Shown: positions 1 through 64,000 of the stretch, one piece after another
Position numbering within the stretch: the stretch's first letter is position 1
Layout of the letters: each line of letters begins with the position of its first letter
NCBI GenBank assembly: GCA_009392915.1
Contig: CP045477.1
Coordinates: 768,001-832,000, forward strand
Source of the DNA: Candidatus Forterrea multitransposorum CG_2015-17_Forterrea_25_41
Lineage (GTDB): Archaea > Iainarchaeota > Iainarchaeia > Iainarchaeales > CSSED10-239
DNA: 64,000 bases
Direction: 5' to 3'
Notes under the pieces: model-generated
Seen by the model: the letters and a program-made list of their open reading frames with translations, nothing else
Database searches by the model: none
What the model was told of the DNA's origin: nothing
Program-made: the position numbers and the translations under genes

Positions 1-6
1 TATTCT

Positions 7-756
7 ATGTATATTACATTATTTTCAAAATTTATTAAAAAAGACTTAATTACTATAAATAGTGATGATGTAATTGAATATTTATCTTATTTAAAACAAG
101 AAAAAAAAGCTGAAAGTACAACTATGAACTTAGTTCTTTCTGCAATTAAGCATTTTTATTCTAATTTTTTAAAAATAGATTTAGAACTTAAAATTAAATT
201 ACCAAAAAAAGCTAAAAAGATACCTGTTGTACTAACATCTAAAGAAATAATTTTACTTTTAGAAAATATAACTGATTTAAGAAATAAATTAATTACACAA
301 TTTATTTTTTCAACAGGAGTTAGAATTTCTGAATGTATGGAAATGAAGTATAAAGATTTAGATTTTAATGAATATACAGGAAAAGTTGTTTCTGGTAAAG
401 GAAATAAAGATAGAATAATAATATTATCTAAAAAATGGGTTGAAGAATATAAAAAATATCTTGAAAATAGAAAAATATCATCAGAATATTTGTTTTGTAA
501 TAGTGTTGGAAAACCATTATCTGTAGATACTGTTCAAAAATTTTTAAAAATAGCTGCTAAAGGAGCAGGAATTGATAAAAAAGTATCTCCTCACACCTTA
601 AGGCATTCTTTTGCAACTAACCTGCTTGAAAATGATGTTAATATTAGATATATACAACAATTACTAGGGCATGCTAATCTAAATACAACACAAATATATA
701 CTAAGGTTAATACAAATAAATTAAAAATTATTAAAAATCCATTAGATGATTTGTAA
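7..756 (+). CDS. Tyrosine recombinase/integrase (XerA/XerC-like); the reading frame is open to the window edge, so it may be 5' partial
   Basis: The C-terminal catalytic signature is present: Arg in TGVRISE, H-x-x-R in HTLRHSFATNLL, and His...Tyr in LGHANLNTTQIYTKV. An N-terminal core-binding-like domain is also present. Confidence 0.8.
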   Translation: MYITLFSKFIKKDLITINSDDVIEYLSYLKQEKKAESTTMNLVLSAIKHFYSNFLKIDLELKIKLPKKAKKIPVVLTSKEIILLLENITDLRNKLITQFIFSTGVRISECMEMKYKDLDFNEYTGKVVSGKGNKDRIIILSKKWVEEYKKYLENRKISSEYLFCNSVGKPLSVDTVQKFLKIAAKGAGIDKKVSPHTLRHSFATNLLENDVNIRYIQQLLGHANLNTTQIYTKVNTNKLKIIKNPLDDL

Positions 757-759
757 AGG

Positions 760-783
760 AAGCAAGACCCCGCACTTCCTGTA
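760..783. repeat. GC-rich inverted repeat AGGAAG-N12-CTTCCT immediately 3' of the recombinase stop. Candidate terminator hairpin or recombination site.
   Basis: Read directly: aggaagcaagaccccgcacttcct. It is a GC island in DNA that is otherwise more than 75% AT. Confidence 0.4.
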
Positions 784-940
784 ATAAATTTTAAATTTTT
801 TATTATTTTTAGTAAAAATACCTTATTTGGAAAGTAAACTATAAATTAAACATAAAGTCTATTAATTAAATAAATAGATATATAAATCTTTTGTATAACA
901 CATATTATAATTAATATTTATTTTACTGGAGGAATTATAA

Positions 941-1303
941 ATGACAACAAGAATTTCAAAATTATTTGGTATGGATATTTACCAAACAGATGCTACTTAT
1001 AGAGGAAAAGTTCATGATTTAATAGTAAATATTGAACAAGGTGTTATTGAAACTATAACAACTCAACCTTTAAAGGTAAATTCAAAAATAGAAGCTAAAA
1101 AAATAATAACAGAACACAGTATACCTTATAATAAAGTTATATCTGCTGATGATATTATTTTAATTAATGCAGGAAACGTACCAACTAATAAAAAAGAAAC
1201 TAAAATGGTTGCTGAAGAAACAATAGATCCTGCTAAAAGTAAAGATGCAGCTATAAGAAAGAAATATATAGGTTATAAAAGTAAATATTCTGCAAGAAGG
1301 TAA
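941..1303 (+). CDS. PRC-barrel domain protein
   Basis: The N-terminal pattern GMDIYQTDATYRGKVHDLIVNIEQGVIETI resembles archaeal PRC-barrel proteins (G.xVyd..G..iG.V.Dvvid...g.i). The C-terminal tail is lysine-rich. Confidence 0.5.
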   Translation: MTTRISKLFGMDIYQTDATYRGKVHDLIVNIEQGVIETITTQPLKVNSKIEAKKIITEHSIPYNKVISADDIILINAGNVPTNKKETKMVAEETIDPAKSKDAAIRKKYIGYKSKYSARR

Positions 1304-1446
1304 TTTTTTTAAAAAATTACTTTCTTAATTAATTTTTTATCTATTTTTTAAGATATATTTATATATATTGTTATACTATATATATATAATATATATACAT
1401 AATACATTTATTTTTTTTAATAAATATTTAATACAGGAAGTATGGG

Positions 1447-2046
1447 GTGTCTCTCTTGAGCAAAATAAAATCAATATATATAAAATATAAATTTATGTTT
1501 AAAGATGATATTAATAGATCTTCTTATCTTTATCAAAAAGTATTTAGATCTATATATGGTTATCAACAAAATGTAACTAAAAAAAATAACAAACCATATT
1601 TATATATTAGAAAAGGAATTTTAACAGATATACCTCATTACAAACCAGGAAGAAATGCAGTAATTATTCCTAAAGGTTATGAAAATAAAATTATTGATTA
1701 TTTTTCAACAGGAATTAATCCAGCACATAATTGGAAAAGTAAAGGTGATTGGGATGTTAAATATACTGTTGATGAAATTGATTTAGATTCATCAAATATT
1801 ATTAAAATTATGGAAGATTATATTTATAATTATAAAATAATTAATCTTAATAATAAAGAAACGAATATTTATGATGAATTAAAATATATTACTGAAAATA
1901 ATATTTATGATAAAAATCATTTAACTAATATTTCTAAAATTGTAGAAAATATTATTAATTTTGAATGGTTTAAAGAAGTTAAAGAAGAATCAGAAAAATT
2001 AATTAAATTTTATAATAACTATTTAGAAATAAAAAATAAAATTTAG
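1447..2046 (+). CDS. Hypothetical protein. The annotated start is GTG; the ATG giving MFKDD... about 48 nt downstream is a more plausible start.
   Basis: Long ORF with no recognisable motif. It converges on the tandem AGTAATTACT repeats. Confidence 0.4.
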   Translation: MSLLSKIKSIYIKYKFMFKDDINRSSYLYQKVFRSIYGYQQNVTKKNNKPYLYIRKGILTDIPHYKPGRNAVIIPKGYENKIIDYFSTGINPAHNWKSKGDWDVKYTVDEIDLDSSNIIKIMEDYIYNYKIINLNNKETNIYDELKYITENNIYDKNHLTNISKIVENIINFEWFKEVKEESEKLIKFYNNYLEIKNKI

Positions 2047-2054
2047 TTTTGTAA

Positions 2055-2105
2055 AGTAATTACTATATTTTTTTTAGTAATTACTATTATTTTTTAGTAA
2101 TTACT
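2055..2105. repeat. Three tandem ~21 bp direct repeats, each containing the perfect 10 bp palindrome AGTAATTACT preceded by a T-run
   Basis: GTAATTAC cores at 2056-2063, 2077-2084 and 2097-2104, spaced 21 and 20 bp apart. Located in the convergent 3' intergenic region between ORFs 1447..2046 and 2105..2734. Confidence 0.85.
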
Positions 2106-2734
2106 TAATTTTCTTTAATAAATATAATATTTTTTTTCCAAGTTCTTTTTTTACCAGTATTATTTAATTTAATTAAATTTATATCTGTTAGTGTTTTTAA
2201 GTAAGGGTAAAGACTTTTTTCATTAGAATATTCTACATTAAAATTAAGTTTAATATTGTGTCTAATTTCATCCATTGTTACCCATTTATCTGTTGGTATA
2301 GAATTAATAATATGTTCTGCTTGAGTATTTTCTTTAATTTTTATTATATCCCAAATTGTATTTAATTGTTTGATTGAAATGTTTTCAACATCAGCTGTTT
2401 GAACATTATCTTCTACTATATTATTTTTATTATTAAGATATTTTAATTGTAATAACTTTTCTTGTTCTAAGTATTTTTCATTACTTAAATTTTCACTAAA
2501 ATTATTATTTTGAGTAATATTTTTATCTATATTTTCAGATGAATAGGGTATACTATTTGTATTATTAATAGTATTTTTTTCTATAGAAATATTTGAATCA
2601 TTATTTGTATTTTTATTGTTTTCATTAGTTTTTTCTTTTGAAAACATCTTTTTAATAAATTTTAGTAATCCCATATATATAGTAATTACCGTAATTATTT
2701 TAAATAGATTGGTAATTACAGTAATTATATGCAT
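2105..2734 (-). CDS. Asn-rich low-complexity protein with a putative C-terminal winged-helix DNA-binding domain. The true start is probably Met21 (ATG at 2674..2672).
   Basis: The first 20 codons (ITVIT...ITVIT) are simply the translation of the GTAATTAC repeats. The C-terminus (KWVTMDEIRHNIKL...SLYPYLKTLTDINLIKLNNTGKKRTWKK) has a helix-turn-helix plus basic-wing character. Confidence 0.45.
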   Translation of the reverse strand: MHIITVITNLFKIITVITIYMGLLKFIKKMFSKEKTNENNKNTNNDSNISIEKNTINNTNSIPYSSENIDKNITQNNNFSENLSNEKYLEQEKLLQLKYLNNKNNIVEDNVQTADVENISIKQLNTIWDIIKIKENTQAEHIINSIPTDKWVTMDEIRHNIKLNFNVEYSNEKSLYPYLKTLTDINLIKLNNTGKKRTWKKNIIFIKEN

Positions 2735-2784
2735 TTATTTATGGTAATTACTGTAATTATATTAAAATTTAAGTGGTAATTACC
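2681..2784. promoter_or_regulatory. Array of four GGTAATTAC palindromes at ~31 bp periodicity (cores 2682, 2712, 2744, 2776). The first three are each followed 2 bp later by a degenerate half-copy GTAATTAT. The array overlaps the promoter and 5' end of ORF 2105..2734.
   Basis: Read directly from the sequence. The motif is far more frequent here than base composition predicts. Confidence 0.8.
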
Positions 2785-2887
2785 TAATATTTTATAAATT
2801 AAAAATTATATACTTAATTTTAGATCATATTTTTATGTAGCCTATAATAAATTAATTATATTTTTAGTAATTTATACTATTTTTTAT

Positions 2888-2909
2888 CGTAATTACCATG
2901 GTAATTACT
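2888..2909. repeat. Two more GTAATTAC palindromes 12 bp apart (cGTAATTACCatGGTAATTACt)
   Basis: Read directly; same motif family as 2055-2105 and 2681-2784. Confidence 0.8.
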
Positions 2910-3100
2910 TATTAAATAACCTTAAAAATAGTTTATTTTTATAAAATTAGTTAAATTTATGTTTCTTTATTGATTTAAAGGTTTATTTTAACTTTATTTT
3001 TAAAATAATTAGTTTATAAGTTTTATTTGTGTTAAAAATTAGGTTTTTTGTAATTTCAAAATATGTCCAAGAAAGATAGTAAATAACTAATAATTTTGAG

Positions 3101-3175
<75 letters not shown>

Positions 3176-3255
3176 TTTTTTAAATAAATAAAAATAGTCT
3201 TAATATATATTTTAATATACCAAAATATATATAAACCTACTTAAAACAATAATTA

Positions 3256-3828
3256 TTACTCACAATGATATCCTGAAGTATTATCATTTATTTTTTCTAA
3301 TAATTCTTCTAATTTTTTAATATTTTTTTCAATAATATTTTTTTCTCTTTTAAGTTTATTAATTTTATTTTTACTATTTAATATTTCTAAATTAGCACTA
3401 CAGTTTGGACATTTAAAATTATATGCAGCAGCAACTTCAAATATAACTTCTACATTACATTTTTTAGGACAGAAAAAATAATCGTGCCCTTCTTTTTGAG
3501 TTAATTCATACTCTAGTTTTTTAAATTTTTTAATTTCTTGTAATAATAAAACATCTACAATTTTTTTATATTTTATTTCCCAAATAAATTCATACAAATT
3601 ATTTTCATTTCTTTGTTTTTTATAACATGCTATTCCTCTGAAGTGAAGACTATTTAGTGTAGATCTTACAACAGTAATTTTTTCATTTAATTTTTTAGAA
3701 ATTTCTTCTGGAGACAATCCATCATTATTAAATAATTTTATAACATTAATAGCCATTGGCCCTGCAATTTGTTCTAAAAAAATAGCTGTTGATTTATCAG
3801 ATAATAAGTCTTTTTTTAATTTATTCAT
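3256..3828 (-). CDS. tfe: Transcription factor E (TFE alpha, TFIIE-alpha homolog)
   Basis: N-terminal winged helix (GLSPEEISKKLNEKITVVRSTLNSLHFRGI, YEFIWEI) followed by a zinc ribbon CPKKC...CPNC. Confidence 0.7.
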   Translation of the reverse strand: MNKLKKDLLSDKSTAIFLEQIAGPMAINVIKLFNNDGLSPEEISKKLNEKITVVRSTLNSLHFRGIACYKKQRNENNLYEFIWEIKYKKIVDVLLLQEIKKFKKLEYELTQKEGHDYFFCPKKCNVEVIFEVAAAYNFKCPNCSANLEILNSKNKINKLKREKNIIEKNIKKLEELLEKINDNTSGYHCE

Positions 3829-3869
3829 TATAACACCACTTCCTTGTATACTATAATTATGTTACAAAA

Positions 3870-4394
3870 CTATTTTAAGGAGATAACTTTTTTGCCTTTT
3901 TCTGTAGGTTCTAGTTTTATCTTATTATTTTTAAATTTATCAATATATAATGCATCAGGATTTAAAAAATTAAGAATAATTGCAAGAGCTGCAACTTCAC
4001 TATGCGGTTGATTTGTCACAGAAACATTATAGTTTGCTTTTTGATAATAAAATTTATCTACCTTAGGTCCACCAACAATAATTAATAAATCTTTATTTTT
4101 AAAATCTTTTTTAATAAAATCTATTTTTTCAACAATTTGTTCTCCATACATAGTTAGATGTATTATTATTCCTTTAAAATCATCTACAAATGTTTCTGGT
4201 AATTCAATATATTTTGCATTAAAATTTCCACCCCATTGATTACTAATAGAAATTATATTTTTTTCAAAAACATTATCTTCTATCCCTGAATAATAAAATT
4301 CATCTGCACTAAAAGCTCTAGAAACTAATGCACAATGTGTTGTAATCCTTTTATCTCTAAGTGGTCTGTGATCTAATTTTAATATTTTAATCAT
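3870..4394 (-). CDS. trm56: tRNA (cytidine56-2'-O)-methyltransferase, SPOUT family (aTrm56)
   Basis: N-terminus LKLDHRPLRDKRITTHCALVSRAFSADE matches the Trm56 signature [24 protein letters not shown]. Confidence 0.7.
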   Translation of the reverse strand: MIKILKLDHRPLRDKRITTHCALVSRAFSADEFYYSGIEDNVFEKNIISISNQWGGNFNAKYIELPETFVDDFKGIIIHLTMYGEQIVEKIDFIKKDFKNKDLLIIVGGPKVDKFYYQKANYNVSVTNQPHSEVAALAIILNFLNPDALYIDKFKNNKIKLEPTEKGKKVISLK

Positions 4395-4514
4395 TTTTTC
4401 TTACTTTTTAGTTATGTTTAATTTACAAATAAAATAGAAATTATTTATAAATGTTTAGTATATATATTATATAGTATAATCTTTTTATATATTAGGTTTG
4501 TACAATATAAAAAA

Positions 4515-4588
4515 GGATCCGTAGCTCAGTCTGGCAGAGCACTGGACTTTTAATCCAGGTGTCGTGGGTTCAAATCCCACCGGATTCA
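4515..4588 (+). tRNA. tRNA-Lys (anticodon TTT)
   Basis: Cloverleaf GGATCCG...CTGGA-CTTTTAA-TCCAG...GGTTCAAATCC...CGGATTC-A. Confidence 0.8.
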
Positions 4589-4622
4589 CTTTCTATTATT
4601 TTTTATTTTAAAATAATTATTA

Positions 4623-4697
4623 GGGCTCGTAGCTCAGTCTGGTAAGAGCACTGGACTCTTAATCCAGGTGTCGTGGGTTCAAATCCCACCGAGCTCA
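4623..4697 (+). tRNA. tRNA-Lys (anticodon CTT)
   Basis: Near-duplicate of the previous tRNA, with anticodon loop CTCTTAA. Confidence 0.8.
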
Positions 4698-4722
4698 CTT
4701 CCTTAATACTTTAAAAAATAAT

Positions 4723-4796
4723 GGTTCCGTAGCTCAGCCTGGGAGAGCAATAGGCTGAAGACCTATGTGTCGTGGGTTCAAATCCCACCGGAGCCA
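4723..4796 (+). tRNA. tRNA-Phe (anticodon GAA)
   Basis: GGTTCCGTAGCTCAG...ATAGG-CTGAAGA-CCTAT...GGTTCAAATCC...CGGAGCC-A. Confidence 0.75.
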
Positions 4797-5407
4797 TATT
4801 TTACTTTTTTTATAAAAATAATTTCTTCATCTGTTTCTATTGCTTTTCTGGCATTATCAAAAACTTGTTTATTTATTTTTATATTTTTATTAATTAGGTT
4901 TGTTTCTGGTGAATGAATTATTATGTTATCTACGTCATATCCTGTAATTATTATGAAGTGGCCTTGAAATGCACCTTCTTTTTGAAATAGTTTATTGTAA
5001 TCTACTAATATTATCGGTACATATCCATCATTGATTTTTGTTAATATATTTTCTATTGTAATTTTTTGTTCGTATATCTTAACATTTAACATTTTTGCTG
5101 TATCATACATTTTTTTAATATTAATTAATATTTCATCTTTTAAAAATGGATTTGCTGTTAAAGAAAATTCGTCTTCTGGCAATTTAATTTCAGTTGTTTT
5201 TGTATAAAATTCAACATCAAAACCAAATTGTTTACTGACTAGTGCTAATTGCAAACTATATAATCCTTTTCCTTCTTTATAACTTAATTTGTGCTTAATT
5301 TCTTTATTTGATTTTTCTTCTTTAAAATAAGCATACACCATTTTTAGTGCTATTGGGCCGCAATCAAATTTTTCGTCTTGTTGATAATAAGGTATGTTTA
5401 AGTTCAT
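4778..5407 (-). CDS. Papain-like cysteine peptidase, C39-like domain protein (standalone)
   Basis: Catalytic Cys in QQDEKFDCGPIALKMV and His in QGHFIIITGYD. The 3' end overlaps tRNA-Phe by about 19 nt. Confidence 0.45.
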   Translation of the reverse strand: MNLNIPYYQQDEKFDCGPIALKMVYAYFKEEKSNKEIKHKLSYKEGKGLYSLQLALVSKQFGFDVEFYTKTTEIKLPEDEFSLTANPFLKDEILINIKKMYDTAKMLNVKIYEQKITIENILTKINDGYVPIILVDYNKLFQKEGAFQGHFIIITGYDVDNIIIHSPETNLINKNIKINKQVFDNARKAIETDEEIIFIKKVKYGSGGI

Positions 5408-5480
5408 ATGTATATTTTTAATTAAAACTATTTAAATTTATTTGCTTTTTTAATTTTATAAAAAATAAATTCTCTTTTAA

Positions 5481-8024
5481 TTGTTTTCTATTATATATTA
5501 TATTATGGATGATAAAACATATACTCCTATGATGAAACAATATGTTGAAACTAAAAAACAATACCCTGAAGGTATTTTACTTTTTAGAGCAGGAGATTTT
5601 TATGAAATGTTTTTTGATGATGCAAAAGAAGCATCAAGTATCCTAAACATAACTTTAACCAAAAGAGGTAAGGGTGCAACTGAAGCTCCTCTTGCAGGTA
5701 TACCCTACCATTCAATTGATCCTTATATTGCAAAATTAATTAAATCAGGAAAAAAAGTAGTTATTTGTGATCAAATAGAAAACCCTAAATTTGCAAAAGG
5801 CTTAGTTAAAAGAGCAGTTACAAGGATAATTACTCCAAGTACTTTTTTTAATGATTCTTATGATAATAATTTTTTATGTTCTATAACGAACCACAAAGAT
5901 AAATTTGGGTTCTCATTAGTTGATATTACAACTGGAGAATTCAAAATTACTTCTTTTAATGATTTTTCAAGTCTTTTAAATGAATTAATATTAAATAAAC
6001 CAAAAGAAATATTATTAACTAAAAATATTTTAAAAAATATAGATTCTCTTGACTTGATTAAAAAAGCAATACCAAGCACTATTATAAACTATACAGATAA
6101 TTTAGATGTTGAATTTGCCTATCAAGAGTTATTAAATCACTTCAACATGAAATCTTTAACTCCTTTTGGTATTATTTCTACTAATCATTCATCAGAAATA
6201 ATTTTATCTGCTTATAATGCTATTAAATACTTAAAAGAAACACAATTTTCAAATCTAAGTTATATTAGAACAATTAAAGAATATTCATTAAATAAATATT
6301 TAAAATTAGATAGAAAAACTGTTAGAAACTTAGAACTTGTTTATAATCTTCAAGATTTTTCAATTAAAAATTCATTATTTCATTTAATTAACCATACAAA
6401 AACACCTATGGGTTATAGAAAATTATATTTTGATTTATTACACCCTATATTAGATAAAGAAAAATTAAATAATATTTATGATTCTGTTGAGGAATTAATT
6501 AATAATCAACATTTAATGCAAGAACTTTCATTAAATTTATCATATATTGGTGATATTGAAAAAATAATTAGTAAAATTGGTTTTGGAAATGCAAATCCTA
6601 GAGATTTAATTTCTTTAAAACAAAGTATCTCAATACTTCCAAAAATAAAAATGATATTAGAGAGTACTTCTTCTAAAAATTTAAAAATATTAAATAGTGA
6701 ATTAATAACTTTAGATAGATTGCATGAATTAATTAATGTTTCAATAGTTGAAGAACCTCCTTTCACAGTTAGAGAAGGTAAATTTATAAAACCTGGTTAT
6801 TCAAAAGAATTAAGTGATTTAATTTATACTTCTAAAAATATAAATTCTTGGTTAGTTGAATTTGAAGCTAGATTAAAGACAGAAACAAATATTAAATCTT
6901 TAAAAGTAAAATTTAACAAAGTGTTTGGATATTACATAGAAATACCAAAAGCACAAGCAAAAGAAGTTCCTTTTTATTTTGAAAGGAAACAAACACTTGT
7001 AAATGCAGAAAGATTTACAACAAAAGAACTTTCTGAAAAAGAAATAATTGTTTTAAATGCACAAGAAAAAAGAATCGAACTAGAATATAATATTTTTTTA
7101 GAAATTTGTAAAGAAATTAATACTTATAGAGAAGAAATTAATTTAGTTGCAAGTTTAATTTCAGAACTTGATGTATATTATTCATTTGTAAATGTATCTT
7201 TGTATAATAATTGTTCAAGACCAATAATTAATAATTCAGATAAATTAATATTTAAAGAATTAAGACATCCTATTATTGAAAAAAACATAGAATTTATACC
7301 AAATGATTGTTCACTTAATAATTTAGAAAGAACAATGATAATTACAGGTCCAAACATGTCTGGAAAAAGTAGTTATATGAGAAGTGTTTGTCTTGCAATA
7401 ATTCTTGGACACGTTGGTTGCTTTGTTCCTGCTAAAGAATCAGAAATTGGTCTAATAGATGGTATTTTCACAAGGATAGGTGCTTCTGATGATATTTTAC
7501 ATGGTCAAAGTACTTTTTTAGTTGAAATGTCTGAAATTTCTTATATTTTAAATCATTGTACAAATAATAGTTTTATTATTTTAGATGAAGTTGGAAGAGG
7601 TACAAGTACTTATGATGGTTTAAGCCTTGCTTGGTCAATTACAGATTATTTGAATAATAGAATTAAATCAAAAACTTTAGTTGCAACTCATTATCATCAA
7701 TTAAATAAAATGGAAGAATTATTTGAAGGTGTTAGTAATTACCATGTAACTGCAAAAGAAGAAAACAATAATTTAGTATTTTATCATAAACTAATAAAAG
7801 GTGGGATAAATAAAAGTTATGGTATTCAAGTTGCAAAAATTGCTGGTCTTCCAGAAGAAATTATTGAAAAAGCATTATTAATTCAAAGAGATTTAGAAGA
7901 AGATGTTTTTTTAAAACAAAATAAATCTTCTCCTAATTTACAAGAAGTTAAAAAAATAAATGAAGATGAAAAAAGAATTCTTTTTAAAAAAGAACAAAAA
8001 AGATTAGAAGATTATAAAAAATAA
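5481..8024 (+). CDS. mutS: DNA mismatch repair protein MutS (bacterial-type MutS1). The likely start is MDDKTY... about 24 nt into the ORF.
   Basis: Mismatch-recognition motif GDFYEMF (Phe-x-Glu), Walker A GPNMSGKSSYMRSV, and DEVGRGTSTYDG. Confidence 0.85.
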   Translation: MFSIIYYIMDDKTYTPMMKQYVETKKQYPEGILLFRAGDFYEMFFDDAKEASSILNITLTKRGKGATEAPLAGIPYHSIDPYIAKLIKSGKKVVICDQIENPKFAKGLVKRAVTRIITPSTFFNDSYDNNFLCSITNHKDKFGFSLVDITTGEFKITSFNDFSSLLNELILNKPKEILLTKNILKNIDSLDLIKKAIPSTIINYTDNLDVEFAYQELLNHFNMKSLTPFGIISTNHSSEIILSAYNAIKYLKETQFSNLSYIRTIKEYSLNKYLKLDRKTVRNLELVYNLQDFSIKNSLFHLINHTKTPMGYRKLYFDLLHPILDKEKLNNIYDSVEELINNQHLMQELSLNLSYIGDIEKIISKIGFGNANPRDLISLKQSISILPKIKMILESTSSKNLKILNSELITLDRLHELINVSIVEEPPFTVREGKFIKPGYSKELSDLIYTSKNINSWLVEFEARLKTETNIKSLKVKFNKVFGYYIEIPKAQAKEVPFYFERKQTLVNAERFTTKELSEKEIIVLNAQEKRIELEYNIFLEICKEINTYREEINLVASLISELDVYYSFVNVSLYNNCSRPIINNSDKLIFKELRHPIIEKNIEFIPNDCSLNNLERTMIITGPNMSGKSSYMRSVCLAIILGHVGCFVPAKESEIGLIDGIFTRIGASDDILHGQSTFLVEMSEISYILNHCTNNSFIILDEVGRGTSTYDGLSLAWSITDYLNNRIKSKTLVATHYHQLNKMEELFEGVSNYHVTAKEENNNLVFYHKLIKGGINKSYGIQVAKIAGLPEEIIEKALLIQRDLEEDVFLKQNKSSPNLQEVKKINEDEKRILFKKEQKRLEDYKK

Positions 8025-8034
8025 GTGAAAATAT

Positions 8035-9789
8035 ATGTTAATTAAAAAATTATCTCAAGAAACCATTAATTTAATTAGTGCTGGAGAAGTAATTGAAGGT
8101 CCAAGTGATATTTTAAAAGAACTTTTAGAAAATTCTGTGGATGCTAAAGCAACAGAGATAACTGTTGAAATAAAATCTTCTGGTTTAGATTTAATAAAAA
8201 TAAAAGATGATGGTACTGGTATTTTAAAAGAAGATTTAGAAGTTTGTCTTGAAAAATACACTACAAGTAAACTTGAAAAAATAGATGATTTATACACTAT
8301 TGATAGTTTTGGTTTTAGAGGTGAGGCATTATCAACTATTGCTGCAGTTTCAAAATTTAAAATTGTATCTTCTACTACAAATGATGGTAAGGGATATGTT
8401 TTAGAGAATAACAATATTTCTCAAGTATCTTCAAACAAAGGAACAACTATAACAGTTCAAGATTTATTTTATAATGTGCCTGTTAGAAAAAAGTTTTTAA
8501 AATCAAAAAGCTTTGAATATTCTAAAGTATATGAAGTTTTTCTTGCAAATGCTTTATTAAATCCAAATATTACTTTTAAGTTTATTTCTGAAAAGAAAAA
8601 TGTAATTTTTCCAAAAACAGATTTTGAAAATAGATTAGTTCAAATATATGGTGTTGAAATTAAAACTAAAACAATTAATTTAGATATTAATACAGAATTA
8701 TTTAAAGTTAAAGGAATTTTAACTAATCCTCAAAATCCAGTTTATTTTCCTTCAAATTTTTTATTTATTAATAAAAGATTTGTATTTTCACCTCAAATCT
8801 ATAAAGCTATTATTGATTCTTATAAAGATTATTTAATGATACAACAAAAACCATTTTTTATTTTATTTATTGAGTTAGATCCTAGAACAATAGATGTGAA
8901 TGTACATCCTAAAAAAAGAGTTGTTAAATTACAAAATGAAATGTTGTTTTTATTAGAGTTTAAAAGAGAATTATCTAAAAAATTAGATGCATCTTTAGGT
9001 AAATTTGCTCCTGCTTTAGAGCATAATTCTTTAAAAGATTTTATTTCTTCTAAAAATTCAGATTATTCTTCTTTTCAAAAACCAACTCAAAGTAGTTATT
9101 CAAGTAATAACTATTCAAGTAATAAAGAAGTTCCTTTTTTCAGAAGTGATCTTCAAAAACCACTTTATGAAAATAACAATATTTCTAGTATTTCAGATAA
9201 CTTAACTTTATTTGAACACAATATTACAAAAATACTTGGTCAAATAAAAAACACCTTCATTATTTGTGAAACTGATAAAGGGATGATATTAATTGATCAA
9301 CATGCTGCTGATGAAAGAATAAACTTAGAAAAAAATAGATTGAAATATGCTGATTATGTTGAAAAACAAAATTTAATATCAGAAATTTCTTTAGATTTTA
9401 TTTCTGAATCACATAAAGAAATTTTAGCAAATAATATTGAAATTTTTAAAAAAACTGGTTTTGAATATTATTTAAAAAATGATATTTATTTTTTAAAAAC
9501 AATTCCTTTATTTTTAAATAAATATTTTGATAAAAACTTATTTTTAAATCTTTTAAAAGATATTGAAGAAGGCAATAATGAAGTTTTTAAACTTAAAGAT
9601 AGTCTTTTAAAATTAAGATCTTGTAAAGAATCTATTAAAGCTAATGATTATTTAAGTAGTCATGAACAAATAGAAATTATTAAAAAATTAAATCTTTGTA
9701 AAGATAAAGGTATTTGTGCTCATGGAAGACCAACAATTATATTTTTATCTTTAAAAGATCTTGAAATATTATTTAAAAGAATAGTTTAA
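8035..9789 (+). CDS. mutL: DNA mismatch repair protein MutL with C-terminal endonuclease motifs
   Basis: GHKL ATPase motif ELLENSVDA; endonuclease motif DQHAADERINLE; C-terminal CAHGRP. Confidence 0.8.
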   Translation: MLIKKLSQETINLISAGEVIEGPSDILKELLENSVDAKATEITVEIKSSGLDLIKIKDDGTGILKEDLEVCLEKYTTSKLEKIDDLYTIDSFGFRGEALSTIAAVSKFKIVSSTTNDGKGYVLENNNISQVSSNKGTTITVQDLFYNVPVRKKFLKSKSFEYSKVYEVFLANALLNPNITFKFISEKKNVIFPKTDFENRLVQIYGVEIKTKTINLDINTELFKVKGILTNPQNPVYFPSNFLFINKRFVFSPQIYKAIIDSYKDYLMIQQKPFFILFIELDPRTIDVNVHPKKRVVKLQNEMLFLLEFKRELSKKLDASLGKFAPALEHNSLKDFISSKNSDYSSFQKPTQSSYSSNNYSSNKEVPFFRSDLQKPLYENNNISSISDNLTLFEHNITKILGQIKNTFIICETDKGMILIDQHAADERINLEKNRLKYADYVEKQNLISEISLDFISESHKEILANNIEIFKKTGFEYYLKNDIYFLKTIPLFLNKYFDKNLFLNLLKDIEEGNNEVFKLKDSLLKLRSCKESIKANDYLSSHEQIEIIKKLNLCKDKGICAHGRPTIIFLSLKDLEILFKRIV

Positions 9790-10979
9790 ATCTTTACAAT
9801 CCATATAAATAAAAATACTGTAATTATTAATAAAATAGTGATTGCTGTATTTTCAGAAGAATCTGGGTTTTCTGAATTAATGCTAATTGTTTGAGTACCA
9901 ATATTTTTAACATTTTCTCCTTCTAAATAATTAATAGTAAAATTTAAGGTGTGTTCTCCTTCTTTATATGTTTTAATTATAAATGGTATTTCAACAACAT
10001 CTTTTGGTCTAATTAGATTTATTTTTTCTTGAGATACAATTATTTCTCCATTAAAATAAGGTTTGATATATACATCTGTAACTTCTTTTTCTGAATTGTT
10101 AATAATAATTAAATGACCAGTTTGTTCTTCTTTTGGTACAATTATTTTTTGAATATCTATATGATTTTCTAAAGCATTTTCTTTTTCTGAAATAGTTATT
10201 ATTTTTTGTTTAATTTTTTTTGTAATTTCTTGGTTAAAAACATCTGTGTATTTAAGATTTGCAATAGGTGTTGCAAATGTGTTATTTGAATCTGTTTTTA
10301 CAAAATAATCTATTTTTATTTCACTTTGAGCTTTAAGCAATCCTTCAAAACTTGTTTCTCCAGAAACATTTTCTAAATTAGAATTATATATGAATAAATT
10401 AGATGCATTTTTAAGTTCAATAAAAGTATCTGCATAACCACTATTTCTTACGTGAATAGTAATAGGTATTAAAGTATTAACATATGCTGTAGAAGGTGCA
10501 TCTTGATAAAAATCTTCATCAGTTATTTTTGAATTATAATAAGTTCCAATTAAACTATCTGAATCTATAATTAACCTTGGTAAAAAATTATTTTCAATAC
10601 AAATTTCTAATTTGTTATCAATTGAATCAAATTTTCCTAATTTTATAATATTTTTTTCTTTAATCTCTTTATCAATTATTTCTGTAATATTTTTATCATT
10701 TACTTTAATGTTGATTATAACTCCTTTAGAAATAGGTATATAATTTTTAAGCATTAATTGAAAATAAGTTTCTGAAAACTCATCAGATTTTAAATTAAAA
10801 GTAAAATCTTTACAAAAACTACTTCCTTTTTCAACAACAATATCACCTTTATCTAATATATTTAAAGTGGTTTCATCAATAGTTGTTGCTAATAATGAGT
10901 TTGAAATTAAGATAATTCCAATAATTAATAAAAAATACTTATAATTCATATATACTTCACAATATATTATATCTAACAA
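9786..10979 (-). CDS. Secreted/surface protein with an N-terminal signal peptide and a C-terminal transmembrane anchor
   Basis: Hydrophobic N-terminus (FLLIIGIILISNSLLA) and C-terminal TM segment (AITILLIITVFLFIWIVKI). No recognisable enzymatic motif. Confidence 0.4.
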   Translation of the reverse strand: MLDIIYCEVYMNYKYFLLIIGIILISNSLLATTIDETTLNILDKGDIVVEKGSSFCKDFTFNLKSDEFSETYFQLMLKNYIPISKGVIINIKVNDKNITEIIDKEIKEKNIIKLGKFDSIDNKLEICIENNFLPRLIIDSDSLIGTYYNSKITDEDFYQDAPSTAYVNTLIPITIHVRNSGYADTFIELKNASNLFIYNSNLENVSGETSFEGLLKAQSEIKIDYFVKTDSNNTFATPIANLKYTDVFNQEITKKIKQKIITISEKENALENHIDIQKIIVPKEEQTGHLIIINNSEKEVTDVYIKPYFNGEIIVSQEKINLIRPKDVVEIPFIIKTYKEGEHTLNFTINYLEGENVKNIGTQTISINSENPDSSENTAITILLIITVFLFIWIVKI

Positions 10980-10998
10980 TTAATTTATATTCTTATCT

Positions 10999-13900
10999 TT
11001 AATGTCTTAATATTTTTTTCTTTTTCTCAGCTATGGTTTTTTCTTTCTTTTTATTACCCAACCTTAAATAAGCATATAAACTAACGAATAAAACTACAAT
11101 AATTGTAATTAAAATATATTGTGTTTTTGTTGAATTTTTCGAAACAGGATTTGTTTGTTTTAAAACATAAATTACATCAAGATATTTTTCATCATCATAA
11201 TTTGTTTTTGCAAAATTAAGTGTTTCAACATCATATTCTTTTTTTTGATAATCTATTATTTCTTTTTTAGCATCATCTTTTATTTCAATTAAACCAGAGG
11301 TTAAATTATCATAATCTGATTTTATTTTTTCAATTCTATTTATTGTTTCTAAAGAAATGGCATTAAGTGCACCTTTGTAGTCTTTTTCATTATATTTTTC
11401 ATCAAAGTTAGATAATTCTTTATTGAAAAGTACACTTTCTAAAAAAGCATAATTTTTTTCTAATCTTTTTGCATCGTTTTCTGTAATTCCAGAAAAATAC
11501 CCAATTGAATAAAGATCAGTTAAAGTATATGTTTCATATAACAAATATGTTTTTGTAATTATTTCATTAATTTTGTCTTCTTCTAAATTATTTGTTATTG
11601 GGTTAATGTAATAATAAAGTTCTTCAGCTTTTTCTTTTAGTTTCTGATTAATTATATCTTTAATTTCTGTAATGTTTTTATCTTTACTTAATAAATCTAA
11701 ATCTATGTTTTCTAAATTATTTTCATTAATAATTTCATTAAGTTCTTTAAATTCAGCAATTTCTAAACTTTTAGTGTCGTTTTGTAAGTCCTTTTCTCTT
11801 TTTTTAATATCTATTAATAACTGTATTAAATCTTTTTCTGCTAAAACCATATTTTGATATTTATTACTTTCTATTTTTTCTAATTTGTTTTCTTCAAAAG
11901 AAGTTAGTTCTTTTTGATAAATCTCATTTAAAGTAATTAAATAATTTTCTTCAATAATTTGATAATGTTTGTTTTTTTCTAATAGTTTTTGTAAGGTGTT
12001 ATAATAACTGTAAATAGTTTCTATTTCATTAATACTATATTCTTCAGAATATGGTTTGTCCAACAAATATTTCAATTCTTTAATTGATTCTTTTTGAATA
12101 TCTAAAAATCTAGTGTTTCTAAGCTCTTCTGCTGCTAAAATTATTTCTCTAATTTCTTCATAAACTTTATTCTTTTCAATTAATGTTTTTAAAACAAATT
12201 CTAAAACTTCATCTTTTTTAATCTCTATATTATAAATTAAGTTTCCATTTTCTTCAAATAAAGTAATTTCTTTATTATTTTTATAAAAAGTATTAATTTC
12301 GTTTTCTTTAGTTTCTTTAATAATTAATTTTTGATTAATTTTTTCAAAAAATTTATTCTTTAAAGAAATATTTGTTGTTGTAATAAATTTATCACTACTT
12401 ATTTCTTCAATATTTTTAGATAGGTTATTTTCAAATACAGGTCCATAGACATAAAATTCATTTTCTTTTTTTGTATAATAATAAATATTATTTTCTTCTA
12501 TAATAACATCTTCATTTTTAGATATAAATCCATCAATAAATAAAAGTGAATCATATATTCCTTCTACTTCGTTTTCAATTGTAATTTTAATAATACTTTC
12601 TTTTAATGATAAATAAATTATTTCATAATTTATATTTTTATTATTCTCATAATCTACTAAGAAATAATTTTTACCAGGATATATAGTGTGTATCTTTATT
12701 TGTGTTTTATTAATAAGTAACCCAGGATCTTTAGATACTAGGTTTAAATAATTATTTTCTATTTCAATATTTAAAATAATTTCAGAGAAGTTATTTATTA
12801 ATTCAAAATAATATTTATCATCTATTTTTTTAATAGTGTAGTTTTTATTTTCTTGAATGATCTTTTTAATGATTAAATCTATTTCTCTTTCAATATTATT
12901 TATTTTTTCTTGATTTTCATTAATATTTATAATTAACTCAACATTATTTTTTTGTTTTATTTCCTTTACATCTTTTTCAATTTCACTAATTATTTCATAA
13001 TTTTCTTCAAGTTTATTTTCAACATATATTTCATTAATTTTATTTTCTATTTCTTTAATTCTTTTTTTAATTATAATTATTTTTTCATTACTTTCAAGTT
13101 TATAATTTATGTTGTTAATGTGTTCTAAACAATCTTCTTCTGTTGAATAAATATATAATTCATAATCTTTAACTTCTTCAATTTCGCTTTCAATAACACT
13201 ATAAATTAACTCTTGGCAATTTTGTATTTCATTTGCATTTTTTATTTTTTCACAATAATTTAATTTTTCAAGAAGATTGTCACTTTCTTTATATTGACTA
13301 ATTAATCTTGATATATATAGATTACTTTGTTCTTCTAGATTTTCAACTAAAATATCACAAGCAAACAGTTGAGAGTTTTCTAACTTTTCTTTTTCAACAA
13401 TTTCTTGGTTTTGTAAAATTTCTAAATTAATTTCTTTTAATTCTGATAAATATTTTCCAAAAGTAATTGTTTTATTTTCAAAGTAATTTTTTTGTTTTAA
13501 ATAATAATTATATTTTTCAGTAGTTAAATATTCTTTATTTTTTTCAATTTCTTTTTGATAATCTTCTATTTTATTATAAATTACATCTAAATTTTCAGTT
13601 ATTCTATTATTAATAATTATAAATTCTGTAACTAATGATTTTTCTTTTCCAACCAACTTATCCATTAAAATATAAAAATTATATCCATCTAGTTTATCTA
13701 AATTATAGTTTATGTTTCTTAAATCTTCTATGTTAGATAATTTTTTATATACAAAATTATTTATTCTTAAAATTTCAGGAAGATTAATTTCTTGTGAATT
13801 AATTTCTTTTTCATAGATTTGTAAATAATACAAAGTTAGATCAGATACATTTTCTTTTGCAAGATAGGTTTCTCTAAAACCTAATTCTTTAGAATATACA

Positions 13901-14487
13901 TGTAATTCTTTAATTTCTTGATTTACTTTTGATAAATAACTTTCATTTTCTATTTGTTTTTTCATAAAATTAATATTATCATTTAATAATATATAATCTT
14001 GAAATATTTCTTCTTCAGGAATTAGGTTAACTTCTTGCTGTTCTAAAAATAAGGTATAATCAATAATAAGATACATGCTTTTTTTAGTTGCATTATCAAC
14101 ATATGAAAAGGTTTTAGAAAAAAGGTCCATTACATCATTATAATTATCTAAAATTGTTTTGATGTTCTCTTTTCTACACCCTTCATTCAATAAATCTAGT
14201 TCTTTTTTAGTAAGTGTATAATAATAATGACTGGATGCTAAGTAATTTTTATAAGTATCTATATTTTGACTTAAAGAAAGAGGTATTTTGTTATTTTTTT
14301 CAATAGATAATTTTTCAATTTCAGTAAAACATTTATTTTGAGAAGTACAATCATCAATAGAAGTAGAGGAATAATGAGTTAAAGCAAGACAAGCTTGCTT
14401 TTCTCTAGTGGTTATAAATTCAAGGCAACCTGAAAGGCTTACTAGTAAAATCAATAAAAAATATATGTATATTTTTTTATCAATCAA
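10999..14487 (-). CDS. Giant (1162 aa) coiled-coil surface protein. It has a signal peptide with a lipobox-like LSGC, an N-terminal Cys-rich region, and a C-terminal TM segment plus basic tail.
   Basis: Extremely E/K/N/I-rich heptad-like sequence throughout. C-terminus ILITIIVVLFVSLYAYLRLGNKKKEK. Confidence 0.4.
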   Translation of the reverse strand: MIDKKIYIYFLLILLVSLSGCLEFITTREKQACLALTHYSSTSIDDCTSQNKCFTEIEKLSIEKNNKIPLSLSQNIDTYKNYLASSHYYYTLTKKELDLLNEGCRKENIKTILDNYNDVMDLFSKTFSYVDNATKKSMYLIIDYTLFLEQQEVNLIPEEEIFQDYILLNDNINFMKKQIENESYLSKVNQEIKELHVYSKELGFRETYLAKENVSDLTLYYLQIYEKEINSQEINLPEILRINNFVYKKLSNIEDLRNINYNLDKLDGYNFYILMDKLVGKEKSLVTEFIIINNRITENLDVIYNKIEDYQKEIEKNKEYLTTEKYNYYLKQKNYFENKTITFGKYLSELKEINLEILQNQEIVEKEKLENSQLFACDILVENLEEQSNLYISRLISQYKESDNLLEKLNYCEKIKNANEIQNCQELIYSVIESEIEEVKDYELYIYSTEEDCLEHINNINYKLESNEKIIIIKKRIKEIENKINEIYVENKLEENYEIISEIEKDVKEIKQKNNVELIININENQEKINNIEREIDLIIKKIIQENKNYTIKKIDDKYYFELINNFSEIILNIEIENNYLNLVSKDPGLLINKTQIKIHTIYPGKNYFLVDYENNKNINYEIIYLSLKESIIKITIENEVEGIYDSLLFIDGFISKNEDVIIEENNIYYYTKKENEFYVYGPVFENNLSKNIEEISSDKFITTTNISLKNKFFEKINQKLIIKETKENEINTFYKNNKEITLFEENGNLIYNIEIKKDEVLEFVLKTLIEKNKVYEEIREIILAAEELRNTRFLDIQKESIKELKYLLDKPYSEEYSINEIETIYSYYNTLQKLLEKNKHYQIIEENYLITLNEIYQKELTSFEENKLEKIESNKYQNMVLAEKDLIQLLIDIKKREKDLQNDTKSLEIAEFKELNEIINENNLENIDLDLLSKDKNITEIKDIINQKLKEKAEELYYYINPITNNLEEDKINEIITKTYLLYETYTLTDLYSIGYFSGITENDAKRLEKNYAFLESVLFNKELSNFDEKYNEKDYKGALNAISLETINRIEKIKSDYDNLTSGLIEIKDDAKKEIIDYQKKEYDVETLNFAKTNYDDEKYLDVIYVLKQTNPVSKNSTKTQYILITIIVVLFVSLYAYLRLGNKKKEKTIAEKKKKILRH

Positions 14488-14499
14488 CTTTTTTATCTC

Positions 14500-14850
14500 C
14501 TAATATCTTACAATTCCTTCTGCATTTATTGTTACTATTTTAAATTTAATATTAGTTTTTAAAAGAATAGATAATATTGCACTATGTTCTTTTCCGCTTC
14601 CAGAATGTATATTAAGTTCAATATCTTTTAAATCTTTAGGCATTTGATTTTCAATATCATCAACAATTTCTGAAAAACCTTTTCTTGGATCAATAATTAT
14701 CCAGTTTACTTTTTTTGAACAAGTAAATTTATCTTGTGCCCATTCGTTTGAGATTAAATAAACTTTATCGTAATCAGTGTTATCTATTATGTGTGCTACT
14801 TGTCCCCAAGTTCCTTTTCCTGTACTTAGTATTCCTAAAAACATTTTCAT
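14500..14850 (-). CDS. Hypothetical small protein, probably co-transcribed with elp3
   Basis: It directly abuts the upstream gene. GKGTWGQ is not a canonical P-loop. Confidence 0.3.
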   Translation of the reverse strand: MKMFLGILSTGKGTWGQVAHIIDNTDYDKVYLISNEWAQDKFTCSKKVNWIIIDPRKGFSEIVDDIENQMPKDLKDIELNIHSGSGKEHSAILSILLKTNIKFKIVTINAEGIVRY

Positions 14851-15168
14851 TTATTCACCACCGTTTAAATCAAATTTTTCTTTAGATTCTATATAGATAC
14901 TAACAAAATCTTTTCCTTTATCTGTAAGATAATAAACTTCTTCTTCATCTAGTTGGATTTTTTTGATTAATTTTGTCTGTATTAAAGTATCTAATATATT
15001 ATATAGAATAGATACATTTTTAAAATATATATTTACCTTTAATTCTTCAATTTTAGGTGGTTTTTTATTAATTTCAACTAAAACAGCCATATGTTCTTTA
15101 GATTGTATAATTTTTAGAAGTTCTGGTTCTTTTTCAACCATTTCAATTAATTTTTCTTTTTCTGTCAT
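14851..15168 (-). CDS. Winged-helix transcriptional regulator (ArsR/MarR-like)
   Basis: The pattern HMAVLVEINKKPPKIEEL...SILYNILDTLIQTKLIKK...YYLTDKGKDF fits a wHTH fold. It overlaps the 3' end of elp3. Confidence 0.4.
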   Translation of the reverse strand: MTEKEKLIEMVEKEPELLKIIQSKEHMAVLVEINKKPPKIEELKVNIYFKNVSILYNILDTLIQTKLIKKIQLDEEEVYYLTDKGKDFVSIYIESKEKFDLNGGE

Positions 15169-16699
15169 TTTTAATCACTTTTACCATGTAAGCACCTTCA
15201 AGTTTATACCCTTGTTTTTTATAGTACTCTCTAACTCCAATTCCACTAATTATAGCTACTTTTGTTTTATTTTCTTTAAGTGAAATTGTTTCTGCTAATT
15301 TTAATAGTTTTTTACCAATACCAATATGTTGTATATTTTTATTTTTAAACTCTGTGGCTTGTCCATATACATGTAATTCTCTAACAATTGAGGTATTTTC
15401 AGTTATTTCTTTAACAAAAGGTTGACTTGGTATTCTAAGTCTTATAAACCCAAGCAAATAATCTTTCTTTTCTGCATATATAAAATATTCTGTTCCACCA
15501 GATGCAGCATATTTAATTTTTTTAATAGAATAGCTTTTGATACTTTCTATTTTTTGTTTAGGTTCACAACATCTAATACAGTTACATTTTGTTTTTCTTT
15601 TTTCAAGTTCTTTAAAAACAAGTTCTCTTAAGTTACTTTTTGTAATTCCTGCAAGTATTTTTGTTGCAGGTATATCTCTTTGAACTCTCATTATCCTTAC
15701 CCATTTAGGAACAATTTCTTTAACATCTGCAATTAAATTAATTACTTCTTTTTCAGTATAAGGAATGTATTTTTGAGAATAATACATTTTTTCAAGAACT
15801 GTATGCTCTGTAACTAAACAAGGATATATTTTTATCATATCAGGACAATAATCTGGATTTGAAAATATTTCTTTAAAGCTTTCAAAATCTCTTTTAATAT
15901 CGCTTCCAGGAAGTCCAATCATCATGTGATATAATACTTTAAATCCAGAATCTTTAAGTTCTTTTGTAGCCTGAATTACTTCTTTAATTCCATGTCCTCT
16001 TTTTACAAAAACATGTACATCATCATATGTAGTTTGAACTCCAAGTTCAACTCTTGTTCCTCCAAAATCTAAAAGTCTTCTAATAATTTTTTTATCACAA
16101 TAATCTGGTCTAGTTTCAAAGGTAAGTCCAACTATTCTTCTTTTTGTTTTCATTAATATTTTTTTAAGATTATTTAGGTCTTTACTTTTAGAATTTGAGA
16201 TTGCTTGAAATGTTTTAATCATAAAATCTTTTTGATATTTATAATCAGTTGAAGGAAATGTTCCCCCCATCACAATAAGTTCTAATTTATTTGTAGGATG
16301 TCCAATTGCTTCAAGTTGTTTTATTCTATCTGTAATTTGTTTTGCAGGATTAAAATTATTTAATTTACCTCTCATACTTGCAGGTTCAAAACCAGTGTAG
16401 CTTTTAGGTGTATCTTTAAAGCTAGGACAAAAAATACAATTTCCAGGACAAACATGTGGTTTTGTCATTACTGAAAGTATTGTTACTCCTGAAAGTGTTC
16501 TAGAGGGTTTAGTTATAAATGTAGAAGTTGGGTTTTGAATATCAAGGGCATGTAAAATATCTGAAGTTAAGGGTAATTTTGATAAATTATATTTTTTTGC
16601 AAAACTTGCTTTCATCCCTTGAAGTTCTTTGTATTTTATTTTTTCAAGATTTATATCTTTAAAGAAATCTTTTATTCTTTTTATTTTTTCTTTGTTCAT
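15143..16699 (-). CDS. elp3: Elongator complex protein 3 homolog (radical SAM plus GNAT; tRNA cm5U synthase)
   Basis: Radical SAM cysteine cluster CPGNCIFCP and a C-terminal GNAT region (QHIGIGKKLLKLAE). Confidence 0.8.
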   Translation of the reverse strand: MNKEKIKRIKDFFKDINLEKIKYKELQGMKASFAKKYNLSKLPLTSDILHALDIQNPTSTFITKPSRTLSGVTILSVMTKPHVCPGNCIFCPSFKDTPKSYTGFEPASMRGKLNNFNPAKQITDRIKQLEAIGHPTNKLELIVMGGTFPSTDYKYQKDFMIKTFQAISNSKSKDLNNLKKILMKTKRRIVGLTFETRPDYCDKKIIRRLLDFGGTRVELGVQTTYDDVHVFVKRGHGIKEVIQATKELKDSGFKVLYHMMIGLPGSDIKRDFESFKEIFSNPDYCPDMIKIYPCLVTEHTVLEKMYYSQKYIPYTEKEVINLIADVKEIVPKWVRIMRVQRDIPATKILAGITKSNLRELVFKELEKRKTKCNCIRCCEPKQKIESIKSYSIKKIKYAASGGTEYFIYAEKKDYLLGFIRLRIPSQPFVKEITENTSIVRELHVYGQATEFKNKNIQHIGIGKKLLKLAETISLKENKTKVAIISGIGVREYYKKQGYKLEGAYMVKVIKNDRKRKIN

Positions 16700-16703
16700 G
16701 TAT

Positions 16704-17498
16704 CTATATGATTTTAATTATTTTATTTAAAAAATAAATAGGTATTAAGTTTGAATTAAATAAAGGATAAAAATGTTCTTTTGAACCATATATTGATTTA
16801 AGATCTTTAATAGTTTCTATTTTTATATTGTAATTAATACTATTTGTTAAATCCTCTTCTTTAGGATATATTTTTAAAGTAAAATTTTTCTCTCCAATTT
16901 CTTTAGGATAATATTGATATATTTGTTCTGTTACACTATTTGGTTGAAGAATAATTTTTTTCTCTTTTGAAAGTCTTTCTTTTTTATCTAAAAACCATTT
17001 ATCTGAAATATCTGAAGTAATCATTATTTTTTTAGTGGTGTTTGACTTATTAATAATACTTAAGGTTATTGTTTCTTTTTGTTCAAATTTAACATAAGGA
17101 TTATAATTAATTAATTTTGAATGAATTACTTGATCTGTAATTTCCATATTTAAAATAATTTCTCTCTTTTGGTTTTCAGAGCTTAAAATTAATTTTAATG
17201 AATATGGTCCAGATAGATTTTCAGCTAATTTAATTTCTGTAAAAATACTTTCTCTTGTTTGTCTTGTTTTTTCTACAATGACGTCGTTTATTTGATTTGG
17301 ACTAATAGAAATGTAGTTATAATTTTCATTTTCTTCTAAAAGAAAACTAATCATGAAAAATTCTCCTGGAGAGAAAAAACCTAATTCTACAGTGTCATTA
17401 TAAGTTAAATCTTTAGAGATTGGTTCTAATAATTCTAATGAAAATAAATTAGTACTAATCACTAACATAAAAATAATTATTATTAAATATTTTTTCAT
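16704..17498 (-). CDS. Secreted hypothetical protein with an N-terminal signal peptide
   Basis: MKKYLIIIIFMLVISTNLFS followed by a polar domain. Confidence 0.35.
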   Translation of the reverse strand: MKKYLIIIIFMLVISTNLFSLELLEPISKDLTYNDTVELGFFSPGEFFMISFLLEENENYNYISISPNQINDVIVEKTRQTRESIFTEIKLAENLSGPYSLKLILSSENQKREIILNMEITDQVIHSKLINYNPYVKFEQKETITLSIINKSNTTKKIMITSDISDKWFLDKKERLSKEKKIILQPNSVTEQIYQYYPKEIGEKNFTLKIYPKEEDLTNSINYNIKIETIKDLKSIYGSKEHFYPLFNSNLIPIYFLNKIIKII

Positions 17499-17590
17499 AA
17501 ATTTTCTTTTATCCTATCCTTTATTAAATATTTTTTATCTATATATATTATAGCTAAACAAATATAAAAAGCTTTTTAAAATTAAAAAGG

Positions 17591-18202
17591 TTGGAAATAC
17601 TTATGAATCAAAATACAATTGATAATAAATATGAAATGATAAAAAAACACCATACAGAAACTTTAATGGAAGCAATAGAAACTAAAAAAGTTGATGAAAT
17701 ATTAATTCCTTTTCTTTTAGAAGTTACAAAGATTCCAGATGTTTTTACTTCTTCTTCTTGTGCTGGAAGAATAATGCTTTTATCTACAGATGAATATGAA
17801 AATAAGAAAGTCTCTTCTTTTCATAAAAAATATCATAGAACAACAACTTTTGAAGAACTTAAACAAGATACTGATGATTTTAATGAATCTGAGCTTTGGT
17901 TTAAGATGGAACCTTTTATTTTTCATTTTGGATGTAAAGATTATGAAAAGGCAAAAGAACTACTTTCTTTTTCTCAAGAATTTGGGCTTAAAAAAGCAGG
18001 TATAATAACTGCTCATGATGGAAAGTATATCTTAGAGGTTACAAGTACACAGTATATGGCCTTACCTTTAAAGGAAAATGGTAAAATGTTAGTTACTGAT
18101 GATTATTTAAAATTTATAGTTGATAGGGCAAATAAAAAAATAGAAAAAAACTTTGAAAGACTTGAAAAGTTTTCAAAGTTATTTTTAGAAAGGTTTTCTT
18201 GA
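17591..18202 (+). CDS. taw3: tRNA wybutosine-synthesizing protein 3 homolog (Taw3/TYW3 methyltransferase)
   Basis: FTSSSCAGRI matches the TYW3 family signature TSSCSGRI. The size (~200 aa) is typical. Confidence 0.6.
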   Translation: MEILMNQNTIDNKYEMIKKHHTETLMEAIETKKVDEILIPFLLEVTKIPDVFTSSSCAGRIMLLSTDEYENKKVSSFHKKYHRTTTFEELKQDTDDFNESELWFKMEPFIFHFGCKDYEKAKELLSFSQEFGLKKAGIITAHDGKYILEVTSTQYMALPLKENGKMLVTDDYLKFIVDRANKKIEKNFERLEKFSKLFLERFS

Positions 18203-18208
18203 AAATAT

Positions 18209-19168
18209 TTATTTTTTATCATCTTTTAAATACGCTTTAATAAATGGTAAATAATTTTTAAGATCATCAGGATCTACTTTATTTGCAACTTTTTTAACAT
18301 CTTTAGTTTTACTAATTGTATCTGTGACTTTATTTAATAAAGATGTAAGCTCCATTGGAAAAATAATTTTAGAAGATTGTCCTTCTGCCATTTTTTCTAA
18401 AGCTTTTAAATAATAATAGATAACTGTTTTTTCTGATAATTGATCAGTTGCATCTTTAACAGCTAAAATTTTTGCTTTTTCAGATTCTGCAAGTTCATAA
18501 ACAGCTAGTTTTTTCTGAACTGCTGCTTTTTGTTCGTGCATTGCCATTAAAATATCATCTGGTATTTTAATATCAGTAAGTTCAACAGAAGTTACTTTTA
18601 CACCCCATTCTTTAGAAACACTTTCTAAGGCTTTTTTAAGTTTAGTATTAATCTCTTCAATGTTTGTAATTACTTCTGTAATTTCAAATTCACCCACAAC
18701 ATCTCTAAGCATTGCAATAACATACATTGTTGATGCTTTTCTATAATCTTCAACACTAACTATAGAATTAATTATGCTTTCTTTATCATTTCTAACAGAT
18801 ATAAATAATACACCATCTATTCTAAGTTGGATGTTATCTTTTGTTAAAACATTTTGTGGAGGAATGTCCATGGTTTCTACTCTTAAAGTTACAAGGTTTG
18901 GTTTTTCAATCAATGGCCATACAAAAGTCCATCCTGGTCCTCCAACTCTTCTAACTTTTCCAAATCTAAAAATTACTGCTCTTTCATAATCTTTTAAAGT
19001 AAGTATTATTTTTAATTTAAATATTAAGAATATAAAAAACACAATTCCTAAAAACCAAAAAACACTAGTTTGTATTTTTTGACTTAAATAAAAAATAGCG
19101 ATTATTAAACCTAAAACAAAAAGGGTCAATATTGTAAAGATAAAATTTTTAAATTTAGATTCATTCAT
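18209..19168 (-). CDS. SPFH/band-7 (stomatin/prohibitin-like) membrane protein
   Basis: N-terminal TM segment followed by an SPFH core (RAVIFRFGKVRRVGGPGWTFVWPLIEK, QLRIDGVLF). Confidence 0.75.
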   Translation of the reverse strand: MNESKFKNFIFTILTLFVLGLIIAIFYLSQKIQTSVFWFLGIVFFIFLIFKLKIILTLKDYERAVIFRFGKVRRVGGPGWTFVWPLIEKPNLVTLRVETMDIPPQNVLTKDNIQLRIDGVLFISVRNDKESIINSIVSVEDYRKASTMYVIAMLRDVVGEFEITEVITNIEEINTKLKKALESVSKEWGVKVTSVELTDIKIPDDILMAMHEQKAAVQKKLAVYELAESEKAKILAVKDATDQLSEKTVIYYYLKALEKMAEGQSSKIIFPMELTSLLNKVTDTISKTKDVKKVANKVDPDDLKNYLPFIKAYLKDDKK

Positions 19169-19213
19169 AGAATATTCATTTTTATAAGTTTATGTAAATA
19201 AATTAAATTACAA

Positions 19214-20551
19214 TTGTTTTATATATTTTTCTATATTATATATTTTGGAGTACTCATGGCTAAATCTAAAAAATCAGAAACTAATAAAACTAATGAAGTG
19301 AAAATAGTTTCTCAAACAATCTCTGATGAGATTTTAGATCAAGAAAAGATATTAGTCGTATGTGTAGATAGAGATAATGATATTGGTCAAAAAATTAATG
19401 TTACTGGTCCAATCATTGGTTTTAAAAATAATGTAAAGGTTGTTACTAATTTTGGAATTGCAGATCCTGAAGATTCAGATGCAAATTGTATTTTTGGTGG
19501 TTTGAAAGTTTATAAAAAATTAGAAAGTAATACTGATGTTGAAATTGTAACATTAACAGGACATTCAAAAGAAAATATTTTATTTTCTGATAAAAATATA
19601 GCTAATCAATTAAAACAAGTATTGTCTGTTTATCCTGCAACAGGTGTTGTTTTTGTAAGTGATGGTGCAGAAGATGATCAAGTAATTCCATTAATTCAAA
19701 ATTTTGTACCTATAATTTCTAAAGAAACAGTAATTGTTAGACAATCTAAAAGTTTAGAAAGTACCTTTTATACAATAAAAAGAGCTTTAAAAGATCCTTT
19801 TTTTGCAAGAGTTGTTTATGGTGTTCCTGCAATTGCTTTATTGTTATTTGTTTTCTTTAGGGCTTATGCTTTACAGATTGTTGCTTTTTTACTAGGAATG
19901 TATTTTTTAGTAAAAGGTTTTAGTTTAGATAAAAAAATAATTTCTTTTTTTAAAAATGTTACAAATAAATTTTCAATATACAGGATAAGTCTTCCTTTTT
20001 ATCTTGCATTTATTTTCTTTTTAATCTTTGCAATTATTAAAGGATTAAATCTTTATTATCAAAATCAATATTTTGATTATTTGTTTATTATTGTTTCTTC
20101 TATTAGATCTGTACTTTTACAAATAGTTATTGCTTTTGTACTTTTAGTTATAGGTTCAATAATTGATTTATTCTATTTGAAAAAAATGTTTAATTTAGGT
20201 AAAAATATTTTTGCTTTGTTTTTTATAATTATATTTTCAATAATTGTTGATTTTGCTTTACAATTTATAATTCAAGATATAAATATTTCATTCTTTTTAT
20301 TAGTGGTAATCTTTGGATCAATCCTTTTAGTTTTAGTAAGTAGATTTACTGTTCTATTTGATGTGAACTTTAAAGTTAGTCCTCTTTTAGTCGGGCTTTC
20401 AGTCTATTCTAAGTATGGTTTGTTTTTAGGAGAAGTAACTGGTGTAGATGATAAGAGAAAAGTTTTAAGATATAAGGAAAAGAACACTGAAAAAGTAAAA
20501 ACTATTTCTGAAAAGAACTTTGTTTTAGAAAATGGTACTATTCTAATCTAA
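19214..20551 (+). CDS. Polytopic membrane protein with an N-terminal soluble domain (DUF373-like?)
   Basis: About 150 aa of polar sequence followed by at least 6 hydrophobic segments. Confidence 0.35.
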   Translation: MFYIFFYIIYFGVLMAKSKKSETNKTNEVKIVSQTISDEILDQEKILVVCVDRDNDIGQKINVTGPIIGFKNNVKVVTNFGIADPEDSDANCIFGGLKVYKKLESNTDVEIVTLTGHSKENILFSDKNIANQLKQVLSVYPATGVVFVSDGAEDDQVIPLIQNFVPIISKETVIVRQSKSLESTFYTIKRALKDPFFARVVYGVPAIALLLFVFFRAYALQIVAFLLGMYFLVKGFSLDKKIISFFKNVTNKFSIYRISLPFYLAFIFFLIFAIIKGLNLYYQNQYFDYLFIIVSSIRSVLLQIVIAFVLLVIGSIIDLFYLKKMFNLGKNIFALFFIIIFSIIVDFALQFIIQDINISFFLLVVIFGSILLVLVSRFTVLFDVNFKVSPLLVGLSVYSKYGLFLGEVTGVDDKRKVLRYKEKNTEKVKTISEKNFVLENGTILI

Positions 20552-20767
20552 GTTAACATCAATAGTAAGTTGATTTTCACAAATATTTAATTGATCTATA
20601 CAATTATTGATTTCTTTATTTAATATTTGAATCTCATTAAAACTAGGGTTATTTTTATTTTTTGTAAACAAATTTCCAGAAAAAACAATTGCACCAAGTA
20701 TAAACCCAACAATAAGGCTTACAACAATTATAATAATAGTAGTTTTTGAGTATTTTTCACTATCCAT
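20543..20767 (-). CDS. Small single-TM protein
   Basis: TTIIIIVVSLIVGFILGAIVF. Short ORF, weak support. Confidence 0.25.
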   Translation of the reverse strand: MDSEKYSKTTIIIIVVSLIVGFILGAIVFSGNLFTKNKNNPSFNEIQILNKEINNCIDQLNICENQLTIDVNLD

Positions 20768-20951
20768 AAATTTTTCACATTTAAATATTATCTATGAGTG
20801 TATGTTTTTAAAAACATTAGTTTATTTATTAGTTTGTATTCTAAACTATAATTTTAAAGCAATTAGTTAATCTAAACCGATGCATTTATAAATCTAATTA
20901 CTAACATATTAATATAATTTTTATATTTAAAATTAAAGTGAGGAATTAACT

Positions 20952-21212
20952 ATGTACAAATATGCTATTGCAAGACAACTTGCTACAAAAAAATTAATTA
21001 CAAACAGAGGAGACAATATCGGACGTTTAATTGATTTAATGGTAAATGAACAATCAGGAGAAATAGAATCTATTTTAGTTGAAGTAGATCCTGCATCTGC
21101 ATTTATACAAAAATTAAGTTTACAAGGAAACATGCTTGAGATACCTTACAAGAGTGTTTTAGCTGTAAGTGATGTTTTTATAGTAGACGAAGGTCAAGTA
21201 CAAAAAGAATAA
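20952..21212 (+). CDS. PRC-barrel domain protein (paralog of 941..1303)
   Basis: GDNIGRLIDLMVNEQSGEIESILVEV shows the PRC-barrel pattern. Preceded by a GAGG-like ribosome-binding site. Confidence 0.5.
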   Translation: MYKYAIARQLATKKLITNRGDNIGRLIDLMVNEQSGEIESILVEVDPASAFIQKLSLQGNMLEIPYKSVLAVSDVFIVDEGQVQKE

Positions 21213-21220
21213 ATTTTTAT

Positions 21221-22267
21221 TTATTCTTTCTTCTCTATTGTATATGTCTTTTTCTTTTGATTAATTTCAGTAATATATAGTTTAATATTTTTTTCTTCTA
21301 AATAATTATTTATTTTTAAAATAATTTCTTTAGAATCTATTTTTTTAAAAGTAGCTTTTTCAATAATTTTATTTATTTGGTCTACAAGTGTAAAATTAGA
21401 ATAAATAAATTCTCCTTCTTTTTCAAGAGTCTTTATTTTTTCTTCAAACTGTTCTTTTTTATCTTCTTGTGATTTTAGTATTTCTGAAACTTTGTTTTTT
21501 TTAATAGTTTCTTTAACTTCTTCTTTTTTTTCAAAGAAATTTTTAAACTCGTTTTCAAAAGAATTAAATATATCTTCTCCATCTCTTGAAATTATAAAAC
21601 TATTTTTATTATTTTTATTGATTTTTTTTACCCCTGGGTTTTCAAGCTCATAATTTTGGTAAATATTTTCAATTAATTGCTTTTTAGAATCTAATATATC
21701 ATTAATTTCCATAGGAGCAATATTATATTTTCTTGAAAGCACTCTAATTTTTTCAGGATCTGTTAAATCTTTTAATTCTTCTTCTATTTCTTTTTTATTT
21801 TTAAGTTTAATATCTTCTCCAGAAGGGAAATTATAAGTTTCTCCTTTCTGAATAGTTCTATCTTTCCATTCTTCTTTTTGTCTTGAGGTTATTATCTTAA
21901 AATTTTCATCTGTTAAAATTACATTTGATTTTGAAAAGAATTCAAATATTAAATAATATTTATCAAGTTTAAAACAAATTACTTTATTATTTTTATCTTG
22001 ATAGATATCATGTATTCTTTGATTATATAATTTTTTTTTAAGATATTTTTCAAATCCTAAAATTTCTGAAACTGGAAAAGTATGTTTTGGTAAAAAACAT
22101 ATTTCAGGAGTTATAATTAGTTCTTTTGTTTTTTTAGAATGTATTTTTATTTTCCATATCTTGTTATCAATAGTCTGCACATTATTAATATATCCTAAAT
22201 TAAATTCTTCTTTTAATTTTTTAGCGATATAATAAAAAACAGTACTTGTGGTTTGTATATTTTCCAT
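21221..22267 (-). CDS. NFACT-N domain protein (Rqc2/NEMF/FbpA N-terminal-like); no NFACT-R domain
   Basis: The pattern ICFLPKHTFPV...RIHDIYQDKNNKVICFKL...YLIFEFFSKSNVILTDENFKII fits NFACT-N (Q..DRil.l.f ... LivElfg.gNiiL.d). Confidence 0.45.
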   Translation of the reverse strand: MENIQTTSTVFYYIAKKLKEEFNLGYINNVQTIDNKIWKIKIHSKKTKELIITPEICFLPKHTFPVSEILGFEKYLKKKLYNQRIHDIYQDKNNKVICFKLDKYYLIFEFFSKSNVILTDENFKIITSRQKEEWKDRTIQKGETYNFPSGEDIKLKNKKEIEEELKDLTDPEKIRVLSRKYNIAPMEINDILDSKKQLIENIYQNYELENPGVKKINKNNKNSFIISRDGEDIFNSFENEFKNFFEKKEEVKETIKKNKVSEILKSQEDKKEQFEEKIKTLEKEGEFIYSNFTLVDQINKIIEKATFKKIDSKEIILKINNYLEEKNIKLYITEINQKKKTYTIEKKE

Positions 22268-22270
22268 AAA

Positions 22271-23335
22271 TTATTCATTACTATAATCTGTATATTCTAG
22301 GTTGTTATAAGAATATATTTTTTTAACTATTTTTTTATTGTTAAACCTATATTCTTCATAAAGTTTGTTTACATCAGTATTTTTATAAGTATCCATAGGT
22401 ATATTTTGAACAATATCTAAAATATAATAAGTTTCTTTAATCTTTGTACTTACAAAAGAATGTACTTTATCATCTTCAAGTAAAACTACTTCTATGCTTG
22501 ATAAGTTATCTTGCATTCCTTGCATTACAGAACAAAGAATAACTGATATTGTTTGTTCATCGCAAATTTTTTCAGAAATAATTTTTGAAAAATCCATCCA
22601 AAAAATAACTTTTAAATCATTTTCAATAACATCAATTTCTGTTCTTAGATAATTATATATTTTTCTAAGTGTTGTTAAATAATCTTTATTATAATCATAA
22701 GCAATTGGTGTGAATTTTGAAATTATACTTTTTATTGTTAAATCATTTGGTTTTACCATTTCTTTAAGTTGAGAAATAGTTTTTCTTTCATCTTCGTTTA
22801 TTAAATCTTTATATTTATTAATAATTATTGAATAATATTTAATTTTATTAATATCTTCTTCGCTAGCTTTTGTTTCTGTATTTTTTTTAATATTTTTAAT
22901 AAAATCTTCAAGTTCTTTAATTCTTTCTTTTAAATTTAAATTTTCAACTTCAAGTTCACTAACATCTCCTTTTATTTTAAGATTTTTAAATCTTAGTTCT
23001 TCTTCAGGAGAGTCATCTTTTTGTATTTTTGTAAGGTTTGAAACTTCTAAATTAATTTTAGTTTCTATTTTTTTAAGTTCGTCATTAATTTCTTTTAATG
23101 TTTTTGAATATATTGATTCATCAATACTTTTTGCTGTATATCTATAAGAAAGTTCTTTTTTTTGTTCTAAAAGTTCTTTTTTCTTAGTATTTAAATTTTC
23201 AATAATCTGCCATGTTTTTTGTTCTTTGTTAATAGGGTCTTTTTTCTTAACTCTTAAATTAACTATAGCTATAATTGTACCAAATGACAAAAATATAAAA
23301 ATTATTATTAATATCTGTGAAAAATTAATTGACAT
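22271..23335 (-). CDS. Membrane-anchored coiled-coil protein with a possible C-terminal transglutaminase-like Cys-His-Asp core
   Basis: N-terminal TM segment, coiled-coil middle, C-terminal ICDEQTISVILCSVMQG ... VHSF ... YILD. Confidence 0.3.
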   Translation of the reverse strand: MSINFSQILIIIFIFLSFGTIIAIVNLRVKKKDPINKEQKTWQIIENLNTKKKELLEQKKELSYRYTAKSIDESIYSKTLKEINDELKKIETKINLEVSNLTKIQKDDSPEEELRFKNLKIKGDVSELEVENLNLKERIKELEDFIKNIKKNTETKASEEDINKIKYYSIIINKYKDLINEDERKTISQLKEMVKPNDLTIKSIISKFTPIAYDYNKDYLTTLRKIYNYLRTEIDVIENDLKVIFWMDFSKIISEKICDEQTISVILCSVMQGMQDNLSSIEVVLLEDDKVHSFVSTKIKETYYILDIVQNIPMDTYKNTDVNKLYEEYRFNNKKIVKKIYSYNNLEYTDYSNE

Positions 23336-23626
23336 ATTCTTTCTTTACCTCTAATAATATATTATAGGTTTAGGTTTATATAGTTTTTCATTTTATATAT
23401 TATTATTTTTTATATTTAATAGTAAAGAGGTTAGCTTTGGTTTCCTTAATATATCTATTTAAAAATACTTTGGTTTAACTAATATATATACTTATAAGAC
23501 ACTATTTATAGTAAAATGTGTTTTGTAAATTTATCTTGTTTTTTACAAAAATTACAAGAAAAATTTATGTTTTTATTTTAAAAAAACAAAAAAATTAATT
23601 TAAATCAAAATAACGGAGGAATAAAT

Positions 23627-24904
23627 ATGGCAGGTGAAAAACCACATATTAACACAATTTTCATTGGTCACGTTGATCAAGGTAAATCAACATTAGTTGG
23701 AAGATTAATGTACGACACTGGATCTTTATCAGAACAAGATTACAGAAAACTTGAAGCTATTGCTCAAGAGAAAGGTAAAGGAACTTTCGCTTTCGCTTAC
23801 ATGATGGACACATTAAAAGAAGAAAGAGAAAGAGGAATTACTATCGATGTTAATTATAAAAAATTTGATACTAAGAAAAACTTTTTCACAGTTATTGACG
23901 CTCCTGGTCACCAAGACTATATTAAAAATATGATTACAGGTACATCTCAAGCAGATGCTGCTGTTTTACTTGTTGGTGCTAAAGAAGGTATCATGGCTCA
24001 AACAAAAGAACACTCATACCTTGCAAAAGTATTAGGAATTAATCAATTAATTGTTGCTGTTAACAAAATGGATGAAATTGAATATAAAGAAGAAAGATTC
24101 AATGAAGTTAAAGATGAAGTTAGCAAATTATTAAAAGGAATTGGTTACAAAGACGAAATGTATAAAGTAATTCCTGTATCAGCATGGATGGGAGATAACG
24201 TTGCTAAAAAATCTGAAAAATTAGCATGGTTTAAAGGTCAAACTCTTTTAGAAGCAATGGATGAATTTAAAGCTCCAGCATCAGCTGCAGATAAACCATT
24301 AAGACTTCCTGTTCAAGATGTTTACAATATCAAAGGTGTAGGAACTGTTCCAGTTGGTAAAGTTTCAACAGGTGTTATGAAACCTAATGATAAAATTATT
24401 ATTAATCCTGAAGGTACATTAACAGATGTTAAATCAATTGAACAACACCACGAACAATTACCTCAAGCAAATCCTGGTGATAATGTTGGTTTCAACTTAA
24501 GAAAAGTTGGTCCTAAAGACATTAGAAGAGGATCTGTAATTGGACACGAGTCAAATCCACCAAAAATTGCAGAAGAATTTACAGCACAAATCATTGTTAT
24601 AAACCACCCTTCAGCAATAACAGTTGGATACACACCAGTATTCCACATACACACAGCTCAAATCTCTTGTACTTTCACAGAACTTGTAAGAACACTTGAT
24701 ACAAAATCTGGTGGAACAAAAGAAGAAAATCCAAAATTCTTAAAAACAGGAGATGCTGCAATTGTAAAAATTAAACCAACTCAACCTTTAGTTGCAGAAG
24801 CATTCAAAGACTATCCACAACTTGGTAGACTTGCAATAAGAGACATGGGTAAAACAGTTGCTGCTGGTGTTATTATAGAAGTTAAGGAGAAAGTAAAGAA
24901 GTAA
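23627..24904 (+). CDS. tuf: Translation elongation factor 1-alpha
   Basis: GHVDQGKST, DAPGHQDY, NKMD. Confidence 0.95.
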   Translation: MAGEKPHINTIFIGHVDQGKSTLVGRLMYDTGSLSEQDYRKLEAIAQEKGKGTFAFAYMMDTLKEERERGITIDVNYKKFDTKKNFFTVIDAPGHQDYIKNMITGTSQADAAVLLVGAKEGIMAQTKEHSYLAKVLGINQLIVAVNKMDEIEYKEERFNEVKDEVSKLLKGIGYKDEMYKVIPVSAWMGDNVAKKSEKLAWFKGQTLLEAMDEFKAPASAADKPLRLPVQDVYNIKGVGTVPVGKVSTGVMKPNDKIIINPEGTLTDVKSIEQHHEQLPQANPGDNVGFNLRKVGPKDIRRGSVIGHESNPPKIAEEFTAQIIVINHPSAITVGYTPVFHIHTAQISCTFTELVRTLDTKSGGTKEENPKFLKTGDAAIVKIKPTQPLVAEAFKDYPQLGRLAIRDMGKTVAAGVIIEVKEKVKK

Positions 24905-24965
24905 ATTTTTTAAATTTACTTTTTTCTTTTTTTATATTTTTTAAAAGAAGGGAGTTTGAGATTTT

Positions 24966-25274
24966 ATGCAGACAGCAAGAATTGTTTTAACAAGTACTGA
25001 TTATGAAAAACTCACCGACTTTTGTAATAACTTGATAGATGTTGCAAAAAGAGCAGGTGTTAAACATTCTGGAATAATACCTTTAAAGACAAAAAAATTA
25101 GTTGTTCCAACAAGAAGAGGTGTTTCTGGTGGAGGAACTGAGACTTATCAAAAATTTCAATTAAGAATTCATAAAAGAATTATTGATGTTAAGGCTGATG
25201 ATAAAATCTTAAGAAAAGTTATTAGGGTTGAAGTTCCATCTGATATCCAAATGGGTATCGAGCTTAAAGAATAA
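24966..25274 (+). CDS. rps10: 30S ribosomal protein S10 (uS10)
   Basis: ARIVLTSTDYEKLTDF...GIIPLKTKKLVVPTRRGVSGGGTETYQKFQLRIHKRIIDV. Confidence 0.9.
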   Translation: MQTARIVLTSTDYEKLTDFCNNLIDVAKRAGVKHSGIIPLKTKKLVVPTRRGVSGGGTETYQKFQLRIHKRIIDVKADDKILRKVIRVEVPSDIQMGIELKE

Positions 25275-25307
25275 TTTTTCTTTAAGTTTTTTTTCTATTT
25301 TTTTTAT

Positions 25308-28300
25308 TTAAAAAAAGTTAGATAAAGATTTCTGTTTCATTTCTTCTTTATCAACAAACAGAGAATTAATATCTTCTTCAGCTAGAATTACTTTCTGATA
25401 AAGATAAGGTTTTAATTCATATTTTTTAATTAAGTTTTTTGCAACTTCTAAATATTTTTTAATAGAACCTTCATGTATTGTCATTACAAGTTTACCTGAA
25501 CAATTAAGACAAATACCAGAAAGAGGAATTCTTCTATACTTAGAATTACATTTAATACATCTTAGTCCTTGACGAGCAAAAGCTCTGGTGTTACCAATAA
25601 TGTCTGGGAATAAGTGATAGTGTAATAATCTTTCAAGAGCATCTTTATTATCTACTGCTCTTATCTTTTTTTGAAGTTCTGCTTGTCTATCAACTTTATC
25701 TTGCATAGATTTAATTGTAAGGTAAGCACTCATTTTTGGTCCTTCATCAAAAATAGAAGTATCATGTGTAAACTTCATACAAGTATATTGATCTTCAGTT
25801 CCTAGATAATCAGAAACATATTTTAAATTTTTATCATCAGCATCTAAAAATCTTTTAGAGTTTTGATAAAATTCAAAAGGATATTCTGTAGCTGTTTCAA
25901 TTTCATAACACTCATCATCAATTTCATAAGGGTTAACAACAGTTGTAAAAGCAATAGGTGCATCCATTCTTCCACCTCTACCTTTACTTAAATATTTAGG
26001 TGAAAAATTTAATAATGCATCCATTAAAAGCATTATTGAGTCTTGATCTCCATCTACATTTCTTCTTTTAGCTGTAATAAAAAAAGGATGTCCAAAACAA
26101 AGTCTTGCTTTTGAAAAACCTAATATTCTTCCTACAATTCCAGCTGATGTGTGTGGTGCAAGACCAATTACAAGTTCACCAATTAATTCTTCTTTGTCTT
26201 TAAAATTAAAATATTTTTCTTTTTTATAAAATTTTTCTAAAAGATCATCAATAAATCTTGTAATTTTTAAAAAATATTCAGCAGTGTGATCTGAAATAAT
26301 TATGTCTTGTGGAAAAAGATCAATTATTTGATTTTCATCTTTTATTTCTTTTCCTTGATAATCTATAACATAACCTAGTTCTTTAACTTTTTCAACAGTT
26401 AGGTTAAGTTCTTTAGGTTTAAATTGAGTGATGGTTGCATTTAATGCTTCATATCTAATTGTTCCATCTCTAAAAACATAAAGTCCGTGTTTACTTCTTA
26501 ATATTCCTTTTTCAAGAGCTTCTGTATATTTTTCTTGACTTGCAAGTTCTTTAAAACCTTTTAAAGTCTCAGGCACACCAACACCAAGATTATTAATTGC
26601 TTTTTTAATAAGGTCATCTAAATTTACTTTATTATTTATTTTTGCTCTTCCTTCTTCATTACATACAGGACAAGTTTTATTAAAACTAATTTTTTTACAA
26701 CTATAACATTCATATAGTTCTTTAGTTCTTTGATCACACTCTAAGCAGTAAGGTGTAAACATTATTTTTTTACAACTTTCACATTGATATCCTTTGACTT
26801 TAATATCCATGCTTCCAGAATAGTTTTTCTTAGAATCAATTGTTTTTAATAGATCTCTATTGTTTCCAAAACCTTCTCCAACAGGAAAAATAGTTGCACT
26901 TTTACCTGGCAAAATTCTTTCGTGTGCAGCTTCTGGTCTTCCCATTCTTGCTCCAATAAAACTTCCTGCTTTTTCATTTATTTTTAATTTTGAAATTATT
27001 GTTAATTTTTCAACAATTGTTTTTTGTTTATCTTCTAAAACTTCTTTAAATTCTTCAAGAGGATTTGTTGCATTAAGTGCACCAAGAGTTTTTAAAAAAG
27101 GATATGCTATTTCTTTTTCAAGTAATATTTTATTTTCTTCTAGAAGATATTTATGTTCAACACCTATTTTTTCTAAAATACTTTTTATAACATTATTTGT
27201 TTTTATTTTTGCACCAATAATTTTATCTTCTAAAAATATTTTTTCTGCAGTTCTAAATTTTTCAATAAGTATTTTTAGTTCTTCATTATCAAGAAGTGAA
27301 TAATAGGCAATGTATTTTGGATATAAAGAAACTTTATACTTTAAACTTAAACTAATTGCTTTATAAGGATCTGGGTTTTTATAAAATTCATACAGATTTT
27401 CAAAATCATCTTCTGTTATTTCTTCTTTTCTTAAAAGATATTTCATTTCAGAAAGCCATTCTTCTTCAACATATCCTGCTTTAATTAAAGGATGTCCACT
27501 TTTTTTAAAGTCTCCAATATTAATTAAAATATCTCCTAAAAAAAGTATTTTTTCTATTGATTCTCTATGTTTTAAAGCTTCTTTAACATTATTAATTTTA
27601 ATTACATCTTTATTTTTTAATCTTACAATTGGACCTTCGATACTATCACATGGAAAATACTGTAAAGACTTTCCTGGTCTTTCAATTCTGCCGTGTGTTC
27701 CAACTGCTATAAATTCTTCTAAAATATACATGGTTGCAGGGTTTATTGCTTTTGCCATAAGCCCAGTTGTTCTTGTTTTACCATACCTAAGTCTAAATCC
27801 TCCAGGTACTAAAGGGTATGAGAAAACTGGTCTTCCTGCTGCAAGTCCTTCTAGATATTTTGTTGAAGGTTTAAGTTCAAAAGAACCTTCTGAGGTTTTT
27901 TTAACTTTAATTAATTTTTCAAGCCAAGACCAATCAAGTCCTAATACTTTACTTGTTTTTAATATTTTCATGGCTCTAACATAAACACCATCAATCATTA
28001 CAAGACACATTGCACCTCTTACTCTGTTTGTTTTAATTCTTTCAAGATCTCTGTTTACCATTAATTCAACATCACTATCAGGACCACTATTAATACACAC
28101 AGGGCAATTTTCTGCAATTACTCTTATTTCATCTTCAGTAACTCTTTGTTGTCTAACAACAACATCTGATTGATAAATCATATTTTCTTCAATTAATCTA
28201 TCAACTTCTTGTTTTGAAGGTTTATATCTATCTAGATGTAGTTTTTTTCTTGCAAGGTCTGCAAGAAGTACAGGTAAGGTTTGTGCATTTCCTCCTGCAG

Positions 28301-28754
28301 CTCTAATAGGTCCTGCAAAATAAATATCAGGATATTTTGAACCATCTGGATTTGTTGAAATTTTTATTTCTGGAAGTCCATCTAAGGGAGAAACAACAAC
28401 TCCGTCTGTTTGAATAACTAAAGCAGTTCTAATTGCTTGTTCTAATCTTTTTTCTGGATCTTCAATTCCACCTAAAGTCCCATCTAAAATTTGATTAAAT
28501 ATATCTAAAGTAACTTTAAATCTATCATGGTTATGTACTTCCCATAGATCATGATATATTTTAGAAACTCCTTTTGGTCCAACTAAAATTTCTGTTTTTT
28601 CAGCAATACCTTGTGCAGGAAATGTTTCTATGTCTGTATCAATATCTCTTCCAGTCTTTCTTGCATCTTTTGCAACATCAACTTGATTATTTATCTTTTC
28701 TGTGAGTTTTTCAAAATATTGAGAAACATCTTTTCTTGCAATTATTTTTATCAT
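25308..28754 (-). CDS. polC: DNA polymerase II (PolD) large subunit DP2; no intein
   Basis: Length and multiple conserved DP2 blocks, including the C-terminal zinc cluster CIKCNSKYRRIPLSGICLNCSG. Confidence 0.9.
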   Translation of the reverse strand: MIKIIARKDVSQYFEKLTEKINNQVDVAKDARKTGRDIDTDIETFPAQGIAEKTEILVGPKGVSKIYHDLWEVHNHDRFKVTLDIFNQILDGTLGGIEDPEKRLEQAIRTALVIQTDGVVVSPLDGLPEIKISTNPDGSKYPDIYFAGPIRAAGGNAQTLPVLLADLARKKLHLDRYKPSKQEVDRLIEENMIYQSDVVVRQQRVTEDEIRVIAENCPVCINSGPDSDVELMVNRDLERIKTNRVRGAMCLVMIDGVYVRAMKILKTSKVLGLDWSWLEKLIKVKKTSEGSFELKPSTKYLEGLAAGRPVFSYPLVPGGFRLRYGKTRTTGLMAKAINPATMYILEEFIAVGTHGRIERPGKSLQYFPCDSIEGPIVRLKNKDVIKINNVKEALKHRESIEKILFLGDILINIGDFKKSGHPLIKAGYVEEEWLSEMKYLLRKEEITEDDFENLYEFYKNPDPYKAISLSLKYKVSLYPKYIAYYSLLDNEELKILIEKFRTAEKIFLEDKIIGAKIKTNNVIKSILEKIGVEHKYLLEENKILLEKEIAYPFLKTLGALNATNPLEEFKEVLEDKQKTIVEKLTIISKLKINEKAGSFIGARMGRPEAAHERILPGKSATIFPVGEGFGNNRDLLKTIDSKKNYSGSMDIKVKGYQCESCKKIMFTPYCLECDQRTKELYECYSCKKISFNKTCPVCNEEGRAKINNKVNLDDLIKKAINNLGVGVPETLKGFKELASQEKYTEALEKGILRSKHGLYVFRDGTIRYEALNATITQFKPKELNLTVEKVKELGYVIDYQGKEIKDENQIIDLFPQDIIISDHTAEYFLKITRFIDDLLEKFYKKEKYFNFKDKEELIGELVIGLAPHTSAGIVGRILGFSKARLCFGHPFFITAKRRNVDGDQDSIMLLMDALLNFSPKYLSKGRGGRMDAPIAFTTVVNPYEIDDECYEIETATEYPFEFYQNSKRFLDADDKNLKYVSDYLGTEDQYTCMKFTHDTSIFDEGPKMSAYLTIKSMQDKVDRQAELQKKIRAVDNKDALERLLHYHLFPDIIGNTRAFARQGLRCIKCNSKYRRIPLSGICLNCSGKLVMTIHEGSIKKYLEVAKNLIKKYELKPYLYQKVILAEEDINSLFVDKEEMKQKSLSNFF

Positions 28755-28769
28755 TTAATATTCTCTTTT

Positions 28770-30197
28770 TCAAATTTCTTTTTCTAAAAAATCTTTTATT
28801 AAAAGTTCTTCTGTTTTTAAATTAAATAAAAGCGCTTTTGAAACTGTTGGAATATGTCCTAACTCTTTTTGAAAATCTGTCATGTCTTGCCAACAAGATG
28901 ATGCTATTAAGTGTACATGCTTATATTTAGAATATGCATGATGATGAACATCTGCAGTTATAAAAATATCTGGTACTTCTTCAATAACCATTAGATTTTT
29001 TTCAATAGGTACAAATGTTTGTCTATGACCATATTGTGGCATTAAATCTCTTCTTTTCAAAACTTCTATCATTGCTGTATCTGGTTTATCCATTTTTGCA
29101 TTTTTAATTTCTGTGTAAATTCCATGAAGTGAAGCTCCATGATACATTAATGTTTTAAACCCTTCAATAACAACCCAAGCAGGAGATCCTAAGATGTGAA
29201 TATTTTCTTTTTCATAAAGTCTTGGAAGATATTCTTTTGTAATTGCAGGTTGTGGGTCTGATAATCTTACTGCATCATGATTTCCAGAAATAATAAATAT
29301 TTCAATATCTTCTCTAATTTTTAAAATATATTCTTCAAACAATTCATATTGTTTTTTAATATCTGTAATTGCAAGTTCATTAAACTGTGAGGGATAAACT
29401 CCGATACCATCAACTAAATCTCCAGCAATAATTAAATATTTTATTTTTTTAGTAAGTTCTTTTTCTTCTTCAAAATTACCATTTAACCATTCTATAAATT
29501 TTAAAAATTCTTTTTCTTTAAATTTTTTAGATCCTACATGCACATCTCCAATTATTGTAAGATAAACATCTTGAGGTAGGTTGTGTGTTTTTCTTTCAAA
29601 AGGAATATCTGGATAAATTACTTCATTTACAATTAACATATCTTTTGAAAGTAAAGATGTTTTAAAACCTAAAACATTATCTAAAAGAATTTCTTTGTGT
29701 TTAAAGAATTCATTTTCATCTTTATTCATGATTACAAGTTTTATTTGACCTGTAGGATCATCAATTGTTAAAATTAAATTTCCGTTTTTACTAATTCCTT
29801 TATCATAAACCATCCCAATAACATCAGCTGGTTTTCCTTTAACAAGTAATCTTGCTTGTTCAATTGTTGTGTATTCAAAATTAGGTCTTGTTTTAATCAT
29901 TTTAGATATTTTTTCATATTTGTCTAAAAATAGTTTATGGAAGTCTTCAATACTTCCTTGTGAATAGTTTTTACCAGTTATATCATACTTATCTAAAATA
30001 TAAAAATTTTTAAAATATTTTTTATCTTCTTTTTGATTCTTAACATCAAGAATATCTTTTTCTTTAACAATAAATAAGTTTTTTTCTTTAAGTTTATTTA
30101 AAATTTCTTTATAGTTATCACTAGACAGATGTTTTAATGTCTCAGGTGTAAGAATTAAATTATTTTCTTTTGCATATTTTATGATTTCATTATCCAT
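28770..30197 (-). CDS. polB: DNA polymerase II (PolD) small subunit DP1 (calcineurin-like phosphoesterase)
   Basis: GDVHVGS, ISGNHD and related phosphoesterase motifs. Adjacent to DP2. Confidence 0.85.
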   Translation of the reverse strand: MDNEIIKYAKENNLILTPETLKHLSSDNYKEILNKLKEKNLFIVKEKDILDVKNQKEDKKYFKNFYILDKYDITGKNYSQGSIEDFHKLFLDKYEKISKMIKTRPNFEYTTIEQARLLVKGKPADVIGMVYDKGISKNGNLILTIDDPTGQIKLVIMNKDENEFFKHKEILLDNVLGFKTSLLSKDMLIVNEVIYPDIPFERKTHNLPQDVYLTIIGDVHVGSKKFKEKEFLKFIEWLNGNFEEEKELTKKIKYLIIAGDLVDGIGVYPSQFNELAITDIKKQYELFEEYILKIREDIEIFIISGNHDAVRLSDPQPAITKEYLPRLYEKENIHILGSPAWVVIEGFKTLMYHGASLHGIYTEIKNAKMDKPDTAMIEVLKRRDLMPQYGHRQTFVPIEKNLMVIEEVPDIFITADVHHHAYSKYKHVHLIASSCWQDMTDFQKELGHIPTVSKALLFNLKTEELLIKDFLEKEI

Positions 30198-30201
30198 ATT
30201 C

Positions 30202-30483
30202 TTATTTCATATTCTCTTTTAAAGTTTCAAGTTTTGAAATTAAGCTCCAAACTACAGATCTATATTCTGTTGCATTAACAGTATTTATTGTTTCTTCAAG
30301 TTCATATAAAATATTTGAAACTTCAAGAGAACAAAGATTATCTGTAAGTTTAGATTTTATGCTTCTTATGACACCTAATACATTTTTTGGAATTGTTTGA
30401 TCTTCAAGTAAATAATCTGCTTCAGAAATAATTTCTAAAACCATCTTATTACATAATTCTTGTTTCTTTGTAATTTTTGGCAT
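30202..30483 (-). CDS. UPF0147-family small protein
   Basis: About 90 aa, helical, with IPKNVLGVIRSIKSKL resembling the UPF0147 VPRNIRR block. Confidence 0.35.
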   Translation of the reverse strand: MPKITKKQELCNKMVLEIISEADYLLEDQTIPKNVLGVIRSIKSKLTDNLCSLEVSNILYELEETINTVNATEYRSVVWSLISKLETLKENMK

Positions 30484-30561
30484 GGGTTAATCACCTTTTT
30501 TTAAATAAGAATTAAAAATGTATTTCTCTAATATATATTATATATATAAATATGTTTTTAT

Positions 30562-31755
30562 ATGTTGTTTCTAATTAAAATCAAAAGGTTTTTATTCTTT
30601 TTAAATAATGTTTTATGTATGATTTCTTTAAATTATAAATCTATCTCACCTTTAATTTCTGTAATTTTATTAATTGTTGTATCTATTGCTTTTATAGGTG
30701 TAATTACCAATTGGAGTAAAAGTTTTGTTATAACGAATTCAGAAAAAGTAGATTTAATAAAAACAAATAATTCTTTAGATCAATTTATTGTTATAGATTC
30801 TTTTTATGATTCTGAAGAAAATTCAAGTATTATTTTAAAAAATAACGCTAATAAAAATATTGTGCTTGAAAATTATAAATTTATAAACGGGGAAGGTGAG
30901 TTTTATAATCAAGAATTTGTAATTTCTGGAGATGATGTTTTAAATAAAGGTAATTTATTAAAAATAGATTTAATTTGCTTTCCATCAAATAATTTAGATA
31001 TTCTTTTTAAAACAACAGATGGAGATTATTTTAAAGTTAATTTAAAAAAATCTATTTTAAATATAAATTATTGTCATAATGATTTTAAAAATCAAAAAGT
31101 ATATTCTTTTGAAGAATTGTTAGAAAAGAATCTTTTAGATGTAAATAGTTATTATTTAGATGTAAATGGAGATTTAAATTTACCTGAAATAGATGATTTT
31201 ATTATAAAAACAAAATTTAAATTAGATTCAGTCTCTGGCTATCAAACATTAATTTCATATAAATATTCTGGTGTTTCAGGTTATGGTTCAGGACAAAGAG
31301 GTGGATTTAAATTTATGGTTCTTCCAAGCGGTAATTTTGCAATTGTAGGTAGTCAAAATGGTGGTTCTTTATGGTGGGGTTATTCTGGAGGAGATCCTGG
31401 ACAAACACCCCCTTTAGTTTCAAATAAGTATTATGATTTAATTTATCATAAAAATGGTCGTTTAATTAATTTGTGTCTTAAAGATAATATAGATTATAAT
31501 TCTTTTTTTTGTAACGAACCTTGGTATTATCCTTATTATGATATTACAAACATCTATTATAGTGACAATCCAACATATAATTATAAATCAATAATTGGTG
31601 CTACAAATTATGGTTTAGAAAATACTTTTTTAGATTATTTTAATGGATCTGTTGAATATATTGAATTGTATGAATATTCTGAAGATAATAATATATCTTC
31701 AGTAAACAACCTTCCTTTAAATAATTATATTTTTAAAATAGATTTAACAAAATAA
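30562..31755 (+). CDS. Archaeal type IV pilin-like protein with a class III signal peptide. The likely start is MISLNYKSISPLIS...
   Basis: YKSISPLISVILLIVVSIAF matches the archaeal prepilin N-terminal consensus (K/R-G/S-ISPLIATVLLI). Confidence 0.6.
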   Translation: MLFLIKIKRFLFFLNNVLCMISLNYKSISPLISVILLIVVSIAFIGVITNWSKSFVITNSEKVDLIKTNNSLDQFIVIDSFYDSEENSSIILKNNANKNIVLENYKFINGEGEFYNQEFVISGDDVLNKGNLLKIDLICFPSNNLDILFKTTDGDYFKVNLKKSILNINYCHNDFKNQKVYSFEELLEKNLLDVNSYYLDVNGDLNLPEIDDFIIKTKFKLDSVSGYQTLISYKYSGVSGYGSGQRGGFKFMVLPSGNFAIVGSQNGGSLWWGYSGGDPGQTPPLVSNKYYDLIYHKNGRLINLCLKDNIDYNSFFCNEPWYYPYYDITNIYYSDNPTYNYKSIIGATNYGLENTFLDYFNGSVEYIELYEYSEDNNISSVNNLPLNNYIFKIDLTK

Positions 31756-31762
31756 GTTTAAT

Positions 31763-32626
31763 TTAAAATTTTTTATCTAAAATTTCTTTTAAAGTGATGT
31801 TTGGGTACCCTTCCATTTTTCCACCAAAACTTGGGTAGACTAATATTTTTTTATCAGGGTTTTCATCCATTAGTTTTTCTATGATTTTTTTTTGTTCATC
31901 ATAAGATTGATGTTGGTTAAATAAAAAGATGATTACATTTGCAAGTGTTTTTATTGCAACAACAGCTTGTTTTTCAATAAAGTTCATGTCTTTAAAATCT
32001 TCATGAATAAGCCCTGGTGTATCGACTACTTGAATTATTTCTTCTCTTTTTTTATAATATCCAAAATTTAAAGTTTTAGTTGTGAAAGAATAACTATTAA
32101 TTTCAGGATCTGCGGTCGTAATTTCTGCAAGCAAAGTTGTTTTTCCTGTATTTGGAGCTCCAACTAAAACAACAGTAAATAGTTTTTGAGGGTTTGGTAT
32201 TGCTCTAAAATATTTTCCATATCCCATTAATATTTCATTAGTACCATCTAACTTTTTAAGCATTGATTTTATTCTTCCTAAATATTCTTTTTTTAATTTT
32301 AGTTTATCTGTATATTTTTTTTCTCTTTTTACAAATCTTTTATATTTTTCAGAAATGGAATTTATTAAATGAATTGTTGTAATATAGTGATTTTTATATT
32401 TATCTAAAACTTTTTCTTGAACAATATTTTTTGACATTAATAAATAGTATTCATCCATTTTTGAATAATCTGGAAGTGATGAATATATATGTGTAAGTCT
32501 ATCTGCAATTTTATTATGCACAAAATTAACATAGTAAAGCACATCTTTTTGATTATATTCTTTTTTTATTTTATTTACTATAATTTCTAAAAAAGAATCT
32601 GCTTTAATAATTTCTGGGAATTTCAT
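31763..32626 (-). CDS. NOG1-family (Obg-like) GTPase
   Basis: G1 motif VLVGAPNTGKTTLL, G2 FTTKTLNFGY, G3 DTPG. N-terminal NOG1-N-like helical region. Confidence 0.55.
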   Translation of the reverse strand: MKFPEIIKADSFLEIIVNKIKKEYNQKDVLYYVNFVHNKIADRLTHIYSSLPDYSKMDEYYLLMSKNIVQEKVLDKYKNHYITTIHLINSISEKYKRFVKREKKYTDKLKLKKEYLGRIKSMLKKLDGTNEILMGYGKYFRAIPNPQKLFTVVLVGAPNTGKTTLLAEITTADPEINSYSFTTKTLNFGYYKKREEIIQVVDTPGLIHEDFKDMNFIEKQAVVAIKTLANVIIFLFNQHQSYDEQKKIIEKLMDENPDKKILVYPSFGGKMEGYPNITLKEILDKKF

Positions 32627-32788
32627 ATTGTTTTCTTATTTTTTAAGTTGTTCTTAATAATATATTTATAGTTCATTTAATTTATAAACAGTAGTAATTT
32701 GATTTTAAAAAAATTATCATTTAAGCTTACCTTTTTATATTTTTCTTATATTATGTTATATATTTATATAATTATTTATGTGTAGGAT

Positions 32789-35122
32789 ATGTTTGCTATT
32801 TCAAAAAAAGGAATAAGTCCTTTAATTGTAACTATTTTAATTGTTGTTGTAATAGTCATTATTGTGTCTGTTTTATTATTGTGGGGTAAATCTTTCACTT
32901 TAGATAATTTATCTCTTTCTGAAAGAGTTTTTGAAAAATCTAGTCTTTCTGATTTTGTTTGGCAAGATAATTTATTTGAAAAAAATTTATTTATTAAAAA
33001 TACAAATTCTAAATTAGGTGCGTCAATTATTGGTTATAAAATAAATAGTTCCTTAGATTATCCTTTTTTAAATGAATATAGATACTTAGAAACTGAAGTT
33101 TATTTGGGAAAAAACAGTATTGCAACAATTCCTTTAGTTTGTATTCCTGAGAAAAATTTTACAATAGAATTAATTACTTCCAAAGATGAGTATATTACTG
33201 TGCCTGTTACTTCAAAGTCTTTTGATGCAAGTGATTGTACTTTTAAAGGAGAAATTACAAATCCTTCTGAAGATTTTAGTATAAGGTCTGGAGATTCTAT
33301 TTTGTTTGACTCTTTGGCATTAAATACTTCTGGGAATGAAACTTATTTATGGGTATCTGATAAAGATGGAACTTTAAGTACTGATAAAAATTTTACAATA
33401 AGTTCTTTATCTGTAAACAATCATTTAATTACTTTAACAATCACAGATTTTAATTCAACTATTGAAAAATCTTTGTCTGTTGTGATTCATCCTCCTTTAA
33501 GTTTAAGTATTTTATCTCCAATTGATGATTCTGGTTTTTTAGTAAACACCTCTATTGATTTTAATTCAATTATTGATAATAATTTAGGTGATTATTCTTG
33601 TAATTGGCAATCAAATCTTGATGGTTTGTTAAGCACCAATTGTATTTTTAATTCTTCAAGTTTATCTGTGGGTAATCACACTTTAACTTTAAATGTAATT
33701 GATGATGTAGGAACTAGTAGTGTTACTTCTGATATTTTAGTTAAGAATAGTTTTACACCAATCATTAGTTCTCCTTTAGAAGATTCTATTTTTGTAGTAG
33801 GAAATAACATAAATTTAATTGGTACAACAATTAATTCTTTTGGAACTTATACTTGTTCTTGGGATTCAAATATTAATGGAAGTTTAGGTACTGGTTGTAA
33901 TTTAAATGTTGATGATCTAAACATAGGTGCTCATGAAATAACTTTAAATATAACAGATGATTTAGAAACAAAAACTGCAGTAACAACTATTGTAATTAAA
34001 GATCATTTACTTCCAGAAATAGTATCTCCTATTGCAAGTTCTACTTCAACAGAAGGAAATACAGTTAATTTTTTAGGGAGTGCAACTAATACATATGGAA
34101 GTTACACTTGTTCTTGGGATTCAAATCTTGATGGAAATTTAGGTGTTGGTTGTGATATAGATGTTTCTGATTTAACTTTAGGAACTCATGAAATAACTTT
34201 AAGTGTAACTGATGATTTAGAAACTGTTTCAATTTCTCAAATTAATTCTGTGATTGTTATTGTGTATGTTGATGATTTAATTAATTTAGTTTTCAGTGAT
34301 AGTGTTACAGGTTATTCTTTTTCTGGTAGTACTTATAATTATAATGATTTATTAATTTTAAATAGTTCTAATACTGTAACTGTTACTCCGACTGGGGCTG
34401 GAACAATAACTGTAAATGGTTCTACTGTTTCCTCAGGTTCTCCATCAAGTCCTATTGATTTAAGTGATGGTACTGAAAAAACAATTACCATAGAAGTTAG
34501 TGATGTTGATAAGTATTCTAAAACTTATACTTTGAGATTAACTAAAATAGTAACTACTGGTGGAACCATAACTAATGGTACAGGTTATAGAATTCATAAA
34601 TTTACTTCAAATGGATCATTTACCTCTAACATCCCATTAACTGCTGAACTTTTAGTTATTGGTGGAGGTGGAGGTGGTGGTGGATATGATGGTGGTGGTG
34701 GTCGTGCCGGAGCGTTATATTATAGTGCATCTTATTCAATACCTTCAGGTTCAACAAATGTTGTAATTGGTGCTGGAGGTCTAGGTGTAAATTATACAAA
34801 AGGATCAGCAGGTACTGCTTCTTCTTTTGGAGCAATATCTAAAGCTGGAGGTGCTGGTGGGGCTTTAACAAGTCCTAAATCTGGTGGTGCAGGTTGTGGT
34901 GGTGGAGGAAGTGCCTTTAATGCAGGACTGGGTTATGGTCTTGAAGGTCCTGGTTGTACATATAGTATTACAGGAACTCCTGTTGTATATGGTCTAGGAG
35001 GAAGAGGAGGTAATGGAGGGAGAACAGATGGTGCTACAAACACAGGATCAGCAGGTTGGGCTGGCGGAACTAGAGGTGGTCATGGTGCTGATGGAGTTGT
35101 AATTGTTAGAATAAATTCTTAG
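32789..35122 (+). CDS. Large type IV pilin-like adhesin. It has a class III signal peptide, four ~90 aa Ig/PKD-like repeats and a C-terminal glycine-rich module.
   Basis: N-terminus KKGISPLIVTILIVVVIV. Repeats share the motif YTCSWDSN..G.LG.GC...V.DL..G.HEITL.VTDD. The C-terminus is about 40% Gly (LLVIGGGGGGGGYDGGGGRAG ... GADGVVIVRINS). Confidence 0.6.
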   Translation: MFAISKKGISPLIVTILIVVVIVIIVSVLLLWGKSFTLDNLSLSERVFEKSSLSDFVWQDNLFEKNLFIKNTNSKLGASIIGYKINSSLDYPFLNEYRYLETEVYLGKNSIATIPLVCIPEKNFTIELITSKDEYITVPVTSKSFDASDCTFKGEITNPSEDFSIRSGDSILFDSLALNTSGNETYLWVSDKDGTLSTDKNFTISSLSVNNHLITLTITDFNSTIEKSLSVVIHPPLSLSILSPIDDSGFLVNTSIDFNSIIDNNLGDYSCNWQSNLDGLLSTNCIFNSSSLSVGNHTLTLNVIDDVGTSSVTSDILVKNSFTPIISSPLEDSIFVVGNNINLIGTTINSFGTYTCSWDSNINGSLGTGCNLNVDDLNIGAHEITLNITDDLETKTAVTTIVIKDHLLPEIVSPIASSTSTEGNTVNFLGSATNTYGSYTCSWDSNLDGNLGVGCDIDVSDLTLGTHEITLSVTDDLETVSISQINSVIVIVYVDDLINLVFSDSVTGYSFSGSTYNYNDLLILNSSNTVTVTPTGAGTITVNGSTVSSGSPSSPIDLSDGTEKTITIEVSDVDKYSKTYTLRLTKIVTTGGTITNGTGYRIHKFTSNGSFTSNIPLTAELLVIGGGGGGGGYDGGGGRAGALYYSASYSIPSGSTNVVIGAGGLGVNYTKGSAGTASSFGAISKAGGAGGALTSPKSGGAGCGGGGSAFNAGLGYGLEGPGCTYSITGTPVVYGLGGRGGNGGRTDGATNTGSAGWAGGTRGGHGADGVVIVRINS
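33490..34270 (+). repeat. Intragenic tandem repeats of ~270 bp with high nucleotide identity between adjacent units
   Basis: Near-identical runs at 33851 and 34107 (tacttgttcttgggattcaaat...catgaaataactttaa...gatgatttagaaac). Confidence 0.6.
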
Positions 35123-35285
35123 TGAATTTTTTCTCTTTTAAATATTTTTAACTTAACTTGCGCTTTATCTACTTAACTTAATCTTTATATACTTTTCTAA
35201 ATATATAATATATATTAATACTAATTATAGTATTTTATTTCTTAAAACAAAATTATAAATTTATAAAATAAGAGAATGATTTAAT

Positions 35286-36356
35286 ATGAAATTTTTTACA
35301 AATAAAAACTATTCTAAAATGATAATTATACCTTTAGTTATTTTAATAATATTTATTTTAATTGCATTTATTTTTCCAGGTATTGAAAGAGGTATTGATC
35401 TTAAAGGAGGAAATCAAATAATCGTACACTATCCTCAAGAAAAAGATTACACTTCTTTAGAAACTGCTCTTGTCGAAAAATATAATATTTCTCAAATACA
35501 AGTAAATGAAGTTAAAAGTATAAATGAATATGGACTTTTAATTGAATTCTCTCTACAACAAGATCTTGAAACTGCTAAAGCAGAAAGATCAAAATTAGAT
35601 TTTACAAAAGATTTAGAAATTTTAAAACAAGATTCTATTGTTCTATTAACTCCTTTAAAGGAAAGAGGTTTTTTAACAGAAAATGATTTAACTTCTATTC
35701 AACAAATAAATAACAAAGATGAATTAAGTTCAAAAGTTTCAGAAAACATAAGTCTTGCAAATAATAGTTTTTATAATCAAGTTACAAATCTTGTTAAATC
35801 AGAATTAGATTTAGCAGAAGATGCAAAAATACAAACTAGAGAAATCGCACCTACTTTAGGAAAAGATTTTGTAAATAGTTCTGTAAAGGTAGGAATTGTT
35901 GCATTTTCATTATTATTAATTGTTATTCTTTTATTCTTCAGAGAGATTGTTCCATCAGGATTAATTATTTTTGCTGTTATTTTTGATGTGTTTGCAGCTC
36001 TTGCAGGTATGGCTTTATTTAATATACCTTTAAGTTTAACCACAATTCCTGCTCTCTTAATGCTTATTGGATACTCTGTTGATACAGATATTCTTTTAAC
36101 AACAAGAATTTTAAAAGATGGTAATAGAAATCCAATTGATTCAGCAAATTCTTCAATTGCAACTGGGCTTACCATGACTTTTACAACAATGGCAACTATT
36201 CTTGTAATGCTTATAATTTCTTATTTTGCACAGATGTTTATTATCTTAGAAATTTCTGTAATATTATTATGTGGTCTTGTTGGTGATGTAATTTCTACAT
36301 GGCTTTTCAATGCACCTGCATTAATTAAATATGCAAAAAGGAAACATAAAAATTAA
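35286..36356 (+). CDS. secF: Protein-export membrane protein SecF
   Basis: N-terminal TM segment, then GIDLKGG, then a C-terminal 5-6 TM RND-like domain (IPALLMLIGYSVDTDILL). Confidence 0.65.
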   Translation: MKFFTNKNYSKMIIIPLVILIIFILIAFIFPGIERGIDLKGGNQIIVHYPQEKDYTSLETALVEKYNISQIQVNEVKSINEYGLLIEFSLQQDLETAKAERSKLDFTKDLEILKQDSIVLLTPLKERGFLTENDLTSIQQINNKDELSSKVSENISLANNSFYNQVTNLVKSELDLAEDAKIQTREIAPTLGKDFVNSSVKVGIVAFSLLLIVILLFFREIVPSGLIIFAVIFDVFAALAGMALFNIPLSLTTIPALLMLIGYSVDTDILLTTRILKDGNRNPIDSANSSIATGLTMTFTTMATILVMLIISYFAQMFIILEISVILLCGLVGDVISTWLFNAPALIKYAKRKHKN

Positions 36357-36376
36357 TTTAAAAATGTGAATTAACC

Positions 36377-38008
36377 ATGAGAACATTAATAAAAAAACCA
36401 ATAATTATTTTTTGGATTATTTTAATAATCATATCTTTAGTTTTACTTTTAACTAATGGTTTAAAATTTGGAGTTGACTTTAGTGGTGGAACTGCTTTTC
36501 AAGTAGTTTTAGAAGAATCAGTATCTTCTGAAGAACTAGCACAAGCTGCATCTATTTTAGGTAGAAGACTTGATTGGTCTGGTTCAAAAGATGCAAGAGT
36601 AACTCCTTCTGGAAGTCAATATATAACTATACAGATTGCTGAATCTGATCCTGATGAAATTGCAAGTTTAAGAAGCGCAATTTTAAAACAAGGAAATTTT
36701 GAAGCAGTTTTAAATGGGGATGTTTTATTTTCAGGTGAAGATATAAAATCAATCTATAAAGATCCTTCTAGAGGTTATGGAATTTCAGAAGTTTCAAAAG
36801 GTGTTGACTATCAATGGTCTCTTCCGTTTTTATTATCTCCTGATTCTGCAAAAAGATTTGCAGAAATGACTTTCCATAAATGTACTCCTACTGGAATTTC
36901 TTCTGGTTCTTTAGATGAAAGATATGAATGTGATAAAACATATTTCTTTGTTGACAGACCAGTAGATAGTATAATATTAATAGATAACTTAACTTTTACA
37001 GAAGAAAAAGAAGTTCCTGTAATACCTGGACTTTATTCTTCTTTCTTTCCAATTGAAGATCTTTTAGATCAAGTAACTTCTCCGTATTATGTTATTGATG
37101 GAAATTTATCTGCAGAAGATGTTTCAAGTTTAACAAAAGACTTAGAAAATTATTCTAAAGTAATTGTTTCTCCAGGAATAACTAATAACGATGTAAATTC
37201 TTTAAAAGAACTTGGTTTTAAAGTAATCTCTATTGAAAAACAAGAAAACCTTCCATGGATTTGGAGTGTTACAGGTTTAAAATCTGTAATTTCTATAACT
37301 CCTGGAATTGCAAACATGGATGTTTCAAGTATGGAATCTTCAAGATTTCAAACTTTTTCTCAACTTAATATTACAGGACATGCAGAATCATTAGAAGCTT
37401 CTCAAGCAAGACTTGATGATTTATTATTAATTTTAGAATCAGGTTCTCTTCCTATTGCAATTGACAGTATAAGTACAGAATCAATATCTCCATTTTTAGG
37501 AAAGCAATTTTTAAATACATCTTTGCTTATTGGTTTGTTTGCTATTCTTACTGTTGCAGTTGTTTTATTTATAAGATATAAAAGATTTAGTTTAGCTGCA
37601 CCAATTATCTTAACAGCCTCAAGTGAAATTTTAATTCTTTTAGGAATACTTTCTCTTATGAGTTTTAGACTTGACTTAGCTGCTGTTGCTGGTATTTTAG
37701 CAACTATTGGAACTGGTGTTGATGATAATATTATTATCATTGATGAACTTTTAAGAGGCAAGAAAAAAGATGAGCATGAACATCATGAAAGTCTTTTAAA
37801 GAAAATTAAGAAAGCTTTCTTTATTATGTTTGCTGCTGCTGCAACTGCTGCTGCAACAATGTTCCCAATCATTTTCTTTAGTTTAGGTCTTGGAAAATTA
37901 GTTGGTTTTGCTGTAACTATTTTAATTGGTACTGCAATAGGTGTATTTTTAGTAAGACCAGTTTATGCACAGATTGCAAGAAAAATAGTTGCTGAAGAAG
38001 GAAAATAA
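36377..38008 (+). CDS. secD: Protein-export membrane protein SecD
   Basis: GVDFSGG, a large periplasmic domain and a C-terminal 6-TM domain (AGILATIGTGVDDNIII). Follows secF, as in archaeal secFD operons. Confidence 0.65.
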   Translation: MRTLIKKPIIIFWIILIIISLVLLLTNGLKFGVDFSGGTAFQVVLEESVSSEELAQAASILGRRLDWSGSKDARVTPSGSQYITIQIAESDPDEIASLRSAILKQGNFEAVLNGDVLFSGEDIKSIYKDPSRGYGISEVSKGVDYQWSLPFLLSPDSAKRFAEMTFHKCTPTGISSGSLDERYECDKTYFFVDRPVDSIILIDNLTFTEEKEVPVIPGLYSSFFPIEDLLDQVTSPYYVIDGNLSAEDVSSLTKDLENYSKVIVSPGITNNDVNSLKELGFKVISIEKQENLPWIWSVTGLKSVISITPGIANMDVSSMESSRFQTFSQLNITGHAESLEASQARLDDLLLILESGSLPIAIDSISTESISPFLGKQFLNTSLLIGLFAILTVAVVLFIRYKRFSLAAPIILTASSEILILLGILSLMSFRLDLAAVAGILATIGTGVDDNIIIIDELLRGKKKDEHEHHESLLKKIKKAFFIMFAAAATAAATMFPIIFFSLGLGKLVGFAVTILIGTAIGVFLVRPVYAQIARKIVAEEGK

Positions 38009-38022
38009 TTTTTCCTTTTTTC

Positions 38023-38454
38023 TTATTTTTTAAGTGTTTTAAGTATTAGATAAAGTATAACTAACCCCATTGCAAACCAAAAGAGTATGTGTGCTATTTT
38101 TGAAACACTTAAGCTTATCTTTTCTGCAAGTAAAACTAAAACTATTCTTAAAAAGTTAGCTATCCATAGCAAAAGAACACTCAAAAGTATCCACTTAATT
38201 TTACTATTTTTATTTAATGTTATTTTTGATGAGATTATTATTCCTAGATAAACAGAAATGCTAATTACTCCGCTGCATATTGGTACAAAAATAAAAGGTT
38301 CATAATTTAAGAAGTCTCCAAAAATACTTCTTATTAAATATTCCCATAGATTAATCAATGGAGTTGCAATTGTTTTAAGAAATATAAAACTTAATAAAGT
38401 GTATATTATTGTAAAATAAATAATGAAATTAATTGTTTTTTTATCTAGGTGCAT
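38023..38454 (-). CDS. Exosortase/archaeosortase-family membrane protein, unusually short (143 aa)
   Basis: Active-site-like Cys in FVPICSGVIS within a TM segment and Arg in WIANFLRIVL, matching the Cys/Arg signature of the family. Confidence is limited by the short length. Confidence 0.4.
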   Translation of the reverse strand: MHLDKKTINFIIYFTIIYTLLSFIFLKTIATPLINLWEYLIRSIFGDFLNYEPFIFVPICSGVISISVYLGIIISSKITLNKNSKIKWILLSVLLLWIANFLRIVLVLLAEKISLSVSKIAHILFWFAMGLVILYLILKTLKK

Positions 38455-38516
38455 ATAGTTAATTTACTATCAAAGAGATTATAAATATTTATCTTTATAA
38501 AATATTATAATTGAAA

Positions 38517-39206
38517 TTAAACAATTAGAATATATATTAAAATAGATAAAGCACCAGCTATAAAAGTTGCAAGAAAATTAGTTTGATTATTATTAAAGAT
38601 TCCTCTTCTCTCAATTGTTGCACCTATATAACTATCAACAATAGATCCTAATATTCCACCAATAAATAAAACTATTAAAAATGTAAAAGTATAACCTACA
38701 ATATAAAAATAAACTACAGAAATAAAAGATGCAATCATTGCACCTGTGATCCCAAGAAAAGTAATTCCACCATCTTCTCCTTTTTTAACTTTTTTAAAAT
38801 TAGTAATAAGTCTTGGAGTTATGTTTGAAAGTTTTCCAATCTCTGAAGAAAAAGTGTCTGAAAAAGCAGCATTTATTGAAACTATACTTGCAAGAATAAA
38901 TAATGAATAATCTAAAAAGTTTAATTTATCAAAAATAAAACCAATTATTACAAATATTACTGCTGCTGAACAATTTCCAATAATGTTTAAGTAATTTCTT
39001 TTTTCATGTTTTTTATTAAGTATTAAAGTTATACCTTCTGCTATTGCGAAAAATACAATTACATATGCAACTGCATAGATATTAATAAAGTAAAGAATTA
39101 TACTTAAGAGTGCATAAATTAAAGAAATAGTAAAAAGATCGTATCCTCTTAATAGATGTAAGAAGATACCAATCAAAATAAATACTAGAAAATATAAAAA
39201 AAGCAT
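38517..39206 (-). CDS. DUF92/TMEM19-family integral membrane protein
   Basis: AFSDTFSSEIGKLS and GGITFLGITGA match the DUF92 blocks (ADTwASEIG ... GgvT..G). Confidence 0.55.
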   Translation of the reverse strand: MLFLYFLVFILIGIFLHLLRGYDLFTISLIYALLSIILYFINIYAVAYVIVFFAIAEGITLILNKKHEKRNYLNIIGNCSAAVIFVIIGFIFDKLNFLDYSLFILASIVSINAAFSDTFSSEIGKLSNITPRLITNFKKVKKGEDGGITFLGITGAMIASFISVVYFYIVGYTFTFLIVLFIGGILGSIVDSYIGATIERRGIFNNNQTNFLATFIAGALSILIYILIV

Positions 39207-39215
39207 AGTAGTTCA

Positions 39216-39788
39216 TTAAATTATTTTTGCCTTAAGAACTAAAACTTTATTTATATAACCTAATTTTACTAATTTTTTCTTAAGTTTTTCAGAAAATTTT
39301 TGATAAACTATGTTTGTCCAAACTTCTCTAGATGTTTTTTCTTTAATATCTTCTGTTAAAGAATCTACAATTAGGTTTCTTGTTTCAGTTCTAGTTGCAG
39401 TTGTAAATTTAGTTCCTGAAAGACACATTACTTTTAATTTTATTTTTTGATTATCTTTAGTTTCTACAAAAAATATAATTTCAATTTTTGATTTTCCACG
39501 TCTTATCATTCTTTTTAAATTTGCAACTTTAGTGTTTAGTTCTTCAAGCTTTGTTTCAGCGTTTGTACCTGTAACTTTATTAATTTTAAATGTTACAGTG
39601 TAACCTGAATCTTTAATATTTGAGGTTAAATCATTTAATGATTTTTTAATAGTTCTACCAATTAATTTAGAACTATCTAAAGCAACTGTTTTTGCAATTT
39701 CTTTTGAATCAAATACAGGATCTGCTGTTACATTGTACCATTTTTTCTTTTTCCAATTATCTACTGTTTTCTTTTTTACTTTAGCCAT
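39216..39788 (-). CDS. rps3ae: 30S ribosomal protein S3Ae (eS1)
   Basis: MAKVKKKTVDNWKKKKWYNVTADPVFDSKEIAKTVA matches the S3Ae N-terminus. Confidence 0.8.
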   Translation of the reverse strand: MAKVKKKTVDNWKKKKWYNVTADPVFDSKEIAKTVALDSSKLIGRTIKKSLNDLTSNIKDSGYTVTFKINKVTGTNAETKLEELNTKVANLKRMIRRGKSKIEIIFFVETKDNQKIKLKVMCLSGTKFTTATRTETRNLIVDSLTEDIKEKTSREVWTNIVYQKFSEKLKKKLVKLGYINKVLVLKAKII

Positions 39789-39819
39789 GTTAATTACACC
39801 ATTTTATAATCGTTAAAAA

Positions 39820-40218
39820 TTACCTTACAAGTAATTTTGCTTTTTGATCAGAATATCTCCAATCTTTTGGTAAAATTCCTTCTTTAATATAATATTTTTT
39901 TAATCTGTTAATTTTAGAAACAGTTAATTGATACCCGTGTTTTCCTCTGGTATCTTTTTTATTTTTTTCATTATGTTTTAATAATGTAACAGCTCTTTTA
40001 ATTAATGCCATTAAATCATCAGGTATTTCTTTATTAAGGTTTAATTCTTTTTGAATTTTTCCAATTCTTTTACCTGTTTCTTTTTTTGTTTTTAAAACAT
40101 TTTCTTTTTTAAGTTCAAGTCCAATCTTTGCATTAGACTCTCCTTTTTTTGTTAATTCTTCTATTTTTTTATAGATTTGATCTTTATCCATTTTTTTAAT
40201 TTCTTTTTTTTCAACCAT
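39820..40218 (-). CDS. rps15: 30S ribosomal protein S15 (uS15/S13e)
   Basis: C-terminal HGYQLTVSKINRLKKYYIKEGILPKDWRYS. Confidence 0.75.
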   Translation of the reverse strand: MVEKKEIKKMDKDQIYKKIEELTKKGESNAKIGLELKKENVLKTKKETGKRIGKIQKELNLNKEIPDDLMALIKRAVTLLKHNEKNKKDTRGKHGYQLTVSKINRLKKYYIKEGILPKDWRYSDQKAKLLVR

Positions 40219-40339
40219 ACTTAATCATGTTTTTTTAATTTATAATTTTCTTTATGTTGTTATAAAAATTGTGGCGATATTTTTATAAAAAGTATTAATA
40301 TATATATTATTATTGCGATGTATTTATATATATTATTGT

Positions 40340-40909
40340 TTAAAGATATCTTCCTCTTTTTTCAATATTTTCTATATGTTTTATAATATTTTTGTTATTA
40401 GTTCCTTTTAGATATCCTTCTTTAATACCAACCCATAGTTTTTCTGTTCTTTTAAGGGCTAAAAGGGTTTTTTTAAAAACTAAAAGATCAGTTGCCTTAT
40501 CTTCTATCTTTAAAGAAACATATCCAAGTCCAAAATCAATAAAATATACTTTATTGTTATTAGTTAGTATATTTATTAAGTTTAAATCACCATGGATAAT
40601 GTTATTATTATGTAATTTTGCAATTTCAATTCCAATTTCTTCAAGTTTATCTTTATGTTTTTTACTGTTTTTAATATATTCCATAATTATTTTATTATTT
40701 GATACAGAATATATGTAAGGGCTAAAAAGTCCTATTTCTTTTATTTTTTTAAGCAAAAAAGCTTCTTCTTTATTTCTAGTTTTTAAAATTTTAGTATCTA
40801 AAACAGGATGTCTGTATTTTTTAGAATTTCTCTCTTTAATACAAACTTCTTTATTAAATAGTTTTGTTTTGTAAATAGTTGCTTCTGCACCTTTTGCAAT
40901 AATTTCCAT
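40340..40909 (-). CDS. bud32: KEOPS complex kinase Bud32 (PRPK)
   Basis: IAKGAEATIYK, VCIKERNSKKYRHPVLDTKILKTR, HGDLNLINIL, FIDFGLG. Confidence 0.8.
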   Translation of the reverse strand: MEIIAKGAEATIYKTKLFNKEVCIKERNSKKYRHPVLDTKILKTRNKEEAFLLKKIKEIGLFSPYIYSVSNNKIIMEYIKNSKKHKDKLEEIGIEIAKLHNNNIIHGDLNLINILTNNNKVYFIDFGLGYVSLKIEDKATDLLVFKKTLLALKRTEKLWVGIKEGYLKGTNNKNIIKHIENIEKRGRYL

Positions 40910-40921
40910 TAAATTTCACTT

Positions 40922-41419
40922 TTAACAAACTTTAACATCTTGAAGTTCAAACTTATAAGTAGTATATTTATTTTTAAGAACGCTTAAGTTTTCTAAATAT
41001 TTATCAATGTTTAATTTTTTATATTCTTTTGTATTTATTTTTTCAAAATCATTTTCTAATTTATCTATTTTTAGTAAAATTCCATTTATTTTAAGACTTA
41101 AATCTCTTGATATGCATTCTTCTCTTACAACTGAAGCTCTATATATTTGTCTTTCTATTTCAGAGACTTGTTTTGAAACTTCTATAAATTCAATTAATGG
41201 TGTTGTAATTTCTTTTTGAGAAATAAAAGAAATTTCTGAAATATACCCTGTTGAATCTTCTGGAACTAATATGTTATTTGTAACATTATATTTTTGATTT
41301 ATTTTTTCTATTTTTAAAACATTATTTTGATTATATTGATTTAAGAATAAGAATACAAAAAACACAATTATAATGATAATTATTAAATCTCCAAGAAAAC
41401 TAATTTTTCGTCTTTCCAT
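40922..41419 (-). CDS. Hypothetical N-terminally membrane-anchored coiled-coil protein
   Basis: N-terminal TM segment (LGDLIIIIIIVFFVFLFL) followed by a helical region. Confidence 0.3.
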   Translation of the reverse strand: MERRKISFLGDLIIIIIIVFFVFLFLNQYNQNNVLKIEKINQKYNVTNNILVPEDSTGYISEISFISQKEITTPLIEFIEVSKQVSEIERQIYRASVVREECISRDLSLKINGILLKIDKLENDFEKINTKEYKKLNIDKYLENLSVLKNKYTTYKFELQDVKVC

Positions 41420-41507
41420 TTTTTCTCATTTTTTAGACATTATATATGTATATAATATATACAATATAACCTTTATATATATTTTTAATAAGCTTATATT
41501 TAATATT

Positions 41508-42140
41508 TTATGAATATTTTTTTAAAATTTCAATAATTTTATCATACATTTCTTTTTTAAACTGACTTTCTTTAAGTTGTTTTCTTAATTGATCAATTTT
41601 CATTTCAGAAGTTTTAATTTTAAATTCTTTTTTCTTTTCACTATATCCACCAATACTGTTGTTTTTATAGACAATTGAAGTATTAATAGTTTCTTTAAGT
41701 TTTTTTCTATAATCTGGATTTACAAGGAAAGTTTCAAATAAATTACTATATTCAGGATCAAGTAATACTTTATCTGTAAGTCTTGAATCAAGAACATCTT
41801 GTTTATATTCTTTATTTGTAATTTCTTTAATTTTATGTCTCCAATAGTTTTTTTTAAGAAACATAGTAATTGGAGCTAGTTTTTTATTCCTTTCAACTTT
41901 ATTTTTATTATTTTTCCAATAATTAAGTTCTTTTTCTAATTTTGAAAGGTTTTTTTCAATTTCAATTTGTTTTTTTCTAGTTTCACTAACCCCTGGATAA
42001 ATTATTTTTTTATTAGCTATATGTATTATTTTCTTTTTCAAAAAATATCTTAATAATTTAATTTCTTTTTCAGTAAGATTTAAGTCTAATGTTTCACTAA
42101 GCTCTTCAATTGTAGTGATTCTTTTTGTATTTAGTTTCAT
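41508..42140 (-). CDS. Hypothetical basic protein
   Basis: No recognisable motif; K-rich. Confidence 0.3.
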   Translation of the reverse strand: MKLNTKRITTIEELSETLDLNLTEKEIKLLRYFLKKKIIHIANKKIIYPGVSETRKKQIEIEKNLSKLEKELNYWKNNKNKVERNKKLAPITMFLKKNYWRHKIKEITNKEYKQDVLDSRLTDKVLLDPEYSNLFETFLVNPDYRKKLKETINTSIVYKNNSIGGYSEKKKEFKIKTSEMKIDQLRKQLKESQFKKEMYDKIIEILKKYS

Positions 42141-42293
42141 AAGTTATCAATTTTTTAATATTTAATATATATAATGGTTATATTTGTTTTAAGAACTTTT
42201 GTTTTTTACTCTACTAAATAAAATAAATACCTTTATTAATTTTTAGAACAATATATTATATTATAACAAAATTAATTAAAGAGGTTTTAATAA

Positions 42294-42635
42294 ATGATTC
42301 CTGGAATGAATGGTATGGACCCAAGAAAAATGAATGCTTTAATGAAGCAAATGGGTATTGAAAATAATGATATTGATGCTGCAAAAGTAATAATTGAACT
42401 TAAAGATGGTTCTGTTATTGAAGTAATTGATCCTTCAGTTACAGAAATTGTAATGCAAGGAAACAGAAGTTTTCAAGTAGCTGGAACTGTAACTACTAAA
42501 GAAGTTTTAACAATCCCTCAAGAAGACATAGACATGGTGTCAGAATCTGCTAATGTTTCTAAAGAAAAAGCAAAAGAAACTTTAGAAGAAACAAAAGGAG
42601 ATATTGCAGAAGCAATATCTAAATTGTCAGAATAA
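42294..42635 (+). CDS. nac: Nascent polypeptide-associated complex protein (NAC alpha)
   Basis: MIPGMNGMDPRKMNALMKQMGI...IIELKDGSVIEVIDPSV...FQVAG, plus a C-terminal UBA-like KETLEETKGDIAEAISKL. Confidence 0.8.
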   Translation: MIPGMNGMDPRKMNALMKQMGIENNDIDAAKVIIELKDGSVIEVIDPSVTEIVMQGNRSFQVAGTVTTKEVLTIPQEDIDMVSESANVSKEKAKETLEETKGDIAEAISKLSE

Positions 42636-42647
42636 TTTTTAAAAAAA

Positions 42648-43916
42648 TTATTCTTCTATTTTTTTATCTAACATCAAAAACATAATGTCTTTTCTAGTAA
42701 CATATGCTTGGACATTAAAATTAATTATTTCTTTATTTATATCTTCTGGATATTCAAGCCATACAGGGTATGTTTTTTCAGAATAAGTATATTCTTCTTC
42801 TTGTAAAGTTATTTTTTCAACATCCAAGATAGCTTCTTTTTCAATTTCTTCAAGTTCTAAATCTAATGGTGTTATTTTTTCAATAATATTTTCAATTTCT
42901 ACAGAACTTTCAAGAAGATATTTTTTTTCAAAATCTTTTACTTTATTTTCTTCTAAAAATCCATTTTCAATTAATTTTTCTTTTATTTCTGTATAGTTAC
43001 TAAGGTTATAGTCAGCTATAAAACTAATTTTTATTTCTTCTATGTTTTTATCAATACTTTCAATTTCACTAATGTTTAAATCTTCTTTAGAAACATTAAT
43101 GTCAAGTCCTTGATACACTAAACTATAATCTGGAACAATTGTAACTTTTTCAATTTCGTTAATTTTTTCTTTAATTGAGTTTTCATCATTATCATTAAGA
43201 TAATTTGTTTTTGTAGAATATCTATATTTTTCATTCCATTCTAAAATATTAATTTCTTGTTCATCAAAAACAAGAGAAGGTGAGCTTGTAAGGTTAGTTG
43301 TTTCATAAAGTATAACATACTCTAAAACTTCTCCTTTAAAACTTGCTTGTAATTGTCCTTGGATATTATCTTTTTTAAGAGTATTAACATTTACAACTGC
43401 ATCAACTATATAATCTACAAAATCATAATCCATTGTTTTGTTTTCATCACTTGTTGCTCTAAAATTAACACTATTGTTAATTTCAACTCTTGCTTGTTTA
43501 TATATTTCAATAGGCTCTGAAGTTAAATATTCTAAATTATTTATTTCTGTAATTATTTCTTCTTGAAGTAAAGGGTCAATTACAATTTTTGCAATCAATA
43601 TTATTTTTTCTTCAGAATCTTTATTAAATTGTATACTTGATCTTTTAACTCCTTCAATTGCAATTAAATCATTTTCTATTTTTGTTTGTTCAAAAACATC
43701 TGTATTACTTGCAATTATTAATTCTGAAAACATTTCTGAAACTATTGCTTCAGTTTCCCCAACATACATTTCTGAAGGTATGTTTAAATCTTCTTCAAAA
43801 TCTTGATATGTTGTATCTACATCTGGTCTTGCCCCAATTGACATACCTACAATAGATCCTAAAATTAATACTACTAATAAAATTGAAAGTCCTGCTTGTT
43901 TATTCATATTTTTCAC
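42648..43916 (-). CDS. Secreted acidic hypothetical protein with an N-terminal signal peptide
   Basis: MKNMNKQAGLSILLVVLILGSIVGMSIGA followed by an E/D-rich domain. Confidence 0.35.
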   Translation of the reverse strand: MKNMNKQAGLSILLVVLILGSIVGMSIGARPDVDTTYQDFEEDLNIPSEMYVGETEAIVSEMFSELIIASNTDVFEQTKIENDLIAIEGVKRSSIQFNKDSEEKIILIAKIVIDPLLQEEIITEINNLEYLTSEPIEIYKQARVEINNSVNFRATSDENKTMDYDFVDYIVDAVVNVNTLKKDNIQGQLQASFKGEVLEYVILYETTNLTSSPSLVFDEQEINILEWNEKYRYSTKTNYLNDNDENSIKEKINEIEKVTIVPDYSLVYQGLDINVSKEDLNISEIESIDKNIEEIKISFIADYNLSNYTEIKEKLIENGFLEENKVKDFEKKYLLESSVEIENIIEKITPLDLELEEIEKEAILDVEKITLQEEEYTYSEKTYPVWLEYPEDINKEIINFNVQAYVTRKDIMFLMLDKKIEE

Positions 43917-44009
43917 ATTTTTATAATAAAATAAGTTATAATATATATTTATTACTTAAAAGAATTTATAAGGTTTTCTTTTTATTTTTATCTAAGCATT
44001 ATATACTTT

Positions 44010-44939
44010 ATGATCAATTTTAAAATAAAAAATATACCTATAAGAAAAAAAGGAGTTTTAGCTCCTATGCAAGAGTATACTCATCTTCCATTTAGACTTC
44101 TTTGCAAAGATTATGATGTAGGTTTATGTTATACAGAGATGGTGAATATAAATCACATTATTCAATATAAAGAAGATTTATCTAAATTAGATCTTTTAGC
44201 ATCTACTGAAAAAGAATCTCCTGTATCTTTACAGTTGTTTGGAGATTTAAGTTTAAAAAAAACAATTACTGCTGCTCATTTAATTGATAATTATAAATAT
44301 TTTGATATTATTGATTTTAATTTAGGTTGTCCTTCTTTAAAAATAATTAATAGTAAGTCAGGTTCTTATAATTTAAAGCAATTAGATAAAGTTTATCCAA
44401 TAATTAAAGAAATTGTTTCTACTTCTAAAAAACCAATTACTGTAAAGGTAAGACTTGGTTTTAAAGAAGATATTTTAGAGGATATGATTAATAATTTTGA
44501 AAAGATTGGTGTTTCTGCAATTGCTGTTCATGGTAGACTTGCAAAAGAAAATTATAGTGTTCCATCAAAAATTTCAAGAGTTGAGGAAATTAAAAAAATT
44601 ACTTCACTTCCAATAATTTATAATGGAGATGTTAATGAAACAAATCTTGGACATGTGAATAAGTTTTCTGGAATTATGGTTGGCAGAGAAGCTTTAGGCA
44701 ATCCTTTTATCTTTAAGCAAATAGATTATTTTTCAAAAAATAATGTTCTTTTAGAAAAAGATTATTCTGATGAAGCTTTATTATCTTTTTTAGAATATGT
44801 TAAAGAATATCCAATTTCTTTTTCTAAACTAAAAGTATCTTTAATTCCTTTTTTTAAAGGTAAACAAGGTTCTGCAAGAATAAGAGAATTATTATCCAAA
44901 TCTAAAAATCTTAAAGAAATATTAAATATATTAAAATAG
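44010..44939 (+). CDS. dus: tRNA-dihydrouridine synthase
   Basis: LAPMQEYTHLPFR, DFNLGCP, flavin-binding TIM-barrel pattern. Confidence 0.75.
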   Translation: MINFKIKNIPIRKKGVLAPMQEYTHLPFRLLCKDYDVGLCYTEMVNINHIIQYKEDLSKLDLLASTEKESPVSLQLFGDLSLKKTITAAHLIDNYKYFDIIDFNLGCPSLKIINSKSGSYNLKQLDKVYPIIKEIVSTSKKPITVKVRLGFKEDILEDMINNFEKIGVSAIAVHGRLAKENYSVPSKISRVEEIKKITSLPIIYNGDVNETNLGHVNKFSGIMVGREALGNPFIFKQIDYFSKNNVLLEKDYSDEALLSFLEYVKEYPISFSKLKVSLIPFFKGKQGSARIRELLSKSKNLKEILNILK

Positions 44940-45645
44940 CTATAAGTATTATCCATAAAATTATTTTGTAATTTTTAATAATTTCTTTAAAAATAAAAAG
45001 TATTCCGTCAATAATTCCCATAAAAAAATCTTTTAAATAACTACCTAATTTTTTATCTTCTTTAACTTCTGAAAAAACTTCTTTAATAAGTTCTATTTTA
45101 GTTTTTTCTTTTTTTGGAATTATTTCAAAATTATTAACGTCTCCAGTAATTGCATCTATCTTAAGTTTAAACTTATCTAGTTTAACTTTCCAATTAGGAA
45201 CATATATTTGTTCAATACCGCTTAAGGAGATTTGATCTTTTAAAACATTGTGCTTATAAACCAAATATTTCATAATTGTTTCTTCAGCTTCTTCTTTTGT
45301 AACAATTTTTTTTTTAAGATTAATCTGAATTTGCTCTGTTTTAGGAGCTTCTAAATTTTCTTTAATGATTGGTTTTGATATTTTAAAAATATCAATAACT
45401 TTTTCATTAATTTGATTATTTATAGAATTAAGTGCAATTTGGTTTGAGATTCTATTAAACTTCTCATTTTTATTAATTAAAATATCGTAGAAACAGACCC
45501 AATAAGGTGTAATAGTAAGATAAAGATTTTCTTTCTTTATCTCATATTTATGACCTTTTTTTTTAAGAGCCGCTTGAAATATATCTAATGCTTGTCTTGG
45601 CTCTAATTTTATTGGAAACCTTTTTTCAGTAACTGTTATTGGCAT
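44911..45645 (-). CDS. Hypothetical protein with a C-terminal TM anchor, translationally coupled to sepF
   Basis: Its start abuts the sepF stop. C-terminal IILWIILIAILIYLIFL. Confidence 0.3.
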   Translation of the reverse strand: MPITVTEKRFPIKLEPRQALDIFQAALKKKGHKYEIKKENLYLTITPYWVCFYDILINKNEKFNRISNQIALNSINNQINEKVIDIFKISKPIIKENLEAPKTEQIQINLKKKIVTKEEAEETIMKYLVYKHNVLKDQISLSGIEQIYVPNWKVKLDKFKLKIDAITGDVNNFEIIPKKEKTKIELIKEVFSEVKEDKKLGSYLKDFFMGIIDGILFIFKEIIKNYKIILWIILIAILIYLIFL

Positions 45646-45996
45646 TTATTTCATTTTTTTAATAATTTTTACTTTTTCTGGTACCAATAATAATTTTGTT
45701 TTAGAAATCATTGCAAGATCTCCACCTTTGTCAGTAACATACATTTTTAATTGTCCAACAAATTGTTTTGCTCTTTGTGGATTTCTTTTAGAAATTCCTT
45801 CTATGTCTAAAATAACAAAGTTTCTTTCTTTTAATTCTTTTATTACAATTTCAACTTCATTATTTGATTGTAAACTAATTGGTTTTACATAGAAATCTAC
45901 ATCTTCTGGTACATCTTCTACATCCATGTTGTTTAAGAAATCGTCAATATCTATTTCTTCTTTTTTACCTGTAAACATTTTATCTAAAAAGGCCAT
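45646..45996 (-). CDS. sepF: Cell division protein SepF homolog
   Basis: FVILDIEGISKRNPQRAKQFVGQLKMYVTDKGGDLAMISKTKLLLVP fits the SepF/DUF552 core. Confidence 0.5.
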   Translation of the reverse strand: MAFLDKMFTGKKEEIDIDDFLNNMDVEDVPEDVDFYVKPISLQSNNEVEIVIKELKERNFVILDIEGISKRNPQRAKQFVGQLKMYVTDKGGDLAMISKTKLLLVPEKVKIIKKMK

Positions 45997-46151
45997 TTTT
46001 TCCCCACCTCGAAATTATATAAATGCAATTTATATTATAATTATAAACCAAAATATTTAAATACAAAATGTATTTTTTGTGCTTTTTTACTATCTTTTTA
46101 TAAATATTACAAGTTATTATTAGTTTATTAATCAATTTTATAAAAAAAGAG

Positions 46152-46604
46152 GTGGTTGTTATTTTTGGTTTTTTTAAAGGTAAAATTAATGTGATTCTAA
46201 ATAAACATGATTTTACACCTGGCGATATAATTGAAGGAAAAATGATTTTAACTGTAAAAAGAGATTTTGAATCAAAAGGGGCTTATGTTTATTTGTCTGC
46301 AATTCAGCAAACAAGAGTTAATAATTCTGGACAATCAACAACAAGATCTTCAATAATTTATGATTTTAAACTAGATCTTGAAAATGAAAGAGCTTATACT
46401 AAAGGAGAAGTTGTAGAGTTTCCTTTTCAATTAAAAATACCTCTAGATGTATTTACTCCTACAAAGACTCAACAAAACATAATTAAAGCAGTTAGTTTTT
46501 TAACAGGTGATAGATATAGTATCTATTGGAGTGTTTTAGGAAAGGTTAGAGTTAGAAGATGTTTAACAAACATAACTAAAAAAGTAAGAATTACTGTTCA
46601 ATAG
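46152..46604 (+). CDS. Hypothetical protein (Spo0M/arrestin-like beta fold?)
   Basis: Weak similarity only. Confidence 0.25.
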   Translation: MVVIFGFFKGKINVILNKHDFTPGDIIEGKMILTVKRDFESKGAYVYLSAIQQTRVNNSGQSTTRSSIIYDFKLDLENERAYTKGEVVEFPFQLKIPLDVFTPTKTQQNIIKAVSFLTGDRYSIYWSVLGKVRVRRCLTNITKKVRITVQ

Positions 46605-46688
46605 TTTTATTTTTTTAACAAAAAATGTAGTTTTTTAAAATTTAAATAAACTACTCTCTTTTTATTTTTTTAACTTCTTAATATATAT

Positions 46689-47846
46689 ATGTACAATTCA
46701 ATAATTATTCATTACAATGAAATTGCAATTAAAGGGAAAAATCGAATTTTCTTTGAAAAAAAATTAATTTCAAATATTCATGCGTCTCTTAATAAAAAAC
46801 ATAAGATAACAAGGCATTATGGTTTTATCTTAATTGATATAAATAAACCTTCTTTAGAAGAAATAAAAATTTTAGAAAATAAATTAACTAAAATACCTGG
46901 TATTGCAAATTTTTCATTTGCTTTTAAATCATCTTTAGACTTTGAAAATTTAAAAAAGCAAACAATTCTTTTTTTAAAAAATCAAGATTTTAATACTTTT
47001 AAAGTGGATGCTAGAAGAAGTAATAAACAATTCCCTTTAACTTCTCCACAAATTAATGTTTCCTTAGGAGAAGTAATTTATAATTCTTTAAATAAAAAAG
47101 TAGATATTAAAAATCCAGATTTAACTTTATTTGTTGAAGTTTCTTTAAAAGAAATATTTATTTTTACAAGTAGAACTCCTGGTCTTGGAGGACTTCCTGT
47201 AGGTGTTAGTGCAAATGTAATTTGTTCTCTTTCAGGTGGTATTGACAGTCCAGTAGCAGCTTTTCTTTTTATGAAGAGAGGTGCAAAAGTTATATTTGTT
47301 CACATCTATAATAATACTTTAGTTAAAAAAGAAATTTTAGATAAAATAAAAACACTTGTAACTACTTTAAATCAATTTCAAGGTAATTCTAAATTATATG
47401 TAGTTCCTTTTTCTGAAATTCAAAAACACATAATTGCAAATATTGATTCTGATTATAGAATGATTATCTATAGAAGATTTATGTTCAAAATAATTGATGA
47501 AATTTCAAAAAAAGAAAATGCAAAGGCTGTAATAACAGGAGATAATATAGGTCAAGTAGCTTCTCAAACTATTGAAAATATGACTACTATTTATTCAGCA
47601 ACAAAATTACCAATTTTTTCTCCATTAATAGCTTTTGATAAAAATGAAATAATTTCTATTGCAAAAAAAATAGATACTTACAAAACTTCAATAATTCCTT
47701 ATCCTGATTGTTGTTCTTATATGCTTTCAAAGCATCCAAGAACTAGATCTACAGTAGATGAAATTTTAGATTTTGAAAAAAAAATTGAAAATGAAGAAGA
47801 TTTAATTAATAATGCAATTTCTTCTTCAGATATTATTTTAGTTTAG
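46689..47846 (+). CDS. thiI: tRNA 4-thiouridine synthase ThiI (THUMP plus PP-loop)
   Basis: PP-loop SLSGGIDSPVAAFL. N-terminal THUMP-like domain. Confidence 0.8.
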   Translation: MYNSIIIHYNEIAIKGKNRIFFEKKLISNIHASLNKKHKITRHYGFILIDINKPSLEEIKILENKLTKIPGIANFSFAFKSSLDFENLKKQTILFLKNQDFNTFKVDARRSNKQFPLTSPQINVSLGEVIYNSLNKKVDIKNPDLTLFVEVSLKEIFIFTSRTPGLGGLPVGVSANVICSLSGGIDSPVAAFLFMKRGAKVIFVHIYNNTLVKKEILDKIKTLVTTLNQFQGNSKLYVVPFSEIQKHIIANIDSDYRMIIYRRFMFKIIDEISKKENAKAVITGDNIGQVASQTIENMTTIYSATKLPIFSPLIAFDKNEIISIAKKIDTYKTSIIPYPDCCSYMLSKHPRTRSTVDEILDFEKKIENEEDLINNAISSSDIILV

Positions 47847-48626
47847 AGTTGTACAAGTAACATTTCCATAAATATTAATACTTGTACTTACATCATCTTT
47901 ATAACTCATGCTACTTTCGTTTGGAAAAACACTATTTGTCATTTTTTTAGATAAAAAGTCATCAATTCCTTCTAAACTTTCAAAGACACAAACTTCTGTG
48001 CTTCCAATAAACATTTCAGCAGTTTCTTTTTCAGCACCATTTACTGGAGTATATCCTGGTTTTTCTTTTTCTTCATTTATAAGTGCTATAACTTCTTGTT
48101 TTGCTTGATTTTTTTCTTCTAAAGTAATTTCTCCTTCAAGTTTACTATTATCGAAGTCAGGATCAAAAGATTTTAAAAGCATATATTGAAAATAAACTGC
48201 GTCTAAGTTTTCTTCTTTATTTACATATTCTAAAACATCGTCATAATCAAAAGATACATTTGCATCGATTGTTTTTATTTCAACTTCACATTTATCATCT
48301 TCATTTAGACCTTTAATATTGTAATTTAGATCTTGACTTAAATACATCATAAACAAAGATGTAGTTTCTTGTCTATTCTCAAAATTACTTGGGATACAAT
48401 CTTTAGAATTATCTAAAAAATCAGTTTCTTGATTGTTACTATAGTGCCCAGAAATATAATTTTTATAAACATAAATTAGCCCATATGTGCAAAATCCAAT
48501 AACTATTAAAAAAATAACAGTAATTACTATTGCTTTATAGTTTTTATTATTTGGTTCTTTTATATCTTTTAAAGTGTTTTCTTCTCTTTTTGGTATTAAA
48601 TTTTCTAAATCAGTACTCATAATCAT
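47838..48626 (-). CDS. Hypothetical membrane-anchored acidic protein
   Basis: N-terminal TM segment (AIVITVIFLIVIGFC). No recognisable motif. Confidence 0.3.
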   Translation of the reverse strand: MIMSTDLENLIPKREENTLKDIKEPNNKNYKAIVITVIFLIVIGFCTYGLIYVYKNYISGHYSNNQETDFLDNSKDCIPSNFENRQETTSLFMMYLSQDLNYNIKGLNEDDKCEVEIKTIDANVSFDYDDVLEYVNKEENLDAVYFQYMLLKSFDPDFDNSKLEGEITLEEKNQAKQEVIALINEEKEKPGYTPVNGAEKETAEMFIGSTEVCVFESLEGIDDFLSKKMTNSVFPNESSMSYKDDVSTSINIYGNVTCTTLN

Positions 48627-48682
48627 CTTTCCTTTTTTAATGGTTATTTATTTTTAATACAATTATTCTTTTAAATAGATCT

Positions 48683-49948
48683 TTGAAAAATAAAACAATA
48701 AGCTATAAAAAACCAATTTATCTTAAATATAATATGAGTGATAACATTTTTTATGAATATTTAAACAAAGGTTCTCTATTTGTAAATAAAAATAAAATAT
48801 CACCTCATTATGTTCCAGAAAAATTACCTTTTAGAGATGAACAAATAAAAGAATTGTCCTTATGGCTTTCTCCTGCACTTAAAAAAGAAAAACCACATAA
48901 TATATTTATTTATGGAAAGGTAGGCACAGGTAAAACTTCTGCTGTAAGGCATGTTGTAAATCAATTAGATAGTATTTCAAAAGAAAATAATCTTTGTCTT
49001 TATACACTTTATCTTAATTGTAGAAATTATCAAACAAAACATGCTATTCTTTTTTACTGTGTTCAATCGTTTTATCCTGATAAAAATTTTGTAGGTTATT
49101 CAAAATCTTTTATTTATGATAAATTTATAACTTTTTTAAAAGAAAATGAATTGAATTTTGTTGTAATTTTAGATGAAATTGATAAAATTAAAGATAGAGA
49201 GATAGATGACTTAATATATACTTTATCTAGAAGTAATGATGAATTAGGTGTTGGATCTAGTGTTTCAATGATTGGTATTTCAAATAATTTATTTTTTATG
49301 TCAAGACTTGATCCTAGAACAAAAAGTTCTTTATGTGAGCAAGAGGCTGTATATCCTCCGTATAATGCTGAAGAACTAAAAGAAATTTTAAAACAAAGAG
49401 TATCTTTAACTTTTAAAGAAAATGTTGTTCTAGATTCTGCAATAAATTCAGCTGCTGCAATGGCTGCAAAAGAATCTGGTGATGCAAGGACTGCTTTAAT
49501 GCTTTTACTTAAAGCTGGTGAAATTGCAGATATGAATAAAAAAGATTTTGTAACTGATAAAGAAGTACATTTAGCAAAAGATAAAGTTGAACATGAGATT
49601 ATTAGAAGTATGGTTTTAACATTGCCTGTTCAATTACAATTAGTTTTACTTGCTATAACAGAAAGATCAGAATCTCCAAAAGGAATTTTAAAGATTGATG
49701 GATCTTATGAAGAAAATGTGCTTTATTCTGGTGAGATATACGATACATATATAGTTGTTTCAAATAAATATGGTGAAAAACCAGTGTCTATGAGATGGTT
49801 TAGAGAGTATATCAATGAATTAGAAGCTTATGGTTTCATTTCTACTACTCAATCAGGTAAAGGTGTTAAAGGAAACACCACTTTAATAAAATTAGGTGTT
49901 GATTCTAAAAGCATAAAAGATCTTTTAGAAAAAGAATTTAATGTTTAG
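48683..49948 (+). CDS. cdc6: Orc1/Cdc6 replication initiator. The annotated start is TTG; the ATG giving MSDNIF... at about 48734 is more plausible.
   Basis: Walker A YGKVGTGKTSAV, Walker B VILDEID, C-terminal winged helix. Confidence 0.85.
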   Translation: MKNKTISYKKPIYLKYNMSDNIFYEYLNKGSLFVNKNKISPHYVPEKLPFRDEQIKELSLWLSPALKKEKPHNIFIYGKVGTGKTSAVRHVVNQLDSISKENNLCLYTLYLNCRNYQTKHAILFYCVQSFYPDKNFVGYSKSFIYDKFITFLKENELNFVVILDEIDKIKDREIDDLIYTLSRSNDELGVGSSVSMIGISNNLFFMSRLDPRTKSSLCEQEAVYPPYNAEELKEILKQRVSLTFKENVVLDSAINSAAAMAAKESGDARTALMLLLKAGEIADMNKKDFVTDKEVHLAKDKVEHEIIRSMVLTLPVQLQLVLLAITERSESPKGILKIDGSYEENVLYSGEIYDTYIVVSNKYGEKPVSMRWFREYINELEAYGFISTTQSGKGVKGNTTLIKLGVDSKSIKDLLEKEFNV

Positions 49949-50759
49949 TTTTTCTAATTTTTTTCCAAATTGGCTCTTTTTTAGTTTTTAGAGGTTTTAT
50001 TTTTTGTTTTTTTTCTTTTAAATCAATATAATTTTTAAATTTATTTATAAATGTAGATTTTACATTTTCAAAGTTTATTTTTTCTGATTTTATTCCACCT
50101 TCAATATATGCATCAAGATAACTTATAATAATTCTTTCATATTCTTTATCTGTAACTGTTGAATATTTTCTTGGAAGAACTCCAGAAGTTGGAATTTTCA
50201 TTTTTTTTGAAATATCAACTAAATTTGAAATAACTTTTTGTTTCCAATTTCCTAATATTTTATTTGCTTCTTTTGTTTTTAGACTATATTTTTTTCCTTG
50301 AATTAAATTTATTTGTAATTCTTTTTTACCATTTTTAAATAAAAATATAAAATTAAAAGATCCAAAGTTTTCTCCTTGAAAATAAGCATTTATCTGAAAT
50401 GGAGCTTCAACATGTTTATTTGAATAACCAATTTCAGGAATTATTTCAGAAGATGCATATTTAAGAGTTATTTTTTTATCTAAATTAAAATTTTCAATTT
50501 TTTTTTCAAAAACTTTTTTAAATTTTAAATTATAATCAACTATTTTAAAAAATTCAGCATCAGGATAAAAAGAATTTCTAGGAAGATTTGACAGTACCAT
50601 TAAAGCGGTTTCTATTTTTTCAGGAGTTTTATATTTGTCAATTAAATTTTGAATAAATGTAGGTTCATGTCCAATAGTGTATTGTGTTTGAAGTTTAATT
50701 GCTCCTTTATAATTAGTAATTATTTTATCTATTAAAGGATTTTTAGGCATTATTTTCAC
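49938..50759 (-). CDS. Hypothetical protein
   Basis: No recognisable motif. Upstream of and co-directional with the signal peptidase gene. Confidence 0.3.
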   Translation of the reverse strand: MKIMPKNPLIDKIITNYKGAIKLQTQYTIGHEPTFIQNLIDKYKTPEKIETALMVLSNLPRNSFYPDAEFFKIVDYNLKFKKVFEKKIENFNLDKKITLKYASSEIIPEIGYSNKHVEAPFQINAYFQGENFGSFNFIFLFKNGKKELQINLIQGKKYSLKTKEANKILGNWKQKVISNLVDISKKMKIPTSGVLPRKYSTVTDKEYERIIISYLDAYIEGGIKSEKINFENVKSTFINKFKNYIDLKEKKQKIKPLKTKKEPIWKKIRKTKH

Positions 50760-51461
50760 TTATCCTCTGAATAAAAATAATTTTAGATACCCAATATATG
50801 GTATTCTTAATATTTTTTTACCCATTAAGTTTTCAACATTAATTGGATAAACATTTAAACAACCATTCACAATATAGTTTCCTGAAATTGCACAATCTTG
50901 ATCAATAATATAATTTGTTTCTCCATTATCTCCTTTGGTTAAAACATATTTTCCATCATTTGCATTAATAATTAAAACAACTCTATGAATAATATCTCTG
51001 CCAGTAAGATTTGATTTATAGACTACTACTGAATTATTTTTTTCAATAGCGTCTTTAATTTCAATAATTTGATTATTAATTTCTATTGTTTTAACTTCAT
51101 TGTTTCCATAACTATTTAATTTATATTCCATTTTTGCAAATTCACTTAAATTTTTAGTTGAAATATTTTCATCAATAGTAATTATTTCTGATTTTAAATT
51201 TTTAGCAGAAGATATAACCATAATATCTCCTCTATAAAAACTAGGCTCCATTGATCCAGAAACAACTGTTGCAAGAGGAAGTGAAGTTCCTAAAATTAAT
51301 CCTAATAATTTAAAAATAATAAATGCTAAAATAAGAGAATAGACTAAATAAAAAATCCAATACATTATTTTTGTATCTAAACTTTTAGGTTTTCCAAAAA
51401 GTCTTAAAAGAAGTGTATCTATGTAATAGTATGGATCTAAATATTTTAATCTATCTTTCAT
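50760..51461 (-). CDS. Signal peptidase I (archaeal Sec11/S26B type)
   Basis: VVSGSMEPSFYRGDIMV contains the catalytic Ser box. N-terminal TM segment. Confidence 0.7.
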   Translation of the reverse strand: MKDRLKYLDPYYYIDTLLLRLFGKPKSLDTKIMYWIFYLVYSLILAFIIFKLLGLILGTSLPLATVVSGSMEPSFYRGDIMVISSAKNLKSEIITIDENISTKNLSEFAKMEYKLNSYGNNEVKTIEINNQIIEIKDAIEKNNSVVVYKSNLTGRDIIHRVVLIINANDGKYVLTKGDNGETNYIIDQDCAISGNYIVNGCLNVYPINVENLMGKKILRIPYIGYLKLFLFRG

Positions 51462-51472
51462 TATTTAAAACC

Positions 51473-51751
51473 TTAATCTTGTGTAAGTTTTTGAAGGTTG
51501 TTAATTGTTGATAAAACATTTTCTTCAGCTTCTGAAATACATTCTAAGAAAACATCTTTTGCTGCTTGTTCTTTTGTTCTTAAATAAAAAATAAATTCGT
51601 TTGTTAAGTGATCAGATTTTTTAAGAGCTACAAATTCTACATCTCTTTTAGAACTTGCAATATTTTCAATTAAATAGAAAAAAGAAACATCTTCTTCTAT
51701 AATTTTAATTTCAATTTCATTTTTTTCTTTTTTTATAAATTCAAAATCCAT
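51473..51751 (-). CDS. rpoL: DNA-directed RNA polymerase subunit L (Rpb11 homolog)
   Basis: EIEIKIIEEDVSFFYLIENIA...DVEFVALKKSDHLTNEFIFYLRTK fits the RpoL pattern (gEdhTl.NlL...V.fagY...HPl). Confidence 0.55.
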   Translation of the reverse strand: MDFEFIKKEKNEIEIKIIEEDVSFFYLIENIASSKRDVEFVALKKSDHLTNEFIFYLRTKEQAAKDVFLECISEAEENVLSTINNLQKLTQD

Positions 51752-51757
51752 GGTTAT

Positions 51758-52180
51758 TCACATTTTCCCTATTTTTTTAGTATTTATTGTTTTACAATTT
51801 AAACATTTAATACTAGCGTCTGTTAAATTTAATTCAGCTTTACAATTTTTACAGTATGATTTTATAACTCCAAGATCAGGTTCACTAATCTTAATTTTAA
51901 AACCAAATTTATCTTGTTCTGTAATTTTCGCTTTAACAATATCCCCAATCCTTACAACATCTCCCATTTTTTCAACATAATCTTCAGATGCATTATTAAT
52001 AAATAAGATTCCTGTTGCTGAAGGGCTTAAAACATGTTCACTTTTATTATTTATGTTTACAATGGCTATTTTATCAGTTGTTTGTACAACTTCACCAATA
52101 ACTATATCTCCTTCTCTAAGAGTTCTTTGTTGAGGTATATTTTTAAGTATTTTTTGTATATTATCTTCTTTAGAATTCAA
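51758..52180 (-). CDS. csl4: Exosome RNA-binding protein Csl4-like (S1 domain plus C-terminal zinc ribbon)
   Basis: S1-like GDIVIGEVVQTTDKIAIVNI followed by CKNCKAEL...CLNCKTIN. Adjacent to rpoL. Short for Csl4. Confidence 0.45.
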   Translation of the reverse strand: MNSKEDNIQKILKNIPQQRTLREGDIVIGEVVQTTDKIAIVNINNKSEHVLSPSATGILFINNASEDYVEKMGDVVRIGDIVKAKITEQDKFGFKIKISEPDLGVIKSYCKNCKAELNLTDASIKCLNCKTINTKKIGKM

Positions 52181-52280
52181 TTTTAATCACATTTTTTTAA
52201 GTATAATTATAAAATAAGTTATAATAATATATATTATATAATTAGAAATATTTTTATATTGTTTCCTTATCTATTTTTGT

Positions 52281-53135
52281 ATGGTTCTAGAATTAATTAC
52301 AAATACTTTTAAGTTAAGAAGTAGACCTTACTTAATGTTTTTTGAAGCTATTTTACTTACAGTTTTTGCAATATTTTTTTCAAATAGTATTTTTCCAGGT
52401 AAATATTTAAGTGTTGCAATTTTATCTTTTATAATCATAGGTGCAGTTCCTTTATTAAACCGTGTTTATTCTTATGATTCATATATTACAAATTATTCTA
52501 AACCTTTTTTTCTAAGACACAAACAAATTTTTATTTTATTATTTTTTTTCTTTTTAGGGATTGTTTTTACATTAATAACTTCTTATTTTGTATTAAGTGA
52601 TAATGTTTCTGAAAACCTTTTTAACGCACAATTTGAAGAACTTGAAAGAGTAAGTGAAGTTAGAAATTCAATAACTGGTGATTTATCTTCAAGTGGTTAT
52701 AATACAAATAAATTTTGGGAAGTTTTCTATTTAATTTTTAACAATAATTTAATAGTTGTAATTTCTGCAATAATTCTATCTTTTTTTTATGGTGCTGGTG
52801 GTTTATTTTTAATTGCTTGGAATGCATCTCTTTTAGCGGTTGTAATTATTAATTATATTTCCTCTGCAGTTTATCATACAGGAATTAATGCTGCAATCAT
52901 GGGTTCAAAACATGGACTTATAGCTTTTTTAGGTTTTATTCCTCATGGTTTTTTTGAAGTTTTAGCATATTTTGTAGCTTCTGTTGCAGGAGCTATTTTT
53001 GCAAGAGATCTTTTTAAAGGTGTTTTTAATACTCCTTTTAAGTGGCATGCTGCAAGAGATTTTTTATATTTATTTTTACTTGCTATATTTTGTTTAATTA
53101 TTGGTGGATTAATAGAAGCAAGTTATTTTGTTTAG
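52281..53135 (+). CDS. DUF95/SpoIIM-family membrane protein
   Basis: Multi-TM protein with the conserved GFIPHGFFEVLAYFVASVAG motif (HG..E..A). Confidence 0.45.
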   Translation: MVLELITNTFKLRSRPYLMFFEAILLTVFAIFFSNSIFPGKYLSVAILSFIIIGAVPLLNRVYSYDSYITNYSKPFFLRHKQIFILLFFFFLGIVFTLITSYFVLSDNVSENLFNAQFEELERVSEVRNSITGDLSSSGYNTNKFWEVFYLIFNNNLIVVISAIILSFFYGAGGLFLIAWNASLLAVVIINYISSAVYHTGINAAIMGSKHGLIAFLGFIPHGFFEVLAYFVASVAGAIFARDLFKGVFNTPFKWHAARDFLYLFLLAIFCLIIGGLIEASYFV

Positions 53136-53180
53136 TAAATCTAACACATTTTTATTTCTTTTCATATACTAAATATATTT

Positions 53181-54176
53181 ATGTCTTATAACTACATTAT
53201 CAAATATCCTTTTTCAAACAAAGCAAAAGAATATTTAGAATCAAAAGAAATTGATCTTTTTTCAATTAATGAAGAAACTATTAAAAAAGCAACTTTGTTT
53301 ATTTTAAAAACTGTTTTTCAAGACATACAAGAAAATGAAAAACAATGGAAAGAATATCTTAGAATTGATGATGAAAGAATCGCAAAAATGTTTGCAACCT
53401 TATATCCTTTATCAAGAATTCTTTTAAATGTAGTAGACTATAATCCTCTTTATCAAAGATTTGGTGAATACTATCAAAAACAATTGCATTATTATTTAAA
53501 ACAACTTTTAGATAAAGAAGAATTTAAAGAAATACAAGATGATTTATGTAAAGAAATTAAATTTGATGAGGATAAAAACAAATATTATCTAAATTTAGTT
53601 GAATATTTATCCTTAAACTTAACAGATGATTATAAATTACAATATTCTAATCTTGATGATGGTAAAATTTATTTTACAAAATTAGAAGTTATTGATTTAT
53701 TATCTGTAATTTTAAAGAAGAGAATTTTAAAAAATATAGATCTTGAAAAAAAAGATCTTCCTAAATTATTTTTAGAATATGGGGATTATATTAGAAAAAA
53801 AGTAATTTCTGAAAATACTTTTGACATTAAAACAATTAATAAACCTGAAGTTAATACTTTTCCACCATGCTTTTTAAAAATATATAACAAACTTATAGGT
53901 GGAGAAAAACTATCTCATATTGAAAATTTTTATATTGCTGTTTTTTTATCTAACATAGGTTATAATTTTGATGAAATATTACATCTTTTTAAAAACTTAC
54001 CAAACTATGATGAAAAAATTGCAAGTTATCAAATCCAAAAAATAATTGAAAAAAAATATGCAGTTCCAAATTGTGATACTCTAAAAAGCAATGGTTTATG
54101 TGTTAATGATTGTAAAACAAAACATCCTTTTCAATTGTTTAAAAATATAAAAAAAGGTGAAAAAACAAATGAATGA
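53181..54176 (+). CDS. priL: DNA primase large subunit PriL
   Basis: The C-terminal Fe-S domain pattern FPPCFLKIY...HIENFYIAVFLSNIGY...PNCDTLKSNGLCVNDC carries the four Cys ligands. Confidence 0.65.
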   Translation: MSYNYIIKYPFSNKAKEYLESKEIDLFSINEETIKKATLFILKTVFQDIQENEKQWKEYLRIDDERIAKMFATLYPLSRILLNVVDYNPLYQRFGEYYQKQLHYYLKQLLDKEEFKEIQDDLCKEIKFDEDKNKYYLNLVEYLSLNLTDDYKLQYSNLDDGKIYFTKLEVIDLLSVILKKRILKNIDLEKKDLPKLFLEYGDYIRKKVISENTFDIKTINKPEVNTFPPCFLKIYNKLIGGEKLSHIENFYIAVFLSNIGYNFDEILHLFKNLPNYDEKIASYQIQKIIEKKYAVPNCDTLKSNGLCVNDCKTKHPFQLFKNIKKGEKTNE

Positions 54177-55689
54177 TCAAAAAGTACTTTTACTTATATT
54201 AGATGGTGTGGGAGTTAATAAAGAATATCCAGGCAATGCTCCATTTTTAGCAAATACAAAAACATTAGATTCTTTAATTAAAAAATATCCTTATCTAGAA
54301 TTAGGTGCAAGTGAAGAATATGTTGGACTTTCAAAAGGACAGATTGGAGGTTCTGAGATTGGTCATTTAACAATTGGTGCTGGTAGAATAGTCCTTTCAG
54401 ATATTGAAAGAATTAATAGATCAATAAAAGATAAATCTTTTTTTAAAAATAAAATATTAAACCAAGCTTTTAAGGATGTTAAAAAAGATAATTCTCTTCA
54501 TATAATGGGTCTTTTAAGTGATGGTGGAGTTCATTCTCATATTAACCATTTATTTGCTTTAATTGATATGGTTAAATTAAAAAAATTAAAAAAAGTATAT
54601 TTACATCTTTTTGGAGATGGTAGAGATGTTCCTCCTAAATCTATTCTTGAATATATTTCAAAATTAAAAGCATACATCTATAAAAGAAAATTAGAACATG
54701 TAATTGAGATTGCAAGTCTTGCAGGTAGATATTATGCAATGGATAGAGATCATAAATGGGATAGAATTGAAAAAGCTTACAAAGTAATTGTTACCGGAGA
54801 AGGAAATATTGATGATAGTAAAGCTGTATTTATAAAAAAAAGCTATAAAAAAGGAATTACAGATGAATTTTTAGTTCCAACTTTATTTGATAAAGATGCT
54901 TTAATTAAAAACAAAGATACAGTTATTTTTTTTAATTTTAGAAGTGATAGAGCAAGAGCAATATCAAGTGCTTTTATTGATAAATCTTTTAAAAATTTTA
55001 AAACTAAAAAATTAAATCTGAATTTTTATTCTTTTACTCAATATGATAAAAACTTTAAAAATCTAAATGTTATTTTTCCTCCATTAAAACCAGCTACAGG
55101 TTTAGGACAAATAATTTCAAAGCTTGGTTATAAACAATTAAGAGCTGCAGAAACAGAAAAATATGCACATGTAACTTATTTTTTTAATCAAGGTCAAGAA
55201 AAAGCAAACAAAAATGAAGATAGAATATTAGTTCCATCTCCAAAGATTTCAACTTATGATCTTATGCCAGAGATGTCTCTTTTAAAGTTAATTAAAAAAG
55301 TAATTCCTGCAATTAAGAAAAACTATAAATTAATGGTTATTAATTTTGCAAATGGTGATATGGTTGGACATACTGGAAATTTACATTCTACAATTTCTTC
55401 TTTAGAGTATATGGATGATTCTATTAATAAAATATTAAAAACAATTGATAAAAAAACAACTTTGATAATTACTGCAGATCATGGTAATTGTGATGAAATG
55501 ATTTATCCTGACAAATCAATGAGTACAGCTCATAGTTTAAATAAAGTTCCATTTATTTTAGTGTCTGATAAGTTTTCTTTGAAAAAAAATATTAAAAAAC
55601 CAACTCTTGCAAATATTGCTCCAACAATTTTAGATATTTTAGATGAAAAGATACCAAAAGATATGGATAAATCTCTTTTAAAAAAATGA
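54157..55689 (+). CDS. gpmI: 2,3-bisphosphoglycerate-independent phosphoglycerate mutase, bacterial GpmI type
   Basis: LLILDGVG, SDGGVHSH, ADHGN. Length is about 510 aa. Confidence 0.8.
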   Translation: MKKQMNDQKVLLLILDGVGVNKEYPGNAPFLANTKTLDSLIKKYPYLELGASEEYVGLSKGQIGGSEIGHLTIGAGRIVLSDIERINRSIKDKSFFKNKILNQAFKDVKKDNSLHIMGLLSDGGVHSHINHLFALIDMVKLKKLKKVYLHLFGDGRDVPPKSILEYISKLKAYIYKRKLEHVIEIASLAGRYYAMDRDHKWDRIEKAYKVIVTGEGNIDDSKAVFIKKSYKKGITDEFLVPTLFDKDALIKNKDTVIFFNFRSDRARAISSAFIDKSFKNFKTKKLNLNFYSFTQYDKNFKNLNVIFPPLKPATGLGQIISKLGYKQLRAAETEKYAHVTYFFNQGQEKANKNEDRILVPSPKISTYDLMPEMSLLKLIKKVIPAIKKNYKLMVINFANGDMVGHTGNLHSTISSLEYMDDSINKILKTIDKKTTLIITADHGNCDEMIYPDKSMSTAHSLNKVPFILVSDKFSLKKNIKKPTLANIAPTILDILDEKIPKDMDKSLLKK

Positions 55690-55695
55690 TTTTTT

Positions 55696-56724
55696 ATGAA
55701 TATTATAAAAATAGATTATAAAACAAAAGAAATTGTTTTCATTCCTCAAACAATAGAAGATTTATGGGTTATAAAAACTATTGCTCAAGAAGGAGATGTT
55801 ATAAGTGGTAGTTCATATAGAAGACTTAAAAATGAACAAACAGGAGATAGTGATAGAAAACCTGTTTTTGTGAAAATTGATATTGAAAAAAAAGATTATT
55901 CTTCAACTCTTAACTCTTTAAGATTTACTGGAAAAATATTTTTTTCAAAACCAGAAGACTTTGCACCCTTAGGAGAATATCATACCTTAGAAGTTTCTCT
56001 TCAAAATAAATTTTCAATTACTAAAAAAGAACTTTTTGATTTTCAAATTGATCTTTTAAAAAATGCATCTTCTTTAAAAAATAAAATTAATGTTGTTATT
56101 TTAGATGATGAAATTTCTGAAATTTATATGTTATCTGGAATTTCAAATGAAAATATTGCAGTTATAAAATCAGGTAAACATGGAAAAAGATATAATCAAT
56201 CATTTGATTTTACTAACTTTTTTGAATCTATTTATTCTGTTGTTTCAAACAATAAAGAACAATTGATTATTGCAGGCCCAGGAGGTACTAAAAATTTATT
56301 TTCAAAATATTTAATTGAAAAGTATAGTCTTTCATCTTTAGTTGTAAATCTTTCAAGTACTTCTAAATCTGCAATTAATGAACTTTTAGGTAAAAAAGAA
56401 ATTTTAAAATTTTTTGAAAATTCAATTATTGTAAAAGAAAAAAACATGATTGATTCTTTTAAAGAAAATCTTGGAAAAGATAATTCTCTTGCAATCTATG
56501 GTTATACTGAGATTTTAAATATTTTAAGTACAGGTGCCTGTGATTTTATTTTAATATCTTATTCTTTTTGGCAAAAAGATATTGATAAAGTACAAAACTT
56601 AATTAAAGAAGCTGAGAAATATAAAACAAAAGTTCATGTGGTTGATGAAAGACATGAAGAAGTAATTAAAACATTAAATTCTTTTGGTGGAATTATTTCT
56701 GTTTTAAGATATAAGTTATTTTAA
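55696..56724 (+). CDS. pelA: Pelota/Dom34 ribosome rescue factor
   Basis: N-terminus MNIIKIDYKTKEIVFIPQTIEDLWVIKTIAQEGDVISGSSYRR matches Pelota. eRF1-like domains 2-3 (IIAGPGGTK). Confidence 0.75.
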   Translation: MNIIKIDYKTKEIVFIPQTIEDLWVIKTIAQEGDVISGSSYRRLKNEQTGDSDRKPVFVKIDIEKKDYSSTLNSLRFTGKIFFSKPEDFAPLGEYHTLEVSLQNKFSITKKELFDFQIDLLKNASSLKNKINVVILDDEISEIYMLSGISNENIAVIKSGKHGKRYNQSFDFTNFFESIYSVVSNNKEQLIIAGPGGTKNLFSKYLIEKYSLSSLVVNLSSTSKSAINELLGKKEILKFFENSIIVKEKNMIDSFKENLGKDNSLAIYGYTEILNILSTGACDFILISYSFWQKDIDKVQNLIKEAEKYKTKVHVVDERHEEVIKTLNSFGGIISVLRYKLF

Positions 56725-56754
56725 AAAAATAAAAGTAGATGGTTAAAAATAAAA

Positions 56755-57024
56755 TTAACCATGTATTTTAGTATCTTTTGCTTGTTTGATTGGAGTCTTT
56801 GCAACATCCATTTTCTTTTCAAGCATTTCTTTTTCTTCTTGTGCTTTTCTAAGAGTTCTTGTCATGTAACCTGCCATTAAGTTAATAGTTAACTTAGATA
56901 AAGGAAGTTTCATGCCTTTTAAAAAATTTTTATTAGTTTCAAATTCAATACCTACTTTGTCACTAAATTCTGTCATTATTATTTTTGCCTTTGCTTTTAT
57001 GCTATTTGATACTGCTTTTCCCAT
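56755..57024 (-). CDS. rps17e: 30S ribosomal protein S17e (eS17)
   Basis: IKAKAKIIMTEFSDKVGIEFETNKNF...PLSKLTINLMAGYMTRTLRK matches the S17e pattern (vKr.Ak.ii.kY...dF..NK...iPSK.lRN.iAGYvTr). Confidence 0.65.
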   Translation of the reverse strand: MGKAVSNSIKAKAKIIMTEFSDKVGIEFETNKNFLKGMKLPLSKLTINLMAGYMTRTLRKAQEEKEMLEKKMDVAKTPIKQAKDTKIHG

Positions 57025-57026
57025 AA

Positions 57027-57230
57027 TTAATTCACACTTATAATTTGTCTTTCTCCATTAACATCTCTAATTACTGCTAATGGTATTGTTTTTTTTAAAT
57101 ATTCTTTTTCTGCTAGAATGTATGCTGTATCTTCCTTTGTACTTCTTACTAAAGGAGGTGCACCATATGCTATTTGCTCTGCACGAGCAGATAATATTCT
57201 AGTTATTTCATATTTTGTTAATTTTTCCAT
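57027..57230 (-). CDS. rpoK: DNA-directed RNA polymerase subunit K (Rpb6 homolog)
   Basis: LTKYEITRILSARAEQIAYGAPPLV...YILAEKEYLKKTIPLAVIR. Confidence 0.8.
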   Translation of the reverse strand: MEKLTKYEITRILSARAEQIAYGAPPLVRSTKEDTAYILAEKEYLKKTIPLAVIRDVNGERQIISVN

Positions 57231-57405
57231 AGATTTTCATTTTTTAAAGTTTTTAAAAAATTAGATGTTTATAATATAATATATATCATAAATGCTTATA
57301 AATGTATTTTTTTTAAAGACTTTATGTTATTTTTATTTAAATGTTATTTTTTGTACAACCATAATGTTTTTATTATGTTTTAATATATAATTATATTGAT
57401 TATAT

Positions 57406-57945
57406 ATGGCTGTTATAAAGAAAATAAATGATTCAATAAGAGTAAAAATTTTATCTGCTATGACAAGAAAAGGAGCTGTTGTTCCAAATATTAGGCAGAT
57501 TAAAAAAATTACTGGTTTTCATAGAGCTACAATTAAATCTTCAATTGATTTTCTTGAAAATGAAAAATTTGTTTTAGGGTATCGTCCCTTATTAGATCCT
57601 TTAGTTGCTGGTTATAATTTAAAATCATCTTCTTATTTTCAAGTTGATCTTTCTTTAAAAGAAAAACAAAAAGAACTTCTTGATATTTTAAAAAAAGATA
57701 AAAATGTTTTATCAGCTTCACAAGTAATTTCTGATGGAGATTTTAATATTGCAATTTCTTTTCTTTCAAAAAATATTGAATCTTTTCATAATAGTTTAAG
57801 AGAAAAATATGTTTACAAAATACCGAACTATTATGATTTTATAAAAAAATCTTCAAGTTATTATTTATCTTCTCCAATCTATAAAGATAAAAATGAAATT
57901 GATGTGTTAATTGATTTATTAAATGAAGAACAAGGAACTGAATAG
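57406..57945 (+). CDS. HTH-type transcriptional regulator (Lrp/AsnC-like?)
   Basis: N-terminal HTH (NIRQIKKITGFHRATIKSSIDFLENEKFV) plus a C-terminal domain. Confidence 0.35.
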   Translation: MAVIKKINDSIRVKILSAMTRKGAVVPNIRQIKKITGFHRATIKSSIDFLENEKFVLGYRPLLDPLVAGYNLKSSSYFQVDLSLKEKQKELLDILKKDKNVLSASQVISDGDFNIAISFLSKNIESFHNSLREKYVYKIPNYYDFIKKSSSYYLSSPIYKDKNEIDVLIDLLNEEQGTE

Positions 57946-57947
57946 AA

Positions 57948-58757
57948 ATGTCTGTTGAAATCAATTATACTTTATCTGCTGGAAGAAATGCAGAAAATAA
58001 GTATTTAGAACGAAATAAGTTTAAATCTAAACTAGATGGTGCAAATAAAGCTATATTAATAACTAAACAAAAGATTGATTCTCAAGATAAAAAAATTATT
58101 GAAAAACAAAAAAATAAAATCAATGTTTTAAAAAAGACTGAGAAGAAAAAAGAATGGTATCATAAATTTAGATTTTTCTTTACAACTAATGGTTTCTTAG
58201 TATTAGGTGGAAAAGACACTAAAAATAATGATTTCTTAATAAAAAAACATTTAAAAGAAAATGATCTTTATTTTCATGCTGATGTTCATGGAGCACCACA
58301 TGTTATTTTAAAAAATGATTTAAAAAAAGAAATTCTTGAAGAAGATAAAATAGAAGCCGCATGTTTTGCTTTAATTTTTTCTTCAGCTTGGAAAACAAAA
58401 TCTTTTTCAGCAGAAGTTTATTCTGTTTCTCCTGATCAAGTTTCAAAAACTGCAAATACAGGTGAATCTTTAGGTTCAGGGGCTTTTGTTATAAGAGGAA
58501 AAAGAATATATTATAAAAAATTAAACTTAAAATTAAAGTTAATTTATGATTCAAAGCTTGGTCTTTATCCTTTCCCAGTACTTTTAACTTATAATGATAA
58601 TTTAAATAAAGATGAATTTTATTTAATTCCAGGTAGTTTAAAGAAATCAGATGTTTCAAAAGAAATTAAAAATTTATATTTTAAAAAAGGAATATCTTTA
58701 TCTCAAGAAGAAATAGACTCTTCACTTCCTCCTGGATCTTTTGAATTAATTAAATAA
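57948..58757 (+). CDS. NFACT-R (DUF814) domain protein
   Basis: TNGFLVLGGKDTKNNDFLIKKHLKENDLYFHADVHGAPHVILK...IEAACFALIFSSAW matches the NFACT-R/DUF814 core. Confidence 0.65.
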   Translation: MSVEINYTLSAGRNAENKYLERNKFKSKLDGANKAILITKQKIDSQDKKIIEKQKNKINVLKKTEKKKEWYHKFRFFFTTNGFLVLGGKDTKNNDFLIKKHLKENDLYFHADVHGAPHVILKNDLKKEILEEDKIEAACFALIFSSAWKTKSFSAEVYSVSPDQVSKTANTGESLGSGAFVIRGKRIYYKKLNLKLKLIYDSKLGLYPFPVLLTYNDNLNKDEFYLIPGSLKKSDVSKEIKNLYFKKGISLSQEEIDSSLPPGSFELIK

Positions 58758-58840
58758 CTATTAAAACACTTTGGTTCATAAATATATATATTATTTTATT
58801 AAACTTATTTTTTAAAAAAAATTTAACTTTGTGATAATTA

Positions 58841-60976
58841 ATGGTTGAAAAAAAACAAGACTCAATTAAACTAAAAGTACAAGAAGCTTCTGAAGATTTT
58901 GTAGGTAAAAACATAGTTAAGCTTGACATTATGGTTAAGCAAAAGCTAAATATAATTTCAGGAGATATTATTTTAATTAAAGGTGATGATTTTACCGCTG
59001 CACAGGTTTGGCCTGAAAAAAATAAAGCTGGTGAAGAAAACATTATTAGAATGGATCAATACACTAGAAAAAATGCTAATGTATCTATTGGTGATTTTGT
59101 AACTATTAAAAAAATAGAACCTGTTGTTGCAAAAGAAATTGTTTTAGCACCTTTAAAAGAAGTTAATTTATTTTCTGAAAATCAAGATCTTATTATTAAA
59201 AAGAATTTTTTAGGTAGACCTTTTGTTAATGGTAACCATGTAATGATTAATATTTTTGGTTCAAATTATCTTTATGAAGTTACAAACACATCTCCTTCAA
59301 AAATAGTAATTCTTTCAGAAGAAACAAATCTTATTATAAATAAAAAACCAGCTTCTAAAAAAGAAATTAAACAAATTATTGGTTATGAGGATGTTGGAGG
59401 GTTAAAACCTGAAATTGAAAAAATAAGAGAAATGGTTGAGCTTCCTTTTAAATATCCTGAATTTTTTGAAAAATTAAATGTAACTCCTCCAAAAGGAATT
59501 TTACTTTATGGACCTCCAGGAACAGGAAAAACTTTACTTGCAAAAGCTTTATCAAATGAACTTAAAGCAAACTTTATAGGTATTGATGCTCCACAAATAA
59601 TGGCAAAGTTTGTAGGCGAAGCTGAAGAAAAATTAAGAAATATTTTTAAAAAAGCACAAGCAAAAACACCTGCAATTATTTTCATAGATGAAATTGATGC
59701 AATTGCTCCTAAAAGAGATGGGTTTATTTCTGAAGTTGAAAAACGTGTTGTTGCACAACTTTTAGCACTTATGGATGGTACTTCTTCAAGAGGGGATGTA
59801 ATTGTAATTGGTGCAACTAATAGACAAGATGATATTGATCCAGCACTTAGAAGACCTGGAAGATTTGATAGAGAAATTGATGTTAATGTTCCAAATGAAG
59901 AAGGTAGACTTGATATTTTAAAAATACACACTAGAAATGTACCTTTAGTAAAAGATGTAAACTTAAAAAAAATAGCCCAAGTAACTCATGGTTTTGTAGG
60001 AGCTGATCTTTCTGCTTTAGTTAAAGAAGCTGCAATTATTGCAATTAAAAGTAAAATTTCTGATATTTCTTCTCCTAAAAAAGAAATTTCTTCAAAAATT
60101 TTAGAAAACTTAGCAATCTCTAAAGAAGATTTTGAAAAAGGTTTAAAAGTAGTTCAACCTTCTGCTTTAAGAGAAGTTTTTGTTGATCTTCCAAATATAA
60201 ATTACTCTGATTTAGGAGCTTTAAAAGAACAAAAAGAAACTCTTTCTGAAATAATTAATCTTTCTCTTGAAAGAAAAAGTCTTTTACAAAAATATAATGT
60301 TAAAACCATTAAAAATATTTTAATTTATGGTCCTCCAGGAACTGGAAAAACTTCTTTTGTAAAAGCAACTGCAAAAGAACATGGTATTAATTTTTTATAT
60401 GTTAAAGGTCCTGAAATCTTTAATAAATGGGTTGGAGAATCAGAAAAAACAATTAGACATATTTTTAAAAAAGCTAAATCTGTCGCTCCTTCAATTTTGT
60501 TTTTTGATGAAATAGATTCTCTTACTCAAAGACATGATGATTCTATTGGAAACATAAAAGTTCTAGATCAACTTTTATCTGAACTTGATAATTTAGCTGG
60601 AAAAGATGTGTTGTTTATATGTGCTACAAATAGACCTGAAATTATAGATAAATCTTTTTTAAGAAGTGGAAGAATAGATAAATTTATGGAATTTAAACTT
60701 CCTACAAACAAAGAAAGAAAAGAAATATTATCCCTTCTTTTATCAAAAACTCCACATGAAAAAATAGATTTAGATGAGATTGTAAATCTTACAAATAATT
60801 TTTCTCCTGCAGATTTAAATCTTTTAATTACTGAATCTGTATTTTTAACTTTAAAAGAAAATAAGTATAAAGAATCTAAATTAACAAAAGAAGCTATCTT
60901 AAAAACTTATTCTAAATTAAAAAATAAAGTCTCACAAGGTCAAGTTCTTTCAGGAATATCTAAATATGTTAATTAA
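58841..60976 (+). CDS. cdc48: CDC48/VCP-like AAA+ ATPase with two AAA domains
   Basis: Two Walker A motifs (GPPGTGKT), two Walker B motifs (IIFIDEID and ILFFDEID), and an N-terminal double-psi barrel-like domain. Confidence 0.9.
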
Positions 60977-61632
60977 ATTATTCCTGAAAATAACAAATAT
61001 CCACCAATTGAGATTGCCATTAAGATTACCCATAAAAAAGGGCTCCATAAAAATATAGCTTTTCCATCAAGTGGTCCGAATGGTAGTAAATTAAAAAAAG
61101 AAATCCATAAATTAATTAATATTCCTAAAGATAAAATCATTCCAACAATTGTACTTTGAGTTGTAATTATACTTGCAAGTAAAACAAAGATTCCTGCTAA
61201 AATAATATTTGTGATTGGTCCTACAGCAGAAGTAATTCCATTTTCTTTAACAGAAAGTCTTTTTCCAAAAATATATACTGCTCCAGGAGCTACAAAAACA
61301 AAACCAAAAATAAATGCAAAAAAAACTGCAAAATATAAAGGTCCATTCCATTTTACAAATTTTGCTTTTGCACCATAATATATTCCTGCATATTTGTGTG
61401 CAAGTTCATGTAAAATAAAAGCAGTTCCAGTTACAACTAAGCTAACAACTAAAAATAATATGAAAGTAATTATTGAAAAATCATTAAAGTTTGAAAGATT
61501 AAATAAATTGTATCCTCCTAACACTAATGCAAAACATAAGGAAATTCCAAGCCAAGCTATAACTATATCTTTAATTTCACTTGTGTTTTTAGGTTTCATT
61601 TCAATTTTATCTTCAAAAAAATCTTCACTCAT
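60973..61632 (-). CDS. Site-2 protease family (M50) membrane metalloprotease
   Basis: HExxH in a TM segment (FILHELAHKYAG) and a C-terminal NLLPFGPLDG motif. Confidence 0.7.
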   Translation of the reverse strand: MSEDFFEDKIEMKPKNTSEIKDIVIAWLGISLCFALVLGGYNLFNLSNFNDFSIITFILFLVVSLVVTGTAFILHELAHKYAGIYYGAKAKFVKWNGPLYFAVFFAFIFGFVFVAPGAVYIFGKRLSVKENGITSAVGPITNIILAGIFVLLASIITTQSTIVGMILSLGILINLWISFFNLLPFGPLDGKAIFLWSPFLWVILMAISIGGYLLFSGII

Positions 61633-61650
61633 ATTTATTTCACGTCTATT

Positions 61651-62400
61651 TTAGATATCTATTGTAGGAAACAGTTTTAAAAAGTTATTAATGATTTTTT
61701 CTTTTACTTTTTCTAAAGGCATATTATATTTCTTTGAAAAAACTTCATATGATTCTTTAATACTTTCAATAGTTGTTTCTTTTCCATTTTGCCATACAGG
61801 AAGATCTGTTTCAATAAATATTTGATCTAAATGTTTTTCAATATTTTCAATCTTTGGTTTTGCAAATCTTTCGGTTAAAAAATATCCTCTAGATAAGGCT
61901 TCTTCAATTTCTTCTTTTTCAGCTGTAAACCAATGAAGTATAGTTTTAACTTCTGGATATGATTTTAAAATTTCTAAACTTTCTTTAACAGCTCCTCTAG
62001 TATGTACTACTATTGGTTTTTTTAAAGTTGCTGCAATTTCAATTTGTTTTCTAAATAATTTTTCTTGTAATGAAATATTAAAAGGATTTTCTGTAATTTT
62101 TTTATCCATTCCAATTTCACCAATAACAAGTGCTTCACTAAAATCTATTTCTTCAAGATCTCGTTCTATTTTTTCAAAATCTTTTTTTAAAACATTATCA
62201 GGATATAATCCATATCCAAAATAAAGATTAGGTATATTTTCAGCTTTAATTTCAAGATATTTTCTATAATCTTCTATGTTTGTTGACTGTGCAATAGCTA
62301 TTAACGGTTCATTTGTAAATTTTTGTTTGATATCTTGAATAGTTATTTGATCATAATGACAATGCATGTCAAGATAATGCTTATATTTGTTTGTTTGCAT
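61651..62400 (-). CDS. tatD: TatD-family metal-dependent hydrolase
   Basis: N-terminal DMHCHYD, internal HWFT, C-terminal FIETDLP. Confidence 0.65.
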   Translation of the reverse strand: MQTNKYKHYLDMHCHYDQITIQDIKQKFTNEPLIAIAQSTNIEDYRKYLEIKAENIPNLYFGYGLYPDNVLKKDFEKIERDLEEIDFSEALVIGEIGMDKKITENPFNISLQEKLFRKQIEIAATLKKPIVVHTRGAVKESLEILKSYPEVKTILHWFTAEKEEIEEALSRGYFLTERFAKPKIENIEKHLDQIFIETDLPVWQNGKETTIESIKESYEVFSKKYNMPLEKVKEKIINNFLKLFPTIDI

Positions 62401-63000
62401 ATATTATATATGGTTCAATTTAATTATAAAGATTTTCTTTTAAATCTTTCAAAAGAGGTTTATCCTCCCTTAGAAGACACTTTTTTAATGTTAGATTCTT
62501 TAGAAAAAGAATTTGTTAAAAATGATAAATCTTTTTTAGAGATAGGTTCAGGTTCTGGAATAATTTCTTTAAAGGCAGCATCTTTTTTTAAAAAGATTAC
62601 ATCTATAGATATTGATGAAAATGTAATTAATCATTTAAATTTACTTAAAGAAAAATATTCTTTAGACAACCAAATAATTATTCAATCAGATTTATTTTCT
62701 GCAATTGAAGATGAAAAATTTGATTGTATTGTTTTCAATCCTCCTTATGTACCTTCAGAACAAATTGAAGTTCTTTCAACTGATGGTGGAGAGGAAGGTA
62801 GTGAAATAATTTTAAGATTTATTTCTCAATTACCTAATTTTTTAAAAAAGAATGGTGTCTGTTATCTTTTAGTTTCTTCTCATAATAATCTTGATGAAAT
62901 TTATTTTGAATTGAAATTTAACAAATTGAAATTTGAACCAGTTTCTGAAAAAAACATATTTTTTGAAAAATTAATTGTTTTAAAAATAAGTGATCAGTAA
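62323..63000 (+). CDS. N5-glutamine methyltransferase Mtq2/HemK-like (release-factor methyltransferase). The likely start is MVQFNYKD... at about 62410.
   Basis: SAM motif EIGSGSGIISL and substrate motif FNPPY. Confidence 0.7.
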   Translation: MFDILNSYLIIMTMHVKIMLIFVCLHILYMVQFNYKDFLLNLSKEVYPPLEDTFLMLDSLEKEFVKNDKSFLEIGSGSGIISLKAASFFKKITSIDIDENVINHLNLLKEKYSLDNQIIIQSDLFSAIEDEKFDCIVFNPPYVPSEQIEVLSTDGGEEGSEIILRFISQLPNFLKKNGVCYLLVSSHNNLDEIYFELKFNKLKFEPVSEKNIFFEKLIVLKISDQ

Positions 63001-64000
63001 TGCCTGCAAACGTATCTTTTGAGTTTGCTTTAGCTCAAAAAAAATTTGATGAAGCTAGAAATGATGAAGAAAAGATAATTGCTCTACAAGAAATGATTTC
63101 TCGTGCTCCAGCTCATAAAGGGGGTGAAAACTTAAGAAAAGATCTTTCTAGAAAACTTGCTGCTCTAAAATCAAAAATGGAAAAGCAAGCTATAACTGCA
63201 GGAAAAAGAACTGGAAATACAATTAATATTAAAAAAGAGGGTGCTGGACAAATACTTATTTTTGGAGCTGCTAATTCAGGTAAAAGTACTTTTTTAACAG
63301 AATACACAAATTCTAAACCTTTGATTGCAGCATACCCTTATACTACTAAAAAACCAGATGTTGGTATTTTAAATTACGGTGGTGCTTTAATACAATTAAT
63401 AGAACTTCCTTCTTTTCTTGAAAGACATGAACTTACTCCTCAAATTTTTTCTATGATTAGAGTTTGTGATGCATTAGTTTTATTAATAAAAGATGGATCT
63501 ATTGATGAGTTAAAATATTTAATTTCTATTCTTGAAAAACAAGATGTTTTTGTTACAAAGAAAAAACCAAATATTCAAATTTCTAAAAGTGAATTTTCTG
63601 GAATTTCGTTTGTAAATGATCATTTTCTAAAAGTTCCAAAAGATCAAGCAATTGAAATTTTAAAATCTTCTGGTTTTAGAGCACATAATATAATTTTAAA
63701 TCAAACCACTCATTTAGATGATTTAATGCTTTTAATTAATCCAAGAGCATCTTATAAATCAGTTATTGTTGTGTCTATGCCATTTACTAAATCTTTTAAA
63801 GATGTTTTTTATTATAAACAAATACCTATTTATGATTTTTCTTTAAAACAAGAGGTTACATTAAAAATATTTGAAATTTTAGAAAGTGTAATTGTTTTTA
63901 CGAAAAAACCTGGACAAAAAGTAGACAAAACAGAACCATTAGTAATAGATAAAGGTAATACTGTTTTAGATGCTGCAAAATTAATTCATAAAAACTTTTA
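63001..64000 (+). CDS. DRG-family (Obg-like) GTPase with a C-terminal TGS domain; 3' partial (runs off the window), absent from the ORF track
   Basis: Own translation from the ATG at 63001 gives MPANVSF...HKGGENLRKDLSRKLAALKSKMEKQ, G1 ILIFGAANSGKSTFL, G2 YPYTTKKPDVG, and a TGS-like region KPGQKVDKTEPLVIDKGNTVLDAAKLIHKNF. Confidence 0.65.

Follow-up and report, generated by a model that had tools for sequence, protein, structure and literature searches.

The palindrome GTAATTAC forms arrays on both sides of a small winged helix-turn-helix (wHTH) gene in the 64-kb stretch of DNA analyzed here (the window), and the same sites accompany this gene across the phylum Iainarchaeota. The protein whose gene lies between the arrays probably uses them as its cognate operators, in what would be a cooperative, helically phased auto-operator array. 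From sequence comparison and structure prediction we infer that the wHTH protein is the binder, that it acts as a repressor and that the sites cooperate. The protein is most likely restricted to Iainarchaeota, chromosomal and previously undescribed.

Palindromic sites and the winged-helix gene in the window

Thirteen exact copies of GTAATTAC were counted in the 64-kb window. Dinucleotide shuffling gave an expectation of 1.24 ± 1.13, and 13 copies were reached in none of 100 shuffles. Nine of them were located within about 850 bp (2056–2908), at positions 2056, 2077, 2097, 2682, 2712, 2744, 2776, 2889, and 2901. The remaining four (7735, 18666, 30700, and 48520) occur singly, each within an ORF and at chance level, and no second cluster was found in the window when exact copies were counted. 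The clustering around the gene that an earlier note on this DNA had pointed out is therefore real, while the "one or two copies" that it had placed elsewhere amount to four.

Upstream of the gene, four sites (O1 to O4) are spaced 30, 32, and 32 bp apart. Three of these four are trailed, as had been noticed earlier, by GTAATTAT at a distance of 9 bp (2691, 2721, and 2753); this second element is weakly enriched window-wide (16 vs. 9), and the composite unit reads ATAATTAC-N-GTAATTAC in the orientation of the gene. The proximal composite operator, O1 (2682–2698; ATAATTAC-G-GTAATTAC in gene orientation), covers positions −24 to −8 from the ATG at 2674 and sits between this codon and a TATA-like box read from the sequence (TATTTAAAATA in gene orientation; 2696–2706, minus strand). 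O2 (2712–2728) and O3 (2744–2760) are also composite. O3 is part of a duplicated 62-bp promoter unit composed of TATA box, operator and ATG (2674–2704 and 2736–2766, 87% identical), and O4 (2776–2783) is a single site, GGTAATTACC. Two distal sites with a 12-bp spacing (2889–2908) lie 113 bp or 11 helical turns from O4 and about 215–230 bp 5′ of the ATG. The 3′ array consists of three AGTAATTACT sites (2055–2105; cores at 2056, 2077, and 2097, spaced 21 and 20 bp) placed in the gap between two convergent genes, bounded by their stop codons, with T8 and T6 runs on the plus strand after the first two sites.

The wHTH gene (2105–2674, minus strand) encodes 189 aa and starts at Met21 of the mechanically called ORF (2105–2734). 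This start, already suspected in the earlier note, was corroborated by the N-termini of the homologues (MGLLKFIKK... or M..NIFKK...) and by the succession of TATA box, operator and ATG, which has the geometry of a leaderless promoter. The extended N-termini of two homologues, P0011 and P0033, are likewise translated repeats ("ITVIT"). Archaeal promoters carry the TATA box at about −26/−27, and the putative box of the window, centered about 27 nt 5′ of the ATG, implies a leaderless mRNA.

The C-terminal region of the protein (residues ~105–185; 2120–2362, minus strand) was modeled by AlphaFold as a wHTH domain with a pLDDT of 87–92, and this structure prediction agrees with what had been read from the sequence alone. 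Foldseek searches with the model returned only generic wHTH folds (Fur, BlaI/MecI, PadR, ArsR, F93, and TubR), with a probability of ~1, E-values of 5e-3 to 3e-2 and a TM-score to the target of 0.4–0.69. The domain contains a near-invariant stretch in the alignment of homologues (WD..ENTQAxH...NEKSLYPYLKTLxD...GKKRxWKK), and its recognition region (NEKSLYPYLKTL, GKKRxWKK) is as nearly invariant as the motif. The N-terminus forms a conserved cationic amphipathic helix, LLKFIKKMFSK (2636–2668, minus strand), with a hydrophobic moment of 0.5–0.9 and a net charge mostly of +1 to +4 in 35 family members. It is followed by a variable, Asn-rich linker that was modeled as disordered (pLDDT < 50).

The homologues fall into 87 clusters, every one of them named hypothetical, and among 1.84 billion proteins the family accounts for about 40 representative clusters; a profile search of these 1.84 billion representatives returned the family alone. 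No family of Pfam or NCBIfam was matched. With Pfam at E-values up to 0.1 only a sub-threshold match to TMEM9 was obtained, located in the translated repeats, and the PDB sequence profile search yielded no match at E-values up to 10. Neither an AAA+ nor a Rep domain was detected by Pfam or in the AlphaFold model.

Conservation of the sites and of the gene order across Iainarchaeota

The locus was compared across 80 species-level Iainarchaeota genomes (20–49% GC), with 72 scorable loci and 620 kb of related sequence. In 70 of the 72 scorable loci, which represent different species, the 800 nt preceding the wHTH domain contained one or more exact sites. The density of sites was 3.83 per kb upstream of the gene vs. 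0.09 per kb in the rest of the loci. When summed over loci, 280 sites were observed against 10.4 expected, and the loci with at least 38% GC contributed 58 sites against 2.3 expected.

In the typical layout, a site is found right beside the TATA box or in the interval from this box to the leaderless start. A site directly after TTTAA/TATAA and 4–17 nt 5′ of the ATG was found in the window and in loci L001, L003, L005, L034, L040, L044, L065, and L072, and the operator-at-TATA layout of the window recurs in at least 12 other loci. The TATA box is fused with a variant site in L044, L051, and L072, and the block TTTAAA-ATAATTACGGTAATTAC-TATATAT-ATG is also present in L001, L003, and L005 (about 50% protein identity). 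Distal pairs were found 12 bp apart in L007, L008, and L014 and 22 bp apart in L003 and L005. Since the 3′ array was restricted to close relatives (L007, L008, L009, and L024), it is a lineage-specific addition.

The number of sites per locus ranges from 1 to 12 and their positions extend over the promoter, the coding region and the 3′ end; the high-GC members carry one to three, located at the promoter. Adjacent spacings cluster at 10, 21, 31, 41, 51, 62, 82, 92, 103, and 113 bp. For this helical phasing, a mean resultant length of 0.73 was obtained at 10.3–10.4 bp, with a phase of ~0, and the maximum over 2000 random sets was 0.28; these statistics include related genomes that were de-duplicated by spacing pattern and are not phylogenetically independent. 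Sites inside coding regions were found in (G/S/R)-N-Y codons of the N-terminal linker of the wHTH protein itself. Two more, 31 bp apart, lie inside trm56, and several lie in upstream GT2-like and Dus-like genes (L049, L062, and L069). Sites extend as far as ~2 kb from the gene and in L015 occur in the MutS/Trm56 spacer; the Dus-like gene of the window (44010–44939) contains none.

The gene order is shared phylum-wide and runs Trm56, TFE, tRNA-Met, sites, wHTH gene, convergent orphan gene, PRC-barrel gene, and XerA, being kept in 65–74 of the 80 genomes. The tRNA and the recombinase were confirmed where the earlier note had described them. The tRNA-Met (CAT; 3100–3175, minus strand) lies upstream of the wHTH gene, on the same strand, and a conserved non-coding spacer separates it from the first site. 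In 76 loci as well as in the window, the site cluster is preceded at 20–500 nt by a tRNA with the same T-arm, and the distance from tRNA to ATG (450–650 nt) is non-coding across the phylum. A search of the tRNA-to-gene spacer against Rfam, at gathering thresholds and at E-values up to 1, returned only the tRNA. On the other side, the convergent orphan gene (1447–2046, plus strand) adjoins the wHTH gene across the phylum and encodes 199 aa with a ferredoxin-like N-domain and a helical C-domain. The recombinase (7–756) scored 249 bits against an NCBIfam curated cut-off of 220 for archaeal XerA. Core housekeeping genes (TFE, aTrm56, MutS, and MutL) flank the locus, which in the complete genome CP010424.1 is located at ~981 kb. 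No PHROG or PADLOC matches were obtained for the wHTH, 199-aa or PRC genes. Neither intrinsic terminators nor an excess of promoter-like sites were found, the scan being of a bacterial type that has little value for an archaeon. The GC skew of the 64-kb window had no clear extremum at 2–3 kb and its profile tracked gene orientation.

The candidate auto-operator array and competing explanations

In the proposed mechanism, the wHTH protein would recognize an 8–10 bp palindrome, R-GTAATTAC-Y, of which a single copy or a 9-bp tandem pair adjoins the TATA box of a predicted leaderless promoter or follows it closely on the 3′ side. Occupation of this promoter site would block the binding of TBP/TFB or the recruitment of RNA polymerase, resulting in negative autoregulation. 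The other sites are placed at integral multiples of ~10.3 bp, on the same helix face, so that contacts between bound dimers, bending or looping of the DNA and cooperative binding would be possible. In the AT-rich clade of the window the array may have grown through the duplicated 62-bp unit, and the 3′ sites, possibly a roadblock or a loop anchor, would have been gained. Two observations fit this scheme: the candidate regulated gene itself encodes a DNA-binding domain (modeled wHTH, pLDDT ~90), and the operator is placed next to the TATA box or in the interval between this box and the predicted transcription start. The three analogies offered in the earlier note had been iterons, a centromere and a looped auto-operator; the last of these, in a looped or cooperative form, fits best, and the replication or maintenance module is at odds with the phylum-wide gene order.

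Some features sit less easily with an auto-operator array. For the dimer of a canonical wHTH protein, a palindrome of 8 bp is short. One or two sites would be enough for simple autorepression, which leaves the coding-region sites and the 3′ array unexplained, and conservation throughout a phylum is odd for a regulator with no visible target besides itself in the loci compared. An architectural role would be compatible with the coding-region sites, the 3′ sites and the amphipathic helix. The wHTH protein could mark this one locus and tether it through the amphipathic helix to the membrane or to the division or segregation machinery, as a landmark complex resembling a centromere, Noc or MatP, with autoregulation as a by-product; we regard this as rather unlikely. 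The fuller version, in which control of transcription is not the main task of the protein and it anchors the chromosome at this locus by means of a one-faced complex on the phased GTAATTAC array and an amphipathic-helix tether, appears unlikely. Both would account for the persistence of sites in coding sequences up to ~2 kb away (trm56, the L015 spacer, and genes of L049, L062, and L069), the 3′ array of some lineages, the position of every site on one helix face over more than 200 bp, and the conserved cationic helix with its flexible linker, an arrangement with which Noc brings DNA to the membrane (PMC4331003). XerA and the PRC-barrel protein belong to the conserved neighborhood, and PRC-barrel proteins function in haloarchaeal division, but they occur in other housekeeping contexts too (bioRxiv 10.1101/2023.03.28.534520). 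Amphipathic helices also serve protein contacts, membrane binding is putative here, and the high-GC members have all of their few sites at the promoter. Moreover, no Walker-type ParA/SegA partition ATPase is encoded within 9 kb on either strand or in the conserved neighborhood, which sets the locus apart from partition loci of the ParABS, SegAB or AspA type. A dif-like 11-6-11 site, as would be expected of a MatP-like Xer/dif region, was not found in the 80 loci, where the arms of the P. abyssi dif site (PMC2958812) matched best at 16–17 of 22 positions and in inconsistent places.

It is also conceivable, though quite improbable, that the motif is bound by another factor, such as a global regulator, of which the wHTH gene would be the most conserved target. 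The recognition helix does not covary with the GTAATGAC variant of the motif, which L046, L047, and L050 use with the same helix, and because of this the identity of the binder is read from co-location. Additionally, tandems of GTAATTAC were found on unrelated metagenome contigs without the wHTH gene (e.g., L248) among the matches listed. Against this explanation, the motif is essentially confined to the surroundings of the wHTH gene in the 620 kb of related sequence, the DNA-binding fold that the gene encodes has a recognition region no less invariant than the motif, and pairs of this kind are most commonly under autogenous control. Wider scans were not informative on targets in Iainarchaeota: viral contigs contained only single chance pairs of GTAATTAC-N10-16-GTAATTAC, and among the 120 matches listed for RTAATTACNGTAATTAC in metagenomes none encodes the wHTH protein. 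A literature search for the motif GTAATTAC gave nothing relevant.

Two further explanations involve replication. The repeats could be iteron- or ORB-like initiator elements of a replication origin, with the wHTH protein as origin-binding factor. The non-coding stretch from tRNA to ATG exceeds what is usual in a compact genome, a gene for a DNA-binding protein has repeated sites on both sides, and synteny is strongly conserved, but the orc1/cdc6 gene (48683–49948; Cdc6_lid, Cdc6_C, and AAA domains) lies 46 kb from the sites and has no such motifs around it, the wHTH protein contains no initiator domain, and many high-GC members have their one to three sites at the core promoter. The repeats, palindromes of 8 bp, are located at a promoter and are to our knowledge unlike the described ORB or mini-ORB elements, and an archaeal oriC at this place is highly improbable. 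The earlier suggestion that an integrated plasmid or virus-like element has its replication or maintenance module here, prompted by the tyrosine recombinase 1.3 kb away and the tRNA gene adjoining the array, can practically be dismissed. The recombinase is the housekeeping XerA, and the integrated-element reading fails on this account; it is also contradicted by the synteny over genomes of 20–49% GC, the absence of PHROG and PADLOC matches and the lack of a Rep- or ParA-like gene nearby. A patchy distribution among related genomes would be expected of such an element, but the locus and its gene order were present in 65–74 of the 80 genomes. The neighbors are core housekeeping genes and there is no composition break.

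Related systems and biological meaning

The closest parallels to an auto-operator array are the archaeal autoregulators of the Lrp/FFRP group (Ss-LrpB, Pyrococcus LrpA, FL11, and Ptr2), which bind clusters of imperfect palindromes in their own control regions, at sites 2–3 helical turns apart on one helix face, with cooperative binding that wraps the DNA (PMC2995911). The binding of FL11 and Ptr2 extends from the promoter into the coding region, and repression by Lrp-like proteins is achieved by blocking RNA polymerase recruitment beside the TATA box (PMC2995911). The locus described here shares with them the clusters of sites at the own gene, the same-face spacing and the extension from promoter into coding region. 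By contrast, the wHTH protein has neither the AsnC/Lrp HTH nor the RAM effector domain (no Pfam match at E-values up to 0.1) and a reversed domain order, running from the amphipathic helix at the N-terminus through the disordered linker to the wHTH at the C-terminus; it does not belong to the Lrp/AsnC (FFRP) family. Its motif is an 8-bp palindrome, whereas that of Lrp spans ~13–15 bp, and it has a 3′ array and its own locus as the sole target seen so far.

The winged-helix fold is common to BlaI/MecI, PadR, ArsR/SmtB, the N-domain of Fur, STIV F93, Sso10a, and TubR. Several small wHTH proteins are autoregulators and TubR coats arrays of repeats, but the present family has no sequence relationship to them and no metal-binding, sensor or partner-ATPase/GTPase context. 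In archaeal oriC/ORB regions beside orc1/cdc6 and in iterons beside rep, repeats are likewise found around or ahead of the gene for a DNA-binding protein that is autoregulated through the same sites; the present locus differs in the absence of an initiator-type domain, the distance to orc1/cdc6, the short perfect palindromes at the core promoter and a chromosomal setting with conserved synteny. Likewise, it departs from the plasmid or viral iteron-Rep module in having no Rep domain. In Noc, an N-terminal amphipathic helix occurs together with site-specific binding to palindromic DNA sites, and the protein assembles into large nucleoprotein complexes (PMC4331003, PMC8429893). The likeness consists in this combination, membrane binding being only putative here; the folds are unrelated (wHTH vs. 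the ParB/CTPase of Noc), and Noc sites are scattered over the chromosome while the GTAATTAC sites cluster at one locus.

DPANN archaea are uncultivated and have small genomes, and we know of no regulator-operator pair that has been experimentally tested in them. This locus offers a testable pair, formed by a 189-aa protein, or its ~90-aa domain, and an invariant palindrome of 8–10 bp, with natural variation in the number of sites (1 to 12), their spacing (multiples of 10.3 bp) and their position. It also defines a new orphan wHTH family suited to a family model, and allows start codons that were mis-called through the repeats to be corrected. By means of the (G/S/R)-N-Y codons, coding sequence may double as operator in this family. 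If the architectural reading were true, the locus would bear on chromosome organization and segregation in minimal archaea, and if the anchoring reading were true, it would represent a minimal centromere- or Noc-like system in DPANN that operates without ParA/SegA at the locus.

Palindromic sites and the start of the winged-helix gene

Thirteen copies of the 8-bp palindrome GTAATTAC were counted in the 64-kb window, against 1.24 +/- 1.13 expected from dinucleotide shuffles, and none of 100 shuffles reached 13. Nine of the 13 (2056, 2077, 2097, 2682, 2712, 2744, 2776, 2889, and 2901) surround a single small gene (2105-2674, minus strand), and the clustering described in the earlier note is real and non-random. 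The other four copies, where that note had counted only one or two, lie at 7735, 18666, 30700, and 48520; each is solitary, within a long ORF, and corresponds to chance level. The variant GTAATTAT was found at +9 bp from three upstream sites (2691, 2721, and 2753). In the gene direction (minus strand) the repeat unit is ATAATTAC-N-GTAATTAC, and over 298 distinct sites the flanks widen the palindrome to R-GTAATTAC-Y.

A 62-bp block containing a TATA-like box, a predicted operator pair and an ATG is duplicated (2674-2704 and 2736-2766, 87% identical). This duplication accounts for the ~31-bp rhythm of the upstream sites and for the in-frame upstream ATG at 2734, owing to which the mechanical ORF includes the repeats. 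The proposal that the true start is Met21 (ATG at 2674) was borne out, since the aligned homologues begin at this position and the over-extended gene calls of two homologous proteins, P0011 and P0033, again add residues ('ITVIT') that are translated repeats. The sequence 5' of this ATG, in gene orientation, is tatTTAAAATAATTACGGTAATTACtatatatATG, with the TATA-like box centred ~27 nt upstream of that codon and the operator pair at -24 to -8. In leaderless archaeal promoters the spacing of the TATA box relative to the start follows a textbook rule, and the layout is that of a putative leaderless promoter with the predicted operator between TATA box and start.

An orphan protein family in a conserved chromosomal block

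At 90% identity the homologues fall into 87 clusters, which are unnamed or "hypothetical" throughout and lack Pfam domains. Searches with the focal protein retrieved no sequence relative from the PDB and no family from NCBIfam, and a profile search of 1.84 billion representatives returned 40 clusters, each clearly belonging to the family or a fragment of a member, and nothing in the twilight zone. The family is isolated and restricted to the phylum Iainarchaeota. Four parts follow one another in the alignment: a short conserved N-terminus (MGLLKFIKKMF, M..NIFKKLL...), whose 11-mer is a cationic amphipathic helix in 35/35 members examined (hydrophobic moment 0.5-0.9); an Asn-rich linker of highly variable length, disordered in the AlphaFold model; a predicted helix; and a strongly conserved C-terminal stretch of ~85 residues (WD..ENTQAxH....W..M.EI...I...F...Y.NEKSLYPYLKTLxDI.L......GKKRxWKK). 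The winged HTH suspected in this last part was modelled as a winged helix at pLDDT ~90, and Foldseek matched it to generic winged-helix proteins only (Fur, BlaI/MecI, PadR, ArsR/SmtB, F93, Sso10a, and TubR; E 5e-3 to 3e-2).

The window belongs to a very AT-rich archaeon (~23% GC) and encodes TFE, aTrm56, MutS/MutL, PolD, and Orc1/Cdc6. The focal gene is followed by a convergent orphan gene of 199 aa (1447-2046, plus), a PRC-barrel gene (941-1303, plus) and XerA (7-756, plus, cut by the window edge). On its other side lie tRNA-Met (CAT) (3100-3175, minus), TFE and then aTrm56; TFE, tRNA-Met, and the winged-helix gene share one strand across the phylum. By eye, the anticodon stem of the tRNA is closed by three consecutive G-C pairs and its end is A1:U72, features characteristic of archaeal initiator tRNA.

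The nearest public relative of the focal gene is in a 'Candidatus ainarchaeum sp.' MAG (92% protein identity), and three homologues at ~50% identity have the same gene order and proximal block as the window. When one genome per species was scanned, 80 loci of 20-49% GC were obtained, nearly all labelled Iainarchaeum or Diapherotrites and including the complete genome GW2011_AR10. By tblastn of the window proteins, the 199-aa gene was matched in 74 of the 80, the PRC-barrel and TFE genes in 72 each, Trm56 in 67 and XerA in 65, counts limited mainly by contig ends, with order and orientation always kept. A tRNA with the same T-arm was found upstream in 76 fetched loci and the window. Judged by this synteny, the locus is a core chromosomal block. 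Two loci labelled as bacterial, L011 (Bacilli bacterium) and L015 (Candidatus Vampirococcus lugosii), carry the archaeal block of Trm56, TFE, tRNA, winged-helix gene, 199-aa gene, and PRC-barrel, so their contigs probably come from Iainarchaeota and were binned into bacterial MAGs by mistake.

The earlier note had proposed the replication or maintenance module of an integrated plasmid or virus, and had suggested looking for related genomes that lack the locus. The neighbours of the gene were matched, in the same order and orientation, in 65-74 of the 80 loci. This reading, to which we give a practically negligible probability, was ruled out by that shared block order, by the assignment of the recombinase to XerA (249 bits to NCBIfam recomb_XerA_Arch, whose cut-off is 220), and by PHROG and PADLOC searches that gave no match for the winged-helix, 199-aa, and PRC genes. 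A replication origin at the locus is also unsupported and very improbable: Orc1/Cdc6 (Cdc6_lid, Cdc6_C, AAA; 48683-49948) lies 46 kb from the arrays, in a tightly packed region, and the skew profile of the 64-kb window, which follows gene orientation, does not peak or dip distinctly at the arrays. Hardly any non-coding DNA surrounds orc1, so replication in this genome may start elsewhere than beside that gene; the PolD DP1/DP2 operon (25308-30197), also in the window, does not adjoin orc1. Across the loci, nothing similar to the P. abyssi dif site (PMC2958812) turned up at a consistent place.

In the AT-rich clade, a conserved box close to cACTAAaTCTTGGACA (window 3064-3077, minus) lies 30-150 nt 3' of tRNA-Met, and occupies the matching position in the fetched loci L001, L003, L005, L007-L025, and L074. 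It agrees with one P. abyssi dif arm at 8-9/11 positions, lacks an inverted partner, and the rest of the window shows no significant repetition of it. GC-richer relatives have CTCACT(T)T boxes in this spacer instead, between one and four of them.

Phased sites as a predicted autogenous operator

Of 72 scorable loci, 70 have an exact GTAATTAC at most 800 nt upstream of the winged-helix domain, and the density there is 3.83/kb compared with 0.09/kb in the other 567 kb of the loci. A first-order Markov model predicted 10.4 sites over all 80 loci, where 280 were observed, and 2.3 in the loci of at least 38% GC, where 58 were observed. The GC-richer genomes typically have one to three sites per locus: one right after TTTAA/TATAA, 4-17 nt before the ATG, and a further one 41, 51 or 82 bp upstream; the variant RTAATTAT is often fused to their TATA box.

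Spacings between adjacent sites, 144 in number and taken from 41 distinct patterns in which related genomes are non-independent samples, cluster at 10, 21, 31, 41, 51, 62, 82, 92, 103, and 113 bp. Their phase is near zero at the best-fitting period, 10.3-10.4 bp, where the mean resultant length is maximal (0.73), compared with 0.28 for the highest of 2000 random spacing sets; for the window sites alone it is 0.85. This phasing places the sites on one helix face, as expected for interacting bound proteins.

The arrays are probably helically phased operators for autogenous control by a protein of a new, orphan winged-helix family in Iainarchaeota. The protein would bind its own predicted operators and repress its own gene, with the bound copies cooperating. 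That a different factor occupies the sites is improbable, and is favored by the few lineages that substitute GTAATGAC for GTAATTAC with an unchanged recognition helix. An architectural or tethering role, compatible with the auto-operator, is somewhat less unlikely, and several features are unexplained by plain autoregulation. The 3' array (2055-2105) has counterparts only in the close relatives L007, L008, L009, and L024. Several clades have exact sites inside the 5' coding region of the focal gene, where they encode (G/S/R)-N-Y, the sole conserved islands of the otherwise variable linker. Distant sites were also observed: two, 31 bp apart, inside trm56 in L016, L021, and L025; five in the MutS/Trm56 spacer of L015; and, in one clade, four to seven across GT2-like and Dus-like genes (identified by motif reading only) inserted between the tRNA and the winged-helix gene. 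The window's own Dus-like gene (44010-44939) has none. Archaeal Lrp-like autoregulators are known to bind from the promoter into the coding region and to exert roadblock effects (PMC2995911), and sites in both promoter and 5' coding region are found here. The features listed thus fit an extended cooperative repressor complex, and a locus-marking architectural complex just as well.

Repeats were also seen elsewhere. In the Iainarchaeum MAG locus L060 (~4590-4960), another repeat, AGTTAGGCACTAC, recurs at least seven times across the upstream spacer and 5' coding region. On L248 (metagenome contig Ga0209821_104429, 1.7 kb, 51% GC), where no homologue of the focal protein was detected, positions 240-720 contain GTAATTAC seven times, grouped in tandem (ATAATTACTGTAATTACTAGTAATTAC and others), and L318 has eight copies with a period of ~100 bp. 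The same motif may be used by other organisms or elements.

The block as a candidate division or segregation neighborhood

The 199-aa protein was modelled at pLDDT 90 with two parts, a ferredoxin-like N-domain in which invariant Tyr/Lys/Arg residues abound and a helical bundle; structural and sequence searches with it gave no significant relative, and a role as nucleic-acid-binding partner is possible. In haloarchaea, the PRC-barrel proteins CdpB1-3 function in division (bioRxiv 10.1101/2023.03.28.534520). With a PRC-barrel protein and XerA in the conserved block, this analogy makes it a candidate division or segregation neighborhood in Iainarchaeota.

Follow-up and report, generated by a model that had tools for sequence, protein, structure and literature searches.

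Two modular pilin-like proteins with adhesin-type C-terminal modules encoded in the genome of Candidatus Forterrea multitransposorum

[quoted passage not shown] The solved archaeal pilins used here for comparison are that of the Pyrobaculum calidifontis pilus (8fk7), 8rey, the Aap pilin of S. acidocaldarius (8q30), Ignicoccus Iho670 (5kyh), and haloarchaeal PilA (8gi2, 9myg), which are filament subunits of 130–300 aa. Bindosome-type proteins, which are ABC-transporter solute-binding proteins encoded with transporter genes, combine a large globular binding part with a prepilin-type N-terminus that serves surface display and not long pili. In bacteria, the pilus tip is where modular pilins that carry a vWA or lectin module are located (PMC9934059); two of them, PilB and PilC of Streptococcus sanguinis (PDB 7oa7, 7oa8; PMC9934059), are the nearest analogues of the proteins described here, ORF1 and ORF2. 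According to surveys, type IV filament systems are present in some DPANN archaea (bioRxiv 10.64898/2026.04.22.720090; PMC6393860).

Like PilB and PilC, ORF1 and ORF2 consist, according to their domain maps, of a pilin moiety and an independently folding C-terminal module, and the module of ORF1, like that of PilC, is of the lectin (ConA-like) type. Unlike PilB and PilC, they have archaeal-type pilin moieties, which lack E5 and start with [ILV]SP[LI]I, show no detectable sequence homology to PilC, and are encoded outside a pil locus; the glycine-rich head of ORF2 has no counterpart in the streptococcal proteins. The PilB/PilC type is defined by a position at the pilus tip, within a complex of minor pilins, and by demonstrated ligand binding; for ORF1 and ORF2, a tip position and glycan binding would be predictions. 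With the solved archaeal pilins they share a basic leader, a predicted cleavage before the [ILV]SP[LI]I-ATILL helix, and the fold of a helix plus beta-sandwich, but ORF1 has 230 and ORF2 630 additional residues, both remain under the cut-off of the Pilin_N model, and the −1 residue of their family is mostly Ser. The bindosome-type proteins lack the pilin beta domain conserved in ORF1 and ORF2, whose heads, unlike theirs, are lectin, Ig, or glycine-rich modules of the adhesin type.

The whole stretch of DNA analysed, 64 kb in length (hereinafter, the window), contains both genes on the plus strand, as the initial annotation had indicated (about 380 and 777 aa). ORF1 (30619..31755) encodes 378 aa. 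An upstream ATG at 30562 would extend it to 397 aa; public gene calls use M20 (30619), which is likely the start, and the NCBI protein NCP79717.1 ('hypothetical protein') is 100% identical to the 378-aa version. ORF2 (32789..35122) encodes 777 aa. The N-terminal strings quoted earlier, YKSISPLISVILLIVV and KKGISPLIVTILIVVV, are indeed present at the N-termini of these ORFs. An unrelated GTPase gene, which had gone unmentioned, lies between them on the minus strand (31763–32626).

The N-terminal domains of ORF1 and ORF2, about 150 residues long, are homologous (BLASTP E 2e-5 over 161 residues) and are built to a common plan: a short basic leader, the junction K-[S/G]/ISPLI (the slash marks the predicted cleavage site), a hydrophobic helix of about 24 residues, and a small beta-sandwich in which two Cys are conserved. 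The leaders, MISLNYKS/ISPLI in ORF1 (MISLNYKS, 30619..30642, plus strand) and MFAISKKG/ISPLI in ORF2, both precede the hydrophobic domain, as is characteristic of class III signal peptides. Judging from the alignment with the family and with solved pilins, the ORF1 leader would be cut by a prepilin peptidase before I9, the mature N-terminus. In ORF2, the leader and pilin domain (32789..33238, plus strand; residues 1–150, the pilin domain being 9–150), supported by the invariant columns of alignment A1 and by profile matches to the PDB, comprise KKG/ISPLIVTILIVVV, then W32-G-K-x-F36, and then the beta domain with the conserved C118 and C150. In the six-frame translation of the 64 kb, the loose motif [KRQ][GAS]x[STA]P[VILM][IVLM] occurs twice, and both occurrences are the N-termini of ORF1 and ORF2.

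A comparison of 147 relatives indicated that conservation is maximal N-terminally of the hydrophobic stretch, at K6-K7-[S/A/G]8-[I/L/V]9-S10-P11-[L/I]12-I13, and then continues through this stretch to W32-G33-K34-x-F36. Position −2 is occupied by K in 109 of the 147 relatives and by R in 26; at position −1, Ser is the commonest residue (89/147), followed by Ala (43/147) and Gly (13/147). In characterized archaeal substrates, the −1 residue is usually glycine or alanine. The predominance of Ser in this family is an observation that counts against a pilus-borne location.

When a profile of 42 sequences was compared with the PDB, every one of the seven matches with E <= 1 was an archaeal type IV pilin, among them 8fk7 (E 5.5e-7, 115 positions) and 8rey (E 3.2e-4). 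With a profile of seven sequences, 8fk7 was found at E 2.4e-4, and seven of the nine matches with E <= 10 were archaeal type IV pilins. In the filament chains 8rey, 5kyh, and 3j1r, the first residue present in the PDB is the position aligned to I9. The AlphaFold model of ORF1 has a helix (residues 11–43) and a sandwich (57–143) with pLDDT of about 90. A Foldseek search of the PDB with this model gave the P. calidifontis type IV pilus subunit 8fk7 as the best match (E 3.5e-5; TM 0.51 on target), and the S. acidocaldarius Aap pilin was also among the matches. Curated models respond weakly: Pfam Pilin_N (PF07790) gives 10.9 bits for ORF1 and 12.9 bits for ORF2 against a cut-off of 25.2, and the lone pilin match in NCBIfam, UpsA, is weak (16 bits vs 130). 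Pilin_N matches at E <= 1e-3 were obtained for six of 95 family members, the best at 2.9e-5. The family is at the edge of the Pilin_N model and is therefore classed as pilin-like, outside the curated Pilin_N membership. On the basis of the conservation pattern, the PDB profile matches, the chain starts at I9, and the predicted fold, the class III (prepilin-type) character proposed in the initial annotation is well supported, and the N-termini of ORF1 and ORF2 are in all probability of the pilin type.

Beyond the pilin domain (residues 9–145), ORF1 contains a poorly modelled linker (146–190) and a head with a predicted ConA/LamG-like lectin fold (residues ~190–378), parts of which have low confidence in the AlphaFold model. 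This lectin-fold head had not been noted before. The nearest homologue of the head, P0020, has its own N-terminus, KKAQG/NLETLL, which is class III-like but different.

The stalk of ORF2 (33245..34270, plus strand; residues 153–494) consists of four tandem PKD/Ig-like domains, residues 153–237, 238–321, 322–406, and 407–494. The four repeats of about 90 aa reported earlier are real, at 84–88 aa each. Their pairwise identity is 31–46%, the DNA of repeats 3 and 4 shows 73% identity over 290 nt, and a Cys pair is present in each of repeats 2 to 4. One repeat exceeds the gathering cut-off of Pfam PKD (PF00801; 28.6 vs 23.5), and in the structure prediction by AlphaFold (the initial annotation had proposed predicting the structure of the repeats) all four are modelled as Ig-like sandwiches with pLDDT of 80–90. 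The stalk is similar to tandem-Ig adhesion molecules. It is followed by a Cadherin-like beta-sandwich (34283..34543, plus strand; residues 499–585; Pfam PF12733, 34.5 bits vs a cut-off of 24.2), where AlphaFold confidence is low. This fifth sandwich is an addition to the earlier description of the protein.

The glycine-rich C-terminal module described for ORF2 corresponds to Pfam Gly_rich_2 (PF21722, 38.0 bits vs 24.3) and forms the distal head (34604..35113, plus strand; residues 606–775). Phage tail protein profiles match these distal 170 residues, namely PHROG 2295 (E 8e-17) and PHROG 863 ('tail fiber assembly', category 'tail'; E 3.9e-7), and in the phage proteins, as in ORF2, the glycine-rich domain terminates a protein of elongated shape. 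A PDB search revealed no relative of the head with a solved structure, and a literature search for Gly_rich_2 found no paper, nor an established structure or function. Confidence of the ORF2 model is low across the C-terminal third, and the model of the head is unreliable (pLDDT 20–50). Purely as a conjecture, the head may be linked to the polyglycine-II domains with which T-even gp38 adhesins bind receptors.

The composition of both proteins is consistent with an extracellular location. The sole hydrophobic segment of each is N-terminal, and their K+E content is 11.6% in ORF1 and 6.6% in ORF2, compared with 18–22% for the cytoplasmic proteins of the window. In ORF2, moreover, S+T make up 24% of the residues, there are 17 N-x-S/T sequons, and the repeats contain paired Cys.

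The N-terminal domain profile found at least 820 cluster representatives at E <= 1e-3. Across the family, the pilin domain is constant and the C-terminal heads vary: FGE-sulfatase/CLec, Lcl_C, Kelch, RCC1, LamG (25/95), GLUG (14/95), and DUF285 heads were found, and the nearest homologues retain the PKD stalk as well. One contig of a close relative encodes both the ORF2 orthologue (P0001) and a Kelch-headed paralogue. A complete family member of 178 aa comprises little beyond the pilin domain and is a candidate for a filament-forming subunit. An adhesin function of ORF1 and ORF2, suggested initially for ORF2, draws support from their modules (lectin, Ig, and glycine-rich) and from head swapping in the family.

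Over the pilin domain and stalk, identity to ORF2 is 53% for P0004 and 50% for P0006, both of them close homologues. P0006 (in L003) is the target of a diversity-generating retroelement (DGR): bAvd and then the reverse transcriptase (RT) gene are located downstream, and mismatches between VR and TR are mostly at template adenines. Targeting by a DGR is characteristic of surface proteins that bind ligands and of receptor-binding proteins. No RT motif was detected in the 64-kb window, nor was a template-like repeat or a second copy of ORF1 or ORF2; therefore, these two proteins are not DGR targets. The variable proteins of DPANN DGRs have the CLec fold (e.g., AvpA; PMC4372165, PMC5006420, PMC8144416), and homologues of ORF2 likewise carry CLec-fold heads of the FGE-sulfatase or Lcl_C type, whereas ORF2 itself has no CLec head.

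Both ORFs are single genes among housekeeping genes, outside any pilus operon, and the position of ORF2 is kept in one relative. In the window, reading of the ORF lists and a Pfam search of 18 proteins (eight near ORF1/ORF2 and ten mostly membrane or uncharacterized ones) revealed no gene for a prepilin peptidase (A24), a PilB/FlaI-type ATPase, or a PilC/FlaJ-type platform protein, which bears out the earlier remark that the peptidase and assembly ATPase are missing. On other contigs, the peptidase, ATPase, and platform genes were likewise not found at distances of up to 10 kb from those family members that were inspected. The isolated gene positions and the lack of this machinery in the window and near these family members can be noted as counting against a pilus-borne location, as can the weak Pilin_N and NCBIfam scores and the low model confidence for the C-terminal third of ORF2 and parts of the ORF1 head. 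SecDF and an exosortase-like protein do follow ORF2, as had been stated: a SecF-like gene at 35286–36356, a SecD-like gene at 36377–38008, and, on the minus strand, a 143-aa protein of the exosortase/archaeosortase family at 38023–38454. ORF1 and ORF2 were considered as substrates of the latter and ruled out, having no C-terminal hydrophobic segment (within the last 60 residues, Kyte-Doolittle values over 19-residue windows peak at 0.28 in ORF1 and at 0.48 in ORF2); the nearby archaeosortase-family gene is therefore not linked to them.

Could the N-termini simply be ordinary Sec (class I) signals or uncleaved signal-anchors, whose resemblance to pilins is that of any hydrophobic N-terminus? 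The Pilin_N scores of both proteins under the cut-off, a signal peptidase I-like gene (S24/S26-like, 50760–51461) and the SecDF genes inside the window, and the lack of a prepilin peptidase there agree with such a reading, but we regard it as very improbable. A class I signal would have a hydrophobic core of 7–15 residues, then a cleavage site with small residues at −3 and −1, and no conserved motif ahead of the core. Inspection of the sequences shows a hydrophobic stretch of about 24 residues that runs on into the conserved W-G-K-x-F without a small-x-small site, and conservation peaks before or at the start of this stretch and not after it, so the pilin-type assignment made initially is favoured over Sec signals. 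Furthermore, the profile matches do not stop at the helix but reach the beta domain in a solved pilin, all significant PDB matches are archaeal pilins, the predicted three-dimensional match is a pilus subunit, and short Sec- or lipobox-type N-termini, visibly different from those of ORF1 and ORF2, are seen on other exported proteins encoded in the window. It is also hardly credible that these proteins are major structural subunits, which polymerize into a thick filament coated with their outer domains (Ig, lectin, or glycine-rich), as known for filaments whose subunits have large outer domains. In favour of this, the pilin domain is complete and its conservation is good, and archaeal pilins are not always small (Ignicoccus Iho670 in the PDB has 303 aa); however, a load of 630 outer-domain residues on every subunit would be sterically extreme, each genome has several family members that differ in their heads (ORF1 and ORF2; P0001 and the Kelch-headed paralogue), the modular pilins of bacteria are minor subunits located at the tip (PMC9934059), and the short pilin-only family member is a better candidate for the major pilin.

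A possible, though rather doubtful, alternative is that the proteins resemble pilins without being carried on a pilus: their class III leader would be cut, and the retained helix would serve as a membrane anchor or enter a short assembly, bindosome-like or of the pseudopilus kind, beneath or inside the S-layer, with the Ig stalk pushing the head outward. Class III signal peptides on substrate-binding proteins and proteases, with the bindosome as a named precedent (PMC2910488), are consistent with this, as are the isolation of both genes from any pilus locus and the five-sandwich stalk, which fits a membrane-anchored adhesin that needs to cross the S-layer. The very large size of the family and the diversity of its heads also fit a scaffold for general display better than a set of tip pilins. 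Against this alternative, conservation covers the helix and the full pilin-type beta domain with its two Cys, this domain matches filament-forming pilins over 115 positions, and a nearly stand-alone version of it exists, as expected if polymerization is possible. Since a bindosome too needs a type IV ATPase and platform, this alternative differs in geometry and not in pathway.

On balance, ORF1 and ORF2 are probably modular type IV pilin-like adhesins borne on a pilus. A 777-aa subunit is unable to pack as a repeating major subunit; therefore, incorporation into a filament rests on the analogy with bacterial modular pilins. Both proteins would enter the membrane via the Sec system, and a prepilin (class III signal) peptidase at its cytoplasmic face would cut the 8-residue basic leader between S8/G8 and I9. 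The mature protein would keep the conserved helix of about 24 residues, which together with the small beta-sandwich would form a pilin moiety for docking with other pilins, its homologues being the type IV pilins of archaea. The most likely place of such a protein would be that of a minor or tip subunit in a type IV filament whose ATPase and platform protein may be encoded elsewhere in the genome. The working end of ORF1 would be the ConA/LamG-type lectin domain displayed at its C-terminus, and that of ORF2 the glycine-rich head atop the five-sandwich stalk. From these features, we infer leader cleavage, filament incorporation, ligands, and a role in attachment: for an episymbiotic archaeon of the DPANN type, the probable ligands would be glycans or proteins of the host-cell surface, and ORF1 and ORF2 likely belong to its attachment gear.

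ORF1 (30619-31755, plus strand, 378 aa) and ORF2 (32789-35122, plus strand, 777 aa), both present as the initial annotation described them, are best supported as modular type IV pilin-like adhesins, whose leader cleavage, incorporation into a filament and ligands we infer. ORF1 comprises a pilin domain (residues 9-145), a linker (146-190) and a ConA/LamG-like head (~190-378). ORF2 comprises a pilin domain (9-150), a PKD/Ig stalk (153-494), a Cadherin-like domain (499-585) and a Gly_rich_2 domain (606-775). The first ATG of ORF1, at 30562, gives a protein of 397 aa. In public gene calls the start is M20 (30619), from which the protein has an 8-residue leader resembling that of ORF2. The ORF1 sequence is identical to GenBank NCP79717.1 and is present on many metagenomic contigs.

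When the whole window is translated in six frames, a loose N-terminal motif turns up at two sites only, the N-termini of ORF1 and ORF2. The first 161 residues of the two proteins are 27% identical (E 2e-5), and in the alignment of both with five homologues, ISPLI, I16, L17, V20, W32, K34, F36 and the cysteines at positions 118 and 150 are invariant. When 1.84 billion cluster representatives were searched with a 152-position N-terminal profile, 820 proteins of ~100 to 1271 aa were retrieved at E <= 1e-3, 171 of them at E <= 1e-10. In 147 of the retrieved sequences, the information content peaks at positions 6-37, and the conserved pattern runs K, K/R, S/A/G, I/L/V-S-P-L/I-I-A-T-I-L-L-I-V-V, ending in W-G-K-x-F-T; the commonest residue at position -1 in the N-terminal-domain family is Ser.

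In Pfam and NCBIfam scans, both proteins, whether in full or as N-terminal fragments of 144-150 residues, yielded pilin matches below threshold only (Pilin_N, E 0.2-0.9; UpsA, E 0.008), which is why homologue profiles were needed. The Pilin_N scores of ORF1 and ORF2 are 10.9 and 12.9 bits versus a cut-off of 25.2, and Pilin_N is matched at E <= 1e-3 by 6 of 95 relatives. Archaellin identity was rejected, since no archaellin family was found in these scans. A search of PDB sequences with a 7-sequence profile found 8fk7 (E 2.4e-4). With a 42-sequence profile, the match to 8fk7 reached E 5.5e-7 over 115 positions, far past the helix, 8rey was matched at E 3.2e-4, and all seven matches at E <= 1 were archaeal type IV pilins; the depositors' label of 8fk7, 'Flagellin', denotes a flagellar-like type IV pilus. 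The first residue of the filament chains 8rey, 5kyh and 3j1r, as deposited, aligns with I9, and hence cleavage is predicted between S8 or G8 and I9. In the AlphaFold model of ORF1, built from the 42-sequence alignment, a helix (11-43) is followed by a sandwich (57-143) with pLDDT of ~90. A Foldseek search of the PDB with this model ranks the type IV pilus subunit of Pyrobaculum calidifontis first (TM 0.51 on the target, E 3.5e-5), and the S. acidocaldarius Aap pilin is matched as well. The class III N-termini proposed from the sequence are supported by the conservation pattern, the archaeal-pilin matches in the PDB and the fold match of ORF1 to a pilus subunit.

The C-terminal parts of the two proteins differ. 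ORF1 has no Pfam match; its LamG-like head was modelled with moderate confidence (pLDDT 45-79), and the linker was not modelled. Just two proteins homologous to this head were recovered, the closest being P0020, a metagenomic protein of 502 aa (49% identity). The N-terminus of P0020, which starts MLFKNKKAQGNLETLLMIGG, is class III-like and different from that of ORF1 (KKAQG/NLETLL); as far as sequence tells, it is similar to the second class III type of archaea (EppA/DUF361 type, QxSxExxxL). Two different prepilin-type N-termini thus carry this head. The stalk of ORF2 consists of four PKD/Ig-like repeats of 84-88 aa with pairwise identity of 31-46%, and repeats 2, 3 and 4 each contain a Cys pair. 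Repeats 3 and 4 (33684-34225) share 73% DNA identity over 290 nt, indicating a fairly recent internal duplication in the stalk; among homologues, the number of PKD repeats varies. Then follow the Cadherin-like sandwich and the glycine-rich domain, which matches the tail-category PHROG 863 (E 3.9e-7) as well as PHROG 2295 (E 8e-17). The four repeats and the glycine-rich module ascribed to ORF2 at the outset were both recovered, the latter as the Gly_rich_2 match. No relative of the glycine-rich head was found among PDB sequences, a homologue search returned short unnamed metagenomic proteins only, and no mention of PF21722 (Gly_rich_2) was found in the literature. When the complete ORF2 model was used for a fold search, generic tandem-Ig proteins alone were matched; its glycine-rich and cadherin-like parts are predicted too poorly for such a search, and the glycine-rich part is unreliable. 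The composition of both proteins fits export: K+E accounts for 6.6% of ORF2 and 11.6% of ORF1 versus 18-22% in the cytoplasmic proteins of the window, ORF2 contains 24% S+T and 17 N-glycosylation sequons, and the N-terminal segment is the sole hydrophobic segment in each.

Proteins closely homologous to ORF2 retain both pilin domain and PKD stalk and differ in their ends, which are FGE-sulfatase, Lcl_C, Kelch or RCC1 domains. Among 95 more distant members, the heads include Laminin_G_3 (25), GLUG (14), RCC1 (9), DUF285 and Lcl_C (5 each), chitobiase C-terminal domains (4) and pentaxin (3). As Laminin_G_3 tops this list, ORF1 with its LamG-like head has the commonest architecture of the family. 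One member, complete at 178 aa and found on contigs of <2 kb, consists of little more than the pilin domain. This large family is apparently unannotated, given that the only public name found is 'hypothetical protein' and that the curated pilin models all score below their cut-offs. Pilin-domain homology, C-terminal modules and head swapping together support the cautious pilin-like adhesin reading put forward initially.

P0006, a close homologue of ORF2 encoded outside the window on locus L003, combines a pilin-like N-terminus, a PKD stalk and an Lcl_C head. Its gene (L003:10001-11632) is followed by bAvd (11860-12234) and a reverse transcriptase (RT) gene (12428-13945). The last 109 nt of the gene form a variable region (VR, L003:11524-11632), which is 79% identical to a template repeat (TR, L003:12391-12499) at the beginning of the RT gene. 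Over the compared stretch, which includes short flanks, 30 of the 44 VR/TR mismatches are at positions where the template copy has an adenine. The repeat pair and the adenine-biased mismatches are the signature of a target of a diversity-generating retroelement (DGR), which is how we classify P0006 from its sequence. bAvd likewise comes after the gene of another homologue, P0004, whose head is of the FGE-sulfatase type (L012:7303-10658). ORF1 and ORF2 were rejected as DGR targets because the window contains neither a template repeat nor an RT. In the nanoarchaeal DGR literature examined, no mention of pilins or pilin-type N-termini was found for archaeal DGR targets. A DGR-targeted homologue with a pilin-like N-terminus suggests that some such targets, at least, are displayed via the type IV pilin pathway.

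Among worked-out systems, the closest precedent is provided by the modular pilins PilB and PilC of Streptococcus sanguinis (PMC9934059), of which ORF1 and ORF2 would be the archaeal counterparts, with leader cleavage, filament incorporation and ligands inferred here. By this mechanism, both proteins would be inserted via Sec, the 8-residue leader would be cut off by a prepilin peptidase, the hydrophobic helix would be kept on the mature protein, and the pilin moiety would dock into a type IV filament. The most plausible place is that of a minor or tip subunit exposing the lectin or glycine-rich head, and a major-subunit role is unlikely. A plain Sec signal is an unlikely explanation of the N-termini: conservation that starts before the ~24-residue hydrophobic stretch is what a predicted class III leader entails and the opposite of what a class I Sec signal entails, according to the principle separating the two (PMC6098224, PMC2910488). 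The main rival, which we consider less probable, is display without a pilus, either in a bindosome-like structure or by plain membrane anchoring; pilus-free display relies on the same processing pathway (PMC2910488).

As for the machinery that modular pilins would use, inspection of the ORF lists and Pfam scans of 18 proteins from the window agree with the initial statement that neither a prepilin peptidase nor an assembly ATPase is encoded in the window, and no platform gene was found there. In gene tables reaching up to 10 kb from the Kelch paralogue, the ORF2 orthologue and the DGR-linked homologues, no pilus machinery was listed, nor were machinery genes present on the three ~4-kb contigs obtained by a single-protein search of genome contigs. 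Type IV filament systems have been reported in some DPANN archaea (PMC6393860; bioRxiv 10.64898/2026.04.22.720090), which makes such machinery plausible for this organism.

A 143-aa membrane protein of the exosortase/archaeosortase family is encoded at 38023-38454 (minus strand; TIGR04178, 32.5 bits versus a cut-off of 23). It is unusually short for the family and weakly matches heimdall-, pace- and XrtX-type sortase models. A link to ORF1 and ORF2 was rejected, since neither has a C-terminal anchor; as both lack a C-terminal sorting signal, the substrates of this protein are other proteins. Possible archaeosortase substrates or surface-layer components are the exported proteins of 397 aa (9786-10979, minus strand, weak CARDB match) and, adjoining it, 1162 aa (10999-14487, minus strand; its N-terminus resembles a lipobox, LSGC, and its long body is K/E-rich and coiled-coil-like), each of which ends in a single C-terminal hydrophobic segment. 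A protein of 422 aa (42648-43916, minus strand) has no Pfam match; at its N-terminus (MKNMNKQAGLSILLVVLILGSIVG), basic residues precede a long hydrophobic segment, the ISPLI-type motif is absent, and it may be a signal-anchor or other exported protein.

ORF1 and ORF2 are separated by an unrelated minus-strand gene of a NOG1/Obg-type GTPase, and gaps of 135-165 bp to the neighbouring genes make both look monocistronic. An orthologue of ORF2 (61% identity) occupies the same place, adjoining the GTPase gene, in a related genome, so the gene is stably inherited and not carried on a mobile island. The window (G+C ~23%) encodes archaeal housekeeping proteins, namely both DNA polymerase D subunits, EF-1alpha, ribosomal proteins S10, S3Ae and S15, and SecDF, along with a Cdc6/Orc1-like protein and a CDC48-type AAA ATPase identified from translations only. 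A tRNA cluster (3100-4797) contains tRNA-Met(CAT) on the minus strand and, within 283 bp on the plus strand, tRNA-Lys(TTT), tRNA-Lys(CTT) and tRNA-Phe(GAA). Two further features, also recognized from translation only, are noteworthy for a reduced archaeal genome: a tyrosine-recombinase (XerC/D-like) ORF at the left window edge (7-756, plus strand) and a bacterial-type MutS-MutL gene pair (5481-9789, plus strand).

Little is known about host recognition and attachment in DPANN archaea, most of whose surface proteins carry the annotation 'hypothetical'. The pilin-type domain points to concrete candidates for attachment proteins, which can be found in any DPANN genome by the sequence handle K-[SAG]|[ILV]SP[LI]IATILL...WGKxF and whose heads could be expressed for glycan-array or host-cell tests. 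If the model holds, the modular-pilin design worked out in Streptococcus sanguinis extends to archaea. We tentatively suggest, as a reading less likely than not, that these proteins belong to a modular type IV pilin family that is large, DPANN-wide and as yet undescribed; one pilin-domain socket would carry swapped heads (lectin, GLUG, RCC1, Kelch, DUF285, glycine-rich phage-tail-like), some of them DGR-hypermutated, and the family would serve episymbiotic archaea as their host-recognition apparatus. The family bears both on DPANN host attachment and on the localization of archaeal DGR targets: if this reading is true, the apparently unanchored targets would sit on pili or pilin-type anchors.

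Follow-up and report, generated by a model that had tools for sequence, protein, structure and literature searches.

A Gly_rich_2 domain with a predicted phage tail-tip fold and an exchanged cassette at the C-terminus of an archaeal pilin-like protein

A 777-aa pilin-like protein of a DPANN archaeon (Iainarchaeota, a relative of 'Ca. ainarchaeum') ends in a glycine-rich domain of the Pfam family PF21722 (Gly_rich_2), and we are confident that its residues ~588-777 form a folded domain of the type found in gp24 of phage Pam3. About 400 bases of the domain have been exchanged between otherwise nearly identical strains, and the terminal module as a whole is swapped among relatives. Taken together we find it reasonably likely that the module acts as the exchangeable ligand-binding tip of a surface adhesin, the binding itself being an inference.

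Results

The gene was studied within a 64-kb window, by which we mean the whole stretch of DNA analysed. Its features and those of a neighbouring gene are collected in Table 1. The product starts with a pilin-like head, continues with about four PKD repeats and a cadherin-like domain, and ends in the Gly_rich_2 module. NCBI holds a 100% identical protein, NCP72538.1, along with other identical deposits; its record title, 'cadherin-like beta sandwich domain-containing protein [archaeon]', names it for the cadherin-like domain. A syntenic orthologue, 92% identical to the 777-aa protein, is carried by GCA_015657875.1.

Table 1. Features of the gene for the 777-aa protein and of a second pilin-like gene in the window
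Feature	Coordinates	Strand	Basis
Whole gene, 777 aa plus stop codon	32789..35122	+	ORF list
Residues 1-34, putative class III (prepilin-type) signal peptide KKG/ISPLI, then hydrophobic helix	32789..32890	+	Read from sequence
Residues ~55-150, beta-sandwich head of the pilin-like part	32951..33238	+	
Residues ~151-490, stalk of about four PKD/Ig-like repeats	33239..34258	+	Pfam, DNA repeats, conserved motif
Residues 499-585, cadherin-like beta-sandwich domain	34283..34543	+	Pfam PF12733, E 2.9e-8
Residues ~588-637, conserved proximal part of the Gly_rich_2 module	34550..34699	+	PF21722, AF2 strands, nucleotide identity
Residues ~638-772, variable distal part (exchanged cassette)	34700..35105	+	Nucleotide identity, alleles, dN/dS
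Last residues (...VIVRINS), conserved closing beta-strand	35106..35119	+	AF2 strand 770-776
Second pilin-like gene, N-terminus KSISPLISVILL...	30619..31755	+	ORF list, motif scan

The N-terminus carries a conserved motif, KKG-ISPLIVTILIVVV, and the residues I9-S10-P11-L12-I13 are invariant in 11 relatives. AF2 places the N-terminal helix at residues 11-34, and this helix together with the beta-sandwich head gives a 'lollipop' resembling solved archaeal pilins. The Pfam profile Pilin_N (PF07790) stays below its threshold of 25.2 bits, with a score of 12.9 (E 0.21). A scan of 20 ORFs in the window and of the ±10 kb around the orthologue turned up no pilus ATPase, platform protein or prepilin peptidase, an absence that counts for little as pilin genes are often scattered. 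The second pilin-like gene may be a partner or a paralogue of the gene studied here; its product, whose C-terminal region is unassigned, matches Pilin_N below threshold (E 0.13) and no Pfam family at E<=1e-3.

In the stalk Pfam detects PKD at residues 252-318 (E 1.5e-6) and, weakly, PKD_4 at 414-485. The corresponding DNA repeats every 255 nt (families D1 and D5), and the motif Y-x-C-x-W-x-S-N recurs in the stalk and is conserved across relatives. The cadherin-like domain adjoins the glycine-rich module in every close relative, the same pair being present in P0001, P0011, P0012 and P0122.

The first-pass annotation of this DNA had described a glycine-rich C-terminal module of unknown type, with about 40% Gly and a start at 34630. 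The module is real, with a somewhat lower glycine content: 32.9% over residues 614-777 and 34.2% over 620-777, against 6.5% in residues 1-613, and a value of 43% is reached only in some 30-residue windows. The enrichment is far beyond chance, and the runs comprise up to eight glycines. The proposed start is out of frame and too far downstream by ~26 residues. The string given there as the beginning of the module, LTAELLVIGGGGGGGGYDGGGGRAG, begins at residue 617, and the protein terminates in ...GGHGADGVVIVRINS. Because AF2 adds the strands 593-597, 600-605 and 609-613 upstream of the Pfam domain (606-775), we set the module to residues ~588-777, nt ~34550-35119. The statement that it is not collagen holds, as the glycines per phase (14, 24 and 16 of about 55) do not follow the strict G-X-Y periodicity of a collagen-like repeat.

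The G+C content is 45% in the module, 27% in the remainder of the ORF and about 23% in the genome. The rise is limited to codon positions 1-2 (0.61 vs 0.36), GC3 being 0.07 in the module and 0.09 elsewhere in the ORF, and the glycine codons are GGT (53) or GGA (35). Horizontal acquisition of the gene was considered and rejected because the GC3 equals that of the host genome.

As to the type of the module, it belongs to the curated Pfam family PF21722, whose profile aligns to residues 606-775 over positions 1-225 of 226. Against a gathering cut-off of 24.3 bits, the complete protein scores 38.0 bits and the isolated module 43.3 bits (E 5.7e-11). Module and family share the motifs Y-x-x-H-x-F, LLV-GGGG, SSF and G-I/V-V-I-V-R-Y/I, the last retained here as GVVIVR, and in an alignment of 128 sequences the module residues H24, F26, F32, L43, V45, S99, V192, I193 and R195 sit in columns that are invariant or almost so. 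The consensus of the family is ...VEYLVVAGGGGGG...GGSGIVIVRY. The closing strand of the protein, identical in all orthologues, is the counterpart of the GIVIVRY motif of the family.

An exhaustive search matched 27,797 cluster representatives at E<=1e-3, and 9,837 at E<=1e-10. It should be noted that a word-indexed homologue search of the unmasked sequence was swamped by poly-Gly words, with 9 of 8,000 scored candidates at E<=1e-3; when every third G was masked in runs of at least four and a profile of 26 sequences was used, 3,801 matches were obtained. In a sample of 50 complete Gly_rich_2 domains 41 were C-terminal, and many family members are giant proteins with 3-12 tandem copies. With ~190 residues the present module lies at the short end of the family range (median about 275), and its residues 690-719, a stretch of low model confidence, mark the place where other members are longer. 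Most of the members found are bacterial or viral, whereas the carrier here is archaeal and pilin-like. Source records label such proteins 'glycine-rich domain-containing protein'. NCBIfam has no family for either the whole protein or the module, and a literature search found no paper on PF21722 or Gly_rich_2 and no measured binding or experimentally tested function for cellular Gly_rich_2 proteins.

The fusion to a pilin-like protein, previously taken to be unusual, is less so than it appeared. A bacterial prepilin (N_methyl) start is present in at least 15 of 298 proteins retrieved, mostly Gly_rich_2 matches, an approximate count made by a regular expression on N-terminal motifs; some of the proteins combining N_methyl and Gly_rich_2 are labelled type II secretion or pseudopilin and come from Patescibacteria. 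The N-terminus of our protein is of the archaeal type (KKG/ISPLI), in contrast to the G/FTLIE of such bacterial prepilins. Two further archaeal proteins with class III signal peptides, P0122 and P0186, also carry Gly_rich_2, and in P0122 the pair of cadherin-like domain and Gly_rich_2 follows a Class_IIIsignal match above the cut-off.

The AF2 model of the module has a mean pLDDT of 90.7 and a pTM of 0.88, with pLDDT >=90 for 155 of 198 residues, glycine runs included; only the residues ~690-719 are of low confidence (pLDDT 63-76). It predicts a TNF-like beta-sandwich extending into a lattice of glycine-rich loops, as in Pam3 gp24. The proximal part contributes the strands TITNG, YRIHKF, GSFTS and LTAELLVI and the first poly-Gly runs, and the distal part contains the remaining strands and glycine-rich loops. 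The nearest solved structures, which share this fold with the module, are all from phages and are tail-fibre or tail-tip proteins, and 207 predicted viral structures match at E<=1e-3, Halorubrum phage HF2 among them. The likeness to bacterial and phage tail-fibre-like domains of the form 'VLVVGGGGGG...VVIIRY', which the first-pass annotation had put forward tentatively, is thereby borne out by the consensus, the Pfam family, the phage structures and the viral models alike.

By sequence the relation to the solved structures is faint. With the module alone nothing was found among them at E<=10, and a profile of the 128 sequences reached Pam3 at E 0.015 with a high composition bias. The sole Pfam match of Pam3 gp24 is PF21722, at 23.8 bits just under the cut-off of 24.3. 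As hhalign of the masked alignment against gp24 gave a probability of only 20%, the Pam3 link rests on the structure together with this near-threshold Pfam match.

That same composition bias, one third of glycine with its long runs, and the DSSP assignment, in which about two thirds of the model are without regular secondary structure and the glycine runs are neither helix nor strand, are what one would expect of a low-complexity, largely disordered linker or cell-wall-like spacer. We regard such a spacer as most improbable. The Pfam profile is matched over its full length including the conserved non-glycine motifs, the glycine runs themselves are modelled at high pLDDT, and the costly GGN codons are retained in a genome of 23% G+C. 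A linker with neither homologues nor a fold was also the outcome named in advance as fatal to the first idea of a domain; the profile search and structure prediction proposed along with it have instead given thousands of homologues and a confident model.

The folded Gly_rich_2 domain is the part of the gene that varies most. Relatives share the head and the PKD stalk at ~50% identity, and their termini differ, being FGE-sulfatase-like, Lcl_C, Kelch or RCC1. Compared with the P0011 contig, the nucleotide identity is 97-100% up to ~34699, falls to 30-77% over 34700-35105 and is 100% from 35106 into secD. Within the module the proximal part (34550-34699) is 93-100% identical to this contig, with 74-89% identity of non-glycine residues to the orthologues. 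At the protein level, residues 481-630 are 82-97% identical among orthologues, and residues 631-767 are 38-53% identical between alleles. The cassette exists as three discrete alleles, A in this window, B in P0011 and C in P0012; allele B recurs, at 99% identity, in a contig with a different cadherin-like part. Insertions and deletions separate the alleles, as do differences at synonymous sites (dS 0.8). The dN/dS ratio lies at 0.62-0.81 for the distal part and at 0.09-0.42 for the stalk, all below 1, and the values of the cassette are rough because dS is near saturation. Relaxed constraint on a scaffold domain may thus also be compatible with the data.

A variable C-terminal segment of a few hundred bases could be the target of a diversity-generating retroelement (DGR), varied by mutagenic retrohoming. 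DGRs are known in DPANN archaea, and the FGE-sulfatase-like domain that ends related proteins is a classical DGR target with the C-type-lectin fold. We reject this reading, to which we give hardly any credence, because no template repeat, that is no second copy of nt 34630-35122, is present within the 64-kb window. Moreover the 20 ORFs scanned include no reverse transcriptase, the differences are not confined to adenine-templated positions, and the alleles are discrete, with near identity inside allele B.

Another explanation is that the module is a structural or assembly element, a cap or oligomerisation domain which bundles stalks together or docks them to the S-layer or a filament of the same cell. 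Sandwiches of the TNF-like type are classical modules for trimerisation, gp24 of Pam3 and the tail proteins of Bxb1 belong to multimeric assemblies, the tandem copies in the giant family members suggest a building-block role, and dN/dS remains below 1. Yet a pure cap would not be expected to occur as three alleles of such low identity inside flanks that are 97-100% identical, nor to be interchangeable with Kelch, Lcl_C, RCC1 and FGE-sulfatase-like (lectin-type) domains at the same position. We therefore consider a purely structural role rather unlikely, and prefer a ligand-binding tip.

The gene is native to its host, with host-like GC3 and conserved housekeeping synteny. It has a GTPase gene on one side and secD/secF on the other, with DNA polymerase D, EF-1alpha and ribosomal protein genes nearby, and this gene order is conserved in three genomes. 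The neighbourhood bears on whether the gene could instead belong to an integrated archaeal virus and encode its tail fibre or receptor-binding protein, as might be suspected from the phage structures and viral models, from the PHROG matches (phrog_2295, of unknown function, E 6e-21; phrog_863, 'tail fiber assembly', E 6e-7) and from the C-terminal motif, which is common in IMG/VR contigs. We judge this to be quite improbable given the conserved housekeeping neighbours and the host-like codon usage, and no capsid, terminase, integrase or tail genes are among the 20 ORFs scanned in the window. In addition, the pilin-type signal and helix are common to paralogues carrying non-viral domains, and a tblastn search of 50,697 phage genomes with the module gave no match at E<=1e-3, to which the low-complexity filter of BLAST probably contributes. 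In the Pam3 genome the fibre gene is flanked by baseplate-wedge genes and by the tail fibre assembly protein gene gp25; no such setting of tail or baseplate genes with an adjoining fibre chaperone was seen among the ORFs scanned.

Discussion

On the reading that we prefer, the class III signal peptide and hydrophobic helix would either build the protein into a filament resembling a type IV pilus or hold it in the membrane, and the four PKD repeats and the cadherin-like domain would serve as a rigid spacer. The glycine-rich domain would then be outermost and bind a ligand, most probably either a structure on the surface of another cell or a substrate; such a ligand would fit the episymbiotic lifestyle common in DPANN archaea. 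We suggest that the proximal strands and the glycine scaffold maintain the fold and that the variable distal segments determine the specificity. Homologous recombination across the conserved flanks could replace the ~400-nt cassette and so change this specificity, and on a longer time scale the entire terminal module might be replaced by unrelated binding domains.

The closest parallels are the tips of phage tails. In Salmonella phage S16, the T-even type adhesin gp38 (PDB 6F45) is a polyglycine-II sandwich, and the mosaic pattern of our cassette parallels its design. Dunne et al. 2018 are said to hold that the glycine-rich scaffold of S16 gp38 carries hypervariable distal segments that determine receptor specificity. 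In the analysis of Pam3, conserved glycine-rich motifs of the gp38-type design are likewise described as a scaffold, with hypervariable distal segments thought to set receptor specificity, and gp24's TNF-like plus glycine-rich part is assigned to receptor recognition, a proposal from structural analysis (PMC9608196). The archaeal module resembles such a gp24-type tip in having a conserved glycine scaffold and a hypervariable distal part. The carriers differ: Pam3 gp24 (PDB 7YPX/7YFW; PMC9608196) is a virion protein that trimerises through an N-terminal helical bundle and depends on a dedicated chaperone, gp25, encoded adjacent, whereas the archaeal protein combines a pilin-like head with an Ig-like stalk, and its gene sits among cellular housekeeping genes with no chaperone gene alongside. 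No coiled-coil segment is evident upstream of the module, where the domains found by Pfam are Ig-like. Further phage relatives are gp33 ('tail wing brush') and gp29 (tail spike) of mycobacteriophage Bxb1 (PDB 9D93), both components of a siphophage tail tip that, like gp24, carry the fold at their distal, putatively host-recognising end. The glycine-rich domain of the receptor tyrosine kinases ALK/LTK (TNF-like plus GlyR; PDB 7LIR, 7LRZ, 7NX3) shows a much weaker structural similarity than the phage proteins. The corresponding Pfam family, PF12810 (Gly_rich), does not match the protein at E<=1, and ALK is a eukaryotic cytokine receptor.

In its overall plan of pilin signal and helix, head and bulky C-terminal module the protein is similar to type IV pilins with large C-terminal adhesin domains, such as Pseudomonas PilY1 and Saccharibacteria PilX2, the latter with a beta-propeller and contributing to host binding by the episymbiont (PMC11623550). 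Unlike these it has a stalk of four PKD repeats and a cadherin-like domain and lacks pilus machinery close by, and its incorporation into a filament is putative. Further, we speculate that DPANN archaea and Patescibacteria, ultrasmall episymbionts from the two domains, have independently put the receptor-binding fold of phage tail fibres on type IV pilins to recognise hosts as phages do, with the specificity of this tip altered by exchange of a ~400-nt cassette between strains. We hold this wider idea to be doubtful at present; if it is true, the cassette alleles would predict the host cell to which each DPANN strain attaches.

Since the family and the fold are known and the protein was already deposited, the result is an annotation with a hypothesis and not a new kind of system. 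It links a very large Pfam family, PF21722, with solved phage structures and offers it a function that can be put to the test. The 777-aa protein is a concrete candidate for a part in the little-known partner recognition and attachment of DPANN archaea, as its terminal domain is the fastest-changing, recombining part of the gene and has the fold which phages use for host recognition.

Composition and limits of the glycine-rich module

The 777-aa pilin-like protein that ends in the module has exact (100%) matches in NCBI, among them NCP72538.1 ('cadherin-like beta sandwich domain-containing protein [archaeon]'), and occurs on 35 contigs of up to 840 kb. Its nearest named relatives belong to a 'Candidatus ainarchaeum sp.' MAG (Iainarchaeota, a DPANN phylum). 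The sequences quoted in the first-pass annotation were present in the ORF, and the reported lack of G-X-Y periodicity held, with 14, 24 and 16 of about 55 glycines in the three phases. The glycine content of about 40% was too high for the whole segment; we found 32.9% in residues 614-777 and 34.2% in residues 620-777 versus 6.5% in residues 1-613, and about 40% was reached only in local 30-residue windows. As the predicted beta-strands start at 593, the start of the domain is near residue 588 (nt ~34550), some 26 residues ahead of the one first assigned.

The G+C content is about 23% for the window and 45% for the module. This excess is confined to codon positions 1-2 (0.61 vs 0.36), GC3 is equally low in the module and elsewhere (0.07 vs 0.09), and nearly all Gly codons are GGT or GGA. 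In an AT-rich genome we therefore take the glycines to be maintained by selection, and their enrichment is no accident of composition. The segment carries no sign of recent foreign origin.

Features of the window and of the 777-aa protein
Feature	Position	Strand	Remark
tRNA genes Lys(ttt), Lys(ctt), Phe(gaa)	4515-4797	+	first seen as direct-repeat family
209-aa ORF	4778-5407	-	Guanylate_cyc_2 and peptidase C39-like families, E 3e-25 to 1e-12; overlaps in part with the tRNA cluster, which is on the other strand
839-aa ORF	5505-8024	+	N-terminus …TPMMKQY…FYEMFFDDA, MutS-like in appearance
584-aa ORF, adjacent	8035-9789	+	N-terminus …LISAGEVIEGP…ELLENS(V)DA…, MutL-like in appearance
387-aa ORF	9786-10949		weak CARDB match
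ORFs of 1,043, 348, 354 and 419 aa	10999-14130, 21221-23335, 42648-43907	-	no Pfam family at E<=1e-3
Second pilin-like gene (…KSISPLISVILLIVV…)	30619-31755	+	378 aa, two genes upstream of adhesin; no Pfam family at E<=1e-3
Module-bearing ORF	32789-35122	+	777 aa, module at 3' end
KKG-ISPLI motif and hydrophobic helix	residues 1-34
Beta-sandwich head	residues ~55-150
About four PKD-like repeats	residues ~151-490
Cadherin-like domain, PF12733	residues 499-585
Glycine-rich module	residues ~588-777

The 419-aa and 387-aa ORFs have signal-peptide-like N-termini and may encode further surface proteins.

Family membership

The module had been described as of unknown type, but the type is known, and there are solved phage structures with its fold. 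Residues 606-775 align with positions 1-225/226 of the Pfam profile PF21722 (Gly_rich_2, 'Glycine-rich domain'), and the module alone scores 43.3 bits (cut-off 24.3). NCBIfam held no model for it, and the module alone as sequence query matched no solved structure. Among 1.84 billion cluster representatives, an exhaustive search with a profile returned 27,797 proteins at E<=1e-3, of which 9,837 reached E<=1e-10. With poly-Gly words masked, a second search gave 3,801 matches, and PF21722 was found in 120 of the 120 listed. The family consensus (...ATGGTIT..G.Y.IHTFTSSGTFT......VEYLVVAGGGGGG...GGSGIVIVRY) fits the 'VLVVGGGGGG ... VVIIRY' form with which the first-pass annotation had compared the module, a comparison that proved right.

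Many of the Gly_rich_2 matches (P0028-P0173) are giants of 2,000-6,400 aa with 3-12 copies or matched stretches. The domain therefore also serves as a tandem building block, a use that a pure 'tip' model leaves unexplained; for the present module, a structural or oligomerisation role is less well supported than a ligand-binding one.

Predicted fold and structural relatives

The module forms a folded domain at the end of the protein. AlphaFold2 with a 128-sequence alignment predicted residues 580-777 confidently (mean pLDDT 90.7, pTM 0.88; 63-76 only at residues ~690-719), with 11 beta-strands at 593-597, 600-605, 609-613, 617-624, 643-651, 654-659, 678-680, 683-685, 723-725, 732-734 and 770-776. 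These alternate with glycine-rich stretches having no helix or strand assignment, and a disordered linker is the less well supported reading of the segment.

The best structural match was the cyanophage Pam3 tail fibre (7ypx_A, score 14.0, 156 residues aligned, 26% identity), followed by mycobacteriophage Bxb1 gp33, the 'tail wing brush' (9d93_Qa, 13.1), Bxb1 gp29, the tail spike (9d93_Pa, 10.6), the glycine-rich domain of an invertebrate ALK homologue (7lir_B, 6.9) and human ALK (7nx3_A, 7lrz_A and 7ls0_C, about 4); the other matches were generic beta-sandwiches. The family profile also reached the Pam3 fibre by sequence (E 0.015, closing motif GIIIVQYF included), and full-length Pam3 gp24 had a single Pfam match, to PF21722, whose 23.8 bits fall half a bit short of the cut-off. 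That part of gp24 is a TNF-like sandwich with strands extending into a lattice of glycine-rich motifs (PMC9608196), and the Pam3 and Bxb1 domains have been classed as glycine-rich polyproline-II helical bundles (2026 paper, PMC13243192).

Among predicted viral structures, Foldseek found 207 matches at E<=1e-3; those listed are mostly named 'glycine-rich domain-containing proteins' and come from tailed phages, cyanophages and prasinoviruses, with one from Halorubrum phage HF2. A viral origin of the gene itself is less well supported; the gene lies among housekeeping genes of archaeal type (DNA polymerase D, EF-1alpha, ribosomal proteins S10, S3Ae and S15, NAC, SecD/SecF), and gene order around the adhesin is kept, in part only, in the genomes of the 92% and 61% orthologues. 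Across the window, the 92% orthologue contig (GCA_015657875.1, NPID01000561.1) and the 61% orthologue contig, conservation of the order GTPase, adhesin, secD/secF (or other genes) is only partial; the last of these has four ORFs without Pfam match in place of secD/secF downstream of the adhesin.

Cassette exchange within the module

Identity to orthologues drops only in the distal two thirds of the module. Compared with the related protein P0011, the stalk domains are 85-98% and the cadherin-like domain 98% identical; identity is 89% over residues 586-640 and 53% over residues 641-777 (43% at non-Gly positions). Aligned with the P0011 contig, the DNA is 97-100% identical as far as nt ~34699, 30-77% over 34700-35105, and 100% from 35106 via the stop codon and intergenic region into secD. 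There are three discrete alleles, 38-53% identical to one another: A in this window and P0010, B in P0011 and a 'Ca. ainarchaeum' contig (with 99% identity between these two), and C in P0012. Residues 481-630 remain 82-97% identical while the alleles diverge, dS rises from 0.03 to 0.80 across the cassette boundary, and dN/dS is 0.62-0.81 in the cassette versus 0.09-0.42 in the stalk. Such a pattern is the mark of a cassette replaced by homologous recombination, the conserved flanks here being the initial poly-Gly run and the strand that closes the domain. A target of a diversity-generating retroelement (DGR) is less well supported, and is not indicated since no template repeat of the region was found within the 64-kb window.

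Further, at ~33780-34050 (codons ~331-420, third PKD repeat) nucleotide identity to the 92% orthologue is 78-84% between stretches of 90-100%, which suggests further mosaicism within the stalk. In the genome of this orthologue, the gene syntenic to 30619-31755 encodes 506 aa with CHB_HEX_C/Fn3_assoc repeats, thus the neighbouring pilin-like gene also varies between close strains.

Exchange of the terminal domain and pilin fusions

Relatives P0013-P0022 share the head and PKD stalk (window 32789-34258) at about 50% identity and differ in their unrelated terminal domains, which are FGE-sulfatase-like (P0013, P0017), Lcl_C (DUF1566; P0014-16), a Kelch propeller (P0018-20) or RCC1 (P0022). Kelch-type P0018 and the 92% orthologue share a 236-kb contig, hence a single genome carries several versions of the scaffold. 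In P0122 the cadherin-like and Gly_rich_2 pair sits on a different stalk, in which six CHB_HEX_C/Fn3_assoc repeats come after a Class_IIIsignal match that exceeds the cut-off.

A fusion of pilin and glycine-rich module was expected to be unusual, but the combination is recurrent, as at least 15 of 298 proteins examined, mostly Gly_rich_2 matches, have a bacterial prepilin motif (G-F-T-L-I-E type) at the N-terminus and an archaeal class III signal of QGATEYL type is present in P0186. Several of the prepilin-motif proteins carry PF07963 or type II secretion/pseudopilin labels (Patescibacteria). Our literature search found no paper describing the combination; the closest functional precedent is a minor pilin of Saccharibacteria that has a part in host binding and bears another C-terminal domain, a beta-propeller (PMC11623550).

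The module sits at the end of a spacer, is interchangeable with recognised binding domains, has a fold common to phage host-recognition tips and combines a conserved scaffold with a variable cassette. Jointly these features suggest that the module is the ligand-binding, exchangeable tip of a surface adhesin, for which we infer binding, surface display and pilus incorporation. The PF21722 type, the fold from solved phage structures and the protein in public databases were already known; the present analysis links the Gly_rich_2 family structurally to the receptor-binding tips of phages, places it on a pilin-like stalk in an archaeon, and adds a clean allelic cassette of ~400 nt.

Follow-up and report, generated by a model that had tools for sequence, protein, structure and literature searches.

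The locus and its neighbourhood

The window, that is, the whole 64,000-nucleotide stretch of DNA analysed here (G+C content of 23.9%), belongs to an Iainarchaeota genome (Diapherotrites, DPANN) and carries a short archaeosortase-family gene, hereafter the sortase gene, with the neighbours and landmarks collected in Table 1. The open reading frame had been recognized in an earlier sequence-only reading, and the two motifs pointed out there are in place, with C60 in FVPICSGV (residues 56–63) and R103 in ANFLRIV (residues 99–105); the distance between these residues is 43 positions, instead of the approximately 50 estimated at that time. The adjacency to secFD is likewise borne out, since SecD converges on the sortase gene across a 14-bp gap and is preceded by SecF, and on the other side the gene for a DUF92 integral membrane protein lies directly upstream on the same strand.

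The 62-bp spacer between the DUF92 and sortase genes contains the A/T-rich, TATA-like boxes TTTATAAAG and ATATTTATAA, located some 25–47 nt upstream of the sortase ATG, which may represent the promoter. At the opposite end, the perfect 8-bp inverted repeat AAGGAAAA-ATTA-TTTTCCTT spans the 14-bp gap, the end of secD and the stop codons of the two convergent genes, and could form a bidirectional terminator hairpin shared by both.

Other genes of the window deserve a brief description. Between SecF and a NOG1-like GTPase lie the genes of two proteins whose signal peptides are of class III (type IV pilin-like), and the same slot in a 96%-identical strain (L001) is occupied by a different, 506-aa CHB_HEX_C/Fn3 protein, so that it looks like a variable slot for surface proteins. 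SepF is followed by a protein of 242–244 aa without a signal peptide and with a single C-terminal TM helix (tail-anchored), a pairing kept in L001, L003 and L009, the tail-anchored protein being present also in L007 and L008; this protein may serve the division machinery as a partner in the membrane.

Table 1. Coordinates of the sortase gene, its landmarks and the other features discussed (window positions unless a locus is named)
Feature	Position	Strand	Remarks
Short archaeosortase-family gene, 4 TM	38023-38454	-	ATG start, TAA stop, 143 aa
C60 codon	38277-38275	-
N100 codon	38157-38155	-
R103 codon	38148-38146	-
H122 codon	38091-38089	-
Spacer between DUF92 and sortase genes	38455-38516	-	62 bp; stops in all three frames, without coding potential
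In-frame TAA	38466-38464		4 codons upstream of the sortase ATG
DUF92/TIGR00297 integral membrane protein	38517-39206	-	229 aa, ~7 TM; PF01940 E 1.3e-35
Perfect 8-bp inverted repeat	37998-38017	.	read from the sequence
SecD, convergent with the sortase gene	36377-38008	+	PF02355 and Sec_GG matches
SecF	35286-36356	+	PF02355 E 8.6e-32
Class-III (type IV pilin-like) signal-peptide protein	32789-35122	+	777 aa; PKD, cadherin-like and Gly-rich domains
GTPase (NOG1-like)	31763-32626
Second class-III (type IV pilin-like) signal-peptide protein	30562-31755	+
PolD	25308-30197
445-aa membrane protein	19214-20551	+	DUF373 E 2e-84; membrane-protein-rich region
1162-aa protein, just upstream of the CARDB-like gene	10999-14487	-	no Pfam or NCBIfam match
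CARDB-like protein	9786-10949	-	387 aa
SepF (PF04472), then 242–244-aa protein	44911-45996; L008:262-990; L009:46-1138	- (window)
CarS–sortase pair in distant relatives	L013:7484-8480; L016:3539-4561; L062:1338-2317; L066:4640-5705; L067:5486-6639; L068:5477-6713; L061:2-762

Family assignment and conserved residues

The NCBIfam model for the whole superfamily, TIGR04178 (exo_archaeo), matches the protein with 32.5 bits, over a cutoff of 23 and with an E-value of 7.8e-8, residues 58–138 aligning to positions 5–92 of 97, and this profile search supports the archaeosortase/exosortase identity proposed from the sequence alone; near-identical proteins carry the JGI label 'exosortase/archaeosortase family protein'. 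The Pfam scan of the sortase ORF returned nothing significant, PF09721 included, a model that is recorded for the relatives P0035, P0037, P0045 and P0051 and, weakly, for P0026 and P0039. The specific subfamily models leave the window protein below their cutoffs (pacearchaeosortase, 14.7 versus 80 bits; heimdallarchaeosortase, 21.2 versus 130; XrtX, 19.2 versus 170), and the ArtD and ArtE models do not match it at E<=1. Among 68 diverse relatives, TIGR04178 matches 65, ArtD 54, pacearchaeosortase 44 and ArtE 36, and each of the ten relatives inspected singly stays below the specific subfamily cutoffs. The window protein is, in these terms, an unclassified Iainarchaeota branch of the short archaeosortases. 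The literature search found no mention of pacearchaeosortase and no link between archaeosortases and Iainarchaeota; the assignment itself is incremental, because automatic pipelines already place these proteins in the family.

Members of the superfamily are expected to have an invariant Cys where a TM helix begins, followed some 40 residues later by an Arg that is likewise invariant; here these are C60 and R103. Together with G62 and N100, both are invariant in the close family (19 sequences) and in the 68-sequence set, while H122 and W126 do not vary in the close family and reach 90% conservation or more among the 68 relatives. S61, E111, K112 and F127 are invariant in the close family, and neither invariant nor at the 90% level in the larger set; conserved Lys residues mark the C-terminus in the close family. 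The Cys/Arg pattern is therefore above what chance would produce, given the E-value of the TIGR04178 match and the invariance of C60 and R103 in the 19 close and 68 distant homologues.

The small size had been considered unusual against the 7–8 TM helices customary in the family. The difference is real, the protein having four, although it is less exceptional than it appeared, since curated short models of 150–168 positions exist in NCBIfam (ArtD, TIGR04175, 150 positions; ArtE, TIGR04124, 153; pacearchaeosortase, NF033505, 167; XrtX and XrtY, 168 each). Small size is consequently not new: the 4-TM archaeosortase is a known variety, and the present family, with 136–146 aa, stands at the low end of its size range.

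Topology and catalytic core

Hydropathy analysis detects four TM segments in the sortase, in accordance with the room for about four that had been estimated, and characterizes it as a polytopic membrane protein. The AlphaFold2 model, built on a 19-sequence alignment, has a mean pLDDT of 80 and places helices at residues 5–28, 30–45, 57–80, 86–111 and 115–142. Lys and Arg residues are concentrated in the N-terminus, in the loop 76–87 (four Lys) and in the KTLKK at the C-terminus, and the segment 29–56 is acidic; the positive-inside rule and the AlphaFold model together suggest a topology with both termini inside. With this orientation, Cys60 (start of TM2), Asn100 and Arg103 (outer half of TM3) and His122 (start of TM4) are predicted to cluster at the outer leaflet, the place at which an exported protein would lose its C-terminal anchor.

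When aligned to the models of the long enzymes, the small relatives occupy approximately positions 93–238 of the 241-position 8TM_EpsH model, 133–253 of the 261-position XrtA model and 86–205 of the 271-position ArtA model. It follows from these ranges that the short proteins lack some three N-terminal helices of the long enzymes and retain their catalytic core.

Integrity of the gene

Several lines of evidence bear on whether the gene is complete. In a search of 5.8 billion proteins, 18 homologues with 52–96% identity are all 136–146 aa long and share the same N- and C-termini, and 72 relatives came out of an exhaustive HMMER search of 1.84e9 cluster representatives (E<=1e-3), with few exceptions 140–215 aa long and aligned to almost the full query. 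The genes on both flanks are complete, the PF01940 profile being matched up to position 250 of 251 in the upstream DUF92 protein. A complete DUF92 gene and a 62-bp spacer with stops in every frame leave no room for hidden helices, so that inspection of the spacer revealed neither a frameshift nor additional upstream TM segments, and both were discarded. Decay into a pseudogene was discarded as well, on the basis of dN/dS values of 0.12–0.37 against four orthologues, which indicate that the short archaeosortase gene is under purifying selection. It has the appearance of an expressed gene. Gene integrity, along with membership of the superfamily, is very likely.

Conserved gene order and pairing with CarS

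The adjacency of DUF92 and sortase is kept in L001–L004 and L007–L012, and SecD lies directly beside the sortase gene in nine of the eleven loci that are long enough, a single gene being inserted in L010 and L062; SecD is not in the examined part of L009. The order S15–S3Ae–DUF92–sortase–SecD–SecF is kept in the close and mid-distance relatives. Seven distant representatives were also analysed (P0033, P0035, P0037, P0039, P0045, P0051 and P0061), with 20–30% identity to the window protein and, in the five contigs for which it was computed, a G+C content of 27–56%. In all seven the gene directly upstream of the sortase encodes CDP-archaeol synthase (CarS, PF01864), the two being 4 bp apart at most or overlapping (Table 1), and a signal-peptide-peptidase-like gene of the S49 (SppA-like) type occurs nearby in five of the six distant loci of sufficient length.

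The larger block in these distant relatives reads S15–S3Ae–DUF92–(S49 SppA-like)–CarS–sortase–SecD–SecF–NOG1-like GTPase–UPF0147–PolD; at least the part from S15 to the sortase, with DUF92 and CarS, is seen in six contigs that are long enough, and the part from SecD onwards is visible in five of those. The window shares the block, with its GTPase and PolD genes, and the window gene is therefore the positional orthologue, in a clade that has lost CarS and SppA from the sortase locus. Neither CarS nor PssA-type genes occur among the Pfam-scanned proteins of the window, and none is annotated in two flank extensions of about 10 kb each (approximately 84 kb in total). The CarS–sortase pair of the relatives fits the lipid-anchoring model proposed for ArtA, and so do the SecDF and signal-peptide-peptidase-like neighbours. 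The block also holds ribosomal and PolD genes, however, and the adjacency of SecDF and CarS may therefore be a matter of inherited order with no functional coupling behind it. The literature search on DUF92 was unproductive.

Search for substrates

None of the ten candidate secreted or membrane proteins of the window matches an NCBIfam CTERM model, in agreement with the earlier remark that no PGF-CTERM-type signal is obvious nearby. The earlier reading had also seen several nearby surface proteins with a TM helix and basic residues at their C-terminal end; this stands only loosely, as the 64 kb contain two proteins of this sort, the CARDB-like protein and the 1162-aa protein. The latter begins with a lipobox-type signal (LLVSLSGC), continues in a very long region rich in Glu, Lys, Asn and Ile that is coiled-coil-like by eye, and ends in a TM helix and a Lys-rich tail of 24 aa; it would thus be anchored at both ends.

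A de novo screen was carried out with a hydropathy filter on the window and eight related loci (L007–L013 and L016), the genes of the flank extensions being inspected by eye. The sole protein with both a signal peptide and a terminal TM helix is the 387-aa CARDB-like protein, which ends in ...ENTAITILLIITVFLFIWIVKI, the last two residues being KI, and whose helix, ...NTAITILIIITIxLFIWIVKI, is nearly invariant in 15 homologues at 39–100% identity. Mean pairwise identity in this family is 0.73 over the last 22 columns, 0.52 over the whole protein and about 0.4 in the signal peptide; one segment of the ectodomain is as conserved as the tail, and the tail has a single Lys and no basic cluster. Two weak tests did not reveal the tail on unrelated proteins: its DNA pattern gave 44 matches in metagenome_contigs, one of them a true orthologue and 43 due to chance, the collection evidently being without most of this clade, and the tail-profile search of 5.8e9 proteins brought back one 50-aa fragment and missed known orthologues. 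The CARDB-like protein may be a substrate of the sortase or a specific TM–TM interaction partner; it is a lead, nothing more.

Proposed function and alternative explanations

In Haloferax volcanii, ArtA cleaves PGF-CTERM signals and needs Cys173, Arg214 and Arg253 (PMC9263693); its processing activity also depends on PssA and PssD, and in the published model the amine of archaetidylethanolamine, derived from CDP-archaeol, resolves a thioacyl-enzyme intermediate (PMC7157517). By analogy, the sortase of the window would act on surface proteins exported by Sec, in which it would recognize a membrane-spanning signal at the C-terminus, cleave this signal via a thioacyl intermediate and pass the new C-terminus to a lipid amine. 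The protein is probably an intact, short 4-TM exosortase/archaeosortase core that acts as a membrane-embedded cysteine endopeptidase or transpeptidase for lipid anchoring. Cys-dependent C-terminal processing or anchoring is, on the example of ArtA, its most probable function, held with a confidence that ranges from somewhat better than even to reasonably good; we infer in this way its catalytic activity, the orientation of its active site, the lipid anchoring and the identity of any substrate.

A more far-reaching proposal, tentative and rather doubtful at present, is that there is one orthologous 4-TM archaeosortase with a housekeeping role, fixed at this locus across a deep DPANN lineage and translationally coupled to CarS, and that the window protein belongs to its shortest branch, acceptor lipids being scavenged where CarS has been lost. 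If this were true, the locus S15–S3Ae–DUF92–[SppA]–CarS–sortase–SecDF would create a direct link between head-group activation and the lipid anchoring of C-termini; the enzyme of the window clade would need a scavenged, host-derived lipid acceptor; a non-canonical signal, such as the invariant helix of the CARDB-like protein, would be the target; and the core of around 143 aa would constitute a minimal system for the structure and mechanism of archaeosortases.

Among the alternatives, the one that best withstands the data, unlikely as it is, sees a sortase-fold protein that does not sort by a C-terminal signal and acts instead on or with membrane lipids, or as an accessory factor of Sec or SppA. 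Haft and co-workers reportedly described in 2012, with XrtF and XrtG, relatives of the exosortases that characterize gene neighbourhoods while no target signal has been identified for them. The sortase of the window, for which CTERM models, the de novo screen and the tail tests found no cognate signal, would be comparable; moreover, its place beside CarS, DUF92, the S49 peptidase and SecDF has been kept across deep divergence, and its locus is single-copy and housekeeping-like, unlike an accessory island of surface proteins. Nevertheless, the genome measures at least 839 kb, of which the search for substrates spanned about 84 kb, and the absence of a signal is therefore weak evidence, whereas the protein has the family's protease/transpeptidase signature, namely the invariant Cys and Arg and the conserved His (PMC9263693).

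A dedicated system with the CARDB-like protein as its sole substrate, recognized through the C-terminal helix, appears improbable. No other window protein combines a signal peptide with a terminal TM helix, and this fact, the higher conservation of the tail, an identity range similar to that of the sortase in the same kinds of samples (39–100% and 52–96%, respectively) and the presence of both families on one contig of 331,976 bp are consistent with such a pairing; however, the two genes are 27 kb apart, the equally conserved ectodomain segment and the tail with its one Lys and no basic cluster do not favour it, and the conserved TM helix could pair instead with the co-encoded 1162-aa membrane protein upstream. 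A last possibility is a pseudogene or a gene fragment, the latter having been considered in the sequence-only reading, left over as the final part of an archaeosortase of 7–8 TM helices after frameshift or truncation. It can be practically dismissed: the 432 bp of the ORF, about half the length of artA (912 bp in H. volcanii and 834 bp in M. acetivorans; PMC7157517), would speak for it, and against it are the conserved length and termini of the 18 homologues and the sizes of the 72 representatives, the stops in each frame of the 62-bp spacer, the complete neighbours, the dN/dS values and the existence of curated short models.

Considered as an archaeosortase of the C-terminal processing type, the natural minimal form of 143 aa and four TM helices delimits the catalytic core and offers a convenient structural and biochemical target. 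To our knowledge, no structure of an exosortase or archaeosortase exists, and the catalytic mechanism rests on the mutagenesis of one enzyme, ArtA. In relatives, the pairing with CarS, the SecDF genes and the signal-peptide-peptidase-like neighbour provide independent comparative support for the idea of a coupling of export, cleavage and attachment to archaeol lipids by archaeosortases. The finding also suggests that DPANN archaea with reduced genomes keep a dedicated enzyme for anchoring surface proteins even though lipid synthesis genes have been lost at the locus. The delimitation of the catalytic core of about 143 aa and the CarS–sortase pairing conserved in related DPANN genomes are the most useful by-products of the analysis.

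Comparison with known systems

The bacterial-type enzymes EpsH/XrtA (TIGR02602, 8TM_EpsH, and TIGR03109) share the TIGR04178 signature, and the small proteins align to their C-terminal 60%, approximately; in contrast to them, the short proteins are without the first 90 residues or so (about three TM helices), and their context is archaeal, with no EPS locus. The pacearchaeosortase is likewise a small protein from DPANN archaea and aligns to residues 16–137 of the window protein, although its hosts belong to another phylum and the score, far below the cutoff, excludes the window protein from its members.

ArtD and ArtE are also short, of about 150 aa, with the same Cys/Arg core. Among the specific models, these two give the highest scores on the wider orthologous group, up to 50 bits with a near-full-length alignment in the case of ArtD; all scores, however, fall far under the cutoffs of 125 and 95, respectively. 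The cognate signal of ArtD is PIP-CTERM, which was not seen, as no CTERM model matched in the ten window proteins.

ArtA from H. volcanii (HVO_0915) bears the same superfamily signature, with a C173–R214 spacing of 41 residues versus 43 here (PMC9263693). It differs in its length of about 303 aa and its larger number of TM helices, in the recognition of PGF-CTERM, of which none was found in the ten window proteins, possibly in the third important residue, with Arg253 critical in ArtA and His122 conserved in the short family, and in the gene neighbour, which is CarS or DUF92 for the short family and not PssA/PssD. Experiments have characterized ArtA as a peptidase on which C-terminal cleavage and lipid anchoring depend (PMC9263693), and its link to lipids derived from CDP-archaeol (PMC7157517) parallels the pairing of CarS and sortase in the relatives of the window protein.
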